Notes: generated from the letters alone by a model not told the origin. Shown: positions 1-64,000, counted from the stretch's first letter. The stretch: DNA of 64,000 nt from Yuukianura sp. NJ FZ-2021 (GCA_046563655.1 CM102284.1:2542001-2606000), one strand, 5' to 3'. Made by a program: numbers and translations.

Positions 1-220
1 TCCTGGAGCGCTGGGAATGTCACTCGTTTTCAACATTTCAAAACAATTTCATCCGAACATGAGACGCAAAGGTTACGCTGGAATTAAAGTTGACCTCAGG
101 TCAATTCCGACCATGAAGTCCAAAGTTGGAAGCCTGTATTACATGGAAAGTGAAGCAAAGTTGACGCTGCTGGACAACATAACTCGTGGAATTGCATTTA
201 TGTTGGTCACATTCAATTAG
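1..220 (+). CDS. 3' end (partial) of a chemoreceptor-like multi-TM protein (gustatory/odorant receptor superfamily-like), paralogue of 10133..11339
   Basis: The C-terminus LRSIPTMKSKVGSLYYMESEAKLTLLDNITRGIAFMLVTFN aligns without gaps to LRSIPVIKSKIGGFYYMEGEAKLTLLDQLARGIGFMLITFK of the gene at 10133..11339. The 5' part lies outside the window. Confidence 0.65.
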   Translation, partial: PGALGMSLVFNISKQFHPNMRRKGYAGIKVDLRSIPTMKSKVGSLYYMESEAKLTLLDNITRGIAFMLVTFN

Positions 221-898
221 TTTTAATGTGAATTGACCTCGTACAGGTTTGGTCTAGTTACCACTGTAGAGTAACGAGTGTAGCGTAACTGTAGTGGCGT
301 AGTGTATTTAGTAAGTGAAAGAAAGTGTAGAGTTGAAAACAAAATGTAAGTATTAAAACTGGACTTCTTTTGTTCTTGTTCTTGAAGAGTCTCTCGCAGT
401 ATCTGCTGATTAGTCATATCCTCTAAATTTTCGTTGTTGAATTGAATACTGAAGGGGGTTGAAATTGAAAAACAAATTGATCTCACAAATCAGCTGAGTA
501 ATACTAAGCTTTGTACAGAACCTTTTGGATTTAGGTTTATTTTTCTTGTTTTAATTGCCGAATGCATCTTTGTACGCTATTTCGACGAACGTACGCTAAA
601 GGTATTCTAATCTTTGGTGCCCATATTGCTACGAGTTAAACTAAAACTCATTGTCGCTGAACTCTTTTAGCCAAACAACAATTTCTTATTTTATTTTGGA
701 TCGACCTGGGAACTGTAGTCTGCGAAAAGAAGCATTCAATGCAAAAGTGTAAGTTCAATGTAGCTTGGTTTACCTTATTTAACTTTTAGGAGTTTAGCGG
801 TTACAACAGTTTGAAATCACAAATACTTATTAATTTTATTAAGTACTTAATTAATATTTTTAATATTGGAATATATACATTAATTAATATTTTAGGAA

Positions 899-1387
899 AT
901 GGACGAAGAAACTGCCCTATTCGGAAACCACATAAAACCCGGGCAGGGGGTATTTGCAATTTTTTGGATGCTGATAAACTTCGGCTTCTCAATTGCTTGC
1001 ATTGCAATTGCTGTTGTCCATAATCATCCATCGGATTGCCCTGCTGCCGCAACTCTATCAAATTCCCTCATTGTCTTTGGAACTCTGACTATCCTTGCAA
1101 ACTTTGTTGAAGCTGTGAAGAGACGCAACGGAAGTTGCGATGACTGTACCAAATGCTGCCTATTTTTCTACGGATTGATCTACCTTTGCTATTTAGGAAG
1201 TTTCATCTCTTGTTGTTTGATTGTCTTTCCTCTGGCTCCGTACGTAAGATATGAACCTTACGCCTTTGCAGAGGTCAACTACTATTGCAACGCAACGCTA
1301 TTTCTATTCTCATACTGGCTCATGATTGCCACTTTTGTATTATACCCAATCTTCACCGTCTTCATGTACTTCTTCGGAGCAGTATGA
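899..1387 (+). CDS. TMEM272-like small 4-TM membrane protein (paralogue 1)
   Basis: 162-aa ORF with four hydrophobic segments, a DCPA..LxxxLIVFG motif after TM1 and NYYCNATLFLFSYW before TM4. A splice acceptor (tttag, 891-895) lies just before the ATG. Clearly similar to 15482..15997 and 17262..17914. Confidence 0.7.
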   Translation: MDEETALFGNHIKPGQGVFAIFWMLINFGFSIACIAIAVVHNHPSDCPAAATLSNSLIVFGTLTILANFVEAVKRRNGSCDDCTKCCLFFYGLIYLCYLGSFISCCLIVFPLAPYVRYEPYAFAEVNYYCNATLFLFSYWLMIATFVLYPIFTVFMYFFGAV

Positions 1388-1697
1388 GAACTACCAAAAA
1401 AAAAATGTTTTTTATTTTTGTCACAGTTTTCAACAAACTAAAAAGTTAATAATTTACTCCATCCTGAAAGGTGGAACCAGAAACTCAAAATAAAGTGTAG
1501 GCATTCACTCTGCCGTTTACTTTTTGGAAAGTTTCATCAACGTTTTCAAATGTTAATAAAAGTTTGAATTTAACCCCATTTTTTTTAAAAAAGTGGAAAT
1601 TTTTTAAAAGATGATTCTAAGGAAGCAACACAATTGACGCTTTGAGAAGAGCCTCAATGTTCAATTTAGAAAAAAAAATTGCATGACTTTTTAGTGG

Positions 1698-3077
1698 CTA
1701 GGAATGGCCAATTTTTGGTTCTGCGCTTGAAATGGTCGTCGTATGTTTACCAGCGGCGGCTCTCAGAAGTTGTGATTTGCGCAAGCGTAGCAAATTTCTT
1801 TCAAGCATGGTCACCGTAACTCTTCCTACAGAGTTGACCACCACGGATGCCTTTGTGGCAATGTCATCTTCAAAGTTCTTTTCACTCGAAAAGTTAATGG
1901 CAATCAAGCCATCTTTCAGTGCCGATGTACGCACTTTGTAGTCTTTGCTTGGAACACCCGTAATCACCACGTCAGCTATTGGTAAAATCTCATCCACGGT
2001 CATAGTTGTATCGGCAACCTAAATTGAAACAGGTCAAAGGTCACTGCGTAGTTCGTTTGTAGCTCAATTTGAATATGACCTTGACTTAATCTTACCACGT
2101 GCTTCCTTAGCCCTTCTCCGCGCTCAAAAATCAATACATCTCCGATATCAATGGAGTACACCGTGGCTCCGTCATTGGCCAGAAGCGCTGCCAGTGGCCG
2201 ACCAACCACTTCACTCCGATTGATTATCGCAATTCTTCGACCGAAGAGTTGGTTACCATATGGAATGTCTGTATCGTACACTCGAAGGTACTCGAGAATC
2301 TAAAAAAAACGAAATTTTTGAAAATATTTATTTACGTCCTCCATTTAAAAAAAAGCACTCCTTGCTACCACCGTTTTGGTTTTTTACTTTTTTTCTTAAA
2401 TAATTTTTGGAAATATTTTGAAATTAAAAAAAAATAAACCTTCAAAATTCCGAGTGGCGTGCACGGAACGATGGACTTGAGCGTGTGTCCATGATCCACA
2501 AATCGTATGTTGTGGTACATATTGAAGCGATACTTATGGCAAAGCCCTTCAACGTCCTTGTACGGACTCACACAGTTCTGGATATACTGGTCATGTCCAC
2601 CTCCAAACACTGGGTAGTACACCATGATTCCATGAATATCAGGATCATCATTGGCTGCAATAATCGTGTCCTCCAGTTCCTCTCGTTTGACCTTTCGAAG
2701 TTCAAAGTCAATCCCAGTCGCAGCACAACTCTTCCCAGTCCAAAGTGCATAACTCTCCGCAGACGGATCAGAGTTTGCCAAATATCCAACCAATTTCACT
2801 TTAATTTTCTTCTCTTTGATCGTCTTGATCAAGTCCACTCTGGAAAATAGTGAAGGAGTGTCAACATCATTTTTAAAACCAACATGCAATTGGAATCAGA
2901 CCAATTTTTCAATTTGTGAATAATGGGTTCCAGCAAAAGTGTAACGTTGACCTTCGACTCGACCTTGACCTAAGCAAAAATTAATTTCAGCTTTACCGTT
3001 ACGAAGGCTTACTTGAATGGACCAGCAACGTCTCCTACATTTAAAACTTTTCCTTTCTTTTCTTCTTCTGCACTCAT
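1698..3077 (-). CDS. MTD1: NAD-dependent methylenetetrahydrofolate dehydrogenase, monofunctional yeast MTD1 type; exons complement(3013..3077, 2440..2839, 2096..2299, 1698..2018), ~329 aa
   Basis: Four exons join in frame through GT-AG introns. The motifs LVGYLANSDPSA..YA.WT, GIMVYYPVFG..DQY, KDVEGL, KSIVPCTPL, INRSEVVGRPLAALLANDGATVYS, DVVITGVPS and G.VT.TML.RN.LRL match S. cerevisiae Mtd1 as I recall it. Confidence 0.92.
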
Positions 3078-4926
3078 CGTCAAAAATCGGTCGCCTTTAA
3101 ACTTTTGTTTAAAAAAATGACTTCAAAATCGGAACTTTGCCAAACTTGAAACGGAAACTTTTTACTTGAAAACTTCTCTCTCTTCACTAGAAAGCTTTGC
3201 TTCTTGGTAACTGGTTTTAGCGGTTTAAAAATAACTAAAAACCAAAAATGTGAGTAATAGCCTAAGTCGACAATGACGCCATTGTTTCAAGTGTTTAAGT
3301 TTGAGTGCTTAAATAAATTGTCTGTTCAACGCCTATGCGTAGTAGAACAACAACTAAAAGCTGTTTAGTAGGCGCCTTTAGATTTTTTTTTAAATTTCAA
3401 AACAGTCATTATGTTAGACACTATACATCCTTAGCATGGATCTAAAAAATATCTAGCTTTCATTCCCGCATGGTTATAAAAATATTTACGGTTTTTTTTG
3501 TTACTAAATATTTATTTATTTGCCGCCCTTAATGTCAAATAAGTAAATATTAGGTGATTTAGGAACGATTTTTTGTTTGTCAATATTTTGGAGCTTTTTG
3601 TCTCATATTTTTGACTACCCTGATTCATAGTCATTTATTATTTTTTTTTTTTTGTAATAAGACGCTTTGACTCCAGACAATCAGAATTACAATTTAAGTC
3701 TCACAGACGCTGTGAATGAAGATGAACAAAAACACTTGCGACATCAATTTTTCTTTGGCGATTTGTCGACAACCGACAAATTAATAAATCCAGAATTGGC
3801 TGACAGATAAAAGAGGATTTTATTACAATTCCTCTACACTCAAGGGGATCATGACATAGATGGGTTGAGCAGCAAGGCTGTAAAAAAGCGGTTAATAAAA
3901 TACAACCTTCATAAAAAATAGTAGAAACTAGAATTTATGTTTTTGTGCGCCAAAGTTTCTGGTATAATTTTACTTTCAGTTTTAATATGAGATTTAAGTT
4001 GAAATCAATGTTGCGCTACTTTTTCTTTTCAATAATTCGCATTTATAGATTCGGTTAACCTTTTTTGAGTTCAAGTTAATTATATATGCCATCAAGTAGG
4101 AAACACACTTGGACTCTTGGTTTCTATGAATGCAACGGATTGTCATTAAAGGAAAGGTTAACTTTCGGAATAAAACCAGAATCAACTAACATAATCCGAA
4201 ATTTAACCTTCTAGTAATTCACAACTATTGTTTCACCTAACTTATCAAAGTCGCTTGAGACTTTAATAAGTTCAACTGAAAATCCCAACCCGTTGCGCAT
4301 TTTTCAATTTCAATGTTATAGTCGTATTATGCGAAAAGAAAAGAATATTTTTTGCAGTAGTAGTTTCAGTTGCCAATGCCAAAAAACGTGTCGCGACCTC
4401 GATTCTAACCCAAGTCCGTAGTCAAGAGGAAAGAGAAAAAATTAATTTTAATTTCGAAATCTTCTTCTTCGAAAACTTATGTATGTTACATCACACGATT
4501 AGGACGTTCTTAGGGCGTTAGAGAATTCGACAAAAATCTTTCTTCAGAATATGCACAACTAATCAGAGAGTGCTTATTTTTTCAGGTAAATAATAAAACA
4601 AAACTACGCAAAAAGATCGTGGTTTCCGGTTTCTGGCAGCCGATTTTGATTTTGATTTTCACACTGCCACAAAATTTTTAGAAAAATAGGAGATCGCAAA
4701 TGTGGCTTTTAAGGTTTAGTTGAGGTATTTTATGCGTCGTTTGTACCTAAATGAGATTTCAAAAACAAAAAGTATCCTGTTTAGAAGAGATAACGTATGT
4801 AAGTAAACCACTGATGAAAAGAACAGTAGTACAAGAAAAAGACAGAACAAATTAGTTAGTGGCGAAAATTTCACACGAAGAGACCTAAACTGGTGCTAAA
4901 AATTTGAATCAAATATCGTTGAAAAA

Positions 4927-7900
4927 ATGAATATCTATTTCACACATTCGATTTTAATATTTCTACTCACCGCGAATTATTCGGTTTACGCGTGGGGTGT
5001 AAGTATTTGAAACTTGAGTTACGCTACATCTATCTTCAGAAAACAAAGCAAAATTTCCATTAACATTAAATTTAAAACTCTACAAGAACAGATAAGCGTA
5101 TCCTCAGGGATATAATATATTTTTTTGACTTTTTAGAATGCTAGAAACTTCCGTTTGACAGGGTACCCCGGGCATTTAAAGACGTTTAGAGCGAACTTAA
5201 CAAGCACGAGATGTGAATTGAAAGTCTTCTACTTGTCTTATGCTACAGTCCATCGTAACGACCTGGTAGACTCCCTTCGCGGTTGTATTAAACTTGAATT
5301 GATACGTTTAAATCACGTAGTTTGGAATTGGAATGAAGATTCCTTATTGCAGAGCAAAGTTTATCTCCCGATGTTGTCAGACTTTGAATTCAAATTATTG
5401 CACGATGAAACATCGACTTGGAAGTCTGATGCTGATATTGAATCAATCATATTTTTCTACGTTCGTGGTGAACCCAGCGCCGGGTTTACAGAGCTGTTGA
5501 ACGTTGATTCCGTTGTTGTCAAAGGAAAAACAATGGAAGGAGGTCTACTCTTTGTAAAGAAAAGACAAGGTGCCGGTTTGGGTGCCATTGGAATCAAAAG
5601 TAAAAGTACGTGGAATATATTGCTGAAAATATGGCCTGCCTTGACGGAGATTCATTGTAAAAATTGTTTAGTAGACGTGACGAATTTCAACTTGAGTGCA
5701 ATGAAATTCATAAGCCTTAACAATACCTTAGTAGATGGTGGATCCTACAGCGACATCTTGAAGACAGCTAAAAGTGTACAGTATTTGAGTTTGGACGCAC
5801 CGCGAGAAACTGTAGTGGATTTTTCTACGTTGGATAAGACATTTCTCGTCGAGTTCATTGCATCAAATTTGACATTTTACTGGAACACGACTTTAGACGA
5901 TACACTTCCGTCGAATAGCTTATTGGATTCAAATTCCAGTTTTTTGAATCGCGGTGATTGTGCTTTAACGGTTTTTGGGTTGAAGCATGTAAGAGTTTGC
6001 AGGAGCTACGTTGTGACTTTTCTCAGACATTGTCACCGCTTGACTGTATTAGAAATCATGAACGTTGATTGGCAATACGATGCGCATACGATAAGCAATA
6101 GGGTCCACCTTCCAATGCTGGAGGTCTTTCGTTTTGCTTCAAGTTTTGAAAGTTCAAAATCCAGCAGTTCGATACTTGAATCCATTGTGTTTTTCCACAA
6201 GACTTCAAGTCCAACTGGTGTTCTTGAACTCCTGAATCTAAATTTTAGCATTTTTATTCGTGATAGGGAGTTTGCTATGCAATTCAACGAGAGCTTTTTA
6301 TTTGCTGACCGTTTGACGAACCCTCAAATATGGGACTACCTGTACGCGTTCATGTCAGCTTGGCAACTTGTTTATATTAGCCATTGTCAGCTAAGTGCCA
6401 AAAGAATGCAATTAGATGCGGCAAAAAACATATATATTTACTACAATAAATTTACCGAAGGCAATATTAGTGACATCCTAGAACTGGCAAAGGTTGCTGA
6501 GGATGTACAAATTTTTGTTTTAGAAGACGAGGCAATCGACATTGCTCTCTTACCCAGTGGTACGTTGCAAACGCTTGTCACAGACAAACTCAGTTTCCGT
6601 TGGACCTCAACGGAAAAACAATTTCCGAACCTTGAAATTTTAAAAATGAACGACGGTGACGTGAATTTACACTTGTTTGGAGGATTACAAAAGTTCCAAG
6701 ATTTGCAAGTGAGTCAAATGTACTTCTGGAATGGAAGTGGAGAAGTAATAAGTAGACTACATAACTTAACCAGACTTTATCTGTTGTGTGAATCTGCTAA
6801 CCAACACTGTTCTGAAGTATCTCTAGACACAATACCAGACTCAGTCACAGATTTATGTATGTTCAAAATGAATGTGAATTCTGAAAATATCCGTCCACGC
6901 TTCAACGCAAAACGCTTTATGTCCATTTGGTGTGAACTCCAGAATGATATTTTATATAACTTACCTATCATGTTTCCAAATCTGGAAGTTGTTGGATTTG
7001 ACATCCAAACTCTAATGAAACCACAAGTTTTTTCCAATGTACTCAAACTTTCATCTCTGCAAAAAATTGAAGTGAGCAGTGTAGTTGAACATAAAAAATT
7101 TAAAAGTCAACTCGAGGCTAACATTCGAGAGTTTTTAACTGAAAATTTTACATGGGAAAGTGACAACACCAAGATGTTAGTTTTTACACGAGTTCAAAAT
7201 CAGTGGAATTACAGTAGTGTTGAGGCACCACTCTACGCTTACCACCGTGCTCATCAGTCTTTTAGAATGTTTGGCATTACCGAAGAGAAAATTACACCAG
7301 AATTGTTGCGATCAATTTATATCGCCTACATTACCATCGTCTATTCGTTGAGTACATTGGGAATTCTGGGTAACATGTTGAGCGGTGCTGTACTATGGCG
7401 CAAAACAATGCATGGATCAACTACATCTCTTCTGCTTGCACTTGCACTCTGTGACTCTGTATATTTGCTTACAACTCTGGGAACTCTGAAGGAGTTTAAC
7501 CTCTTGTTTAGTGCCGGATTTGGAAGGTCAAAATTCGACGAAAAGTTGTACTACCCTGATGCAAATTCAATGGGTAAATAAAACACAATTTCTTCTTGTT
7601 TTAATAAACAGCTTGCCTATAAACAACTTTTTCATCTCAAAAAATTTTTATTTGAAGCTTACGCCCCACCTCGACTCTCAACTCCGCTTTTCCTCTGTGA
7701 CTCGACCTACTTGTCCGAAAAATCCTCGAGAGCAGAAGAAATCAAACTTTTATTTGAATTCGGATTCGGTAGCTCGAAATTGAACGGACACGTTGCTTAT
7801 CCTTTGAACAAAATTGGTAATATTATTAAGTATCGTCAGATACTTTTAGGGATCGTAATGTCCGTCTGTCCGTCTGTCTGTCCGTCCGTCTGTCCGTCTG

Positions 7901-9785
7901 TCCGGCCGTCCGTATACTAGCCACAATATCTCTGGAACCGCTGGACCGATTTTCAATCTGTCTTTACAGATGAACTTGGCATTGTCCAGGGATGATTAAT
8001 CGGTGTCCAGCTTGACCGGAAGTTGTCCAGGTTCGGGTCAAAGGTCAAGGTCAAATCCATTTTTGACGGAAATCGGGAAAGTCACCCTTATAAAAGTTGT
8101 CCGTCTCATCGAGTCGAACAACTTTTGTATAGGTGACCTTGACCTATGACCCGGGGCTCTGGAGATATAGGTCTTAGAAGTTGCATTATGGCGAGGCTCA
8201 TGCAATTCGCGTCTATAACTCCAGAACCACTGGACCGATTTTCAATCTGTCTTCGCGGTTGCGGTTCACATGTACCAGGGGTGTATAATCATTGTCCAGC
8301 TTGACCGGAAGTTGTCCAGGTCCGGGCCAAAGGTCAAGGTCAAGTACTCTATTGACGGAAATCGAAAAAATTACTTTTACAAAAGTTGTGTATCCCGTTG
8401 TGCTGAACAACTTTTGTAAAGATGACCTTGAGCTTTGATCTACGTTTCCAGAGATACAGACGATAGAAGTTGCAAAATGGCGTCCCTCGTCCTAGTCGGG
8501 GAAGCATGACCTACTTTATGTTTTCTCCCGAGTCTGGCTGTCTGTCTGTCTGCACAATATTGTCAAAGGTCAAGGTTATGCTTTCTTTACAATACGGAAA
8601 CGGATGGACAGACTCGGAAACGGTTTGCGGGGATCCGATTTTGATCACCTCGAGTGACCTCTAACAGGGTCAAGGCTCACGGTCCTCGTTTATTTCTACA
8701 ATTCGGAAACGAATGGACCGATGCGGAAATGGTTTCCGGGGATAGATGTTTGACGACGCGAGGACTAAAATTCCGAATGTTCTTTGACCTCAAGTGACCT
8801 CTAACCATATCAGAGGTCTAGTCAACAATATCCTGCGCGGGAACTTTCTATAACTGATCTGACGATACTTATTTACATCGTCTTTGCAAGAAGTTTATTT
8901 CTTTTACAAATATTTTCTGATTTTTTACATCCCAAGCTAGTTTCTGTTTTGAAGCCTGCAATAATGTTTTTAATGTTTTCAGCATACACCGCATCTGTGT
9001 ACATGACCATTTTAATTACAATCGAGAGGTTTGTTGCCATTTGTTTTCCGTTTCGTGCTAAGGAACTGTTTTCAATTTCGAGAACGAAGTTGTACAGATT
9101 TTGCGTTTTCGTCTTTGCTTTTACGTTAAACCTACCAAGATGGTTCGAATTCATCAAGTGGAGCTACGAAGCTGAATCCCCTAAATGGAGCGCACATTTT
9201 GCACGTCAACTTCATAAGTTCCCGCTTTATGAAGAAGTGTACCTTAAAGGAGTCTGGTATTTCTTCGTCTACGCTGTTCCAGTTTCAACTATCGCAATTT
9301 TGAACCTAATCCTTTGGATTCAAGTAAGGTTAAAAATTAATTTCCTATTTCAGTGCTTAAGTTTGAGCAATACTTCGCTTTTCGAAAGATTACGCATATA
9401 GTAGTTGATTTCAACATTTCAGGTAAGAATAGCAGCAGTTAGAAGGCGTCGTCTAAACCCTGGAGCAAGGAGGGCAGGTCCGGTGAATTCTCTAACAAGA
9501 GTTCTGCTTGCTATTGTTCTTGTTTTCTTCATTTGCAATTCGGTGAGTGGAGCCATCCATTGGTTTTTGATTTCCAAAAAAGCGGAACCGGCATTCGCAG
9601 AAATCTTTTCTTGTATTCCAATCATCTTCAACTCTGCAATTAATTTTGTTCTATACTACACGATGGGAACAAAATTTAGAACAGAACTTAAGTTAATGAT
9701 TCAATCTGCCTGGAACTATATTCGTGGTAAGTGTTGTACTACAATAACGTATGCTGAAACCCACGAATTAGATAGACGTGCATAA
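4927..9785 (+). CDS. Class A peptide-receptor-like GPCR (FMRFamide-receptor-like 7TM) with signal peptide and ~750-aa LRR-like ectodomain; exons 4927..4998, 5137..7573, [7658..7816], 8941..9323, 9423..9785
   Basis: Exon 1 encodes MNIYFTHSILIFLLTANYSVYAWG and splices in frame to the long ORF. 7TM motifs are GILGN (TM1), LALCD (TM2), ERFVAICFP (TM3), NLPRWFE (TM4), YAVP..LN (TM5), FFICN (TM6) and NSAINFVLY (TM7). All splice phases are compatible. Confidence 0.82.
7827..8871. mobile_element. DINE-1/HINE-like non-autonomous Helentron-type element in a GPCR intron
   Basis: Perfect 15-bp inverted repeat taagtatcgtcagat (7827-7841) / atctgacgatactta (8857-8871). There is a 5' hairpin aagtatc-gtca-gatactt, a (GTCC/GTCT)n microsatellite at ~7860-7913, and an internal ~290-bp direct repeat (ctggaccgattttcaatctgtct near 7940 and 8230). 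Confidence 0.7.
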
Positions 9786-10132
9786 TTCAATTAAGCCATT
9801 TAATTTACTCAAATCTTCAATTTTCTCTAAATCAGTTTTTATTAATTAAGAATGTTGTAGTTAAATATACAGTGCGATAGTAAATTGGCATCCTCCAGGC
9901 ACAATTTGAAGTTAATCAATAAGCGGCGAGTTTTCATTAAGAAGTTTAATGAATTTCATTATAGTGTTAGTCTAGTTTTAAATAGTACTATGGATAAGCG
10001 GATTGTAGGTTATGAAAATTAAAACCAATTAATATGCTCACTTGTTACTTATATGTAATTTGCTCGGAAACTATTTAAACTTTGTCTTGCCTTTATGTTG
10101 GTTTTCAGTTTAAACAAAAAAATCGCCACAGA

Positions 10133-11339
10133 ATGATTTCTCTTGCTGAGTTCAAAATTTACTCGACAGTTTTTTCAATTATAGGAAAATTTAAGATAAT
10201 TCCTTTTCAATTTAAAAACGGAGAGCTATTTGAAACAAATTCCGTTTGGATGCGTTGGAAATTCGTAACTTGGGAAATACTAAACGTCTCGCTTGTGACG
10301 TTTTACGTAACAGAGGTACGACGGAATTTTGAAAATTACGACTACGCCCATGGAATTCTCGATTGTTTCCATACAATCTTTAGCGCTGCCGCATTTTCAT
10401 TTAAAATCAGTCTGTATTTGAAATCGCGGGAATTTGTTCAGCTAGGCAATGGAGTGATGTTATTGAACAGAAATTTTGGTAAGAAATACTTCGGTGAAGA
10501 ATTCTGCCCTAGAAGACCTTGGCGGGAAATTCTCTACTTCTCAGTCTTTTTGGCATCCGGAACTGCAGTTTTCGGCGTTCTGTGTCAAATGGCTTGGTTC
10601 AAATATAATGTGTTTGAACATATTTGGTTGCGTGTTGGCTTTCTCATTGGCTTAACACTTTCCACTGTTGACTTGTATGTTGATATAGTTGCTATTTTGA
10701 ACATTTTCACTCCGTCTATAGCAACGATCTACTTCTGGCTCACAAAGTTGTGGTAAGTTGTTCAATTTTTTTTTGTTAATTTTAAGTACCCAGTTAGAAA
10801 TACAAATTCATTTTCTGTTTGAACACATTATGATTATATTTATAATAACTTATTGATTTCATAGCGGCGAAATATATTTACCGGAAGAAGGCGCATACGC
10901 AGAACCATCGGAGCTCTTGAAATCGTATCAAGCAATTGCAATGCTGAATGCAGTTCATAACGATGCTATCGGATCCATTTTCATTCCGTGCATGAAACTG
11001 GGAATGATTTTAGGAATCTACATCGTTGTGTACGCCATAGTTGGGTTAGGAGCCAAACTTGGTCCATTCTTCCTTTCCATGTTTGTTTTATACTTTTTTG
11101 TAATTTGGATACTTGGAGTTCTCGGAGCAAAAGGAATGTCAGTCGTTTTCGAATTGTCCAAAAAATTTCATCGCAACATAAAGCCGAAATGTTTTAGAGA
11201 AAATAAAACATGTCTCAGGTCAATCCCGGTCATCAAATCCAAAATTGGAGGCTTCTACTACATGGAAGGCGAAGCCAAGTTGACATTGCTCGATCAATTA
11301 GCTCGCGGAATTGGCTTTATGCTCATTACATTTAAGTAG
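10133..11339 (+). CDS. Chemoreceptor-like multi-TM protein (GR/OR superfamily-like); exons 10133..10752, 10865..11339, ~364 aa
   Basis: Two hydrophobic ORFs are joined by a phase-2 GTAAGT..ATAG intron. There are about 7 hydrophobic segments, and the C-terminus has a basic loop followed by a terminal TM segment. The family call is from overall topology only. Confidence 0.65.
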
Positions 11340-11923
11340 TTTGAATTGCAAATATCCAAATGTGACAAAAAGAAAAATTTAAAAGCATTTTATAATGCTT
11401 GTATATGGAAAAATAAGTTGACTTGATTTTGCCTTCATCCCAAGCAAATCTGAAAAGGTATGAAAGTCTCGGCATTAATTAAAAGTGTAAATCACAAGTT
11501 GAGTAAATCTATAATTAAAATGCTGAAAATGTTTTAGCTGGTTTGCCGTAGTCGACTTATTGTTAGTTTAAAAATTCAACTTGTTAGTGCTACAGACCCG
11601 CTTGGCTTTGTGTTTTGTTAATTGAATTTGGCCGTGTAGTTTATTATTTAACGGTATTTTAATTAGTAAGCACCAAACACTGTATCATTTACTAAGCTAT
11701 AGTTAGCTATGTATTATTTGAATTAATAAGAAAGTTAATCGATCATGCAAAATCATTATGTACGGTTTAATTCTTATAAATATTTAAGTATTTCTGAAAA
11801 TTTTCATTGTAGTTAATGGCTGTTTACTTCATTTGCTAGAGTAAAGTGTCCACCCTTAGAATTAAACGTTAATTATATTAATTAAAAATAGCCTGCAATA
11901 CAATTTTCAGTTATTCAATCACT

Positions 11924-14260
11924 TTACTTTTTCCGCAACCATATTTGTATATATGCGCAGAAGTTGAGGAACCCAAATTCGGAAAATGACATGCTAACAG
12001 TAAGTCTATCTTTCAAACGTGGTTTGTTCAAAATTGAGACAAACCTTTTTCTGTTACACGATGGAATTATTTCTACTACACCAACTGCAATTATCATTGC
12101 GACTCCGGCAGCATACAAGTACACAACTTCCATCTTAATCGCAAGAGGCGCGACTTCGCTACTCGTTTGATTTTTTCGAACAATATCCAATGCCTTTCCC
12201 CACTTTTCTGGATAGTGTTTGGTCCAATACTTGTTACAAATTTGGTAAATTCCAGATTGCATTATCCTCTGCATTCTACTGTAAAAGTACTCCGTGTTCC
12301 AATCTTGAAACACGAATACAAATGGTTGCCCAAATGCCTCTTCTAAACCTGTAAAAAATTTGACTTCTTTGGATTTGTAATTGCTGTACTCAATAAATGT
12401 GTTGATAACTTCGTTGTTTTCCAGCAGGGCAACTTGATGACAAGTTGACACTTTTGTGTAAACGTCTGTTGCATTTTGAAATTCTGTTGTGTACAATAAC
12501 TTTTCCGGAAGTCTGCCTCGTTTGTCTTTTTCAACATCATGCCTAACAAGCACATAAAAGTTGTGCATGTCAGTCATTTTAGTCATTCCATAAGACAATG
12601 CCATTTCCTGAATTTGAGCACAATTATTAAACACTTGACGAATACTTTCAGATTTATAGAACGCAGTGTCAGCTGAAGCATTTGACAAGCACGGGCGGTA
12701 ACCCGGAGTGCCAAAGTCAATTTGGTAAGAACGTGCTCCGTAGAACGTAGATGCACCAAATACCAGAGCATCGGTGAACTCCTGCGGCGCGTGAAATTTG
12801 ATATCCTTCATTTCACGGTAATATTTAAATGGTACAACAGCCTGAATTCGTACAATTTGATCAACTGCCCACCAGTTCCGGTATAAATTTGTAACAAAGA
12901 AGGCTTGAATTCCCCACATCCCAACCAAAATGCGGTAAATTCGATGCAGTGTATCACTTGAAATGATTTCAGCATTTGGATCTGGAGCAGTTTCAAGTAA
13001 CGTGCCGATTGTGATGGCCCAAATGTTGTACAAAAAATTCCAGGGATGCAGGCGTGGTTTTGAAGTTTTTTTGAAATATACGACAATAAATACAAATGGC
13101 AAAATACATAGTATTACGAGGTAAGCAATCCAATAGCTAGCTTCAAAGGGAGAATGGTACATATTAAATGACAAGATTTTCTCAGTTTTTGAACAGATTG
13201 CAAAATTCCAACTTGAAAATTTGTACATTACCATCCGAGTTTGTCTGTTTAATGGCTCTAACATCGACATTCCTTTAGACCTGAACAATCCCGTTCCTTT
13301 AAATAGAGTTTCCCAAATTATTGCAAACGAAGCAGCTGGACTAGGCTTTGAACTAGAATTCTTGAAATATACAATATCTTCGAAAAGAAGTTTGAACATC
13401 ATTGCGTTCATTGTGTAATGCTTTTCAAATCTCTTCGGTTTCTCAAATGGTGTTTCCAAGAATTCTTTGATGTTGTTAATATTTTGTCCCCTTTCTTTTT
13501 TGAAGATCTTTTGTGATCTTCTAGGCGGAATGATCTTTCCAACTTGTTGCAAAAGCATGCGGAAAATATACTCCACCATTTGAAACGAATAGCGATACCT
13601 CCCGGTGACGTTCTTGTTTGAGCTTGGCACATGAACTCCAACTGAGTTCCATGAAACTCGGGCCGAGTGAATTCGCAACTCAGAAACTCCATTTTGCGCA
13701 GTTGCGATTTCGATAATGTTCAAAATAATAAATTTTCTCTCAATCTGAAGATGGTACGCACCTGATGGTGGGCGATAGAATTTATTATGAGGGTACGTCT
13801 GACTGTGAAATGAAAATAACAAAATGAATGACGGAAATTCATTGCGCAGGCCCTTAGGGTCAAGATAGCCAACTCTTGTATGAATAAGTTCCTCCAGTTC
13901 CTTGACTGCGTTCAATTTAGCAGGAATCAACAGAAATAGCCGACAAAACGCACCGCGTCTTCGCCGTACGATTGCCTTGGGTGGTGGCTTTCGACTTCTC
14001 CTAAAATTGAGTTGGAGAAAGAAAGCTGAAAGTGGATATGCCAAGGAATCGAGTTGGACATCAGCCAACTGAAAAGATTCAAAATACAATTGAATGTCAC
14101 ATGATTGCAGAGGCTCCAGTAGTAGATTCAGATCCAGATATAAGTTTCTGTTTATTTTTGTTCCTACTGATCCAATACGTTGCGCAAGTGAAAATACTTG
14201 GAAATGGAGTACAACAATACTTAGAATGAGCACAAAGCGAAAAAAGGTAGTCACTTCCAT
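11924..14260 (-). CDS. Divergent ionotropic receptor (iGluR-related IR family), intronless, 778 aa
   Basis: N-terminal signal-like segment; SPF..YW before M1; RILVGMW..FFVTNLY (M3); RIMQSGIY..W (end of S2); C-terminal TM. This is the motif order of arthropod divergent IRs. Confidence 0.75.
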   Translation of the reverse strand: MEVTTFFRFVLILSIVVLHFQVFSLAQRIGSVGTKINRNLYLDLNLLLEPLQSCDIQLYFESFQLADVQLDSLAYPLSAFFLQLNFRRSRKPPPKAIVRRRRGAFCRLFLLIPAKLNAVKELEELIHTRVGYLDPKGLRNEFPSFILLFSFHSQTYPHNKFYRPPSGAYHLQIERKFIILNIIEIATAQNGVSELRIHSARVSWNSVGVHVPSSNKNVTGRYRYSFQMVEYIFRMLLQQVGKIIPPRRSQKIFKKERGQNINNIKEFLETPFEKPKRFEKHYTMNAMMFKLLFEDIVYFKNSSSKPSPAASFAIIWETLFKGTGLFRSKGMSMLEPLNRQTRMVMYKFSSWNFAICSKTEKILSFNMYHSPFEASYWIAYLVILCILPFVFIVVYFKKTSKPRLHPWNFLYNIWAITIGTLLETAPDPNAEIISSDTLHRIYRILVGMWGIQAFFVTNLYRNWWAVDQIVRIQAVVPFKYYREMKDIKFHAPQEFTDALVFGASTFYGARSYQIDFGTPGYRPCLSNASADTAFYKSESIRQVFNNCAQIQEMALSYGMTKMTDMHNFYVLVRHDVEKDKRGRLPEKLLYTTEFQNATDVYTKVSTCHQVALLENNEVINTFIEYSNYKSKEVKFFTGLEEAFGQPFVFVFQDWNTEYFYSRMQRIMQSGIYQICNKYWTKHYPEKWGKALDIVRKNQTSSEVAPLAIKMEVVYLYAAGVAMIIAVGVVEIIPSCNRKRFVSILNKPRLKDRLTVSMSFSEFGFLNFCAYIQIWLRKK

Positions 14261-15481
14261 TTTCTCTTTTCACAAAGCGTCTGACATATAGATAGTTCCT
14301 GCAAAAAACAAAGGCATAACCACTTAAAAACTAGGATGCTGAAGTTTACTCTAAATTAATTTACTCATTATGTATTGGACTTTATATAAAAAAAATTGTT
14401 CGACACGAGCAAATATGTGCAATAAACACCAGCCACAAAATTCTAGTTCTGATTATTATTTTAAAATTAATTAATTTGATGAGGGAAATTAATTCCAAAA
14501 AGTGCTTTTTTAATGTGTTCGTGTTTGTCGTGATATCACAGAAAGGTGTCAATTCTTTTGGTTAATGTAGTAAGTTCATGTATACGAAAATCGATTGTCC
14601 TCGATACTCCTGTGAAGCTGAAAAGTTTTACAGCTAACTAAATTTGTTTAGAATCGACAAGACTTGTGGAGTTCTACAAACGTTGAGCTTTTAGTACGAC
14701 AAGAAGAAAGAAATGAAAAATTGTAATTGAAAAATGAAAAGTTTGTACTTTCTTTAACACAAAATCAGTTGAGTCAACCCATAAATGTAAAACTTTAAAA
14801 ATAGTGGTAGAAGGGAGCAAAAAAATTAAAGGGCAGAATTTCGCACGTCCTCTTGGGTGCTCAGGATGTTTATGTCAAATGCTTCCAAGGACAAGCAATG
14901 TTAAGTTACTCATCCTCTCGTGCAGATCTACTCGACCAGGAAAATATAATATTTATCCAGTTAGTAACAACCCATTGAGTCGCACGACTTTAGTTGTCTT
15001 TGTCTTAACTAAAAGTGAGCTTTAAAGGAGCAATTACACAATTTAGTTGGTTTAGTTAGTAACAATTTTAATCAATATAAAATTATATATAAAACTAATT
15101 AAGTTGTTTACACAATTACTAACAAAGCTTTGTTTCATAGAGCCGGTTAAGCGGAATTGAAAATTCATTTGAAATTCATTTAAAAAAGAATTGGAGTGCC
15201 GAAGTTCTCGCGTCTATAAACAACTTAAAATTTTTTGTAGCCGTAAGTTTACACAAAAGGAAAAACATAAAAGTTGTGTAGGTTTAAAAACTTTAAATGA
15301 AATGTGTTTTGCTTAGAAACTTGAATATTTACTTTACTATAAAATCTGTATTTACTATCAACTGCACTTTGGGCGGAAACTCAAAATTCAAAATTACAAC
15401 ATTAACAACAATCACATTTCGCGCCAATTTTTTGTATTGTACTAATTCCAGTTTTTACTCTAATTTTCTACTTTCAGAGAA

Positions 15482-15997
15482 ATGGACGAAGAAGCAATTA
15501 ATTTGCTTGGCGGTAGACGCATCCCGCCCGTTCCACTGCCGATCACATTCTGTACCTCTATTATCGGTTTTTGTGTTTCGATTGCTTGTATTGCCATTGG
15601 CTCAATTTACCAGGACGAGAAAAATTGTCCCGCCAGTCCCCAATTGGCAAACATCCTCATCACCTTGGGAATCTTAGCAATTGCATCCAGCACATACGAC
15701 ATCTGGAACAAAGCACGGGAAGAAGGTGATAATGAAAACCCATGCTGCAAATGTAGTGTTACTCTCCTGCGATTGGTCCATTTTGGATTTTTTATTTGGC
15801 TGTGCGTCGCTGCCTTTGGTTTGGCTGCGCATGTCAAGTACGACCCATATCCAGTTGTGCCTGGACAAGCCAACTACTACTGCAACGCTACACTGTTCCT
15901 ATTCGCTTATTGGTTCATTCTAGCTACCGTCATCATTCTCGGAGTCTTCTTCTTTTGTTTTTGCTGCGCCTTAGTGTGCCTCTCTCTCGCCGCTTAA
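15482..15997 (+). CDS. TMEM272-like small 4-TM protein (paralogue 2)
   Basis: 171 aa. Shares SIACIAI..CPA and NYYCNATLFLFAYW with 899..1387 and has a Cys-rich C-terminal tail. An acceptor (tttcag) lies just upstream of the ATG. Confidence 0.72.
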   Translation: MDEEAINLLGGRRIPPVPLPITFCTSIIGFCVSIACIAIGSIYQDEKNCPASPQLANILITLGILAIASSTYDIWNKAREEGDNENPCCKCSVTLLRLVHFGFFIWLCVAAFGLAAHVKYDPYPVVPGQANYYCNATLFLFAYWFILATVIILGVFFFCFCCALVCLSLAA

Positions 15998-17261
15998 AGT
16001 TAAATTTGCAAAAATTCTGCAAAAAGAATATGTTTTTTTTAAACCAAAAATAAGTTTCTCATTTGATACATTACCAATAACTTCTCTATCGCTACATTTT
16101 TAAATCCAATTGAATTATCACATTGTTTACTTGTTTTTTTAACGTTGATATATGGGAAGCCATTAGGTATTTAGTTTTGCTCAGTTCGAAATTCGAGTCC
16201 TTAATCTGTAAATTCGTCATGTCTATTCCAGTGTTGTTTAAAAGACCTAATAAATTCAGTTCCAAGAACCAAAAATTATGTAATACTTGATAGCTATTGA
16301 ATAAACGGAACTTAAATTTTTAACTTTTAGACGGACAAGTAGGAACTATATTTCAGTGTTATCAGTTAAGACTGCGTCTCAGAATTTGATTCCAGGAACA
16401 GAAGACGATTGTTAGGTACTATTTGGCTGTATAATAATGTTTCAAATGTAACTTTAAACCTTAAATGCACCAAAGTACCTACATCATTTTGGACGAGTAA
16501 TGAAAAAGCAGTTTCAAATATTTATTGCGATTCAATAACCCAAAAAAAAACAATAATAGTTCTGATCTGTCGTAAATGCAATGGTGGCGACATTTTTGAA
16601 AGTTTAAGGGAGTTGCGAAACAAAAAGTTGCTTCCAAGAAATCACTTTTCAATAAAACTACAACCAAAATTTAGAAGACGGCCACCCATATTACACAAGC
16701 TCCTCTAATTTTTTTTACTTTGTTTCATGTTCAGACTGATGTGGGTTTTACAGTCAAAGCTCATTAAATTACTTCACAACTCCCCATGGGAATATAAAAA
16801 AATGCAACTTATGTAAATACTCTGGCGAAATTTTTTCCCCACTTCACAAAACTGATATAGTAGTATACACTAGATTTCTTGTTAAGAACTCTGATACGCT
16901 AACCTAACGCTTTGAAACAGCTGAGTTTTGTTTTAGATCGTCTTGTTTTTTAATTTTTTTTGTTGAATTTCAACAAAACCAGATCATAATACAAGCAAAA
17001 TTCTTCATTAGTTACTTAATTTAAAATTTTTTGAGTTAGTTCTTAAATGAACTAGTGTTTACTTGGCATCGGCAGTATTTGCACTTTAAGGAAATATACT
17101 GCGTCCATCAAATGAAAATTTTCAAACGAAATTGAAATTTGGAAAAGAGTTTGAACCAGGATGATTATAGCTTGTTCCGTGAGCATTCGAATCGACCAGT
17201 GTTTTCACACAACAATGCATACTGTATAGACAGACATAGAAAATTTGCATCATACAAAGAA

Positions 17262-17914
17262 ATGGTAATTTCGTTAGCCAAGCTAAAGTAAATACAAGTT
17301 TCGAACAGCATTTTCTAACTGCAAAAACTATTTTCTGAAATTATTGCCGCGATATTTAGATTCGTTTCATTTTGATTTTGCAGGAAACTGACGAAACGTT
17401 GGCACTTCTTGGACGACCAATCAACAGTCCGTCCTTACCACACACTGCGCATTCCCCGATCTATTCCCCGGCGTTGCATTACATCCGACTGTCATTCACT
17501 ATTCTGATCCATGTAATCGTAATTGTTGGTCCTTTAGCGTCTCTTGTAATTGGAATAACCCACAAGGACTGCCCAGCCGATCCACTCCTAAGAAGTCTTC
17601 TTGGTGCTATGGGAATTCTAGGAATGTTGGTGAATCTTTATGATGCGACGTTACGCATGTCACAGACAAATGACGTTGAAGATCAAAACGACTTCAACTG
17701 CATCGTGGACCTAGTTCTTAAACCAGCGCATCTATTCTTTTTCGTATGGCTCTGCGCCCGTGTCCTTACGCTTGCTCCTTATGTCAAATACGACATCTAC
17801 CCCGTTCCTAAGGGTGAAGTCAACTTTTACTGCGACGCTACACTGTTCGTCTTTTCGTACTGCTTCATGGTTGCCTACGTCATTGCTCGTACGGCAATAT
17901 TTTTAATGTTTTGA
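17262..17914 (+). CDS. TMEM272-like small 4-TM protein (paralogue 3); exons 17262..17264, 17384..17914
   Basis: An ATG|GTAATT donor splices in frame to ttttgcag|GAA. Shares DCPA, APYVKYD.YP and NFYCDATLFVFSY with the other paralogues. Confidence 0.65.
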
Positions 17915-18456
17915 TGAATAATAAAAATAAAAATAATATTATGCCTCCCTATAATTTAGATTTAAATATTGTAATCTTTCAACTTGGATATTGCATCTTA
18001 TTCACTCAGAAAATTGCTGGACGATCAAACTTTTGAAAATTGAACAAAATTGGTCATGTAAACGTGAGCAATGGAGGTTCTACAAAAAGGAAATTCCCGC
18101 CTTTTTTTGAAACTTGTTCACTTTACCCCGATTTCACCGTAGCTCCAAAATACCTTTAAACTGCAAGCAGAGTACCACAAACATCCATTTTTTGTCCCCA
18201 CTTTTACTAATTTACTCACTTACTTATTACTTAATAATTAGACGATAATTAATTAATTTTGAAGCAACTCCAGCCTAATAATAAATAAAAGAGACTTTCA
18301 TACTGTGCATATACATTTTAAAGGCATGCTCAACATTCCTTAATACCTAACACTCTTTTACATATTCGTGTAAAAGTTACTATTAAATTATAAATGATGT
18401 ATTTTAAACTTAAATGCCTTTTTAGGTCAACTTCAATTCAGAATGTACGTGTATTG

Positions 18457-21400
18457 TTACCACACTCTGCAAAGTTTACCACCAGCTTTAAGTGAATTGT
18501 GACTAGAATTAGGCGGGCAATTCCACGTTGAATAAAACTCTTCAAAATTTTGAAGCGGCCCTTTGACCCTAAATTCGGGTGGACTGTGTCCGTCAGTCAG
18601 CATGTTGTGCTGAAGTGTCTCTGTTGTATATGCCTGGCATTCCATCTACAAAGAAAAGACATAAAAGCATACTAATTTTGAGTAAAGTTGTGAAACTTAT
18701 TGCAAACCTGTGCAAAGTATATAAAGAACAGTTGCATCGGCGTATAAGCTTCGAGTCCAGGCAATTGTCGTTCGATTCCCGCCCGTTGAGTGTACAATTT
18801 GTACGCAAGGAAGGCTTGTCTCAATCCAGCGTTGTCTGCAATATTCTCATTCAGTGTCAAGTCGCCATCGACCTGAAACATTCCACTTTTGTAAACTTTT
18901 TCTGTTGAAGTATATTGCAAAAGTTCAATTTTTCATGTAGCACAAAACTGAAATTTTGACTCACATGCCAAAGTGAACCACCAAAATTTACTGTGTAATT
19001 GGAGTATTGATCAATAAAACACTGCGACCGCTCCGTATAAGAGTTCCAAGTTTTGGGTTCCAGCCAGTGATGATAATTTCCTTTAGCATCATACTGGAGT
19101 CCTTTAAACAATATTGAAACTTTAGCACGAAAACTGACCATGATTAGGTGAAGTCCTGCTGCTCATACTCACCTGTGTAATCGTAACCATGTGACATTTC
19201 ATGTCCAATGGTGAATCCTAAAGCAGCATAGTTCAGAACCCTGTATTAAAAATAATTTCAATCTAATTTGCTAGGTGTCAGAATTTTTTTTTTAATTTTT
19301 TTTTTCATAATAAGTAATTTTTGTCATAATTTACTGCATTGGCATCCGAAAAAACGGTGGTTGAAGTAACCCAACAGGAATATCTATAAAGTGAGAATAA
19401 TGAATAATTCATTATGAACACAAGGGCAACTAATGGTGTCTTGTATGAATCAGACTCTACGTATTTCGTTATTTTCGTAGGAGTGGTAAGCGTTGATCTC
19501 CGTCTCCATCACCGAAAATCTGTTCAAATTTTTTTAAACAAATGAAGTGAGTACGACTTCAGAAATCGTGAATTCAAATCTGCTCAAACACTAGAACCGA
19601 AAGTTTCGGTCCGAAACCAGAGATTTTCTTCTAAATTTTTCCAAACAAATTTCCAAACCTTACCCAGCAAGATTATCTCCAAGTCCAAGCTCTTCACTCA
19701 ACTCAACTGTTACGCTCCACTGAAGAATTTGAAGATAATTGGAAAAATGGTTACTCCCTGGTTTCAAATCTGGTAGATTTTTGTAAAATTCTTCCAGGAC
19801 AAAAATATCAAGGAATCCTACACGTTGTCCTATAATTGCGTTCATTTTGGCTAATTTGTGGAGCGCCATTTCGTGTGTTTTGAAATCCAACCAATCCAGA
19901 CGCCTCAACATATGACCAAACGCTTCCCTCAAATCGGTGAGTAGAATTTCAAACTATACAAAAAGAAAGTTTAAAAAGCACCAAATGCAAATAGGGATGC
20001 CGCCGTTTCTGTGTAAAACGGAAAACGGAACGGACATTCCGTTTTTTCCGTTTTCGTTTTTTGAATTTTCTGAAATGGTACTTTACGTTTCGTTTCCTTT
20101 TTCGAAAAAAAAACTAAAATCAAAAAAGGGAAACCATAAAAACCAGGGGAAATGCCTACTTTTGTGCCTCCTGTACTGAAATTTTGGGAAATTAAAAATT
20201 GCATTTTAAAATTATAGCCCACTCTAGCAATTTTGACCACATTTGGAATGATATAAAGTGTATTTTCGAAGGGCAGAACGTGAAGTTCAAGTTTTGCGCT
20301 TCCAAAATACACTTCTTTCACACTCAACCGTTTTTCCGTTTTTCAACCGTTTTTTTCCTTCCGTTTTCGTTTATCTGTTTTATGACCGTTTCCGTTTCCG
20401 CTTTACAGCCTAGCGTTTCGTTTCGTTTCCGTTTTTTGCTAAAAACGGAAACGAAACGCACGGAGGCAACCCTAAACGCAAATGCTCAAAACTTTCAGCA
20501 ATATAATGTGCTTCACACTACAGTTTTTATAAAAATGAAAATTTTTACATGACGAATATTGTCTTCGGCAAAGTATTTCTGCATGTAGCGTGTTGATACT
20601 GTAGCACCCAGTAGAGAGGATGTTGTCTCTACGCAGGCGTGCCATCTAAGTTCAGAATTTTTGTAATTTATAACAAAAAGTTGAGAAATCGAGGTGATAA
20701 TATTTTAAAAAAATTTTTTTTTGGTTGTACTGAAATACCTGGGTGGTGGTAATTGGAGTCCTGTTGTCGCTTTCTCATTTTCAAAAAAAATTGCACGCAA
20801 CTTGCCGCTGGATTCTTTACCCAAATCCTGGATTATGCGCCACTTTAAGTAGTTCACTGCGGTACATAAAAAAAACGCACAAAAGTTGTACGATTCAAAT
20901 TTCAGCTTTATAAAATTTTAATAATATCCCATTAATGTTACCAATATCTCGTCCGTTGTAGTCTACGTTCAAAACGGTTCCTAGTTGCTGAAAGTAATTC
21001 AAATCGACAACCGCAATTTCAAACACAGTTTTGTTTGGAGAAGTCGTTCTGTTTGTTGCGGCAAGTCGAAACGTTTGATCAAAAAATGTGTCCCAATCAA
21101 GTGCCTTAAAGTTCAAGCATTTTATATATAATTTTTTTTCAAAAACAATTTCTTGGATATAATTGTAGCAGTTACGGTTTCTTCTCTAGTTAGGTTTTTC
21201 AATTCATCCAATGTCATTTCTGTATGCATTGAAGAATAGTTCATTCGAGAATGATCAGGGGTAGAAATCTATAAAGCAAACCGGTATGTCCGTGAGTATG
21301 ACCTAAGGTCACGTAGCATATTTCTTACCTTGGCCATGGCCATTTCCAATTTCAAGATATCGTTTGCAATTTTTTTGGCTCTTGCATCTTCGGTTGAAAA

Positions 21401-22608
21401 AACAACTTTCCAAGCTGAAGCAATTAATTTTAAGTAATATTGGCGCTGCTTAGTGTATATCGGATCTCTCAAGAATGTTGCAGAAATTCCAAATTCTGGT
21501 TGGTCCAACTTTGAAAACAAGAAGTTCTCTAAAGTTTGTCAAAGCGCAAAGGCAGAAATCAAGAAGCTTACGTAAACAAAGGTGCTGCTGTTGTTGTCTT
21601 CCAAAAAAGATTGCAGTTTGAGGCCAAAGATGTAATTTCCACCAATTTCTCGCCTGATGTTGGCTAAGATCGTGGTAAAATTTGACAAAATGAAACTGTC
21701 ACTTGTGCCAACTAAATGCTCAATTGTAGCCAAAAGTTCCAGATTTTTGTCATCAGCAGAGGAGTCTATACAAAATCGCAAAAAAAAATTGTGCCAAAGT
21801 GATCTTCGAAGGAGCATTTTTCTTTGCATAAATTTAGTTGTTAGTTTTACTTTGGGCGACGCATGCGCTGTAAAATTTTCGGGCAGTCATAAATGAGCGA
21901 GTCATCTTCGTCCCAGGTTCGACGCCTTCTTCCAAAATGTCTACCAAAATGTCCCCATTGTCCATGTGCAAATCTTTGACTTTCAATATAAAATTTATAT
22001 TCCACTCTTAGTTTTTCTTACCTTTGACCCGTTCATTAACTTTTTCTTGTGAAATTATAAACTGGCCCCACTCTGTCATGGTTGCGGGAATAGGATTTTC
22101 TTTGAGCCAGGTTCCACATGCAAATTTGTAAAAATCTTCACACGGATTGACGTCTGTTTCCATTTTTGACAAAATTGAACCGGCAACTTCAACACATGTT
22201 GGATCCTTGCATGGTTTTTCTGTAATTTTAATTAAAAAAAATCATTTACATGCATTTCAATGTTCAACTAACAGTGTTAAATGAAGGTTTCACTTCCGTT
22301 TAAAACTCAAAAACAATCCAAATTCAACCAAATACAAACAGTCGAAGATTGTTTATGTGTCTAAAATTGCAAATTTTTACAATCTTACTCTGAATAGCCA
22401 GGATGGCCACTGCCACTGCCAATCCAATTGCTACCAGAAGTGTCAAAAACAATGCAAATCCCAGACACTGTGACTTTCTGCTCCATCGGTTATCTTTGAG
22501 TGACCCCGGTGACACTGCCAGCCCAAACCGATTTTCACTTCCGAATTCCGGAAGTTCTTGGCTAAACCCATATGAACGTGGAAGTTCCATTGAACCAGAA
22601 CTACGCAT
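18457..22608 (-). CDS. M13 zinc metallopeptidase (neprilysin/ECE-like), type II membrane protein, many short exons
   Basis: N-terminal TM anchor; NPCEDFYKFACGTW (~22110-22150); INAYH; zinc motif GHEMSHGYD (~19180-19206); ENIADNAG; HSPPEFRV; C-terminal CRVW. Not every internal exon boundary was resolved. Confidence 0.92.
19992..20474. mobile_element. hAT-like MITE (483 bp) in a neprilysin intron
   Basis: TIRs tagggatgccgccgt / acggaggcaacccta (13/15 match). 8-bp TSD aatgcaaa (19984-19991) / aacgcaaa (20475-20482) with one mismatch. Subterminal AAACGG/CCGTTT repeats at both ends. Confidence 0.82.
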
Positions 22609-25407
22609 TATGACGCCAAAGTTAAACTAACGTTGAATTTTCAATCGACAAACACCCACGGCACAACAACTACAATTGTAATTAACACTAAAGGCCAAGC
22701 TATTTTTGAATGAAATCCGAAGCTGAAAGGATATCCGTTTTCTTCAATTGAATTAATTTCAGTGTGATTAGTTTTAACTTCAAAATTAAACTAAAGCATC
22801 TATACTACTTATTCCTAGCAGTCTTCGTTTCTTCTTGAGTTTTGTATCGAACTAGACCGTAACGTCTACGTTTTAGCATGAAGAGGCCTATATTAGGTTT
22901 TGGTAACTCGAGTACTAATGCCCACTTTTCATAAACAAATGATTTCCTGGACGTGCATTAACTAATATTCGACACAGTGTCACGTCCATTACTTAAGTTA
23001 GAAAGGCGTTTTCTGACTCATGCCTCCGTTATTCTTAACTACCCGATGTCCTCTCTCTATTCAATATTATTACTTTTTATGCTGACACACTATTGACATC
23101 AACGAAATACAATCTGTGTCAAGTTCCAATCAATGAACTTAATCTTGCTTCTTAGACAACATGTAATAACTTTAAACAGTTCTTGGACACTTAAATCAAT
23201 CTTCATAATTTAACAAAACTCGATGTGTCATTAAAAGTGTTGAAAGAGGTCATTTGTTTATTGGAACTGGTGATTAAGAGCATGATTTGATTTATTTAAC
23301 CGAATAGTAACCCTGATTAAAAAAAAAATGTTTTTTTAAAAAACAATTTCAGTATACTCACTGATTCAAAACTCAAAATGGATAATTAAAAAGTTGAACT
23401 TTGAAACACAAAACAGAAACAGAGGCTAAACCGAAATTATTTTCCGGCAACAAAAAGAAATATCAATCCAACCAAATATACGCGTTTTTTGGCAGGTTTT
23501 AAATTTGAGTTTTAATTTTTGAATTGTCAAATTCTATAATTTTTTTTCCATTTCAAAAATTACGAACAACGTAGTAAATGAAACATAAGAATGAGACATG
23601 AATTTTGTGAATTTTTTCGAGCGATTTTTGCTTTATTTCCTTTTTAAACACATCAAATTGGTGCTCTGTGATTGGATTCGAACAAATTGAAATGATTCAG
23701 GTTGCGATTATTATTCAAACTAAAATTATTAAAGTTTAGTATTAATTTTTAATTAACTTCCGGATTAATTGACACTAAGCAAAAGCAGGGTAATGGCATA
23801 AGCGGAGCTCATGTCGAGGTGTTAAAAGAAACGTTAGCACATCAGGCTGAATTTGATGCTTAACATAAACCCAAGTTGAAACATCCAATGGATCGCTCGA
23901 GGATTAAGGTATTCTTAATTTACCAACAAAACGCTTAAACTACAACGAATTAAAGTGTGATAATTGAGTAAACTTGATTGAGTAAAATCATGTTTATATA
24001 AAGATACTGCTTTGTAAACCGTTTTTAGATTTCAAGTCTCGAATTTTCAATGGAGGCTGAGGCTTTAGAAATTAAATTTAAATAATATTTTGGAAATTTT
24101 GTAAGATTTTTTTTTTCCGTTTTCCGGACTTCGCATCTTTCTCTCCATCATCTCATCAGAAGTTCCTCATATTGGAAAATTTGACACTGTGTAAATAAAT
24201 GAAACCACCCACACTAAATCTTCACACTTTTTTCATCTCAGCGGAAAGGATTTTTCTTGTCTCCATCCCCTTTCTGTGCTGAAACATTCTTACAATTTTC
24301 AAATTATACAATGTAAGAATCCGTTTTTACTTCCAATTTAACTTCTAATTGCTAGAGTTGAGATTTTTGTATACTTTTTAATTTCTCGATGCTTCTGAGA
24401 ATATGACAGCATTCAACAAAATCCATGCGTGTGCGCCGTAGTTTCTCCGACTAAATCAAAAAACAAGATTCTACAGTTTCCGTCTGTTTCTCTTTCTCTT
24501 ACGACATGTGCGGCTCTAAAGTAAACAAGATCATGTGAAAGCTATTTTCTGACTTTCGGTGGTCAATCCATAAACCCCATGGCCCGCCATGTCATTTGAG
24601 GTTTCACCCCTACTGTTGATGTTCTAATGCTGAAGTCACTCACTAGTCATCGTTACAAAGTACAACATCACCAAGCGCCTGCGTCATTGCCCAGTAGTAA
24701 CCATCTTCATCAGTAGTAAAACAGCCAAACTACTCAGACACTCAAAATAATCTGAAAAAAAATCTTTGAAAGCGTTTTCGCACCTCCGCCATCGACTTCA
24801 CTTTTCCAGATTCTATCTACGGCACCGGAAGATTAAAAAGCTTCCATTTGGTAAAATAAGAAGTTAAAAAATTAAGAAAAAAGTAAAAAGTTGAAAAAAC
24901 TTAAAAAGCGCAAATTCAAAATTGCGAGTATTTGAAAACTTGAATTTTGACTTTGTGTTTCGGTTTTAACCCTTAGTCAACGTTTGTTTGACTTTTCAAA
25001 ATTTTGATACCACGGCTGTCGAACAAGCAGTGTCCTTGTGTGTCACGATTACGATTTTCATCCCCTCGTTCTGTATTGCACAATTGAAGTGAAGTGGTCT
25101 TTCTAGACCAATTTAGATCCACTTTATCCTGACCGTGTTCACCCTAATAACATCTCATACTAGCATCAGAAGCTTCACTTTAAGCTTATTCTGGATATCC
25201 CACACACAGTTCTCCAGAGGCCAGAGGTCACGTGATAACCACAGACTTCAGTCGATCTGTCATAGGATGGGAACAAGCGTTTTCTGTCACTGGCCCAAGT
25301 CAAGTCTGCATTCATTCTCTTCCCAGTCGCCCATCCCTGTCGAATCAAAGGAGACGAACTCTGAAGTGCTTATACCTGGAAGAGGTCAACGACCTTTGGC
25401 AGTGACC

Positions 25408-26418
25408 ATGGGCAAAACTAGGAAACCAACTCAATCTGCAACGGCGACATCTACAGACTCACCTGAAGTTTTTTCATTGGTTCATCAAAGTTCAGTTCCG
25501 CGAGTACAACGGACTCAGATCACGGGAAAAGGACACCAGGGAAACAGCAGGGAAAGAGAAAAAACACAAAGGTTAGACCTCAATTACTATTAAAAAAAAC
25601 TCTCGAAATCTCACAGATTTCAAAAACAGACTTATGCATAAGTCTGTTTTACAAATAAAGTTGTAAGTTTTTCAAAGTTTTGGACAAAAAATGGTTGACG
25701 GCAGGATATACTTTGCATTACATGCGAAATTCGTCTTCAAGCATTTCTTTACGAACCTTTTGAATAATTTTTGGAATTACTTCGGAATTTAATGTAAATT
25801 TCAACTTTGAAATTTCAGTGTGAACATTGCCTTCACAGCACTTCGCACATTAATTCCAACGGAACCTGTTGATCGAAAGCTTTCCAAAATTGAAACTCTG
25901 CGCCTAGCGTCCTCCTACATTTCACATTTATCGTCTCAACTAAATTCCATAGGTGGGGATTTTTTGGTTTTTATTACAATATTTCCGAAACGAAATCTTA
26001 TAATAAAACGAGAAATGAAAAGAAGGAGTTTACATTGGTGTTTGTTTTTATTGATCTAATTTTCACTTTCACTACACTATCCACAGATCAGGCTTACTGT
26101 TCACCAGATGACACTTCTGCAGCAAATCAACACAAAGTTTGTATTTTCTGTCTATCTGAATCCAAGAAATCCGGAGTAAGTGACAATACTGAAATGTTGA
26201 CAATTCCTGTTCTGAACAATATTACTTAACATATTTATGTTAAATTAATGTGCAATAAGTTTGTTTTTATTTTAATTTTACAGAGAGCAACAATGACAGA
26301 GTGTAGTAAAGCTCCAACACCAATCAACTACCAAGATACTGCAGAAAGTAATTACGCTTTACTTGACGCTGAAACCAACGCTATCCCATTTCCAATTGTG
26401 AATAATGTGTTTTATTAA
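25408..26418 (+). CDS. Paraxis/scleraxis (TCF15/SCX)-family bHLH transcription factor; exons 25408..25571, 25819..25952, 26087..26175, 26284..26418
   Basis: The spliced product contains [47 protein letters not shown] plus the family C-terminal motif VCIFCLS. All junctions are GT-AG and in frame. Confidence 0.9.
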
Positions 26419-26931
26419 TGTAACACTAAAACGGTCATGCCTATGTTTTTTTTATATATATAACACGATTATGCTTTACTTCGGTATTTTATTAACTTAA
26501 ATCAGACTTGCATTTTCTCTTAAGTATTATTGTTAACCACGCTAACGTTATTTTGTGTATAAGCCCTTTACGTCTTAAAAACATAAAGCTATTAATATAA
26601 CTAAAGAAAAAGATTAGCGTTTTATTAATTAACACTTAAGTATAAAATGAAAAATAACCTGAAGCAAGTCTTACATTTTCAGATTGTTGTAAAATTAAAT
26701 TACGAATTAAAACAGGCATCAACTTTACATCAACAAAAAAAAATTCACAAATGAAACAAATGAAATAAGCCACTACCAGTGCAATAATTTACACACATGT
26801 TTGATTAGGTTTGTTTGTGCTTACTTATTCGTTTAGTACCATCTCGCTCATGTCTTGGCTAAATTTTTCGTAAACGTTCACGTTAGTTCAAAGTGTCAAT
26901 ATAAGTACCTTCTTTTTTGACAAATAATGAC

Positions 26932-27195
26932 TTATTCAATGTCTCCGGAAGTCATGATGAGTTTAGCCTTTTCAATGGATTCTGCTTGAATTTGTTCTAA
27001 TTTTTCCAGCGTGTATGACTTCAACGGCAAGAGCTTCGGTTTTGAAAGTACAAATGACAGCGAGTCTTCGTAGTGTAAGTAGCCTTTCTTAGGCAACAGT
27101 TCTTTAACACTGCCAGCAGAAGGCAGCGTTTCTGTGGATACTGCTCGTTTACTGGATTTTCCAGTCTTGGTTCTTTTATTATTCGAATCGGACAT
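26932..27195 (-). CDS. BBIP1: BBSome-interacting protein 1 (BBIP10)
   Basis: 87 aa containing ELLPKKG.L..ED...[19 protein letters not shown], the conserved BBIP1 core. Confidence 0.88.
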
Positions 27196-28088
27196 AGTAG
27201 TTAGTTTGTTTTAAAATAAATACAACTTTTGATTTACAACAACTAAACTACGGATTCTGCTCCTCAAAATGTTGTGACTTTGGTTTCTAAGTCACAAAAA
27301 AAAACCTAGTTGGCACATGCGAATTACTTTCTGACTATGAAATGAACTTAAATTCTCATATTGTCAAAAAGAGGTGCTTTCTCCACATGCAAATTGAATT
27401 TTCGTGATTGATCACTGATTCCGTCTAAAGAAGATCTTTTTTGTTCATTGTAAAAATTTTTAAGACACTTTAAAAATTGGAAACTAAAACTTTTCAGCAT
27501 GTCATATTTTCGTTGTTATCTCAAAATTTAAAATGGTCAAATACTCCATTCGAAATTAAGATTTACGCTACCCTTCGTCACGCAAGTCATATTTTGGTTG
27601 AAACGATTCATAGCCTAACGCAATCCGAAATAGAGTTATATTTTTTTTTTTGTAATTTTTGAAAAAATTGTTTAAAACTATTCTAGTTCGATGAGACAAA
27701 AATAAAAACATGGCTTTAAAGCTTCTTTCTTGTTTTCCAACCAAAAAGGATTAAGTGCACACAACTTTTTTTTGAAAATGTGTCCCAATTAGGATACAAT
27801 ACAAGGCATATTTTTTAGAGCAGAAAACCGAAACAGTTCTTGGAAAAGTTACCTACAAGAAAATCATGTATTGACACGTTTTTTTTAACAGAAAATGGGT
27901 TGTTTTTCGATTTAAAAAAATAGGAACGTTGCAACTAAACTTTGACTATTCAGGTTTTTTTAACTTTTCTTTAGACGAATGAACGAGTCAGCGTTCTCCT
28001 CTAATTCCTTTCTTTGAAACTTAACCGTTCAAACTCGTGTATTTTTGGAGGAGTTATGTTTGGCTAAACCTAACTCCTAAGGTTCCCC

Positions 28089-28095
28089 TATAAAA
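28089..28095 (+). promoter_or_regulatory. TATA box of the small Cys-rich secreted protein gene
   Basis: cTATAAAAAggg lies about 30 bp upstream of an initiator-like TCATCACTT and is followed by a 5'UTR intron (GT at 28221, AG at 28363-28364) just before the ATG. Confidence 0.6.
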
Positions 28096-28369
28096 AGGGC
28101 TTTGAGCACAACGTCCTTCATCACTTCTCGACAAACGTCTGACCTCCGACGACCTACATCACGCCAAGCAAGCGCTATCCAGAGAGTCACTCCATTTGAA
28201 AAACAACATTCCACTCAAAGGTAAAAGCACATTAGCAGTTGGACTACCGTTGCAAATTCTCTTTTAAAATTTGTTTTTTTTTTCAAATTTTGTTGTATTT
28301 TCCGGCAATTCAAGTAAAATCTAACTCAAACTCAGTCTAACCTAATTTTTAAATTTTTTTCTAGAACCA

Positions 28370-28642
28370 ATGTCCTACACTCGGAGAAACATGACTAAAA
28401 TTGTTCTTGCTGCCCTTGCTTTGCTCTACGTCATGGCTGTTGCAGAAGGAAGCTGGTGCAAGTGCAATGGTATTATTGGAAATAACCATATTGCACCATG
28501 CTGCTCCGAAGTTGGCTATTCAACAGTTAACCATTGGTTCAGCGGCCTCAACTGCGACGTTGGCAACAACGGAGACGCTTTGAGGTCAAAGTTCAACGAC
28601 TGTTGCAGACGACGAGCAGGCGTCGGTGGTAATTGTACTTAG
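28370..28642 (+). CDS. Small secreted cysteine-rich protein (8 Cys, CxC-CC-C-CC-C), candidate defence peptide
   Basis: Signal peptide KIVLAALALLYVMAVAEG followed by a ~63-aa mature peptide with 8 Cys. A TATA box and a 5'UTR intron lie upstream. The start could be 28370 or 28391. Confidence 0.85.
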   Translation: MSYTRRNMTKIVLAALALLYVMAVAEGSWCKCNGIIGNNHIAPCCSEVGYSTVNHWFSGLNCDVGNNGDALRSKFNDCCRRRAGVGGNCT

Positions 28643-29336
28643 GTCACGGAAATTACTATGGACATCTAAGCTTATTCTTGTCAATCGGCATTCATTTTGT
28701 ACGTAAAAATTAATGAACTTTGTAAAACTTTTCAATTTCATAAAAACTTCAAATTTCAAAATTAAAACGTCACGTCAGCTCATAATTTTGTATTTACGCC
28801 TTTGGAATTCAGTTTTTTTTTTTATTTCCAACAACTGGTTTTTTCTTATTTTGCACTTTAAACGATTGTGCACTCTAGTTCAGTCACAAGCTATGCATGT
28901 TGACATTCCCTTTGGAATATTGCAGACCATTTAAAAGTTCACAAAAATTCAAAAATTTGGTTTAAAAGTTAAGGTTCTGTTGAAACACAAGCAAAAGCAG
29001 TGTTTTGAATTTTTAAAATAAACGAAGTCAGCGATCATATTTTTTTTCCAAAAACTTTTTCAGTGCTTTGAGTTGGTATCCGTCGCATCTACCATACGGA
29101 CGTTGAAGCACAAATAAACCTTTAACAAGAAAATAAGTTCAGTACAACCGTGCTAAAATTGGCATGTGTTTTCTTTTTGTACAACAAAAAGGTTGTCAGA
29201 TTCATAATTTCCCACAATCACAATAATAGAAATAAAAAGTTTTCTTAGGAATTACTAGCTACAACTCTGCAGCGTACACATACTTCTCAAAATTTATTTG
29301 GAAATTGTAGTACTCATCAGTATGTAAGTTTGTTAG

Positions 29337-30113
29337 TCACACAAAGATCGCAAGCAACGCAGAAACGACCAAACTTGCGGCGCTTAGTATTGACCTTACA
29401 CTAGAATTAGTTTCTTGACAAGAACAAATTTTTTCGTTTCCCACTGCAAGTCTAGTACCAACTATAGTCAGTTGCGGAAGCCCAGGTTTTAGCCTCGTAG
29501 GTTCCGCTTTCCAAATTTCATATTCCTTTAACGTACAGTTTGCTTTAGATTCTGTTGCCAAACATTGTGTTCCTGCGGCACAATGATATTTCGATGCCGG
29601 AAACGTTGAAAATAGTCCTCTATTATGAAATGCAGGTCCAAGGTCAACTGGGCCGCACATGGAACCGGGAACTAACGCGCAAGACCCATTTTCAAGCTTG
29701 AAACTGCCTCTTGAGTTGACTGTTTCTGTATGGACTGCGCAGTCGCAGATTTGGTTAGAAGAACACTCTAAGTTCGCAAAAGTATTGCAGAACTTGCCTC
29801 CAATGGTGGCCATTTTCTTGAGAATTGTCAACATATTCTGGACGGAGGCGTTGTTTTCCGATGGTTTGATGAACATCATGCCGAAATTGCCCATAAGTAA
29901 TTTGTGTAGTACCTTTCGTTCCCATTCAGAACGGATGTCACAGTCCATGCCATATGTAAGAACGTTTTTAGAAATGATCTCTTCCATGTCAGCTCTGGAA
30001 GCATTTCGAAATTCTTCTTCTTCCTCAAGCGTCAAGCAAGTTGTAGGTGGAGGATGAGACAAAATGAACAATACCACAATTTGAAATAGCATTTTTGGCA
30101 CAAATTCCGCCAT
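29337..30113 (-). CDS. Secreted Cys-rich protein, probably GPI-anchored, unknown function (~258 aa)
   Basis: ATG at 30113 follows a splice acceptor near 30141. Signal peptide MLFQIVVLFILS, about 13 Cys, and a terminal hydrophobic tail after NSS. Confidence 0.7.
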   Translation of the reverse strand: MAEFVPKMLFQIVVLFILSHPPPTTCLTLEEEEEFRNASRADMEEIISKNVLTYGMDCDIRSEWERKVLHKLLMGNFGMMFIKPSENNASVQNMLTILKKMATIGGKFCNTFANLECSSNQICDCAVHTETVNSRGSFKLENGSCALVPGSMCGPVDLGPAFHNRGLFSTFPASKYHCAAGTQCLATESKANCTLKEYEIWKAEPTRLKPGLPQLTIVGTRLAVGNEKICSCQETNSSVRSILSAASLVVSALLAIFV

Positions 30114-31377
30114 GATTGTATCGGAATAAAATAGACAGATCTGAAATGTAAAGCACAAAAATAAGTTTTGGGATTGAGTTCTGCTTCAGTGTTATGTTTA
30201 AACTGAATTTTGGTTTTGGGCAAATCCAAAATACTGTACTGATACTATAGTTATTTAAAATTATTTCAATTATACCTATTGCGTGTAAGTCAGTGTAATT
30301 TGAAGAGAAATATGCTCTGTGTATTCGTTGAAGTGGAAGAATAACTAATTCAAGCATTCATCATGTTCCAGTTTGCGATTTAACTAAGGAAGAAATCTGT
30401 AATTGCCCGCTCTAAGTGGACGATGAAGGTCAAATTTTTAGCAGATGTCACGCAAGGTTAATGTTAGTACACATGCTTCACAACACAGAATCTTGTTCTT
30501 ATTTTATATATACTTACTTTTTCAAACGATAAGTTATAAAGTATTAAATTGTATTAATGTACAATAATACAAAAAGATCTAAAGCAATTCACTTCGGGGG
30601 ATGACAACGCACTTATTTATATACTCAATCGTGTCAGTCTCCAGTGGTGCATATCGTCCGTTCGTCCGTATGTCTTGGCTGGAATGATACGGTGGTCTGT
30701 GGTTGGTACAACTATTAATTAAGTAAGCAGTAAATTTATTTGTTCTTTTCTTGGTTAGATTATTGAGCGCCACAGAGTTTGATGAGGAAAGAAATTTCAT
30801 TGCTATATTAAAGTTTATGTTTCCAAAACCATAACTAATTAGAAATAATTTCAAAAATAGCTTTATACTTTTGTTATGTTTGGGTGTCGCAAGTAGCGCA
30901 CTAGAGTTTTTGGAAATGAGCTTTCGTGCTGGCCAATTTAAGGCACCCATCCGCAGTATTTTCAATTTTGGCCTCACAATGGTTAGAAACAACATCGGAC
31001 TAGATTTCAAGGGCAAATCGTCAACGTTGCTATTGCTAAGTGAAAAGTGATTTTTTTGGTAATTATTCGAATTGATTAAATTCAAGAATGATAAGCAAAT
31101 TGATATGTATTCAAGCCTTTATAGATAAAAAGTTATTGTGTTCATAACTCCGTATCAACTCAATTGTCAAGGACGTGGATGATTTCATCTTTTTCTACTT
31201 TTAGTTTTATCAGTGTATGACAATCACTGTTACTGAAAAAAGATATGAATAATGATAGCAACACATAATTATCGATGTTCAATCCTTCAACCACTACAAA
31301 TTTGAGAATTGAGCAAATTATTTGCGACTTCACTAACTGAAAGTCAACTCTCTCATTTAATTAGCTTCGTTTTCGAA

Positions 31378-34300
31378 ATGGTAACAGTTACATTTTCTGA
31401 TGTACGTAAAATCCGAATATTTTATTGTTATGATTATTTATTTCCAGAGCAATCAAACAAACTTCTTAAAAATTCACGCGCTTCTGGACAAAGTTAATGG
31501 TGTCCTACGACAACACTTTCTAAAACAATGGCGAAATGAAACCGGGGAAGATTGGAGCAACGAGTCCGTAAGTCAATTTGTCAGTGGAGTTGGAAAATGG
31601 GTGTATGGGAGTGCAGGGAGAATCCAACGAGAAGCACTGTGGTCTGGAGATGTAAATCGGTGGGATACAACACTCATCACAGATGTACTGATCCACACAC
31701 AGTTTAAGAAGTCAGTTATCAAGACGAATGAGATAAAAAAAGAAAGAAAAATTCTTCAACTCATTAAAAATGTCCGAAATCGCTTGTGTCATGACCCTTC
31801 TGTTATACGCATTGAAAATGAGCTTTTCAACAATTTGTGGGCGGATGCTGTGGAGGTTTTTGAATTTTTTGGAGGATCAATGTCAGAAATCAACATAGAC
31901 GAGACGACGATGAGTACAAACGGAAATGACGTCTTCAATATCACAGTAGGAAACCAGCTTAGGGAAGAAGAAAATGTATTGCACAAAAATGCAGTAAGCG
32001 ATGAGCCTATCCGGATGTACACAAAAGCTATATCACGCCCAGGATTATCAAATTCCGAACTTGCCATTCTATATACCTATCGTTCAGATGCTTACCTGGA
32101 ATTGTCAAAAAGCAATGAAAGTCAAATTGGAGCAGAACTTGCTTACATGGCACTTCAAGACGCTAAGGAAGCGGTAGAGCGGAACCGAACATGGTTTCAC
32201 GGTTACGAATGCGTCGGCAATGCGTACGTGGCTTTGCAGAAGTTCGACAAGGCTCTTAAGTACTTCGACGCAGCTTTTTCGTTTTGCCCTAGTCGTCCAG
32301 ATATAATCACAGCTCGAGACAACTGTCGTATGAAGATTAGTCAACGTAGAAGACAAGAAGAATTAAATCCGGCTAACACGCCCTGTACTTATGAGGAATT
32401 GGTCGATCACTTCCGGACAAGAATTGGATTTAAAGACGATGGCTCTGCCGCTAAGAAGATTTTGGACGATTCTGCAGAAATGCGTGACAAAGTTTGTTCT
32501 GGTGCGATGGAAGTTCAAGAGGCTCATAAACTCTGCCAGAGTGGAAACTATGAACTTGCGGCAAAAAAGTACTCTAAAGCTGCTACCTTGGGAAATGCAG
32601 ACGGATTGTACAACTTAGGATTATTGTATAAACATGGAAAAGGAGTTACGCAAGATTTCAAAATGTACGTTAAATTGCTGCGAAAGGCAGCTTCACAGCC
32701 ACATTTACTGCAAGGTAATCTACCAAACATAGGCGTTGTGGAAGCCGAACATTGTCTTGGACTATGTTACGATGAAGGAACTGGTGTAAAGGAAGACGGC
32801 ATTGAGGCTGCAATGTGGTACAAAAAAGCTTCAGACCACGGTAACTCTGCCGCCTTAAATAATTTGGCCTCCTTGTTCGCTCAAGGGCGTGGCGTGCCGC
32901 TGGATTTCGAAAAAGCGTTGCAATTCTGGAGGCATTCTGCGTCGCTCGGTAATGTTCTAGCTATGAATACTCTTGCCAATTACTACTTGGAATGTACACA
33001 TGATGCAACGCAAGCAGAAGAATGGCATCTTCGTGCGGTAAAGCACGGAAGCTTGGAAGCGAAGTTGAACGATGCCGATTTCAAAGAAAAATTAAACGAT
33101 TTAAAAAAGAAAAACGAACAACTGGAAGTGGAGTTGACGGAAATAGAAACCCGCATTGGCATAAATTCAAAAGGACTTGACATTTCCTCCAGAGCAGAAA
33201 ATGTACTGAATTCGGTAAGTCCTGAGAGCAGCAAAATTTGGAAAGACTTACAAAGTATACACATTCGTGTCGAGGAAAGAAGATCAAGCCCCACGACGGT
33301 CTTGAAAAGTCATAATTTTGACATCGATCAAATTAGTAAATATGCCGAGAATGGTTCGAAAACTGCCCTAGAACTAATCGAGGCGCATGAACATTTTGAG
33401 AACGGCACCCAGGCACTGATCAATCCTGGTTCATTTTATACTCTATTTATGAACGAAGAAAGCGTTCAACATTGGATGATGTTTCATTTTTCTGAGTGCT
33501 GCAGGATAGCACCGATTGTGGTCCAACTACCTCAATTTATACATTCCAAATTGTTAAAACTTGTGGATAAGGTACTGAAGTCGCTGGATCCAAATGAACG
33601 TTCGGATTTGGACAGATGGACTAGAATGTGTTACGCTTATTTGAATCCCAACAACTTCGAGCATTGCCTAGAGTTTGCAAAATGTTCTCAACTCAAGTAT
33701 CCAGAAGAAATTTGTTTTCATAGAGCGCATGTCTCTATGCTAGGGTTTCTCAAGAGATATGATGAAGGCGCAAGTGAAGGAAATAAGTCATTGGAGCAGT
33801 TTCCAAACGATCCTGAATTATTATTTTCCAGGGCAGCACACATGAGACTAGTTAAAATTCCAAACATTGGCGACGTCATTGCGGCATATGAACAGTTTAT
33901 TTGCGCTGCTCCCCCCGACCACCGCAAGGTTCCGGAAGCCTACTACTCAATAGCCAACATGTATATTCTGAAGCTCCGCGAAACTGCAGGAAGTAATTTG
34001 GAATATGCTGCTAAAGTCGAAGAATTCTATCAAAAGGGGATGGATGCTGAAGGTATTCAGCTTCCGTGCTTTCCTACTTCCGATTGCACAGCGAAGGATT
34101 TGCTTGTACAAGTCGGTCTTAAACTAATTCGAAATCGTGCTTCGACTATGAACCAGCCTGGCTCTACCACAAATGTTAAAAGCGCCGTTTCTCCAGAATC
34201 AGCACGACAGAGGATATACACAAAACTTGACAAGAGTCGTGTCAAAAAACTGACAGACGGTAACCGAGTATTTCACATTAAAGCACACCGGAGGACATTT

Positions 34301-34888
34301 GCGGAACTTCAAATCATGTTGAAAAGTCCTGAATTTACTAAATATAACATAACGAATACGCATTCTAATGCAAAAAAGCAGAAATTTTCCACGTTGCAAA
34401 CTGGCTTTAAGGAAATTACCTTCAACGAAATGGAATCGTGCGGAGCCAATGTCTATGAAGGGTTTGCTGTTGAAGTGACAAGCATTGAAGACCCCTGCGG
34501 ATTGGTAGTTTTTCCATCTATTCAGCTTGCGCTGGAAGATAAAAACACAAATGTCATGCGAGCCTTTGTGTACAATTTTTCTAACAGCGATCCAAAAGTT
34601 ATCGAGGAAACTCTTGGCTTTGGTGCAAAATTTACTATTCTGAATCCTGATATGCGTTTGGCATCTGATGGATTATTTGGAATTCGAGTCGACGACGTTT
34701 CTATGCTAGTTATGCACAGCCCCGGCAGAGTGGAAAATAAATGTCGTTTCTGTTTAGCAGAAAACCCTCCCGTACGTTGTGGAAGATGTAAACGAGCTAG
34801 TTACTGTAACGCAGATTGCCAAAAGTATGATTGGAAAATTCTAGAGCACAAATTGGTTTGTTTGAAGGTAAAACAAAACAAAAATTAA
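31378..34888 (+). CDS. Multidomain protein: DZIP3-type HEPN-like domain, TPR, Sel1-like repeats, TPR-like region, beta-rich domain, MYND zinc finger (~1150 aa)
   Basis: 3.4-kb open frame from the acceptor at 31447, with a likely start ATG at 31378. WDTTLI...RNRLCH...LW (HEPN-like); TPR GNAYVALQKFDKALKYF; Sel1 repeats YNLGLLYKHGKGV, LGLCYDEGTGV and NNLASLFAQGRGV; MYND CRFC..CGRCKRASYCNADCQKYDW..HKLVC. Confidence 0.85.
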
Positions 34889-35640
34889 TTTCAGAGTTTC
34901 TAAATTTTTGGTTTTGTGCTTTGTTTTTCGTTTTCAGTTATTTTTTCTTCGATACAATTAAGTTTAACTATGCCGAGACTAACAGTTACAAACAATGACA
35001 CTGAACTGTACGTTAGAAAATTTATATCGCTTTGTCGAAGCAATAGTTTCTGCTGGTAGTGTATAACAGTAGAGAACATTCCGCAATGTTTAAGGTGTAT
35101 ATAATTTGTAATTTAATATAATTCACACATGATTTCTTAATAACAAGGCTGACAGAAGCAATGCTGTATGTGGATGAGTCATCTATATATATAATGTACC
35201 AGGAATGCGAAGTTTGTCAAATTTCTGATTTCTGCAATCAATAAAATTTGTTCCATGAGATTTATCAAATATGTTCAGCGCCAATAAAACCAATTTCTGC
35301 GTCTACATAAAATTTCGGTGCATGTCATCCTAATTATGTAACTGTTTCATTCAAGTGGTAGTACGGGTATTAGCATTGAAAGTTTTGTTGATTAATAATC
35401 ATAGAAAAATGAGATTGAGTTGTTATTATAAAAAAAAAATATTGTTATATAGTTTACTTCCGTAGTGAAGTCTTTAAACTCCCCAGCTTTCGTTATTATT
35501 TTATTTAAAGAAAAAACACCTATGTTAGTTAACTGATCTTTACAAAATCTAAAGCTGTTACTCTCGAAAAAGTGAGCATTTCACTTGCTGTTTTGCATAA
35601 ATTTTTAAATTGATTATGGAACGGAAATATGCGTTATCCA

Positions 35641-38600
35641 TTACAGTACTTTAGAATTCAAAGTAAAAAACCCAGCCAATGATGAAGGTTCTGGTGGTGA
35701 AACTCGCTTTCGGGTATTATCGAGTTGAAGCTTATTGAGACTACTGTAGTCTCCACTGTATGCACTTGACTGGCGCTGCAAACCTGCACTCCTAACGCTA
35801 TGTAAAAAACAATATATACATCTCAATTTTTTTTCAAAAATTCAGGCTCAACAGTCTGTCTACCAATGCCTACCTTCCTGTCCTATCTGCGGAATTTGGC
35901 AATCCGTAAAACCCAGACAATCCGTTGTTTGCAGAATATTCCAAAGGCGAATTCTTCAATTGCGCTGTGCGTTTGGCGTTGAACATCAGAAAAGGGTTTG
36001 AATATACGAAATTCGAAGATTGTTGAGTAGCATCTACAACTACAGAGTCTTCCAATGACTCTGGCCCTAGGACGGGAGCAATCGGAATTCCATAAATTGG
36101 TTTCGGTTTCTCAGGGGTATCGTTGAGGGGTTCAGAGGCCAATGGCTGATCGGTATGCGGTTGCACAGGCGTATTATAAACATAACCTGTGCGTGGTTGA
36201 GCTCCGTCGTCAGTTCGTGCAAGCTCCTGTTGATTCGAGGTTGCAGTAGTCTGAATTTTATTTGGCGGGAAAATGGGGCTAGCTTCAACTGTATTTCCGG
36301 TTGCAGGTGATTTGTACCCGGCAGAATTTAAAATCGGTCCATTCGTCTCTTCTGAATTTTGAGCATTTCTGAAGTCGGCTTCCGTAACGATGACATTGTT
36401 GCTGAAACCATTTCCGGCTCCCGCCGGTTGTTCATGAATTACGATAGTTCGAGTTACAACATTTGGATTTGCATCTACTGTTCCACCGATGGGATAAGCT
36501 CCACTAAAAGGGACTGTGTTGATAGTTGCATACTCTTGTTTTCCAGTGTCGATCCCAACATCAATCATTGGACTAGTTTCGAAACGCGGGAAATTATTTA
36601 CATTTCCCGGTGTATTATACGGAGCTGCTTCATTTTGACTTTGAGAGTACAAGATTTGCGAATTTTTCTCTGCTACTAAATTGGAATTTTCAGGAGCAGT
36701 TGGCTGTGGTACAGAATTTTTCAACCGTGACCCCGATGACCTTTCCTTTCCAAGACCGTAACCTCCTGGATTTTGAGAAGTTGAGGTTGGTCGGAATCCA
36801 AAGTCTGGTTTTGGTTCGAGTGGAGTGCTGGAGGTTTCTGGAGAAAATCGGGGTTGCTGGCTGGCTGGTGGAGAGCGATAGATCCATGAAGGTTCAAAAA
36901 TCGGAGAATGCTGGGTAGTGATTGGCTGACGCTGAAATTGTTGTAGAGGTTGCTGTACATTGTGGTTGACTTGGTTTTGCGGGAACCGTTGCTGTTGTGG
37001 AATGTTTGCAAAATTATTTAGTCTTTGGGGAATGTTGTTTGGAGAATTTGCGATCTGTGGGGGTAGGTACTGCTCATCACGTCTTGTCTCAATTGCGGGT
37101 GCCTGTTTCAAATCTGTTTTTGCTCCTTTCTCGTCAGTTGTTTCCACAAAGTGACCAGACAAAATCGCCGGCTGAAATTCAAGATTTGAATTTCCCGGAA
37201 AAGTTTTGCTTGTACGAAAAAATGAGTTTCCTGGACTCTTCACTAATGGTTGCCCCAGTGGCGCTAAACTTTGCAGTCTATCCCTGAAAACATTATTTTG
37301 CTGAGAAGATGGCTGTGACTGCTGCTCGGATGAAAAGTAACCGCCAAATCCATTTTGATTTTGACTTTTGGCTTTGCCGGTTCCGCTCAAATAAGATGGC
37401 TGCAACTGCACTTGACTCTGCGAGTAGCGTTGTAGAAAATTTCTTTGCTCTCTCTCATGATCTTCGATTATCTGTTGTACGCGCCCCAGAAGATTGGAAT
37501 CGACAATGTGATTCTCCAAACCTACAAGACTCATGTCATCTACAGAACCGGATCCTACAACGCCGTTGACTTCTTTAGGAGGGCCGTACATAACTCCAGC
37601 GGAAGTCGCTTGACTATCAGAAGCAGCAAACGGACTCGGATTTTGGCCTCCACTGAATGGCGACGGTTGTGGACGACTTTCGATGGAGGAAAGATAGCCT
37701 TGCCCTGCTGTAAAGGGTGGCTGACCTTGACCTGGTATGGGCTGTTGAGTTCGACTTGCAGGAAACAGCTGTTGTCCTGGGCTTGCGGCAAGTTGTTGCT
37801 GGCCTTGTCCAGCAGTAAAATACTGCTGACCTTGACCTCCAAAATATGATGATTGGCCCTGCGAATCAGCTAGTTGCCCTTGACCTCTAGACGGCACTTG
37901 CTGTTGACCAGCAGGATCTGGTTGACCTTGAAATTTAGCAAAGTCAGATTGACTTTGACCTCCTTCAAAAATTCGATGGCGGTGCATTTGGAATCCAGGT
38001 TGATAAGAGTAGCCTCCATGTGTAGAAGGCTGTGGAGTATTTCGACTTGGCCCGAATTCCCGGACAATCTCTTCTCGAATTTCCATTGGTTGACGATACT
38101 ATGACAAACATCAAAAATTTTCAAAAATGAAAGTGGCTTTTTAAACATTGTTTTTTTTTTTCGTTTTTAAGCTTACTAGGGCATTTGGTTTTGATGGATA
38201 CATCGATCTTTCTGGCTGTTCGTGAGTAGCCGGTTGAACAGAGTACACCCTCGGAACGTCATTATTCTCAAAAATTTGATTCACGCTCTCAAATTTTTGC
38301 ATCTGCTCACTCGCAAAATTTCTTTCTGATTGAAAACTCGTTCTACCTTGACCGCTATCCGTCTCTCCACTAGTAGAATAGCCTCCATAAACTTGTATCA
38401 TGTTTTGACCTGGGTCAGTTTGAGTTCCACTCGGAATAGGTGCAACAGTGGTACTTGGCTGCACGGTTACCAATTCCTCGGCAGTGGTACTTGAAGGGCT
38501 CTCTTCAGCTTCGACTACTGCAGTCTCTTCATCATCAGCTCCAACTCGAACCACATTCTCCGGCTCAGACGAGGATTCCGATATACCAGTGATGCTCAGT

Positions 38601-39899
38601 TCAGTGGTGGCTACTTCACTGTCAGAATTTTCACTCTCGGATTCATTTTCGTCTTTCTGCGCCAGTGCTGGATCGCTGGACCTCGGCAGAGAATATAACG
38701 CTGGTAGGTCAGGTTTAGGATCTCGAACGGACGGTTGCGGTAGTGCTGATTCACGGCCTTGCAGTGAATTGGCGTAGCCCTGACGACGTGGTCGCTCAGG
38801 ACGACGTTGAGAATAGCTTCCTTCAATTAGGATCAATAGAAGGCACACTGAGATCTGTAGATTGATAAACAAAAACAATTGGTGCAATCAGAGGTTAGTT
38901 TTCAATCGAATTGCTGCTGGCAATAAATCAAGGATTATGAAAGTGTGTACTTTACATATCTTTTCTTGACTCAATTCATCAAGCAGTGACAAAAAGTTTT
39001 CGAATTTTGATATGACCAAAGTGGAGCCAAACTAAAAATAAGATACTCATTTATTAAATGAGTATCTTCTTTTTGAAATTTTATATTTAACTTCCACTTT
39101 CTTCCAAGAAATTTTCTCTCATTAAGCTTGGAAACACGCATAAAAATGTCAAACTTATAGAAATCGCAATAAGTAAATCATGACTTAAATTACGGACAAA
39201 ACTCTTTTGAACGTGGTCATGCATTGAAAACAAAACATGAAAGTAAAAGTTTCATGTAGAGTTGACAATCGGAAGTTTTTGCATGGTAATAAATACTCAG
39301 ATTTGCTCAAAATTCAAAATACGACTTTGAACTTTCGGCTTGAGCGCTTTGTGTACTTAGGTATATATTATGGCCTTAACACATTAAACTTTAGTGCTTT
39401 CCAAAAATTTGACATATACTGAAGACGTTTATAACAAACTTTATTAGAACAAAGAATTGTCATAAATTCTTGGATTATTTATTTTCACAAGTTAGAGCTA
39501 AAAGTAGAATGGGAAATTCTCTAATTCAATTATGACGAAAACAAAATATTTCAAAACAAACTGGATAAATTTGAATACGTCTTTTTGGCAAATGTTTTTC
39601 CGTGGTAATCAAACTTTATGTGATTCTTTGGCTTCGAGTTAAGCCCAAACTAGGAACTGGTTGCAAAATATACTTCAATTAATTCTTCAGTTTTACGTCA
39701 TAGTAATTCACTACGAGATTTATTGCATATGGCATTGAAATAGCAAATTTTAAATGTTTTCTGGAAAAGTTTCTTTTAAACTTTCTTTCTTAGAGTTTCA
39801 AGTTTTAAATTTCGGTTTTACGTCACTGACTTTGATCAAACAAAACGTGTGATTGTTTTCCAACAATTCAAAACCTACATGACAATGCGCATGTGCCAT
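35641..39899 (-). CDS. Secreted low-complexity Q/S/P/G-rich protein (cuticle/extracellular-matrix-like), ~1000 aa; exons ~39879..39899, 38177..38854, 35874..38098, 35641..35797
   Basis: Signal peptide ISVCLLLILIEGSYS; in-frame GT-AG junctions; GQGQ repeats and YGPP/YLPP motifs. The first and last small exons are inferred; if unspliced, the stop is at 35870. Confidence 0.7.
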
Positions 39900-40232
39900 T
39901 GTACATTATTGAATTCCACTCACGGTGAGCTCTGACAGGATTAGGCGCATCTTGTTTGAATTCACTTTCAAACAAAAAGCAAATCAACGCAGAAAGTGCT
40001 TCGTCACGATGACCAAAGGTGTGAATTTTGTCACTTCAGTTCAGATCCAAATTGGAGACAGAAATAGCACACTACGCGGAACGCCTGAGCAGGAAGTGAA
40101 AGTTATGAAGATGATTTCTGTCCACTCTATTTGGCGGAAAATTTGATTCTTGAGCTTAACGCTTGAACAGAGGATCCCTTCCTAGGCGCAGTTAGAGTAA
40201 CTACTGACGAGCCTTTTCTTAGTTGTGGGTCC

Positions 40233-40239
40233 ATTTATA
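40233..40239 (-). promoter_or_regulatory. TATA box for the low-complexity secreted protein gene
   Basis: Minus-strand TATAAAT with an arthropod initiator-like TCAGT about 32 bp downstream (40207-40203). Confidence 0.55.
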
Positions 40240-43200
40240 CTCTCCCACGGTTTATGAAGTGATTGAGCTTGGACTGAACCACTACAGAAATGTGATTAGT
40301 CTTTGCGCAGGAGCAAAACATGCTGTCACCTCATCGTCCGGACCAAAAGTTACAAACCGAGCGGGGCGGCAAAAAGAAACATTTTAAACATTTTTTAGTT
40401 TCGAAGCAATTATAAATATGTCTCCTTTCATGGACAACTTCAAGCTGCGATATGACTACTCAAACTTAAAAATCGAACATTGGTAACAAAAAGTATCCAA
40501 ATATTTGGATAAAATATTTTCATTTATAACCTCATGAAACAACACAAATAAAACCGAAATTTTTAAACGTAGTTAGCAGTTTTCTAAATTTTTCATATTT
40601 TTGGTGCGATTTCGAAACATAATACATAATAATTAGTGATCAACCAATTACACATTAAGAAATTATGCCTCGAGACGATGCCATTTACTCTAATTGAAAC
40701 CGTCATGTTATTGTGGCGGTAAATTTCGGAAGTAAAAAAAAAGGAAATTTGTAACTTCAAATGCACTTCATTAGAGGACAGCGGGATATGTACATTTCCT
40801 TTGTTTAAAACTGAACAAAAATACATAAGTGTATAAGAAGTATTGATGGCAGATAGGGTTTTTTGGGAATCAAAATCAATTCTTATTATTCAATCATTCA
40901 CACATTGTTATACCATTCTCGTGCATTTGTCTTTCACTATGTCGTAACTCCCTTACATAACCTAATTTCCTTTTTCACTTTGTTTGACCTTCCTGATAAA
41001 AATGAAAGCATACCAAGAAAACGCAGTCGACAAAAACAGTTTTAAACAACGTTTTTCTTCGTTTCCTTATTGTTTCTTTTTAGTTCACACCTTAGCCTCG
41101 CCAGGCAATGAAAAAACAAACCGGACTTTGTCGGAGACGATTTTTGATCGTTTGTTTTTGAAAATTTTGAAGACAGCAATTTTGAAGGAGTTTACGAATC
41201 ATCTTGAGAAAATGGAATCTTGGCAATCATGGATTGTACGCCGATGCCTCATGGTGATAATTTTGCTGTTGATGAGGTAAACAATAGAGGATGCGGGCTA
41301 GATGCAGTTCTCTTTGCTTCAATTAATGGTCGAGTCCTTCAGGATCATCATGTTCAGTGTGACCTGAGGCCTTCAAATAGACACACTCATCTTCCAATTT
41401 GAAGTGTTTTGACAACACCTTTCAAATTTGATTTTGATTAAACTCAAGGAAACCAATTCAAAATCAATCCAATTTTGGACAGATTCAAGATCCAAATTCC
41501 GTTAACGCTGAGGTTTCTACAATCATAAGCTGTTTCATAGAGTCAACAATGGGGAGGCGTTGGGGAAAAAAAATTAATAGCTCTGCCTAATGAGATTGGA
41601 TGAGGATTCTGCGCATATGAAAGTGAAATGAAAGTGGACTCTGCAGATGATTTTTTGATAGTATGCACATCGACTGATCATCTTTAGTTGATTATTGGTC
41701 ACAGAGACGATGGGATGCGCAGATTTTGAATTTGGAATATGATGGAAGATGGATTGTGCAGTGTTGCACATGATGTGTTGCGTCCAATATTCTGCATTAG
41801 ATGGGAAAGCTTGCAAGAGCATCGTCGCTACAGCAGAAACAAAGTTAGTTCATCAAAGTACGACAAAAATTAAAAACCAACCCGAACAACGGAAGTAACA
41901 TTTTCATCAGCGAAATCCAAAGGATGTAAAATATAAGATTTGAAGCAAAAACGAAGCATTTATAACCGCATGCATAACCAGCACAAAATTGAAAAAAAAA
42001 ACTCAAATTATGTACAATACGCACAAATTCAAAATCATAAACAGGTTAGCTTCACATCAAAGTAGCTTTGGAAAAAGTTTTATTAATTAGTACTGCTTAC
42101 AACAATAGATGCACTTTTATTGCTGCACTTTAATTGCTTTTTCAAATGGATCTTTGAATGTTTCGTTGACATATTGCATGGCGCCTAAGAAAATTAAAAA
42201 TTATACGTTCATCCCTGTATGCTGCAACCACATGAAAAGATTTCAGTAATAATCCTGTGATACAGTTTTGTTCCAACCCTACAGTAATTAATCTTGTGAC
42301 AAATTTTTATACTAGAGAAACAAAGTGAGGCGGGAAGATTCGAAAAAAGATTAGATTTCATAAATTGACAACAATTGTCCAACAATTAAAAAAGTTTGCT
42401 CAGATAAGCTTAAGACACTAACTTTACTCTTGTTTAGGTGTTGCGACACAGCTTAAGCAGAGGCAGGTCCGAAGTTGCGCAACATGTAATTTTGAGAAGT
42501 TTGAAACTGTGTTTATTTTCCTGCACCTCTGTTTGGTTATGTGTGGGAGTAATGAAAAAACACCCCAAGGAATGCGCATGCGCTTGCTGTCCATTAGTTG
42601 TTGTATTTTGATTGATGAACGAGAGTTTAATGGACTTTCGTATGACAGGTAGGATGTATCATTGAAGCAAATCGATTAAATTCGGGCTTAATGCTGTAGA
42701 ATGTAATGCAATACCTCTGAAGTTATGATCATGCCTAATTGCTTAGAACAGAAACAATTGAAATTGGACTATGAAGCTTGGGATGTTGAAAGGTTCGGGA
42801 GGTAACCAAAATATAAAAATAAAATGCCGTTCTTTCACTTTCCATAAGCTGCAGGAGGTACACGTAATGACCTCAAATATTATTTGTTATGCATCTGGAC
42901 TCATTTCTAGCATTGGAAACACTGACCTCCTACTGGGTGTGAAACATGCTTTGAAAAACACGAATTCACTTTCCGGCGTGTCACAATTTAAATATTTGAA
43001 TTAGTCCGCCAAAATTGTTTATTTTTCTAATTTACTGTAATACTATATAAGGTTATGTTGGACCTTTAAAAACTGATATTACGTTGTCTCGAGTACGTCT
43101 ATAAACCAAAAGTGATGTTAAACTGGTGCTAAACTTTGCATTTTTGTGATGAAATCAAACTTTGTTTTAAAGACTACTCGACACCATCCTAGATCCTAAT

Positions 43201-44030
43201 AACAGCCTTGTTAGCGTCGGAAGAATCGACAGAGAGTGTCATTGAAGTGCATACTTGACGCCACAAAAATGAAGTGGGAATTACGTTGCAAAAATTTAAA
43301 TTACAAAATTGGATCAAATGGAAACAGCGAAAGCTTGATAGCGAAAAAAATTGTTAAAACAATAACGTTTAATTTGTGTACATACCAAAAATTTATACAT
43401 AAGATCAAAACACACAACAAAAATGCCGGTAATTTAAGAATCTTAATATCAGAAACGCAAATGTAAGATGTAAAAACGAAGATGTAACTGGTTTGGTTTG
43501 AATTGTTTAATTTGAAAAAATTACAAAATATTTTCAAAGCTACCTCTACATTCTAATGCAGCTTTGAACGATACGGATATCCTGCTTCAGAATTTAGTAC
43601 TAAAATTAGTCTTTAATTTTTTTTTGTGTAGTTTAGTCAGTTTTACAAATTTAGTCATTGACTTCAATATATTGCTGTGTCTCTGGCACAACGTATTTAT
43701 AGAAAAACGGATAACTTCTTGCATTCTCCAGCTTTAGTTCGTGGTAACTGCTATGCATGTACGGCTCTCGTTTCAGAACTCCGCCTAAGCGTCCAACCAA
43801 AGGGAGCTCCGGCGGAGACATACTTCGGTGGTGATCACACGTCAGATATTCAGATCCAACTTTTCGGACGTGTCGCAAAATCTTAAGTTTTGGAAACATG
43901 TTAATGATTTGTACCAGTTCTTCTGAATTGCATTCACTTGCCATCGAAATCACAAGTGTTTTGAGCTGCCGAATTTGGATAGGAAATCCATTCACGTTTT
44001 TTCCTGGAAATATCTGACGAAAGTGCAGTA

Positions 44031-45597
44031 GGGGAGGATGGGGGCAAGTGAATCACTTTTCGTTAGCAATTTTCTGTACTGAACACCGATAAGTTTTTTA
44101 GAAAAGTAGCAACGCTAACCATAAGCTACAACATTTTAGCACAACTCTAGCATTTTTTGACCTTTTGACTTTCTATACTAAGGTCACAGGAACAATGTTT
44201 TTAAAACCTTACAAGTGATTCACTTGCCCCCATAGGTGGGGGTCAAGTGAATCATGATATGGGGTCAGGTGAATCACTTTTATTGTTGTTTAAAAAACGT
44301 TAAATTACTATTAAAATCTCAACAAAAATGAACAGAATTATTAGTGGAAAACAAGTTTGGTTCTTTTTGGCCTCAGAGAAGTTGATTGGTCAAATTTCGA
44401 CACAGTTTTACGGCATTTTCTACGCGTTTTGGAGTCGCAGGATTCTTTCTGGTGTTTTTAGCGTGCTAATTAGATTTATTTAGATTATTTAGACCCATTC
44501 GAATTTCCGATGCTGCCAAGTGGACTGCCAGTCAAAAAGTGATTGTAAAATTTCTTCCGGGGAAAAATAAACATTGGCAGAATCGAGTTTCCAATTGCAT
44601 TGGCGGCGAATACAACTGTGACTAGAGTGCCGCTTTCAGCTGATGTCATTGCCCCAACTAACTTCACGCTTTCTGAGGCAATCACTTTCACGGTATCCGC
44701 GACAGTCGTAACTCCCGTCTCATCCACGTTGTAAATCGATTGTGGCTGAAAATTGTACCTGTCCAGGACTTCCGCAAGTTGGGTAAAAAATGTCGTTAGG
44801 CTATTCTTATTGAAACTGGTACCTCTAGCTAAACTTGTGGCTTCTGGCTTACGAACTGACAGCGTTGGATGTCTTCGCATGAATCCTAATAAATACCATT
44901 CTTGTCCCGCTTGTAAATTTGTATCCAATTCTGGTGGATGTTTTATTTCTTTTTTTTTTTTTCGCAAATTCATTGCTTGCGACATTCCAGTGAAGTTAAG
45001 CCAAAATAAACAAAACGACGAAGCGTGCTGTTGGGAATATTGTTCAGCGCTGCCACTTTCCTGATGCCTTTCCCGTTAAGAACTTGCTCTCCAGCAAGTT
45101 CCATGACCTTCTGCTCAATCCCCCAGGTAGTTTTTTTTAAACGTTTTCGAGGCATCGTTCTGCAAATATGAAGAGAAGGTGATTCACTTGCCCCCTAACC
45201 GAGTGATTCACTTGACCCCATACCGCTTTTTTTAAAACAATTGCTTAGTGTGGGTTGACCTTGTACAAATACTTTGACCTCAAGGTCAAAGTTTGCGTTA
45301 AACTGTCTAATACAAATAATCACTTACCTAATGTTTCGGTTTAGACGTCACCAATTGTAAAATCAACGACCAAGTGTCAATGGAAAATTTTTACTTTTGC
45401 TGAATATTTGTGAATTTTTTTTTTAAATTAAGCTCATCGACAACAACGACATGAAACTGGGTTTCTATGATTTGCCGCATGAAGTTAACAATTGGGATCA
45501 TCTATAATTGATTTTTACAGAATTTTAGTGATGCACTAAATAAAGTTATTGCGAGTGATTCCCCTGACCCCATGATTCACTTGCCCCCATCCTCCCC
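44031..45597 (-). mobile_element. pogo/Fot1-like (Tc1-mariner superfamily) DNA transposon, internally deleted, 1567 bp
   Basis: Perfect 25-bp TIRs ggggaggatgggggcaagtgaatca; TA duplicated at 44029-44030 and 45598-45599; several internal copies of the GTGAATCA motif. Confidence 0.93.
44485..45155 (-). pseudogene. Truncated, frameshifted pogo-type transposase
   Basis: HTH_psq-like GIRKVAALNNIPNSTLRR, CENP-B-like W..GFMRRHPTLSVRKPE, and the first catalytic motif YNVDETG..TV. The rest of the DDD domain is missing. Confidence 0.85.
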
Positions 45598-47612
45598 TAG
45601 TTCATATTGGAAAGGCACAAACACGAGTTCTAACGATTCTAGCAATGGTAGTACTGAAGAGAATTTGGCCTCGCCGCCCTAAAATTAGTTAAGGTTTGTT
45701 ATAATTTTGAAAAAATTAAAAGTGATTAAATATTTTCCGTAAGTTGTTTTTATCGCTTACATGAAACAGCGTACGAAGTTGCAGTATATCAGCTTCAAAG
45801 AACCGTTGCCCATCATAAGAAGTACGGCGCACAATTGAAAGAGATCGAAGTGTTGGGAGTTGAGGGAGTGCGTAGCTTGAATCGTCCGTATGGCACGAAA
45901 TGAACAACGTACAAGTCTGCAGCGTTTGTGCAAACATTTCGAGGTATTCTGAAATAGTTTCCTCAGTTACGTGATTTTTAGAAAAACAGTTTAGAACTAA
46001 ATGTGAAAGTGGTCTAGGAATGGCGGGTAACGAGATCCAGTTGAACAGGTCTGCACGAATTCCTTCTAACCGTCTAAACGCCTGCGGATTTGAATCGCAA
46101 ATTATTCGGAGTGCTTTCAACGCTAAGTTGGCCTTGTGAGGATCGTCTCGACAAAAATGGCGTTGATGGAAGGAAATCAAATCCAGAAAATGTATGTTTT
46201 GAAATTGGGTCAAAAAGTGGACGTAAGATCTTAAGCTCCACTGGAACGGGTACGCTTCATCCATCTAATTTATACGAAAAGGCGTTTTATTATTTAAGTC
46301 AGTTTTGTTGAATAGCTGAAACTACTTATTTGAGGCGAAAAAAAAACAATTACCAGGTCAACTGTGGAGTCATTGTAGGCAAAAACGTTGAACCCTAGAG
46401 TGTATAAGCTTGCTGGTACATATGTGTCAAGCTGAAGGTTCTGAACCCCGCTATCCGTTGAATTTACGAAAGCAATTGCCAATTTTTTGAGCCATTTCGT
46501 TTGTTCTAAAATGTTTTTCAAAAGATGCGCGTCTGACTTGGAAATCAACATCATTTCGATATTCAATTCGGTAACCAGGGCAAAATTTTTCAGCGGCCTC
46601 AAATAACATTTGAGTAATTGGTTGGCGTACAATCCAGAATTATTTTGATTAAAATAACGCCGGTAACAATCTTCCGGATTAATTGTGCGATAGTTTGTAT
46701 CCAGTAGCCAGGGCAGTTTAGGAAGTAAAGAAATTTTCAACCCATGCCGAAGGTGGTATTGTAGCGCAAATTTTAATAGGTGTGAAAAATCAGTAAGGGA
46801 AGATGGGTCATGCCTTAGGAAAACAGTTTTGTCAAACGAGAAACCAGCTACAGATGCCCACGATTTGCACACCAGTCTCGCTCTCTTCAACGTCTGAAGA
46901 TTAACGTACGAAAAAACAGCCATGAGCACCTATACACACAGCAATCACTCTTTATAAATACTGCGGTACATTGTAATAGTCTGGGCATTTCTAAGAACAC
47001 TACAAATCGTGACAAATATGGAATTCTTTTTCTTTTAAATTATATTCATAAGCGGAACATTTGTGCTCACCTCACAATTCAAAGTTGACCAAGACATACT
47101 TCAAAGTTAGGCTAACAGTCCACTAACTCAATTGTTCAAATCAAATGGCTAAACACGTTTAGTATAAAAAAAAAGAAGAGCGGTATTTAAATGGTCCGTA
47201 GGTAACTTTGACTATGAGAAATAGGATTTTTATATTTTAATTTGGAAGTAAGTGTACTTGACTTGTCCTTGTATTTATTTGACTTTGCAAAAAAAAAACT
47301 GAGAATCGACACATTTCATGTAGGATGGACTAAACCTTTGCAAAGACGGAAATCCGGGTACATGAATAAGGCCTTACTTATAAAATCTTGAATTGACACC
47401 AAAGAATGTATTCCATTCATGACTTCGACAGCTTTATGTCAAATAACTTTTATTTTTCTACCTCTAAGAAAATGGATTCGTATTAATGGATGGATTATGA
47501 TTATTAACTTAAGTTGGAAAAAAATGCTTCAGTTGTGTTCTTAAGATGCAGTTGAACTCGTGTTAAAGATGTTGCCGTATTAGGAATGTAAGGTTTTCTT
47601 TGTGATGTTCAA

Positions 47613-50600
47613 TCAACGCTTTGCTGCTGCTTTGGGACGGACTGTAAATTAAAAAAAAATTAATCGCTCAAGCAATTGTTCATAACGTTGAAACAGCGGC
47701 GTATAAGCTCTTATTTTTTTTTTTGTAATGAGCCATTACTTGCACATTCGCCACGATGGATGCTGATGTCGTCGACTGCAAAACCACCATTTGTTGCCAT
47801 TCCTTCCAAAATGAGTCTCCGAACTGTTGCGCTTCCAAAGGTCACTTGAGCCGGCCTCCACTCAGGTCGCACTGTGTCCAGGTCAACGGCAGTCAGATGC
47901 CAAATCTAAACATTAAGTACTTATATTGAGATTTGTTACTTTATTTCCTGATGTCATTAGTAAGTCGTATGTGCAGTAAGTTTTACTGTTAAACGGAGAG
48001 AAAATTACAGGTACCTGGTTGCCTTGCGATGTGTCATCTTGTGATGTATCTGTTGGAGCTGCATCGGAGGGCAATGTCAATATGCGTAGGAGCGTGGACT
48101 CACCTGCACCAAAAGCAGCATACCTGTCGAGAAAGTAAATCTTCATTGTGAAGTCATCATAATGTAATGTCAACAAAAAGATCATGATTTTCTAGTTAAC
48201 ATTTTTTTAAATGAAAGTGTGAAAGTGCGAGAATTAAATGAGGGAAGAACGTTTTAATTTGAAATTCAAAAGTTCCCGGCATTACCAAAATGAGAAACAG
48301 AGTTGCTCGTCTGGAGATGAGCTGGATAAGGGCGGAGAAATGAGTCGTACAGGCGTCCCTTCTGAATTTTGGCTGAAGATGTCAAAGTACGCATAGCCAA
48401 CTTAAAATCATATTTTTTATGATTTGAAATATCAAACTGCATGTACTATTTCGATCTTTAGTGTTTTTTTCTTAAAATTTTGAAGGCAACGGCCTCATTG
48501 GCCCCATGACCTAACCATACCTGGAGCTCCAAACGTTTTATCCGGCAGATTTGCAGGTCTTCTGGTGATGGTTGCCAGTTGCCATCGGTAGACGGGATCT
48601 GCAGAGACGTTTCTCCAATGGCACATGTCCTTTTCAAAAGAACACTCTCCCTCACTCACAAATGCACTCATCGGCATCGCTAATCAAAGAAAACTTCATT
48701 AGCACCATAAGATCACTTCAATCAATTAGGATCAAGGTGTTAAGTAATCTAAGATCAACCTATCCTGAAGCATTATTAAACTTAACCAAGCTTAAATACT
48801 ATCCAAAACCAAGGTGGGTAAACAAACAGATTGTTGATTGCTACAAGAGGTTATTCGTTAACTCGACGTTTTTTAATTTTGTTAAATAATTTGCAAAACT
48901 TGCTTCGCCATGCCTTTCTATGGTAATGATTTGTATGTAGTCTAATGGGAATTGGTTCAAAATTGGTTCAAAAAGTTGTTTTGACTCAATTTTTACAAAC
49001 GTCGGAGGTATCGAATAACCTCTTGTAGCATTACAATTGGTTGCTATAGCAACCTTGATCCAAAACAACTCAATTATGAGACCACTCTTTATGAAATATA
49101 CCTATGCAACTGCACTTTTGGTTGCAAATTATTAAGGAAAAGCCAACATGTTGCAAAAATTCCACTCTTTAAAGACACCGACTGAATTCACTCTGTATTG
49201 CGCAAATCTCAAGTCGGAACTCAAAGAACAAAGAAGACGCGTCTTCTTTGTTTTTGTTACAAATTATTGGTTAGGTAACGACAGGGCTAAAGGTGTTACA
49301 CACTTCATTATGTATCCATTGTGCCTTTTTAATTGAAATTTTAGCGCTGGTGGACAAGAGGACATACGTGACTTACTTGTACAGTCTCCTTCGAAGTACG
49401 CTATGTCATCAATCCCTACAAATCCATTAGCCCGACTTGATCCGTGGATTCCTTCAAAGATCACCTAGGAAATAACGTAAATAAAGTTTTAAAGAGTCTG
49501 CGCATGTGCAAGATATTTGAAACAGGATTTGCTCTGATAGATGAACGCTCCTGACATTTGCTCAGACGCTTTGTCTGATTATGAAGCATAGGCACTGCAC
49601 TGTAACGAACCTGAAACTGCTCCTTCTCCATGAGTCTCGCTTGGGCATACTTCCAGACCGGCGCTTGTTGGTTGTACAGGCGCCAAATTGGCGTAATTTG
49701 CTGAGCGACAGAAGTGATGTCATTTGAGGGTGATACGGATCGTGTGTAGACTTTTAAACCACCCAAACTCGGGCCACTGGTGTCAATAAATGGTTCGTTC
49801 ATGTAGTACCTTCAAAATTTTGAAAAATATTTTGAAAAACTGCGTTTCACCAGCATTTTTCAAAAATTTCTAAGGAATAGTTAGTACCAGAATGACAGAC
49901 ATCTCGGTTTATTGAACCCATTTAGAACAGGGGAGACCATCCAAGCCCTATCGCCAGCCCTTTGCACGCTCAATCCACTCAGCGTCATAAAATTTCCTAT
50001 GGAAAGTTTATTAACAAAAGTATTACAATTTTAAAGTTTACTCACTATAAGTGTATTTTGGTACGAATGTGCCAGAAATACATAAATTTATAACCGAATT
50101 ACATAAATTTGGGGGAAAACGGCATTTCATCCAAAAATATTAACCTAATTTATTTTTGTGAATGACTGAAATAAATTTCTCAAACGCAGATTTACAAGAG
50201 TAACGAATTTGAATCGAAAGTTAGACACGAAAACAAACACAAATATGCAGTACCTTTCAACGCCTACATTTAGCCACTTTCTGTCAATCATTTTCAAAAA
50301 AAGTGCACTGCAATGCAACGCTCTAATTGCCCAATTTGGAGATTCTCCACAAAAGACTTGAAAACTCAAGTGAGACAACTTTAAGTATTATAAGGACGCG
50401 AGTTCCTCTTTTTAATAACACACTCGACAAGGGACCATCTTTTGTCAACTCTGAAATTAATTTTTCGCTTCTAAGATTTAAGATTTCTAAAATTCCGGAA
50501 ATGGACTTAGTGCATGTGTCAAAATTAAAATTTAAAATGGCGTCCTACGAACCTGTAGGAGATCCTAATGTATGGTCTGACATGGGCGTCCGGGCGTTCT

Positions 50601-53600
50601 GCCCAAGACGACGTTCCCAGTCCATTTCATCCGTCCGTGCTGAAGCTACGACATTCGACCAACCACATTCATCCACTTCAAATGTACAGTCACCGGAGCT
50701 TCCAGCAGCAGTTTGAGGAGCGCCTAAATTCAAAAACAAATTTAAATTTGAATTCAATGTTAGTAAATAAAGGTTGGTTTCGGGTATCGATGCTAACTTT
50801 GAGGACGGAAATGAAGATGAAATCGGTGGTACTACATCATGAAATTTTAGGATGAGCATCGTATATCATCCATGAAGCTATGTTAAAAAATTTAGAATGG
50901 AGTACCACCGATTAGTACCCTAAAAGTGTACCCAAAGTTGACTAGTTTTCTAAGGAAATAATCAAGTTTTTCTTGATTATTACAATCCGTTTAAATCATC
51001 CGGCTGAATGTAATTTTTACCACCAAGATGTGCACAATTCTGGGTTTCGTTTTCCGAAGCTGCACAGTTTCAAACTTCGTGTTTTTGATTTTATCGTGCA
51101 CAATGTCTAACTTTTGAGTGGTCTTTGCTATGGAAACGGTTTTGGTGCATCAATGTTTGTTTTTAAAAAGTGCGATTTCTTGCTCAGACGTGTTTAAAGG
51201 TCATTTCCATTTTGAGTTTTGAATAGTACAGACGTGTTTTGTTTTTGTGTTTAACCTCTTGAGAACCCTAAATACGACTTTAGTCGTATTTTCTGTGCGG
51301 GCTCAGGGGCCTGAATACGACTATAGTCGTACTTTCTGTGCGTGCTCAGGGGCCTGAATACGACTAAAGTCGTAAACCTCTTGAACCCTAAATACGACTT
51401 TAGTCGTATTTTCTGTGCGGGCTCAGGGGCGTGAATACACTATAGTCGTACTTTCGTACTTTCTGTGCGTGCTCAGGGGCCTGAATACGACTAAAGTCGT
51501 ACTTTCTGTGCGTGCTCAGGGGCCTGAATACGACTTTAGTCGTATTGTTTCCGTGCTCAGGAGCCGAACTACGACTATGGATAAGACTTTTATGTGTCGA
51601 ACTTTTCTGGGTCAGACTTTTCTGGATAAGACTTTTCCGAATCTGACTTTTCTTGATCAGACTTTTCTGGCTCAGACTTTTCTAGATGACTTTTATGGGT
51701 CAAACTTTTCTGGATCAGATTTTTCTAGATAAGACTTTTCCGGATCTGACTTTTCTTGATCAGACTTTTCTGGCTCAAACTTCTCTGGATCAGACTTTTA
51801 TAGATAAGACTTTTCCGGATCTGACTTTTCTTGATCAGACTTTTCTGGCTCAAACTTCTCTGGATCAGACTTTTCTAGATAAGACTTTTCCGGGTCTGAC
51901 TTTTCCGGGTCTGACTTTTCTTGATCAGACTTTTCTGGCTCAAACTTTTCTGGATCAGATTTTCTGCATCAGACTTTTTTAGATAAGACTTTTATGAGTA
52001 AGACTTTTCTGGATTAGACTTTTCTTGATCAGACTTTTCTGCATCAGACTTTTCTAGATAAGACTTTTATGGGTAAAACTTTTCTGGATTAGACTTTTCT
52101 AGATCAGACTTTTATGAATCAGACTTTTCTGGATTAGACTTTTCCGGATCTGACTTTTCTTGATCAGACTTTTCTGGCTCAGACTTTTCTAGATAAGACT
52201 TTTATGGGTCAAACTTTTCTGGATCAGATTTTTCTTGATCAGACTTTTCTAGATAAGACTTTTCCGGATCTGACTTTTCTCGATCAGACTTTTCTGGATC
52301 AGACATTTCTAGATAAGACTTTTATGAATCAGACTTTTCTGGATTAGACTTTTCCGGGTCTGACTTTTCTTGATCAGACTTTTCTGCATCAGACTTTTCT
52401 AGATAAGACTTTTATGGGTAAAACTTTTCTGGATTAGACTTTTCTAGATAAGACTTTTATGAATCAGACTTTTCTGGATTAGACTTTTCCGGATCTGACT
52501 TTTCTTGATCAGACTTTTCTGGCTCAGACTTTTCTAGATAAGACTTTTATGGGTAAAACTTTTCTGGATCAGATTTTTCTTGATCAGACTTTTCTGGATC
52601 AGACTTTTCTAGATAAGACTTTTCCGGATCTGACTTTTCTCGATCAGACTTTTCTGGATCAGACATTTCTAGATAAGACTTTTATGAATCAGACTTTTCT
52701 GGATTAGACTTTTCCGGGTCTGACTTTTCTTGATCAGACTTTTCTGGCTCAGACTTTTCTAGATAAGACTTTTATGGGTCAAACTTTTCTGGATCAGATT
52801 TTTCTTGATCAGACTTTTCTGGATCAGACTTTTCTAGATAAGACTTTTCTAGATAAGACTTTTCCGGATGTGACTTTTCTTGATCAGGCTTTTCTGGCTC
52901 AAACTTTTCTGGCTCAAACTTTTAAGGTCGAGGTTAACGGTCATTTTATTATCAAAAATTCTCCATTTTTAATGTTTTCTTTCAGTTTCGACGTCGCCCA
53001 AACGGTTTGTATACAATGCACAATTCCGAAAGGAATTTGTGTAGCGCATACAAACTATTTGTACATTTTCACACAAGTTGCACATTTGTGATAAAAAACA
53101 ACGAATTTAAAACGTTTTATATCGTTATTAAGTGGGCCGGAGAAAATACAAACAAACAAATGGCGCTGGGCCGGTTTGGCAACGCTTATCCGAAACCATC
53201 CTTTGGTTGGTTTCGGGTATCGATGCTAACTTTGAGGACGGAAATGAAGATGAAATCGGTGGTACTACATCATGAAATTTTAGGATGAGCATCGTATATC
53301 ATCCATGAAGCTATGTTAAAAAATTTAGAATGGAGTACCACCGATTAGTACCCTAAAAGTGTACCCAAAGTTGACTAGTTTTCTAAGGAAATAATCAAGT
53401 TTTTCTTGATTATTACAATCCGTTTAAATCATCCGGCTGAATGTAATTTTTACCACCAAGATGTGCACAATTCTGGGTTTCGTTTTCCGAAGCTGCACAG
53501 TTTCAAACTTCGTGTTTTTGATTTTATCGTGCACAATGTCTAACTTTTGAGTGGTCTTTGCTATGGAAACGGTTTTGGTGCATCAATGTTTGTTTTTAAA

Positions 53601-56600
53601 AAGTGCGATTTCTTGCTCAGACGTGTTTAAAGGTCATTTCCATTTTGAGTTTTGAATAGTACAGACGTGTTTTGTTTTTGTGTTTAACCTCTTGAGAACC
53701 CTAAATACGACTTTAGTCGTATTTTCTGTGCGGGCTCAGGGGCCTGAATACGACTATAGTCGTACTTTCTGTGCGTGCTCAGGGGCCTGAATACGACTAA
53801 AGTCGTAAACCTCTTGAACCCTAAATACGACTTTAGTCGTATTTTCTGTGCGGGCTCAGGGGCGTGAATACACTATAGTCGTACTTTCGTACTTTCTGTG
53901 CGTGCTCAGGGGCCTGAATACGACTAAAGTCGTACTTTCTGTGCGTGCTCAGGGGCCTGAATACGACTTTAGTCGTATTGTTTCCGTGCTCAGGAGCCGA
54001 ACTACGACTATGGATAAGACTTTTATGTGTCGAACTTTTCTGGGTCAGACTTTTCTGGATAAGACTTTTCCGAATCTGACTTTTCTTGATCAGACTTTTC
54101 TGGCTCAGACTTTTCTAGATGACTTTTATGGGTCAAACTTTTCTGGATCAGATTTTTCTAGATAAGACTTTTCCGGATCTGACTTTTCTTGATCAGACTT
54201 TTCTGGCTCAAACTTCTCTGGATCAGACTTTTATAGATAAGACTTTTCCGGATCTGACTTTTCTTGATCAGACTTTTCTGGCTCAAACTTCTCTGGATCA
54301 GACTTTTCTAGATAAGACTTTTCCGGGTCTGACTTTTCCGGGTCTGACTTTTCTTGATCAGACTTTTCTGGCTCAAACTTTTCTGGATCAGATTTTCTGC
54401 ATCAGACTTTTTTAGATAAGACTTTTATGAGTAAGACTTTTCTGGATTAGACTTTTCTTGATCAGACTTTTCTGCATCAGACTTTTCTAGATAAGACTTT
54501 TATGGGTAAAACTTTTCTGGATTAGACTTTTCTAGATCAGACTTTTATGAATCAGACTTTTCTGGATTAGACTTTTCCGGATCTGACTTTTCTTGATCAG
54601 ACTTTTCTGGCTCAGACTTTTCTAGATAAGACTTTTATGGGTCAAACTTTTCTGGATCAGATTTTTCTTGATCAGACTTTTCTAGATAAGACTTTTCCGG
54701 ATCTGACTTTTCTCGATCAGACTTTTCTGGATCAGACATTTCTAGATAAGACTTTTATGAATCAGACTTTTCTGGATTAGACTTTTCCGGGTCTGACTTT
54801 TCTTGATCAGACTTTTCTGCATCAGACTTTTCTAGATAAGACTTTTATGGGTAAAACTTTTCTGGATTAGACTTTTCTAGATAAGACTTTTATGAATCAG
54901 ACTTTTCTGGATTAGACTTTTCCGGATCTGACTTTTCTTGATCAGACTTTTCTGGCTCAGACTTTTCTAGATAAGACTTTTATGGGTAAAACTTTTCTGG
55001 ATCAGATTTTTCTTGATCAGACTTTTCTGGATCAGACTTTTCTAGATAAGACTTTTCCGGATCTGACTTTTCTCGATCAGACTTTTCTGGATCAGACATT
55101 TCTAGATAAGACTTTTATGAATCAGACTTTTCTGGATTAGACTTTTCCGGGTCTGACTTTTCTTGATCAGACTTTTCTGGCTCAGACTTTTCTAGATAAG
55201 ACTTTTATGGGTCAAACTTTTCTGGATCAGATTTTTCTTGATCAGACTTTTCTGGATCAGACTTTTCTAGATAAGACTTTTCTAGATAAGACTTTTCCGG
55301 ATGTGACTTTTCTTGATCAGGCTTTTCTGGCTCAAACTTTTCTGGCTCAAACTTTTAAGGTCGAGGTTAACGGTCATTTTATTATCAAAAATTCTCCATT
55401 TTTAATGTTTTCTTTCAGTTTCGACGTCGCCCAAACGGTTTGTATACAATGCACAATTCCGAAAGGAATTTGTGTAGCGCATACAAACTATTTGTACATT
55501 TTCACACAAGTTGCACATTTGTGATAAAAAACAACGAATTTAAAACGTTTTATATCGTTATTAAGTGGGCCGGAGAAAATACAAACAAACAAATGGCGCT
55601 GGGCCGGTTTGGCAACGCTTATCCGAAACCATCCTTTGGTTGGTTTCGGGTATCGATGCTAACTTTGAGGACGGAAATGAAGATGAAATCGGTGGTACTA
55701 CATCATGAAATTTTAGGATGAGCATCGTATATCATCCATGAAGCTATGTTAAAAAATTTAGAATGGAGTACCACCGATTAGTACCCTAAAAGTGTACCCA
55801 AAGTTGACTAGTTTTCTAAGGAAATAATCAAGTTTTTCTTGATTATTACAATCCGTTTAAATCATCCGGCTGAATGTAATTTTTACCACCAAGATGTGCA
55901 CAATTCTGGGTTTCGTTTTCCGAAGCTGCACAGTTTCAAACTTCGTGTTTTTGATTTTATCGTGCACAATGTCTAACTTTTGAGTGGTCTTTGCTATGGA
56001 AACGGTTTTGGTGCATCAATGTTTGTTTTTAAAAAGTGCGATTTCTTGCTCAGACGTGTTTAAAGGTCATTTCCATTTTGAGTTTTGAATAGTACAGACG
56101 TGTTTTGTTTTTGTGTTTAACCTCTTGAGAACCCTAAATACGACTTTAGTCGTATTTTCTGTGCGGGCTCAGGGGCCTGAATACGACTATAGTCGTACTT
56201 TCTGTGCGTGCTCAGGGGCCTGAATACGACTAAAGTCGTAAACCTCTTGAACCCTAAATACGACTTTAGTCGTATTTTCTGTGCGGGCTCAGGGGCGTGA
56301 ATACACTATAGTCGTACTTTCGTACTTTCTGTGCGTGCTCAGGGGCCTGAATACGACTAAAGTCGTACTTTCTGTGCGTGCTCAGGGGCCTGAATACGAC
56401 TTTAGTCGTATTGTTTCCGTGCTCAGGAGCCGAACTACGACTATGGATAAGACTTTTATGTGTCGAACTTTTCTGGGTCAGACTTTTCTGGATAAGACTT
56501 TTCCGAATCTGACTTTTCTTGATCAGACTTTTCTGGCTCAGACTTTTCTAGATGACTTTTATGGGTCAAACTTTTCTGGATCAGATTTTTCTAGATAAGA

Positions 56601-59203
56601 CTTTTCCGGATCTGACTTTTCTTGATCAGACTTTTCTGGCTCAAACTTCTCTGGATCAGACTTTTATAGATAAGACTTTTCCGGATCTGACTTTTCTTGA
56701 TCAGACTTTTCTGGCTCAAACTTCTCTGGATCAGACTTTTCTAGATAAGACTTTTCCGGGTCTGACTTTTCCGGGTCTGACTTTTCTTGATCAGACTTTT
56801 CTGGCTCAAACTTTTCTGGATCAGATTTTCTGCATCAGACTTTTTTAGATAAGACTTTTATGAGTAAGACTTTTCTGGATTAGACTTTTCTTGATCAGAC
56901 TTTTCTGCATCAGACTTTTCTAGATAAGACTTTTATGGGTAAAACTTTTCTGGATTAGACTTTTCTAGATCAGACTTTTATGAATCAGACTTTTCTGGAT
57001 TAGACTTTTCCGGATCTGACTTTTCTTGATCAGACTTTTCTGGCTCAGACTTTTCTAGATAAGACTTTTATGGGTCAAACTTTTCTGGATCAGATTTTTC
57101 TTGATCAGACTTTTCTAGATAAGACTTTTCCGGATCTGACTTTTCTCGATCAGACTTTTCTGGATCAGACATTTCTAGATAAGACTTTTATGAATCAGAC
57201 TTTTCTGGATTAGACTTTTCCGGGTCTGACTTTTCTTGATCAGACTTTTCTGCATCAGACTTTTCTAGATAAGACTTTTATGGGTAAAACTTTTCTGGAT
57301 TAGACTTTTCTAGATAAGACTTTTATGAATCAGACTTTTCTGGATTAGACTTTTCCGGATCTGACTTTTCTTGATCAGACTTTTCTGGCTCAGACTTTTC
57401 TAGATAAGACTTTTATGGGTAAAACTTTTCTGGATCAGATTTTTCTTGATCAGACTTTTCTGGATCAGACTTTTCTAGATAAGACTTTTCCGGATCTGAC
57501 TTTTCTCGATCAGACTTTTCTGGATCAGACATTTCTAGATAAGACTTTTATGAATCAGACTTTTCTGGATTAGACTTTTCCGGGTCTGACTTTTCTTGAT
57601 CAGACTTTTCTGGCTCAGACTTTTCTAGATAAGACTTTTATGGGTCAAACTTTTCTGGATCAGATTTTTCTTGATCAGACTTTTCTGGATCAGACTTTTC
57701 TAGATAAGACTTTTCTAGATAAGACTTTTCCGGATGTGACTTTTCTTGATCAGGCTTTTCTGGCTCAAACTTTTCTGGCTCAAACTTTTAAGGTCGAGGT
57801 TAACGGTCATTTTATTATCAAAAATTCTCCATTTTTAATGTTTTCTTTCAGTTTCGACGTCGCCCAAACGGTTTGTATACAATGCACAATTCCGAAAGGA
57901 ATTTGTGTAGCGCATACAAACTATTTGTACATTTTCACACAAGTTGCACATTTGTGATAAAAAACAACGAATTTAAAACGTTTTATATCGTTATTAAGTG
58001 GGCCGGAGAAAATACAAACAAACAAATGGCGCTGGGCCGGTTTGGCAACGCTTATCCGAAACCATCCTTTGAAATTTGAAATAAATCGAAATGCTTAAGT
58101 TTAAAATATAACAATTTCCTCAACTCTAAGGTGAAGATGACTATAAACATTTTTTGTGCTAAAGATATCAAGGATGAGAACAATGCATGTCAATATTTGC
58201 TATGCAAATGAGTAAATAAAAAACATGACTCACTTGGACATGCTCCTGGAGCAAAAGAGATGTCATCGATAGCAATGTCCCCGAGATTATTTTTGCCCAC
58301 TTCACCTTCAAAGATGATCTGTAAGGAAGTGTAACAATAAAAGAAGATCAACAAAATGTGTCAAATGGGTCAAGAATTGGCAAATAGACTATGCAAATTT
58401 AACATAATTTTTCGCGCACTACCTTGAAGGACGTGAAGGAAGAAATGGGTACTTGTCCCTGGTACCAAGCATTCCCGGCCTCACCCGACAATGACCAAAT
58501 GACCCGATCCTCGTCGGCTTCCGTGTCATGCAGCAATACCCGCAGTGTCCCGATTCCATTTCCGTACATGTGCGTCCAGAACCTCATGCACAGCGGTTTG
58601 TCCGTTCCTATAAAATCAAATGACAAAACCTCACTCAGTTGATTCGCTCTTTTGTTATTTCGCACTAAAACTCAAAAGTTTTTCCTGCTGTCATTTGCAA
58701 ATTATGAAAAGTGCACTAAATCAAATAATGCTTTTGAACACGAGAACATTTGAAACCTGTATTTGAAAATTCGCGCGAAGATAGGCGAGCTCTGTCGCCG
58801 GCTCTTGCTGGGAATGAAGAATCGATGTATGCATAGCCACCGTTGTTTCCACCATGAGTGTAGGAAGCTCTGTCCATAATAGGTCCGGTGGACGGATTTT
58901 GACTTCCACGAGCCTATTGAGCAAAATCATAGTCACATTAGGTTATGTTTGAGTATGTTATGGTTAGGAGATGTTTCAAAATAGTATGATTATAATTTAA
59001 TTTGTTTTAGATTTAGATTGTATTACCAAACTCCAGTTGAAGTCATCGTCTTTTTCGTTTTCCCAGTCACAGAATCCGCCATCAAAGTTGCAATGACCAG
59101 GACAACTTTCTGTAGATTTCAAATTTATGTTGTCCAAAGCAATGTAACCTCTGTAACGTCTGCTCAGACGAGCCGGATCTCTCGGTATTCCTTCCAGGTA
59201 AAT
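47613..59203 (-). CDS. Multi-MAM-domain protein, 3' part (at least 3 MAM repeats); 5' exons presumably beyond the satellite, outside the window
   Basis: Exons encode CNFDGGFCDW (59027..59203), CMRFWTHMYG..IGTLRV and GNAW (~58423-58600), CTFEVDECGW (~50552-50710), GIDDI and CSFEKDMCHW. The final exon IRPKAAAKR* stops at 47613. Confidence 0.88.
51271..51578. repeat. 43-bp tandem repeat with an internal palindrome (also at +2433 and +4866)
   Basis: Units of aatacgact(tt/at/aa)agtcgtactttctgtgcgtgctcaggggcctg start at 51271, 51314, 51357 and onward. Confidence 0.85.
51574..52922. repeat. 15-bp minisatellite (gacttttctggatca-like), ~90 copies per unit (also at +2433 and +4866)
   Basis: Directly visible 15-bp period; it produces the spurious TFLDQ-repeat ORFs. 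Confidence 0.95.
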
Positions 59204-59950
59204 CTAAGTTAACAAATAATACATCAAAATTTTAAAAGCAGTAGAAATCTAGGTTAAGTTAAATGTATAGTAAATAATTTGGAAACAGAACAAATTTAAA
59301 GTCAGAACGGTGTTGAGTTCCACTTTTGAATCCTAGTTTTCGGAAAATTATTGAAGGGAAAGTTGATAAATGGGAAAATTCCACGCGAATTTCTCATTAA
59401 AGGGAAATGGACTTTCTACGGGTTTCCTTTTTGGGTCGGTTTGATTTGAACGACGACGGGGAGTCTTAAATTCTTAATTTATGGAAACGAGAAAAAGTTG
59501 GGTCAAGGAAAGTTTTTGCTATGGTAAAGGTAAAACGTAGTTTTCTGGATTTAGCACGATGTGGATCATGGCAATCGATCAGTGCTATGTCAGTTGCAAC
59601 AATGAGTGATATTGGTTATGAATTTTGACAAGTGCATCAGATATTTATTGACCTCGAATGGCCGTTAGGGGTGGCAAACTCGTCCAGTTTTTGAGAATCG
59701 AGTCTCGAGTCAAGAATTTTGGCTGCGAGTCTATACTCGAGTCCAGACTCGAGTCCTACTTTTGATTTTAAATCATCAATTCTAGGAGTAAAAAAGGAAT
59801 CCGGTATTACGCCAGAAGCTAACATCGGTTACACATTGTCTCTTCGTCGAAAGCACTTTTCCAATTTGTGAACAAAATATCATGTGCCTTATGAAACGTT
59901 AACATTGAAATCATCAATTTTTTAACACTTTGTAGGTCTAAATTTTGGGA

Positions 59951-62900
59951 GGAATTTTGGAAAAAGTCAGGATTGGGCTAACAAATTCACTACAGTGCAT
60001 TTTGCTTTTTTATGGAAATTAAAAAAATTCCAAAGTATTGATTTTTGAAAACACGATCACACCTTCTAACTTTCTACAGAAGGATTTTTGGAAAAAGTCA
60101 GGATGAGGCTAACAAATTCACTACAGTGCATTTTGCTTTTTTATGGAAATTTAAAAAATTCCAAAGTATTGATTTTTAAAAACACGATCACACCTTCTAA
60201 CTTTCTACAGAAGGATTTTTGGAAAAAGTCAGGATGAGGCTAACAAATTCACTACAGTGCATTTTGCTTTTTTATGGAAATTTAAAAAATTCCAAAGTAT
60301 TGATTTTTAAAAACACCATCACACCTTCTAACTTTCTACAGAAGGATTTTTGGAAAAAGTCAGGATTAGGCTAACAAATTCATTACAGTGCATTTTCCTT
60401 TTTTATGGAAATTTAAAAAATTCTAAAGTATTGATTTTTAAAAACACCATCACACCTTCTAACTTTCTACAGAAGGATTTTTGGAAAAAGTCAGGATTAG
60501 GCTAACAACTTCACTACAGTGTATTTTGCTTTTTTATGGAAATTAAAAAAATTCCAAAGTATTGATTTTTAAAAACACCATCACACCTTCTAACTTTCTA
60601 CAGAAGGATTTTTGGAAAAAGTCAGGATTAGGCTAACAAATTCACTACAGTGCATTTTGCTTTTTTATGGAAATTTAAAAAATTCCAAAGTATTGATTTT
60701 TAAAAACACCATCACACCTTCTAACTTTCTACAGAAGGATTTTTGGAAAAAGTCAGGATTAGGCTAACAAATTCACTACAGTGCATTTTGCTTTTTTATG
60801 GAAATTTAAAAAATTCCAAAGTATTGATTTTTAAAAACACCATCACACCTTCTAACTTTCTACAGAAGGATTTTTGGAAAAAGTCAGGATTAGGCTAACA
60901 ACTTCACTACAGTGCATTTTGCTTTTTTATGGAAATTTAAAAAATTCCAAAGTATTCATTTTTAAAAACACCATCACACCTTCTAACTTTCTACAGAAGG
61001 ATTTTTGGAAAAAGTCAGGATTAGGCTAACAAATTCACTACAGTGCATTTTGCTTTTTTATGGAAATTAAAAAAATTCCAAAGTATTGATTTTTAAAAAC
61101 ACGATCACACCTTCTAACTTTCTACAGAAGGATTTTTGGAAAAAGTCAGGATTAGGCTAACAAATTCACTACAGTGCATTTTGCTTTTTTATGGAAATTT
61201 AAAAAATTCCAAAGTATTGATTTTTAAAAACACGATCACACCTTCTAACTTTCTACAGAAGGATTTTTGGAAAAAGTCAGGATTAGGCTAACAACTTCAC
61301 TACAGTGTATTTTGCTTTTTTACGGAAATTAAAAAAATTCCAAAGTATTGATTTTTAAAAACACCATCACACCTTCTAACTTTCTACAGAAGGATTTTTG
61401 GAAAAAGTCAGGATTAGGCTAACAAATTCACTACAGTGCATTTTGCTTTTTTATGGAAATTTAAAAAATTCCAAAGTATTGATTTTTAAAAACACCATCA
61501 CACCTTCTAACTTTCTACAGAAGGATTTTTGGAAAAAGTCAGGATTAGGCTAACAAATTCACTACAGTGCATTTTGCTTTTTTATGGAAATTTAAAAAAT
61601 TCCAAAGTATTCATTTTTAAAAACACCATCACACCTTCTAACTTTCTACAGAAGGATTTTTGGAAAAAGTCAGGATTAGGCTAACAACTTCACTACAGTG
61701 CATTTTGCTTTTTTATGGAAATTTAAAAAATTCCAAAGTATTGATTTTTAAAAACACCATCACACCTTCTAACTTTCTACAGAAGGATTTTTGGAAAAAG
61801 TCAGGATTAGGCTAACAACTTCACTACAGTGTATTTTCCTTTTTTATGGAAATTAAAAAAATTCCAAAGTATTGATTTTTAAAAACACGATCACACCTTC
61901 TAACTTTCTACAGAAGGATTTTTGGAAAAAGTCAGGATTAGGCTAACAAATTCACTACAGTGCATTTTGCTTTTTTATGGAAATTTAAAAAATTCCAAAG
62001 TATTGATTTTTAAAAACACCATCACACCTTCTAACTTTCTACAGAAGGATTTTTGGAAAAAGTCAGGATTAGGCTAACAAATTCACTACAGTGCATTTTG
62101 CTTTTTTATGGAAATTTAAAAAATTCCAAAGTATTCATTTTTAAAAACACCATCACACCTTCTAACTTTCTACAGAAGGATTTTTGGAAAAAGTCAGGAT
62201 TAGGCTAACAAATTCACTACAGTGCATTTTGCTTTTTTATGGAAATTAAAAAAATTCCAAAGTATTGATTTTTAAAAACACCATCACACCTTCTAACTTT
62301 CTACAGAAGGATTTTTGGAAAAAGTCAGGATTAGGCTAACAACTTCACTACAGTGCATTTTGCTTTTTTATGGAAATTTAAAAAATTCCAAAGTATTCAT
62401 TTTTAAAAACACCATCACACCTTCTAACTTTCTACAGAAGGATTTTTGGAAAAAGTCAGGATTAGGCTAACAAATTCACTACAGTGCATTTTGCTTTTTT
62501 ATGGAAATTTAAAAAATTCCAAAGTATTGATTTTTAAAAACACCATCACACCTTCTAACTTTCTACAGAAGGATTTTTGGAAAAAGTCAGGATTAGGCTA
62601 ACAAATTCACTACAGTGCATTTTGCTTTTTTATGGAAATTTAAAAAATTCCAAAGTATTCATTTTTAAAAACACCATCACACCTTCTAACTTTCTACAGA
62701 AGGATTTTTGGAAAAAGTCAGGATTAGGCTAACAAATTCACTACAGTGCATTTTGCTTTTTTATGGAAATTAAAAAAATTCCAAAGTATTGATTTTTAAA
62801 AACACGATCACACCTTCTAACTTTCTACAGAAGGATTTTTGGAAAAAGTCAGGATTAGGCTAACAAATTCACTACAGTGCATTTTGCTTTTTTATGGAAA

Positions 62901-64000
62901 TTTAAAAAATTCCAAAGTATTCATTTTTAAAAACACCATCACACCTTCTAACTTTCTACAGAAGGATTTTTGGAAAAAGTCAGGATTAGGCTAACAAATT
63001 CACTACAGTGCATTTTGCTTTTTTATGGAAATTTAAAAAATTCCAAAGTATTCATTTTTAAAAACACCATCACACCTTCTAACTTTCTACAGAAGGATTT
63101 TTGGAAAAAGTCAGGATTAGGCTAACAAATTCACTACAGTGCATTTTGCTTTTTTATGGAAATTAAAAAAATTCCAAAGTATTGATTTTTAAAAACACCA
63201 TCACACCTTCTAACTTTCTACAGAAGGATTTTTGGAAAAAGTCAGGATTAGGCTAACAACTTCACTACAGTGCATTTTGCTTTTTTATGGAAATTTAAAA
63301 AATTCCAAAGTATTCATTTTTAAAAACACCATCACACCTTCTAACTTTCTACAGAAGGATTTTTGGAAAAAGTCAGGATTAGGCTAACAAATTCACTACA
63401 GTGCATTTTGCTTTTTTATGGAAATTTAAAAAATTCCAAAGTATTCATTTTTAAAAACACCATCACACCTTCTAACTTTCTACAGAAGGATTTTTGGAAA
63501 AAGTCAGGATTAGGCTAACAAATTCACTACAGTGCATTTTGCTTTTTTATGGAAATTAAAAAAATTCCAAAGTATTGATTTTTAAAAACACCATCACACC
63601 TTCTAACTTTCTACAGAAGGATTTTTGGAAAAAGTCAGGATTAGGCTAACAACTTCACTACAGTGCATTTTGCTTTTTTATGGAAATTTAAAAAATTCCA
63701 AAGTATTCATTTTTAAAAACACCATCACACCTTCTAACTTTCTACAGAAGGATTTTTGGAAAAAGTCAGGATTAGGCTAACAAATTCACTACAGTGCATT
63801 TTGCTTTTTTATGGAAATTAAAAAAATTCCAAAGTATTGATTTTTAAAAACACGATCACACCTTCTAACTTTCTACAGAAGGATTTTTGGAAAAAGTCAG
63901 GATTAGGCTAACAAATTCACTACAGTGCATTTTGCTTTTTTATGGAAATTTAAAAAATTCCAAAGTATTCATTTTTAAAAACACCATCACACCTTCTAAC
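59951..64000. repeat. 131-bp AT-rich satellite array, ~31 copies, continues past the window end
   Basis: ggaaaaagtcagg recurs at 59959, 60090, 60221 and onward with a constant 131-bp period; units differ at only a few sites. Confidence 0.97.

Follow-up and report, generated by a model that had tools for sequence, protein, structure and literature searches.

The methylenetetrahydrofolate dehydrogenase family has been surveyed across 1288 species, and in that survey the MTD1 form is treated as a fungal duplicate, bifunctional forms are ascribed to metazoans, and arthropods and mites go unmentioned (BMC Genomics 2024; PMC11064299). For mites, a transfer of this kind has been reported in Tetranychus urticae, which is stated to have acquired two MTHFDs by horizontal gene transfer (Wybouw 2018, as cited in a 2020 paper, PMC7738191); the same paper states that such an MTHFD transfer was undetected in Aculops. 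The supplements to the Aculops work hold only orthogroup counts for the group concerned (OG0000706). By the match in number and name, the two MTHFDs of Wybouw 2018 are probably the two Mtd1-type proteins of T. urticae in RefSeq, i.e., XP_015790519.1, a methylenetetrahydrofolate dehydrogenase [NAD(+)] of 311 aa, and XP_015794208.1, an [NAD(+)]-like protein of 186 aa, which share a 90% cluster (P0017) with one protein of Panonychus citri. Descriptions of an Mtd1 distribution spanning the acariform mites, or of a parallel in springtails, were not found in the full-text literature, a corpus from which subscription journals are largely absent. The gene reported here lies in a stretch of DNA of 64 kb (the window) and is an ancient, lineage-wide mite gene; a transfer of this kind has already been published for spider mites, and the locus does not document a new event.

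The gene occupies positions 1698..3077 on the minus strand, from an ATG at 3077-3075 to a TAG at 1700-1698, and is made of four exons and three introns, all on that strand. Exon 1 (3013..3077, 65 nt) begins with the ATG at 3077 and holds 21 complete codons and two nucleotides of the next, its product being alignable with the N-termini of mite and fungal Mtd1; intron 1 (2840..3012, 173 nt, GTAAGC..TTCCAG) follows in phase 2, within codon 22. The catalytic THF_DHG_CYH domain is encoded by exon 2 (2440..2839, 400 nt; PF00763, 2.4e-21), and intron 2 (2300..2439, 140 nt, GTTTAT..TTTTAG) is inserted in phase 0 after Lys155. Exon 3 (2096..2299, 204 nt) opens the NAD(P)-binding domain and includes the nucleotide-binding loop (PF02882, 8.4e-7); it is separated by intron 3 (2019..2095, 77 nt, GTAAGA..ATTTAG, phase 0, after Val223) from exon 4 (1698..2018, 321 nt), which completes the NAD-binding domain and adds a C-terminal tail and the TAG stop. 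Taken alone, exon 4 stays under the Pfam cut-off for PF02882 (0.0015), and its tail is longer than in the trombidid mites and fungi with which it was aligned. The three introns have canonical splice sites throughout, and the spliced coding sequence of 990 nt amounts to 329 codons and a stop, with no internal stop codon. The initial annotation had described an intact stand-alone dehydrogenase of about 329 aa with three short introns; its coordinates prove exact to the base and the frame is open. No further Mtd1 copy was found by tblastn within the 64-kb window, where the gene is thus single-copy, and we regard it as nuclear, single-copy and carried by an arthropod, most likely a trombidiform acariform mite; this identification of the host draws on the grouping of the gene with trombidid mites in the tree (see below) and on the arthropod-like neighbouring ORF at 11927-14269, no marker gene having been found.

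The protein combines THF_DHG_CYH and THF_DHG_CYH_C as a stand-alone unit, without a formyl-THF synthetase domain. Exon 2 alone matches yeast Mtd1 (PDB 1edz) with an E-value of 5.9e-38, which rules out chance as the source of the likeness, whereas the other 14 matched PDB sequences are of FolD/MTHFD2 types and reach 5.5e-7 at best; the enzyme type proposed in the initial annotation is borne out by this difference. Among the matches listed in our two homologue searches (see below), every row that bears an enzyme name is an NAD(+)-type dehydrogenase. Moreover, the window protein can be aligned over its full length, without large gaps, with its Mtd1 counterparts in mites and fungi, and the orthologue of Leptotrombidium, which matches 1edz end to end (2.2e-90, residues 4 to 297), has an atlas model that fits Ascomycota Mtd1 clusters with a TM-score of 0.95.

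The active-site motifs KDVEGL (1edz Glu121) and PCTPL (1edz Cys150 and Thr151), numbered from the alignment of exon 2 with 1edz, are both kept in the window protein; from the yeast mutagenesis literature, we take these three residues to matter for catalysis in the yeast enzyme. Bifunctional enzymes depend on the lysine of a YxxxK motif for their cyclohydrolase step. At the position of this lysine in FolD (3l07), both the window protein and 1edz have a threonine, in line with an enzyme limited to the dehydrogenase reaction. Also kept is the nucleotide-binding loop INRSEVVGRPLAALLANDGA, near-invariant in the alignment, and the next strand is followed, as in 1edz, by an aspartate (VYSID); an aspartate after the second strand is the usual mark of a preference for NAD over NADP in Rossmann folds. 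The window protein is best classified as Mtd1-type, nearer to characterised Mtd1 than to FolD or MTHFD2, and its gene is real and probably functional. The predicted enzyme would oxidise methylene-THF to methenyl-THF, yielding NADH, and would leave the cyclohydrolase step to the trifunctional C1-THF synthase of the host, since the FolD lysine is a threonine here. NAD+ as the cofactor, a cytosolic location and the dehydrogenase activity of the window protein are all predictions made from its sequence.

The relatives of the gene were collected in two ways. A search with exon 2 among longer proteins returned 152 matches at E<=1e-3 from 240 candidates, of which the best 120 were considered, and all seven named animal rows in this set are acariform mites. 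Identity over exon 2 is 74% for Leptotrombidium deliense, 71% for Dinothrombium tinctorium, 69% for Oppia nitens, 67% each for Blomia, Tyrophagus and Sarcoptes, and 64% for Brevipalpus; the other named rows among the matches listed are early-diverging fungi, some ascomycetes, one dictyostelid and one EukProt colponemid. A profile built from nine mite-type proteins gave 4855 matches at E<=1e-20 among 8000 scored candidates, and in the best 120 of these the named animals are mites (eight rows) and springtails (two rows, Orchesella dallaii and Folsomia candida). No insect, crustacean, tick, spider, nematode or vertebrate name occurs among the matches listed in either best-120 set, and it is on these two sets, both from word-filtered searches, that the narrow animal distribution rests. 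A third search, run on cluster representatives, yielded 263 clusters at E<=1e-30, the 150 best being considered; most of the 148 newly added representatives are fungus-like by BLAST against the labelled set, and the named ones that had seemed mite- or springtail-like turned out to be basidiomycetes when looked up. Clustering at 50% merges mites with fungal representatives, and this search is uninformative as to which animals carry the gene.

Over the whole protein, identity to the window sequence is 67% for Leptotrombidium, 64% for Dinothrombium and 63% for Oppia, with fungal enzymes at 59–63%. The motif GGGHDQY is found in the window protein, in five of five named mites and in both aligned mite-like contigs, and in none of the five non-mite rows, which are the springtail, fungal and dictyostelid rows of the alignment. 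We consider the window gene an orthologue of the Mtd1-type genes that the sequences place throughout Acariformes, in Trombidiformes as well as in Sarcoptiformes. Outside fungi, Mtd1-type sequences are also carried by dictyostelids, the colponemid, the ichthyosporean Amoebidium parasiticum and, more distantly, the diatom Odontella, with an additional diatom cluster in the atlas; these matches show an old family, patchily spread among eukaryotes and not confined to fungi. One mite entry, P0011 of Sarcoptes, bears the label “DFP2”, which looks like a misannotation and says nothing on Mtd1, DFP2 proper being described in two papers as a secreted protein of 479 aa without known domains (PMC11351518, PMC6806590).

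Three phylogenetic trees were computed. The earliest, a quick one of 76 rows, had one very long amoebozoan root, and from the second, of 55 rows, four end branches of 3.6–5.4 (the diatom and three others) were dropped before the careful maximum-likelihood (ML) tree was inferred (51 rows, 313 columns, LG+C20+F+G4 by PMSF, rooted on three amoebozoan rows). The 51 rows were picked by taxon from 300 proteins (P0001-P0300), P0301 being left out. In the careful tree, the window protein groups with Leptotrombidium and Dinothrombium (UFBoot/SH-aLRT: 99/92), this trombidid group joins Sarcoptiformes (97/85), and all mites, including a tetranychoid clade set apart from the others by a long stem (0.6), form a single group (91/68). 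The mites are not nested inside fungi; their sister group (89/72) contains all non-amoebozoan rows but the mites, i.e., fungi, springtails, the colponemid Colp12 and Amoebidium. Within that group, springtails are associated with Conidiobolus and Neoconidiobolus (97/87), and Amoebidium falls within chytrids (96/92). The ML phylogeny suggested in the initial annotation thus groups the gene with those of mites; it leaves the mites as the sister of all fungi and designates no donor. Such a topology is also expected under vertical descent in opisthokonts.

Approximately unbiased (AU) tests, in which the constraints were chosen after the tree had been seen and the power is low because only one short protein is involved, do not reject any of the three arrangements considered: mites and springtails as one clade (delta lnL 16.8, p 0.21), a position of mites among zygomycete and dikaryan fungi (delta lnL 4.5, p 0.40), and mites, springtails and Amoebidium as one clade (delta lnL 27.4, p 0.12). 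The single-gene tree is clear as to orthology with the mite genes, names no donor and is still compatible with vertical descent. The case illustrates the weakness of a single-gene tree of 313 columns for proving or dating transfers.

A rival history is vertical inheritance: Mtd1 might have been present in the opisthokont ancestor, kept on the way to acariform mites, and perhaps to springtails, and lost in all other animal lineages. The position of mites as the sister of all fungi, with Amoebozoa outside, is what such a history predicts; an ichthyosporean, Amoebidium, carries an Mtd1-type sequence, and neither one arthropod clade nor one holozoan clade is rejected by the AU test. Nevertheless, many independent losses in animals would be needed, as no other animal name occurs among the matches listed, and the free tree does not bring together the lineages that should have kept the gene, since springtails and Amoebidium have their own fungal neighbours instead of joining the mites. 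Trees in which they are held together are 17–27 log-likelihood units worse, and MTD1 is treated as fungal in the 2024 family survey (PMC11064299). Vertical descent with many losses is thus disfavoured by the distribution, even though it is not refuted by the tree, and we judge it unlikely. Conversely, the case for a transfer is based mainly on the narrow animal distribution among the matches listed, and not on the tree.

Intron positions offer some help in dating, the evidence here consisting of database proteins that are in fact ORFs read straight through genomic contigs. In six such read-through ORFs from four clusters (P0012/P0310, P0311/P0191, P0007 and P0305, the last a member of the T. 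urticae cluster), homology is lost exactly after Lys155, i.e., at the end of exon 2. Beyond this residue, the ORFs go on with Val-Ser or Val-Thr, like a translated GTAAGT-like donor site, and in P0012/P0310 homology comes back after 21 in-frame codons. The phase-0 position of intron 2 is therefore common to the window, the astigmatid-like contigs and the tetranychid-cluster contig. An intron position common to these mite lineages either predates their divergence or arrived with the gene. As for the other introns, P0007, from a mite-like contig, is homologous only from the residue after the intron 1 site, which may be taken as a weak hint that the position of intron 1 is shared with it, whereas P0012-type contigs read through the site of intron 3, which implies that this intron is not shared with their lineage.

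The position of intron 2 bears on whether more than one transfer took place, either as separate captures in individual mite lineages or as one capture that reached both mites and springtails by way of a transfer between animals. The long tetranychoid stem, the modest support for the monophyly of all mites and the failure of the AU test to reject a clade of mites and springtails (p 0.21) would all be accommodated by such scenarios. However, the window, the astigmatid-like contigs and the tetranychid-cluster contig have that intron position in common, GGGHDQY unites all aligned mites to the exclusion of the aligned springtail, fungal and dictyostelid rows, and springtails have a fungal sister group of their own in the free tree. 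Several captures within mites, or one passed between mites and springtails, are on this evidence rather improbable.

The remaining doubts concern the locus itself. The window is free of N, and genes were recognised at many points along it: a rhodopsin-type GPCR (8805-9401), an ORF of 781 aa (11927-14269) that comes closest in the atlas to clusters of arthropod ionotropic receptors (score 0.97, to be taken as a lead and not as an alignment), a multi-exon neprilysin M13 (18.6-22.3 kb), a bHLH exon (25811-26056), BBIP10 (26935-27210) and MAM-domain exons (58.4-59.2 kb). Rfam yielded no match at gathering scores in the window, and a homologue search with the neprilysin exon at 18675-18932 scored nothing among 37 candidates. 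Closer to the gene, a small membrane-protein ORF on the plus strand (896..1387), without a Pfam family and mentioned as context only, converges on the 3' end of Mtd1. It has a paralogue at 15464-15994 (38% identity, E 1e-32) and a third copy at 17360-17914, so that the immediate flank belongs with the rest of the window.

Short-read assemblies agree with this arrangement. Logan contigs from two runs of one sample contain fractions of 0.88 and 0.79 of the words sampled from positions 600-8000 and tile that interval with similar depth over the gene and its flanks. One contig covers 1298-1802 and joins the 3' ends of both convergent genes, and others carry exons plus introns (1957-2496 and 2683-3367); the limit of this tiling is that the 7.4 kb stretch is not spanned by any single listed contig. 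As these two runs may be the source of the window itself, they do not count as independent support. Pieces of the flank (603-1449), of the gene (1521-2842) and of the next gene (5417-7532) also come from a run of a second study, on another organism; they differ from the window at roughly 2–10% of positions according to the listed counts. In composition, the coding sequence (GC 0.456, GC3 0.464) lies within the range of 11 neighbouring ORFs (GC 0.37–0.46, GC3 0.34–0.49). The Mtd1 gene is physically integrated in the host genome, with arthropod-type genes on both sides. Consequently, the animal setting seen in the initial annotation (neprilysin, bHLH and an ionotropic receptor-like ORF, the last by atlas score) stands, the link between gene and flank that it had asked of the reads is provided by the contig at 1298-1802 and by the tiling, and the chimeric assembly that it had envisaged at the flanks finds no echo in depth, composition or flank paralogues.

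Five variant sites are listed in the coding sequence, of which four are synonymous third positions and the fifth, Lys35Glu, lies in a variable stretch; this can be read as a small hint of purifying selection. Together with an open frame, six canonical splice sites out of six, conserved active-site and nucleotide-binding motifs and an identity to fungal enzymes that is still 59–63%, this pattern makes a non-functional copy, decaying or silent, very improbable, and no observation favours one. Finally, fungal contamination, or a chimeric join that would have put a fungal gene next to animal ones, is very unlikely. Nothing was found in its favour beyond the lack of a single listed short-read contig across the 7.4 kb, and against it stand 64 kb without N, copies of the flanking ORF at 15.4 and 17.3 kb, a contig joining both 3' ends, similar depth over gene and flanks, a composition like that of the neighbours and closest relatives that, among the matches listed, are mite and not fungal proteins.

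The history that we favour, and hold to be fairly probable, is one capture of the gene by stem acariform mites from a fungus or a fungus-like opisthokont. Under this scenario, the stem lineage of acariform mites would have taken up the gene from such a donor, and domestication would then have brought spliceosomal introns, a host-like base composition and purifying selection. Because the gene is common to Trombidiformes and Sarcoptiformes, along with one common intron position, any transfer must have been into a distant ancestor. The old, domesticated horizontal transfer proposed in the initial annotation survives in part: acquisition is still the best explanation, but the mites are not nested in fungi and other mite genomes carry the gene as well. 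The direction and timing of the transfer and any physiological benefit to the host are inferred.

A broader reading, for which we see about even chances, is that acariform mites and springtails, two groups of small soil arthropods unrelated to each other, each took the same fungal one-carbon enzyme independently, the capture by mites preceding the split between Trombidiformes and Sarcoptiformes. Fossils of acariform mites date that split to the Devonian or earlier. If this reading is true, the mite capture would be among the oldest retained fungus-to-animal transfers, and the repeated capture would point to a selective advantage of NAD-linked cytosolic oxidation of methylene-THF. The window alone matters little, since several mites already have this gene annotated and it contributes a further orthologue. 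At the scale of the lineage, the gene seems to be a lasting component of the one-carbon metabolism of acariform mites, with a parallel copy in springtails, and it is well suited to the question of why a second dehydrogenase, linked to NAD, is retained in an animal in addition to MTHFD1 and MTHFD2.

Compared with known systems, the window gene is most readily understood through yeast Mtd1 (1edz), with which its product shares the two-domain architecture, the length class, KDVEGL, PCTPL, a threonine in place of the FolD lysine and a near-identical nucleotide-binding loop; unlike the yeast gene, it resides in an animal genome, has three spliceosomal introns and encodes a longer C-terminal tail. 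The bifunctional FolD, MTHFD2 and MTHFD2L enzymes have the same Pfam domains and overall fold, but their E-values are at least 5.5e-7, against 5.9e-38 for yeast Mtd1, and FolD keeps the YxxxK lysine where the window protein has a threonine. Among animals, the springtail Mtd1 of Folsomia candida (P0144) and Orchesella dallaii (P0135) is likewise animal-borne and 54–55% identical to the window protein, but it lacks GGGHDQY and groups with Conidiobolus and Neoconidiobolus; it would likely represent a separate capture, although a single clade with mites is not rejected by the AU test. The T. urticae pair (XP_015790519.1 and XP_015794208.1) is of the same family, falls in the mite clade through P0017 and is 58% identical to the window protein, and the contig of its cluster has the same intron 2 position; it differs in belonging to Tetranychoidea and in its long branch.

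In the ML tree (51 rows, 313 columns, amoebozoan root), a clade of springtail Mtd1-type proteins (P0144 of Folsomia candida, P0135 of Orchesella dallaii, P0068, P0139 and P0009, all database proteins) adjoins Conidiobolus and Neoconidiobolus with an UFBoot/SH-aLRT support of 97/87, and several of the five are encoded as full-length single ORFs on contigs of 8–14 kb. This grouping looks like a separate capture of a fungal Mtd1 gene in Collembola. An Mtd1-type sequence of the ichthyosporean Amoebidium parasiticum (P0145, from EukProt) falls within chytrids (96/92) on a long branch, a placement that could reflect a transfer, a contaminated transcriptome or simply an artefact. Another Mtd1-type protein, the 317-aa Sarcoptes scabiei record P0011, is labelled “DFP2” at its source. 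According to the DFP2 literature (PMC11351518, PMC6806590), DFP2 proper is instead a secreted protein of 479 aa without known domains; hence, the label of P0011 looks like a misannotation.

In the window, depth rises in all four short-read runs over two stretches, about 5- to 10-fold at 3317–3563 and more than 100-fold at 7763–8000 (the latter segment overlapping a GTCT/GTCC-rich stretch), with many loose ends in both. Both stretches look like high-copy repeats. Toward the window end, a higher-order unit of 2433 bp is present in three identical-looking copies (51267–58000), each containing a 43-nt repeat block as well as a 15-nt minisatellite about 1.3 kb long (ca. 90 copies, 79% matches), the plus strand of which reads as long ORFs of TFLDQ-like sequence. 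A 131-bp satellite (59950–64000; 31 copies, 97% matches), across which GC drops to 0.29, then reaches the end of the window.

Three small multi-pass membrane-protein ORFs, all on the plus strand (896–1387, 15464–15997 and 17360–17914), are paralogues sharing an N(Y/F)YC(N/D)ATLF motif, the first two at 38% identity (E 1e-32), while a Pfam scan assigned none of the three to a family. A long plus-strand ORF devoid of Pfam matches (5137–7581) lies upstream of rhodopsin-type 7TM exons (8805–9785, plus strand), and the two may belong to a single large receptor gene, whose N-terminal ectodomain would then be divergent. Finally, a minus-strand ORF (44485–45194) combines a weak HTH_psq match (E 0.0074) with a transposase-like look (NVDETG), and may, from its sequence, be the remnant of a pogo/Tc-like element.
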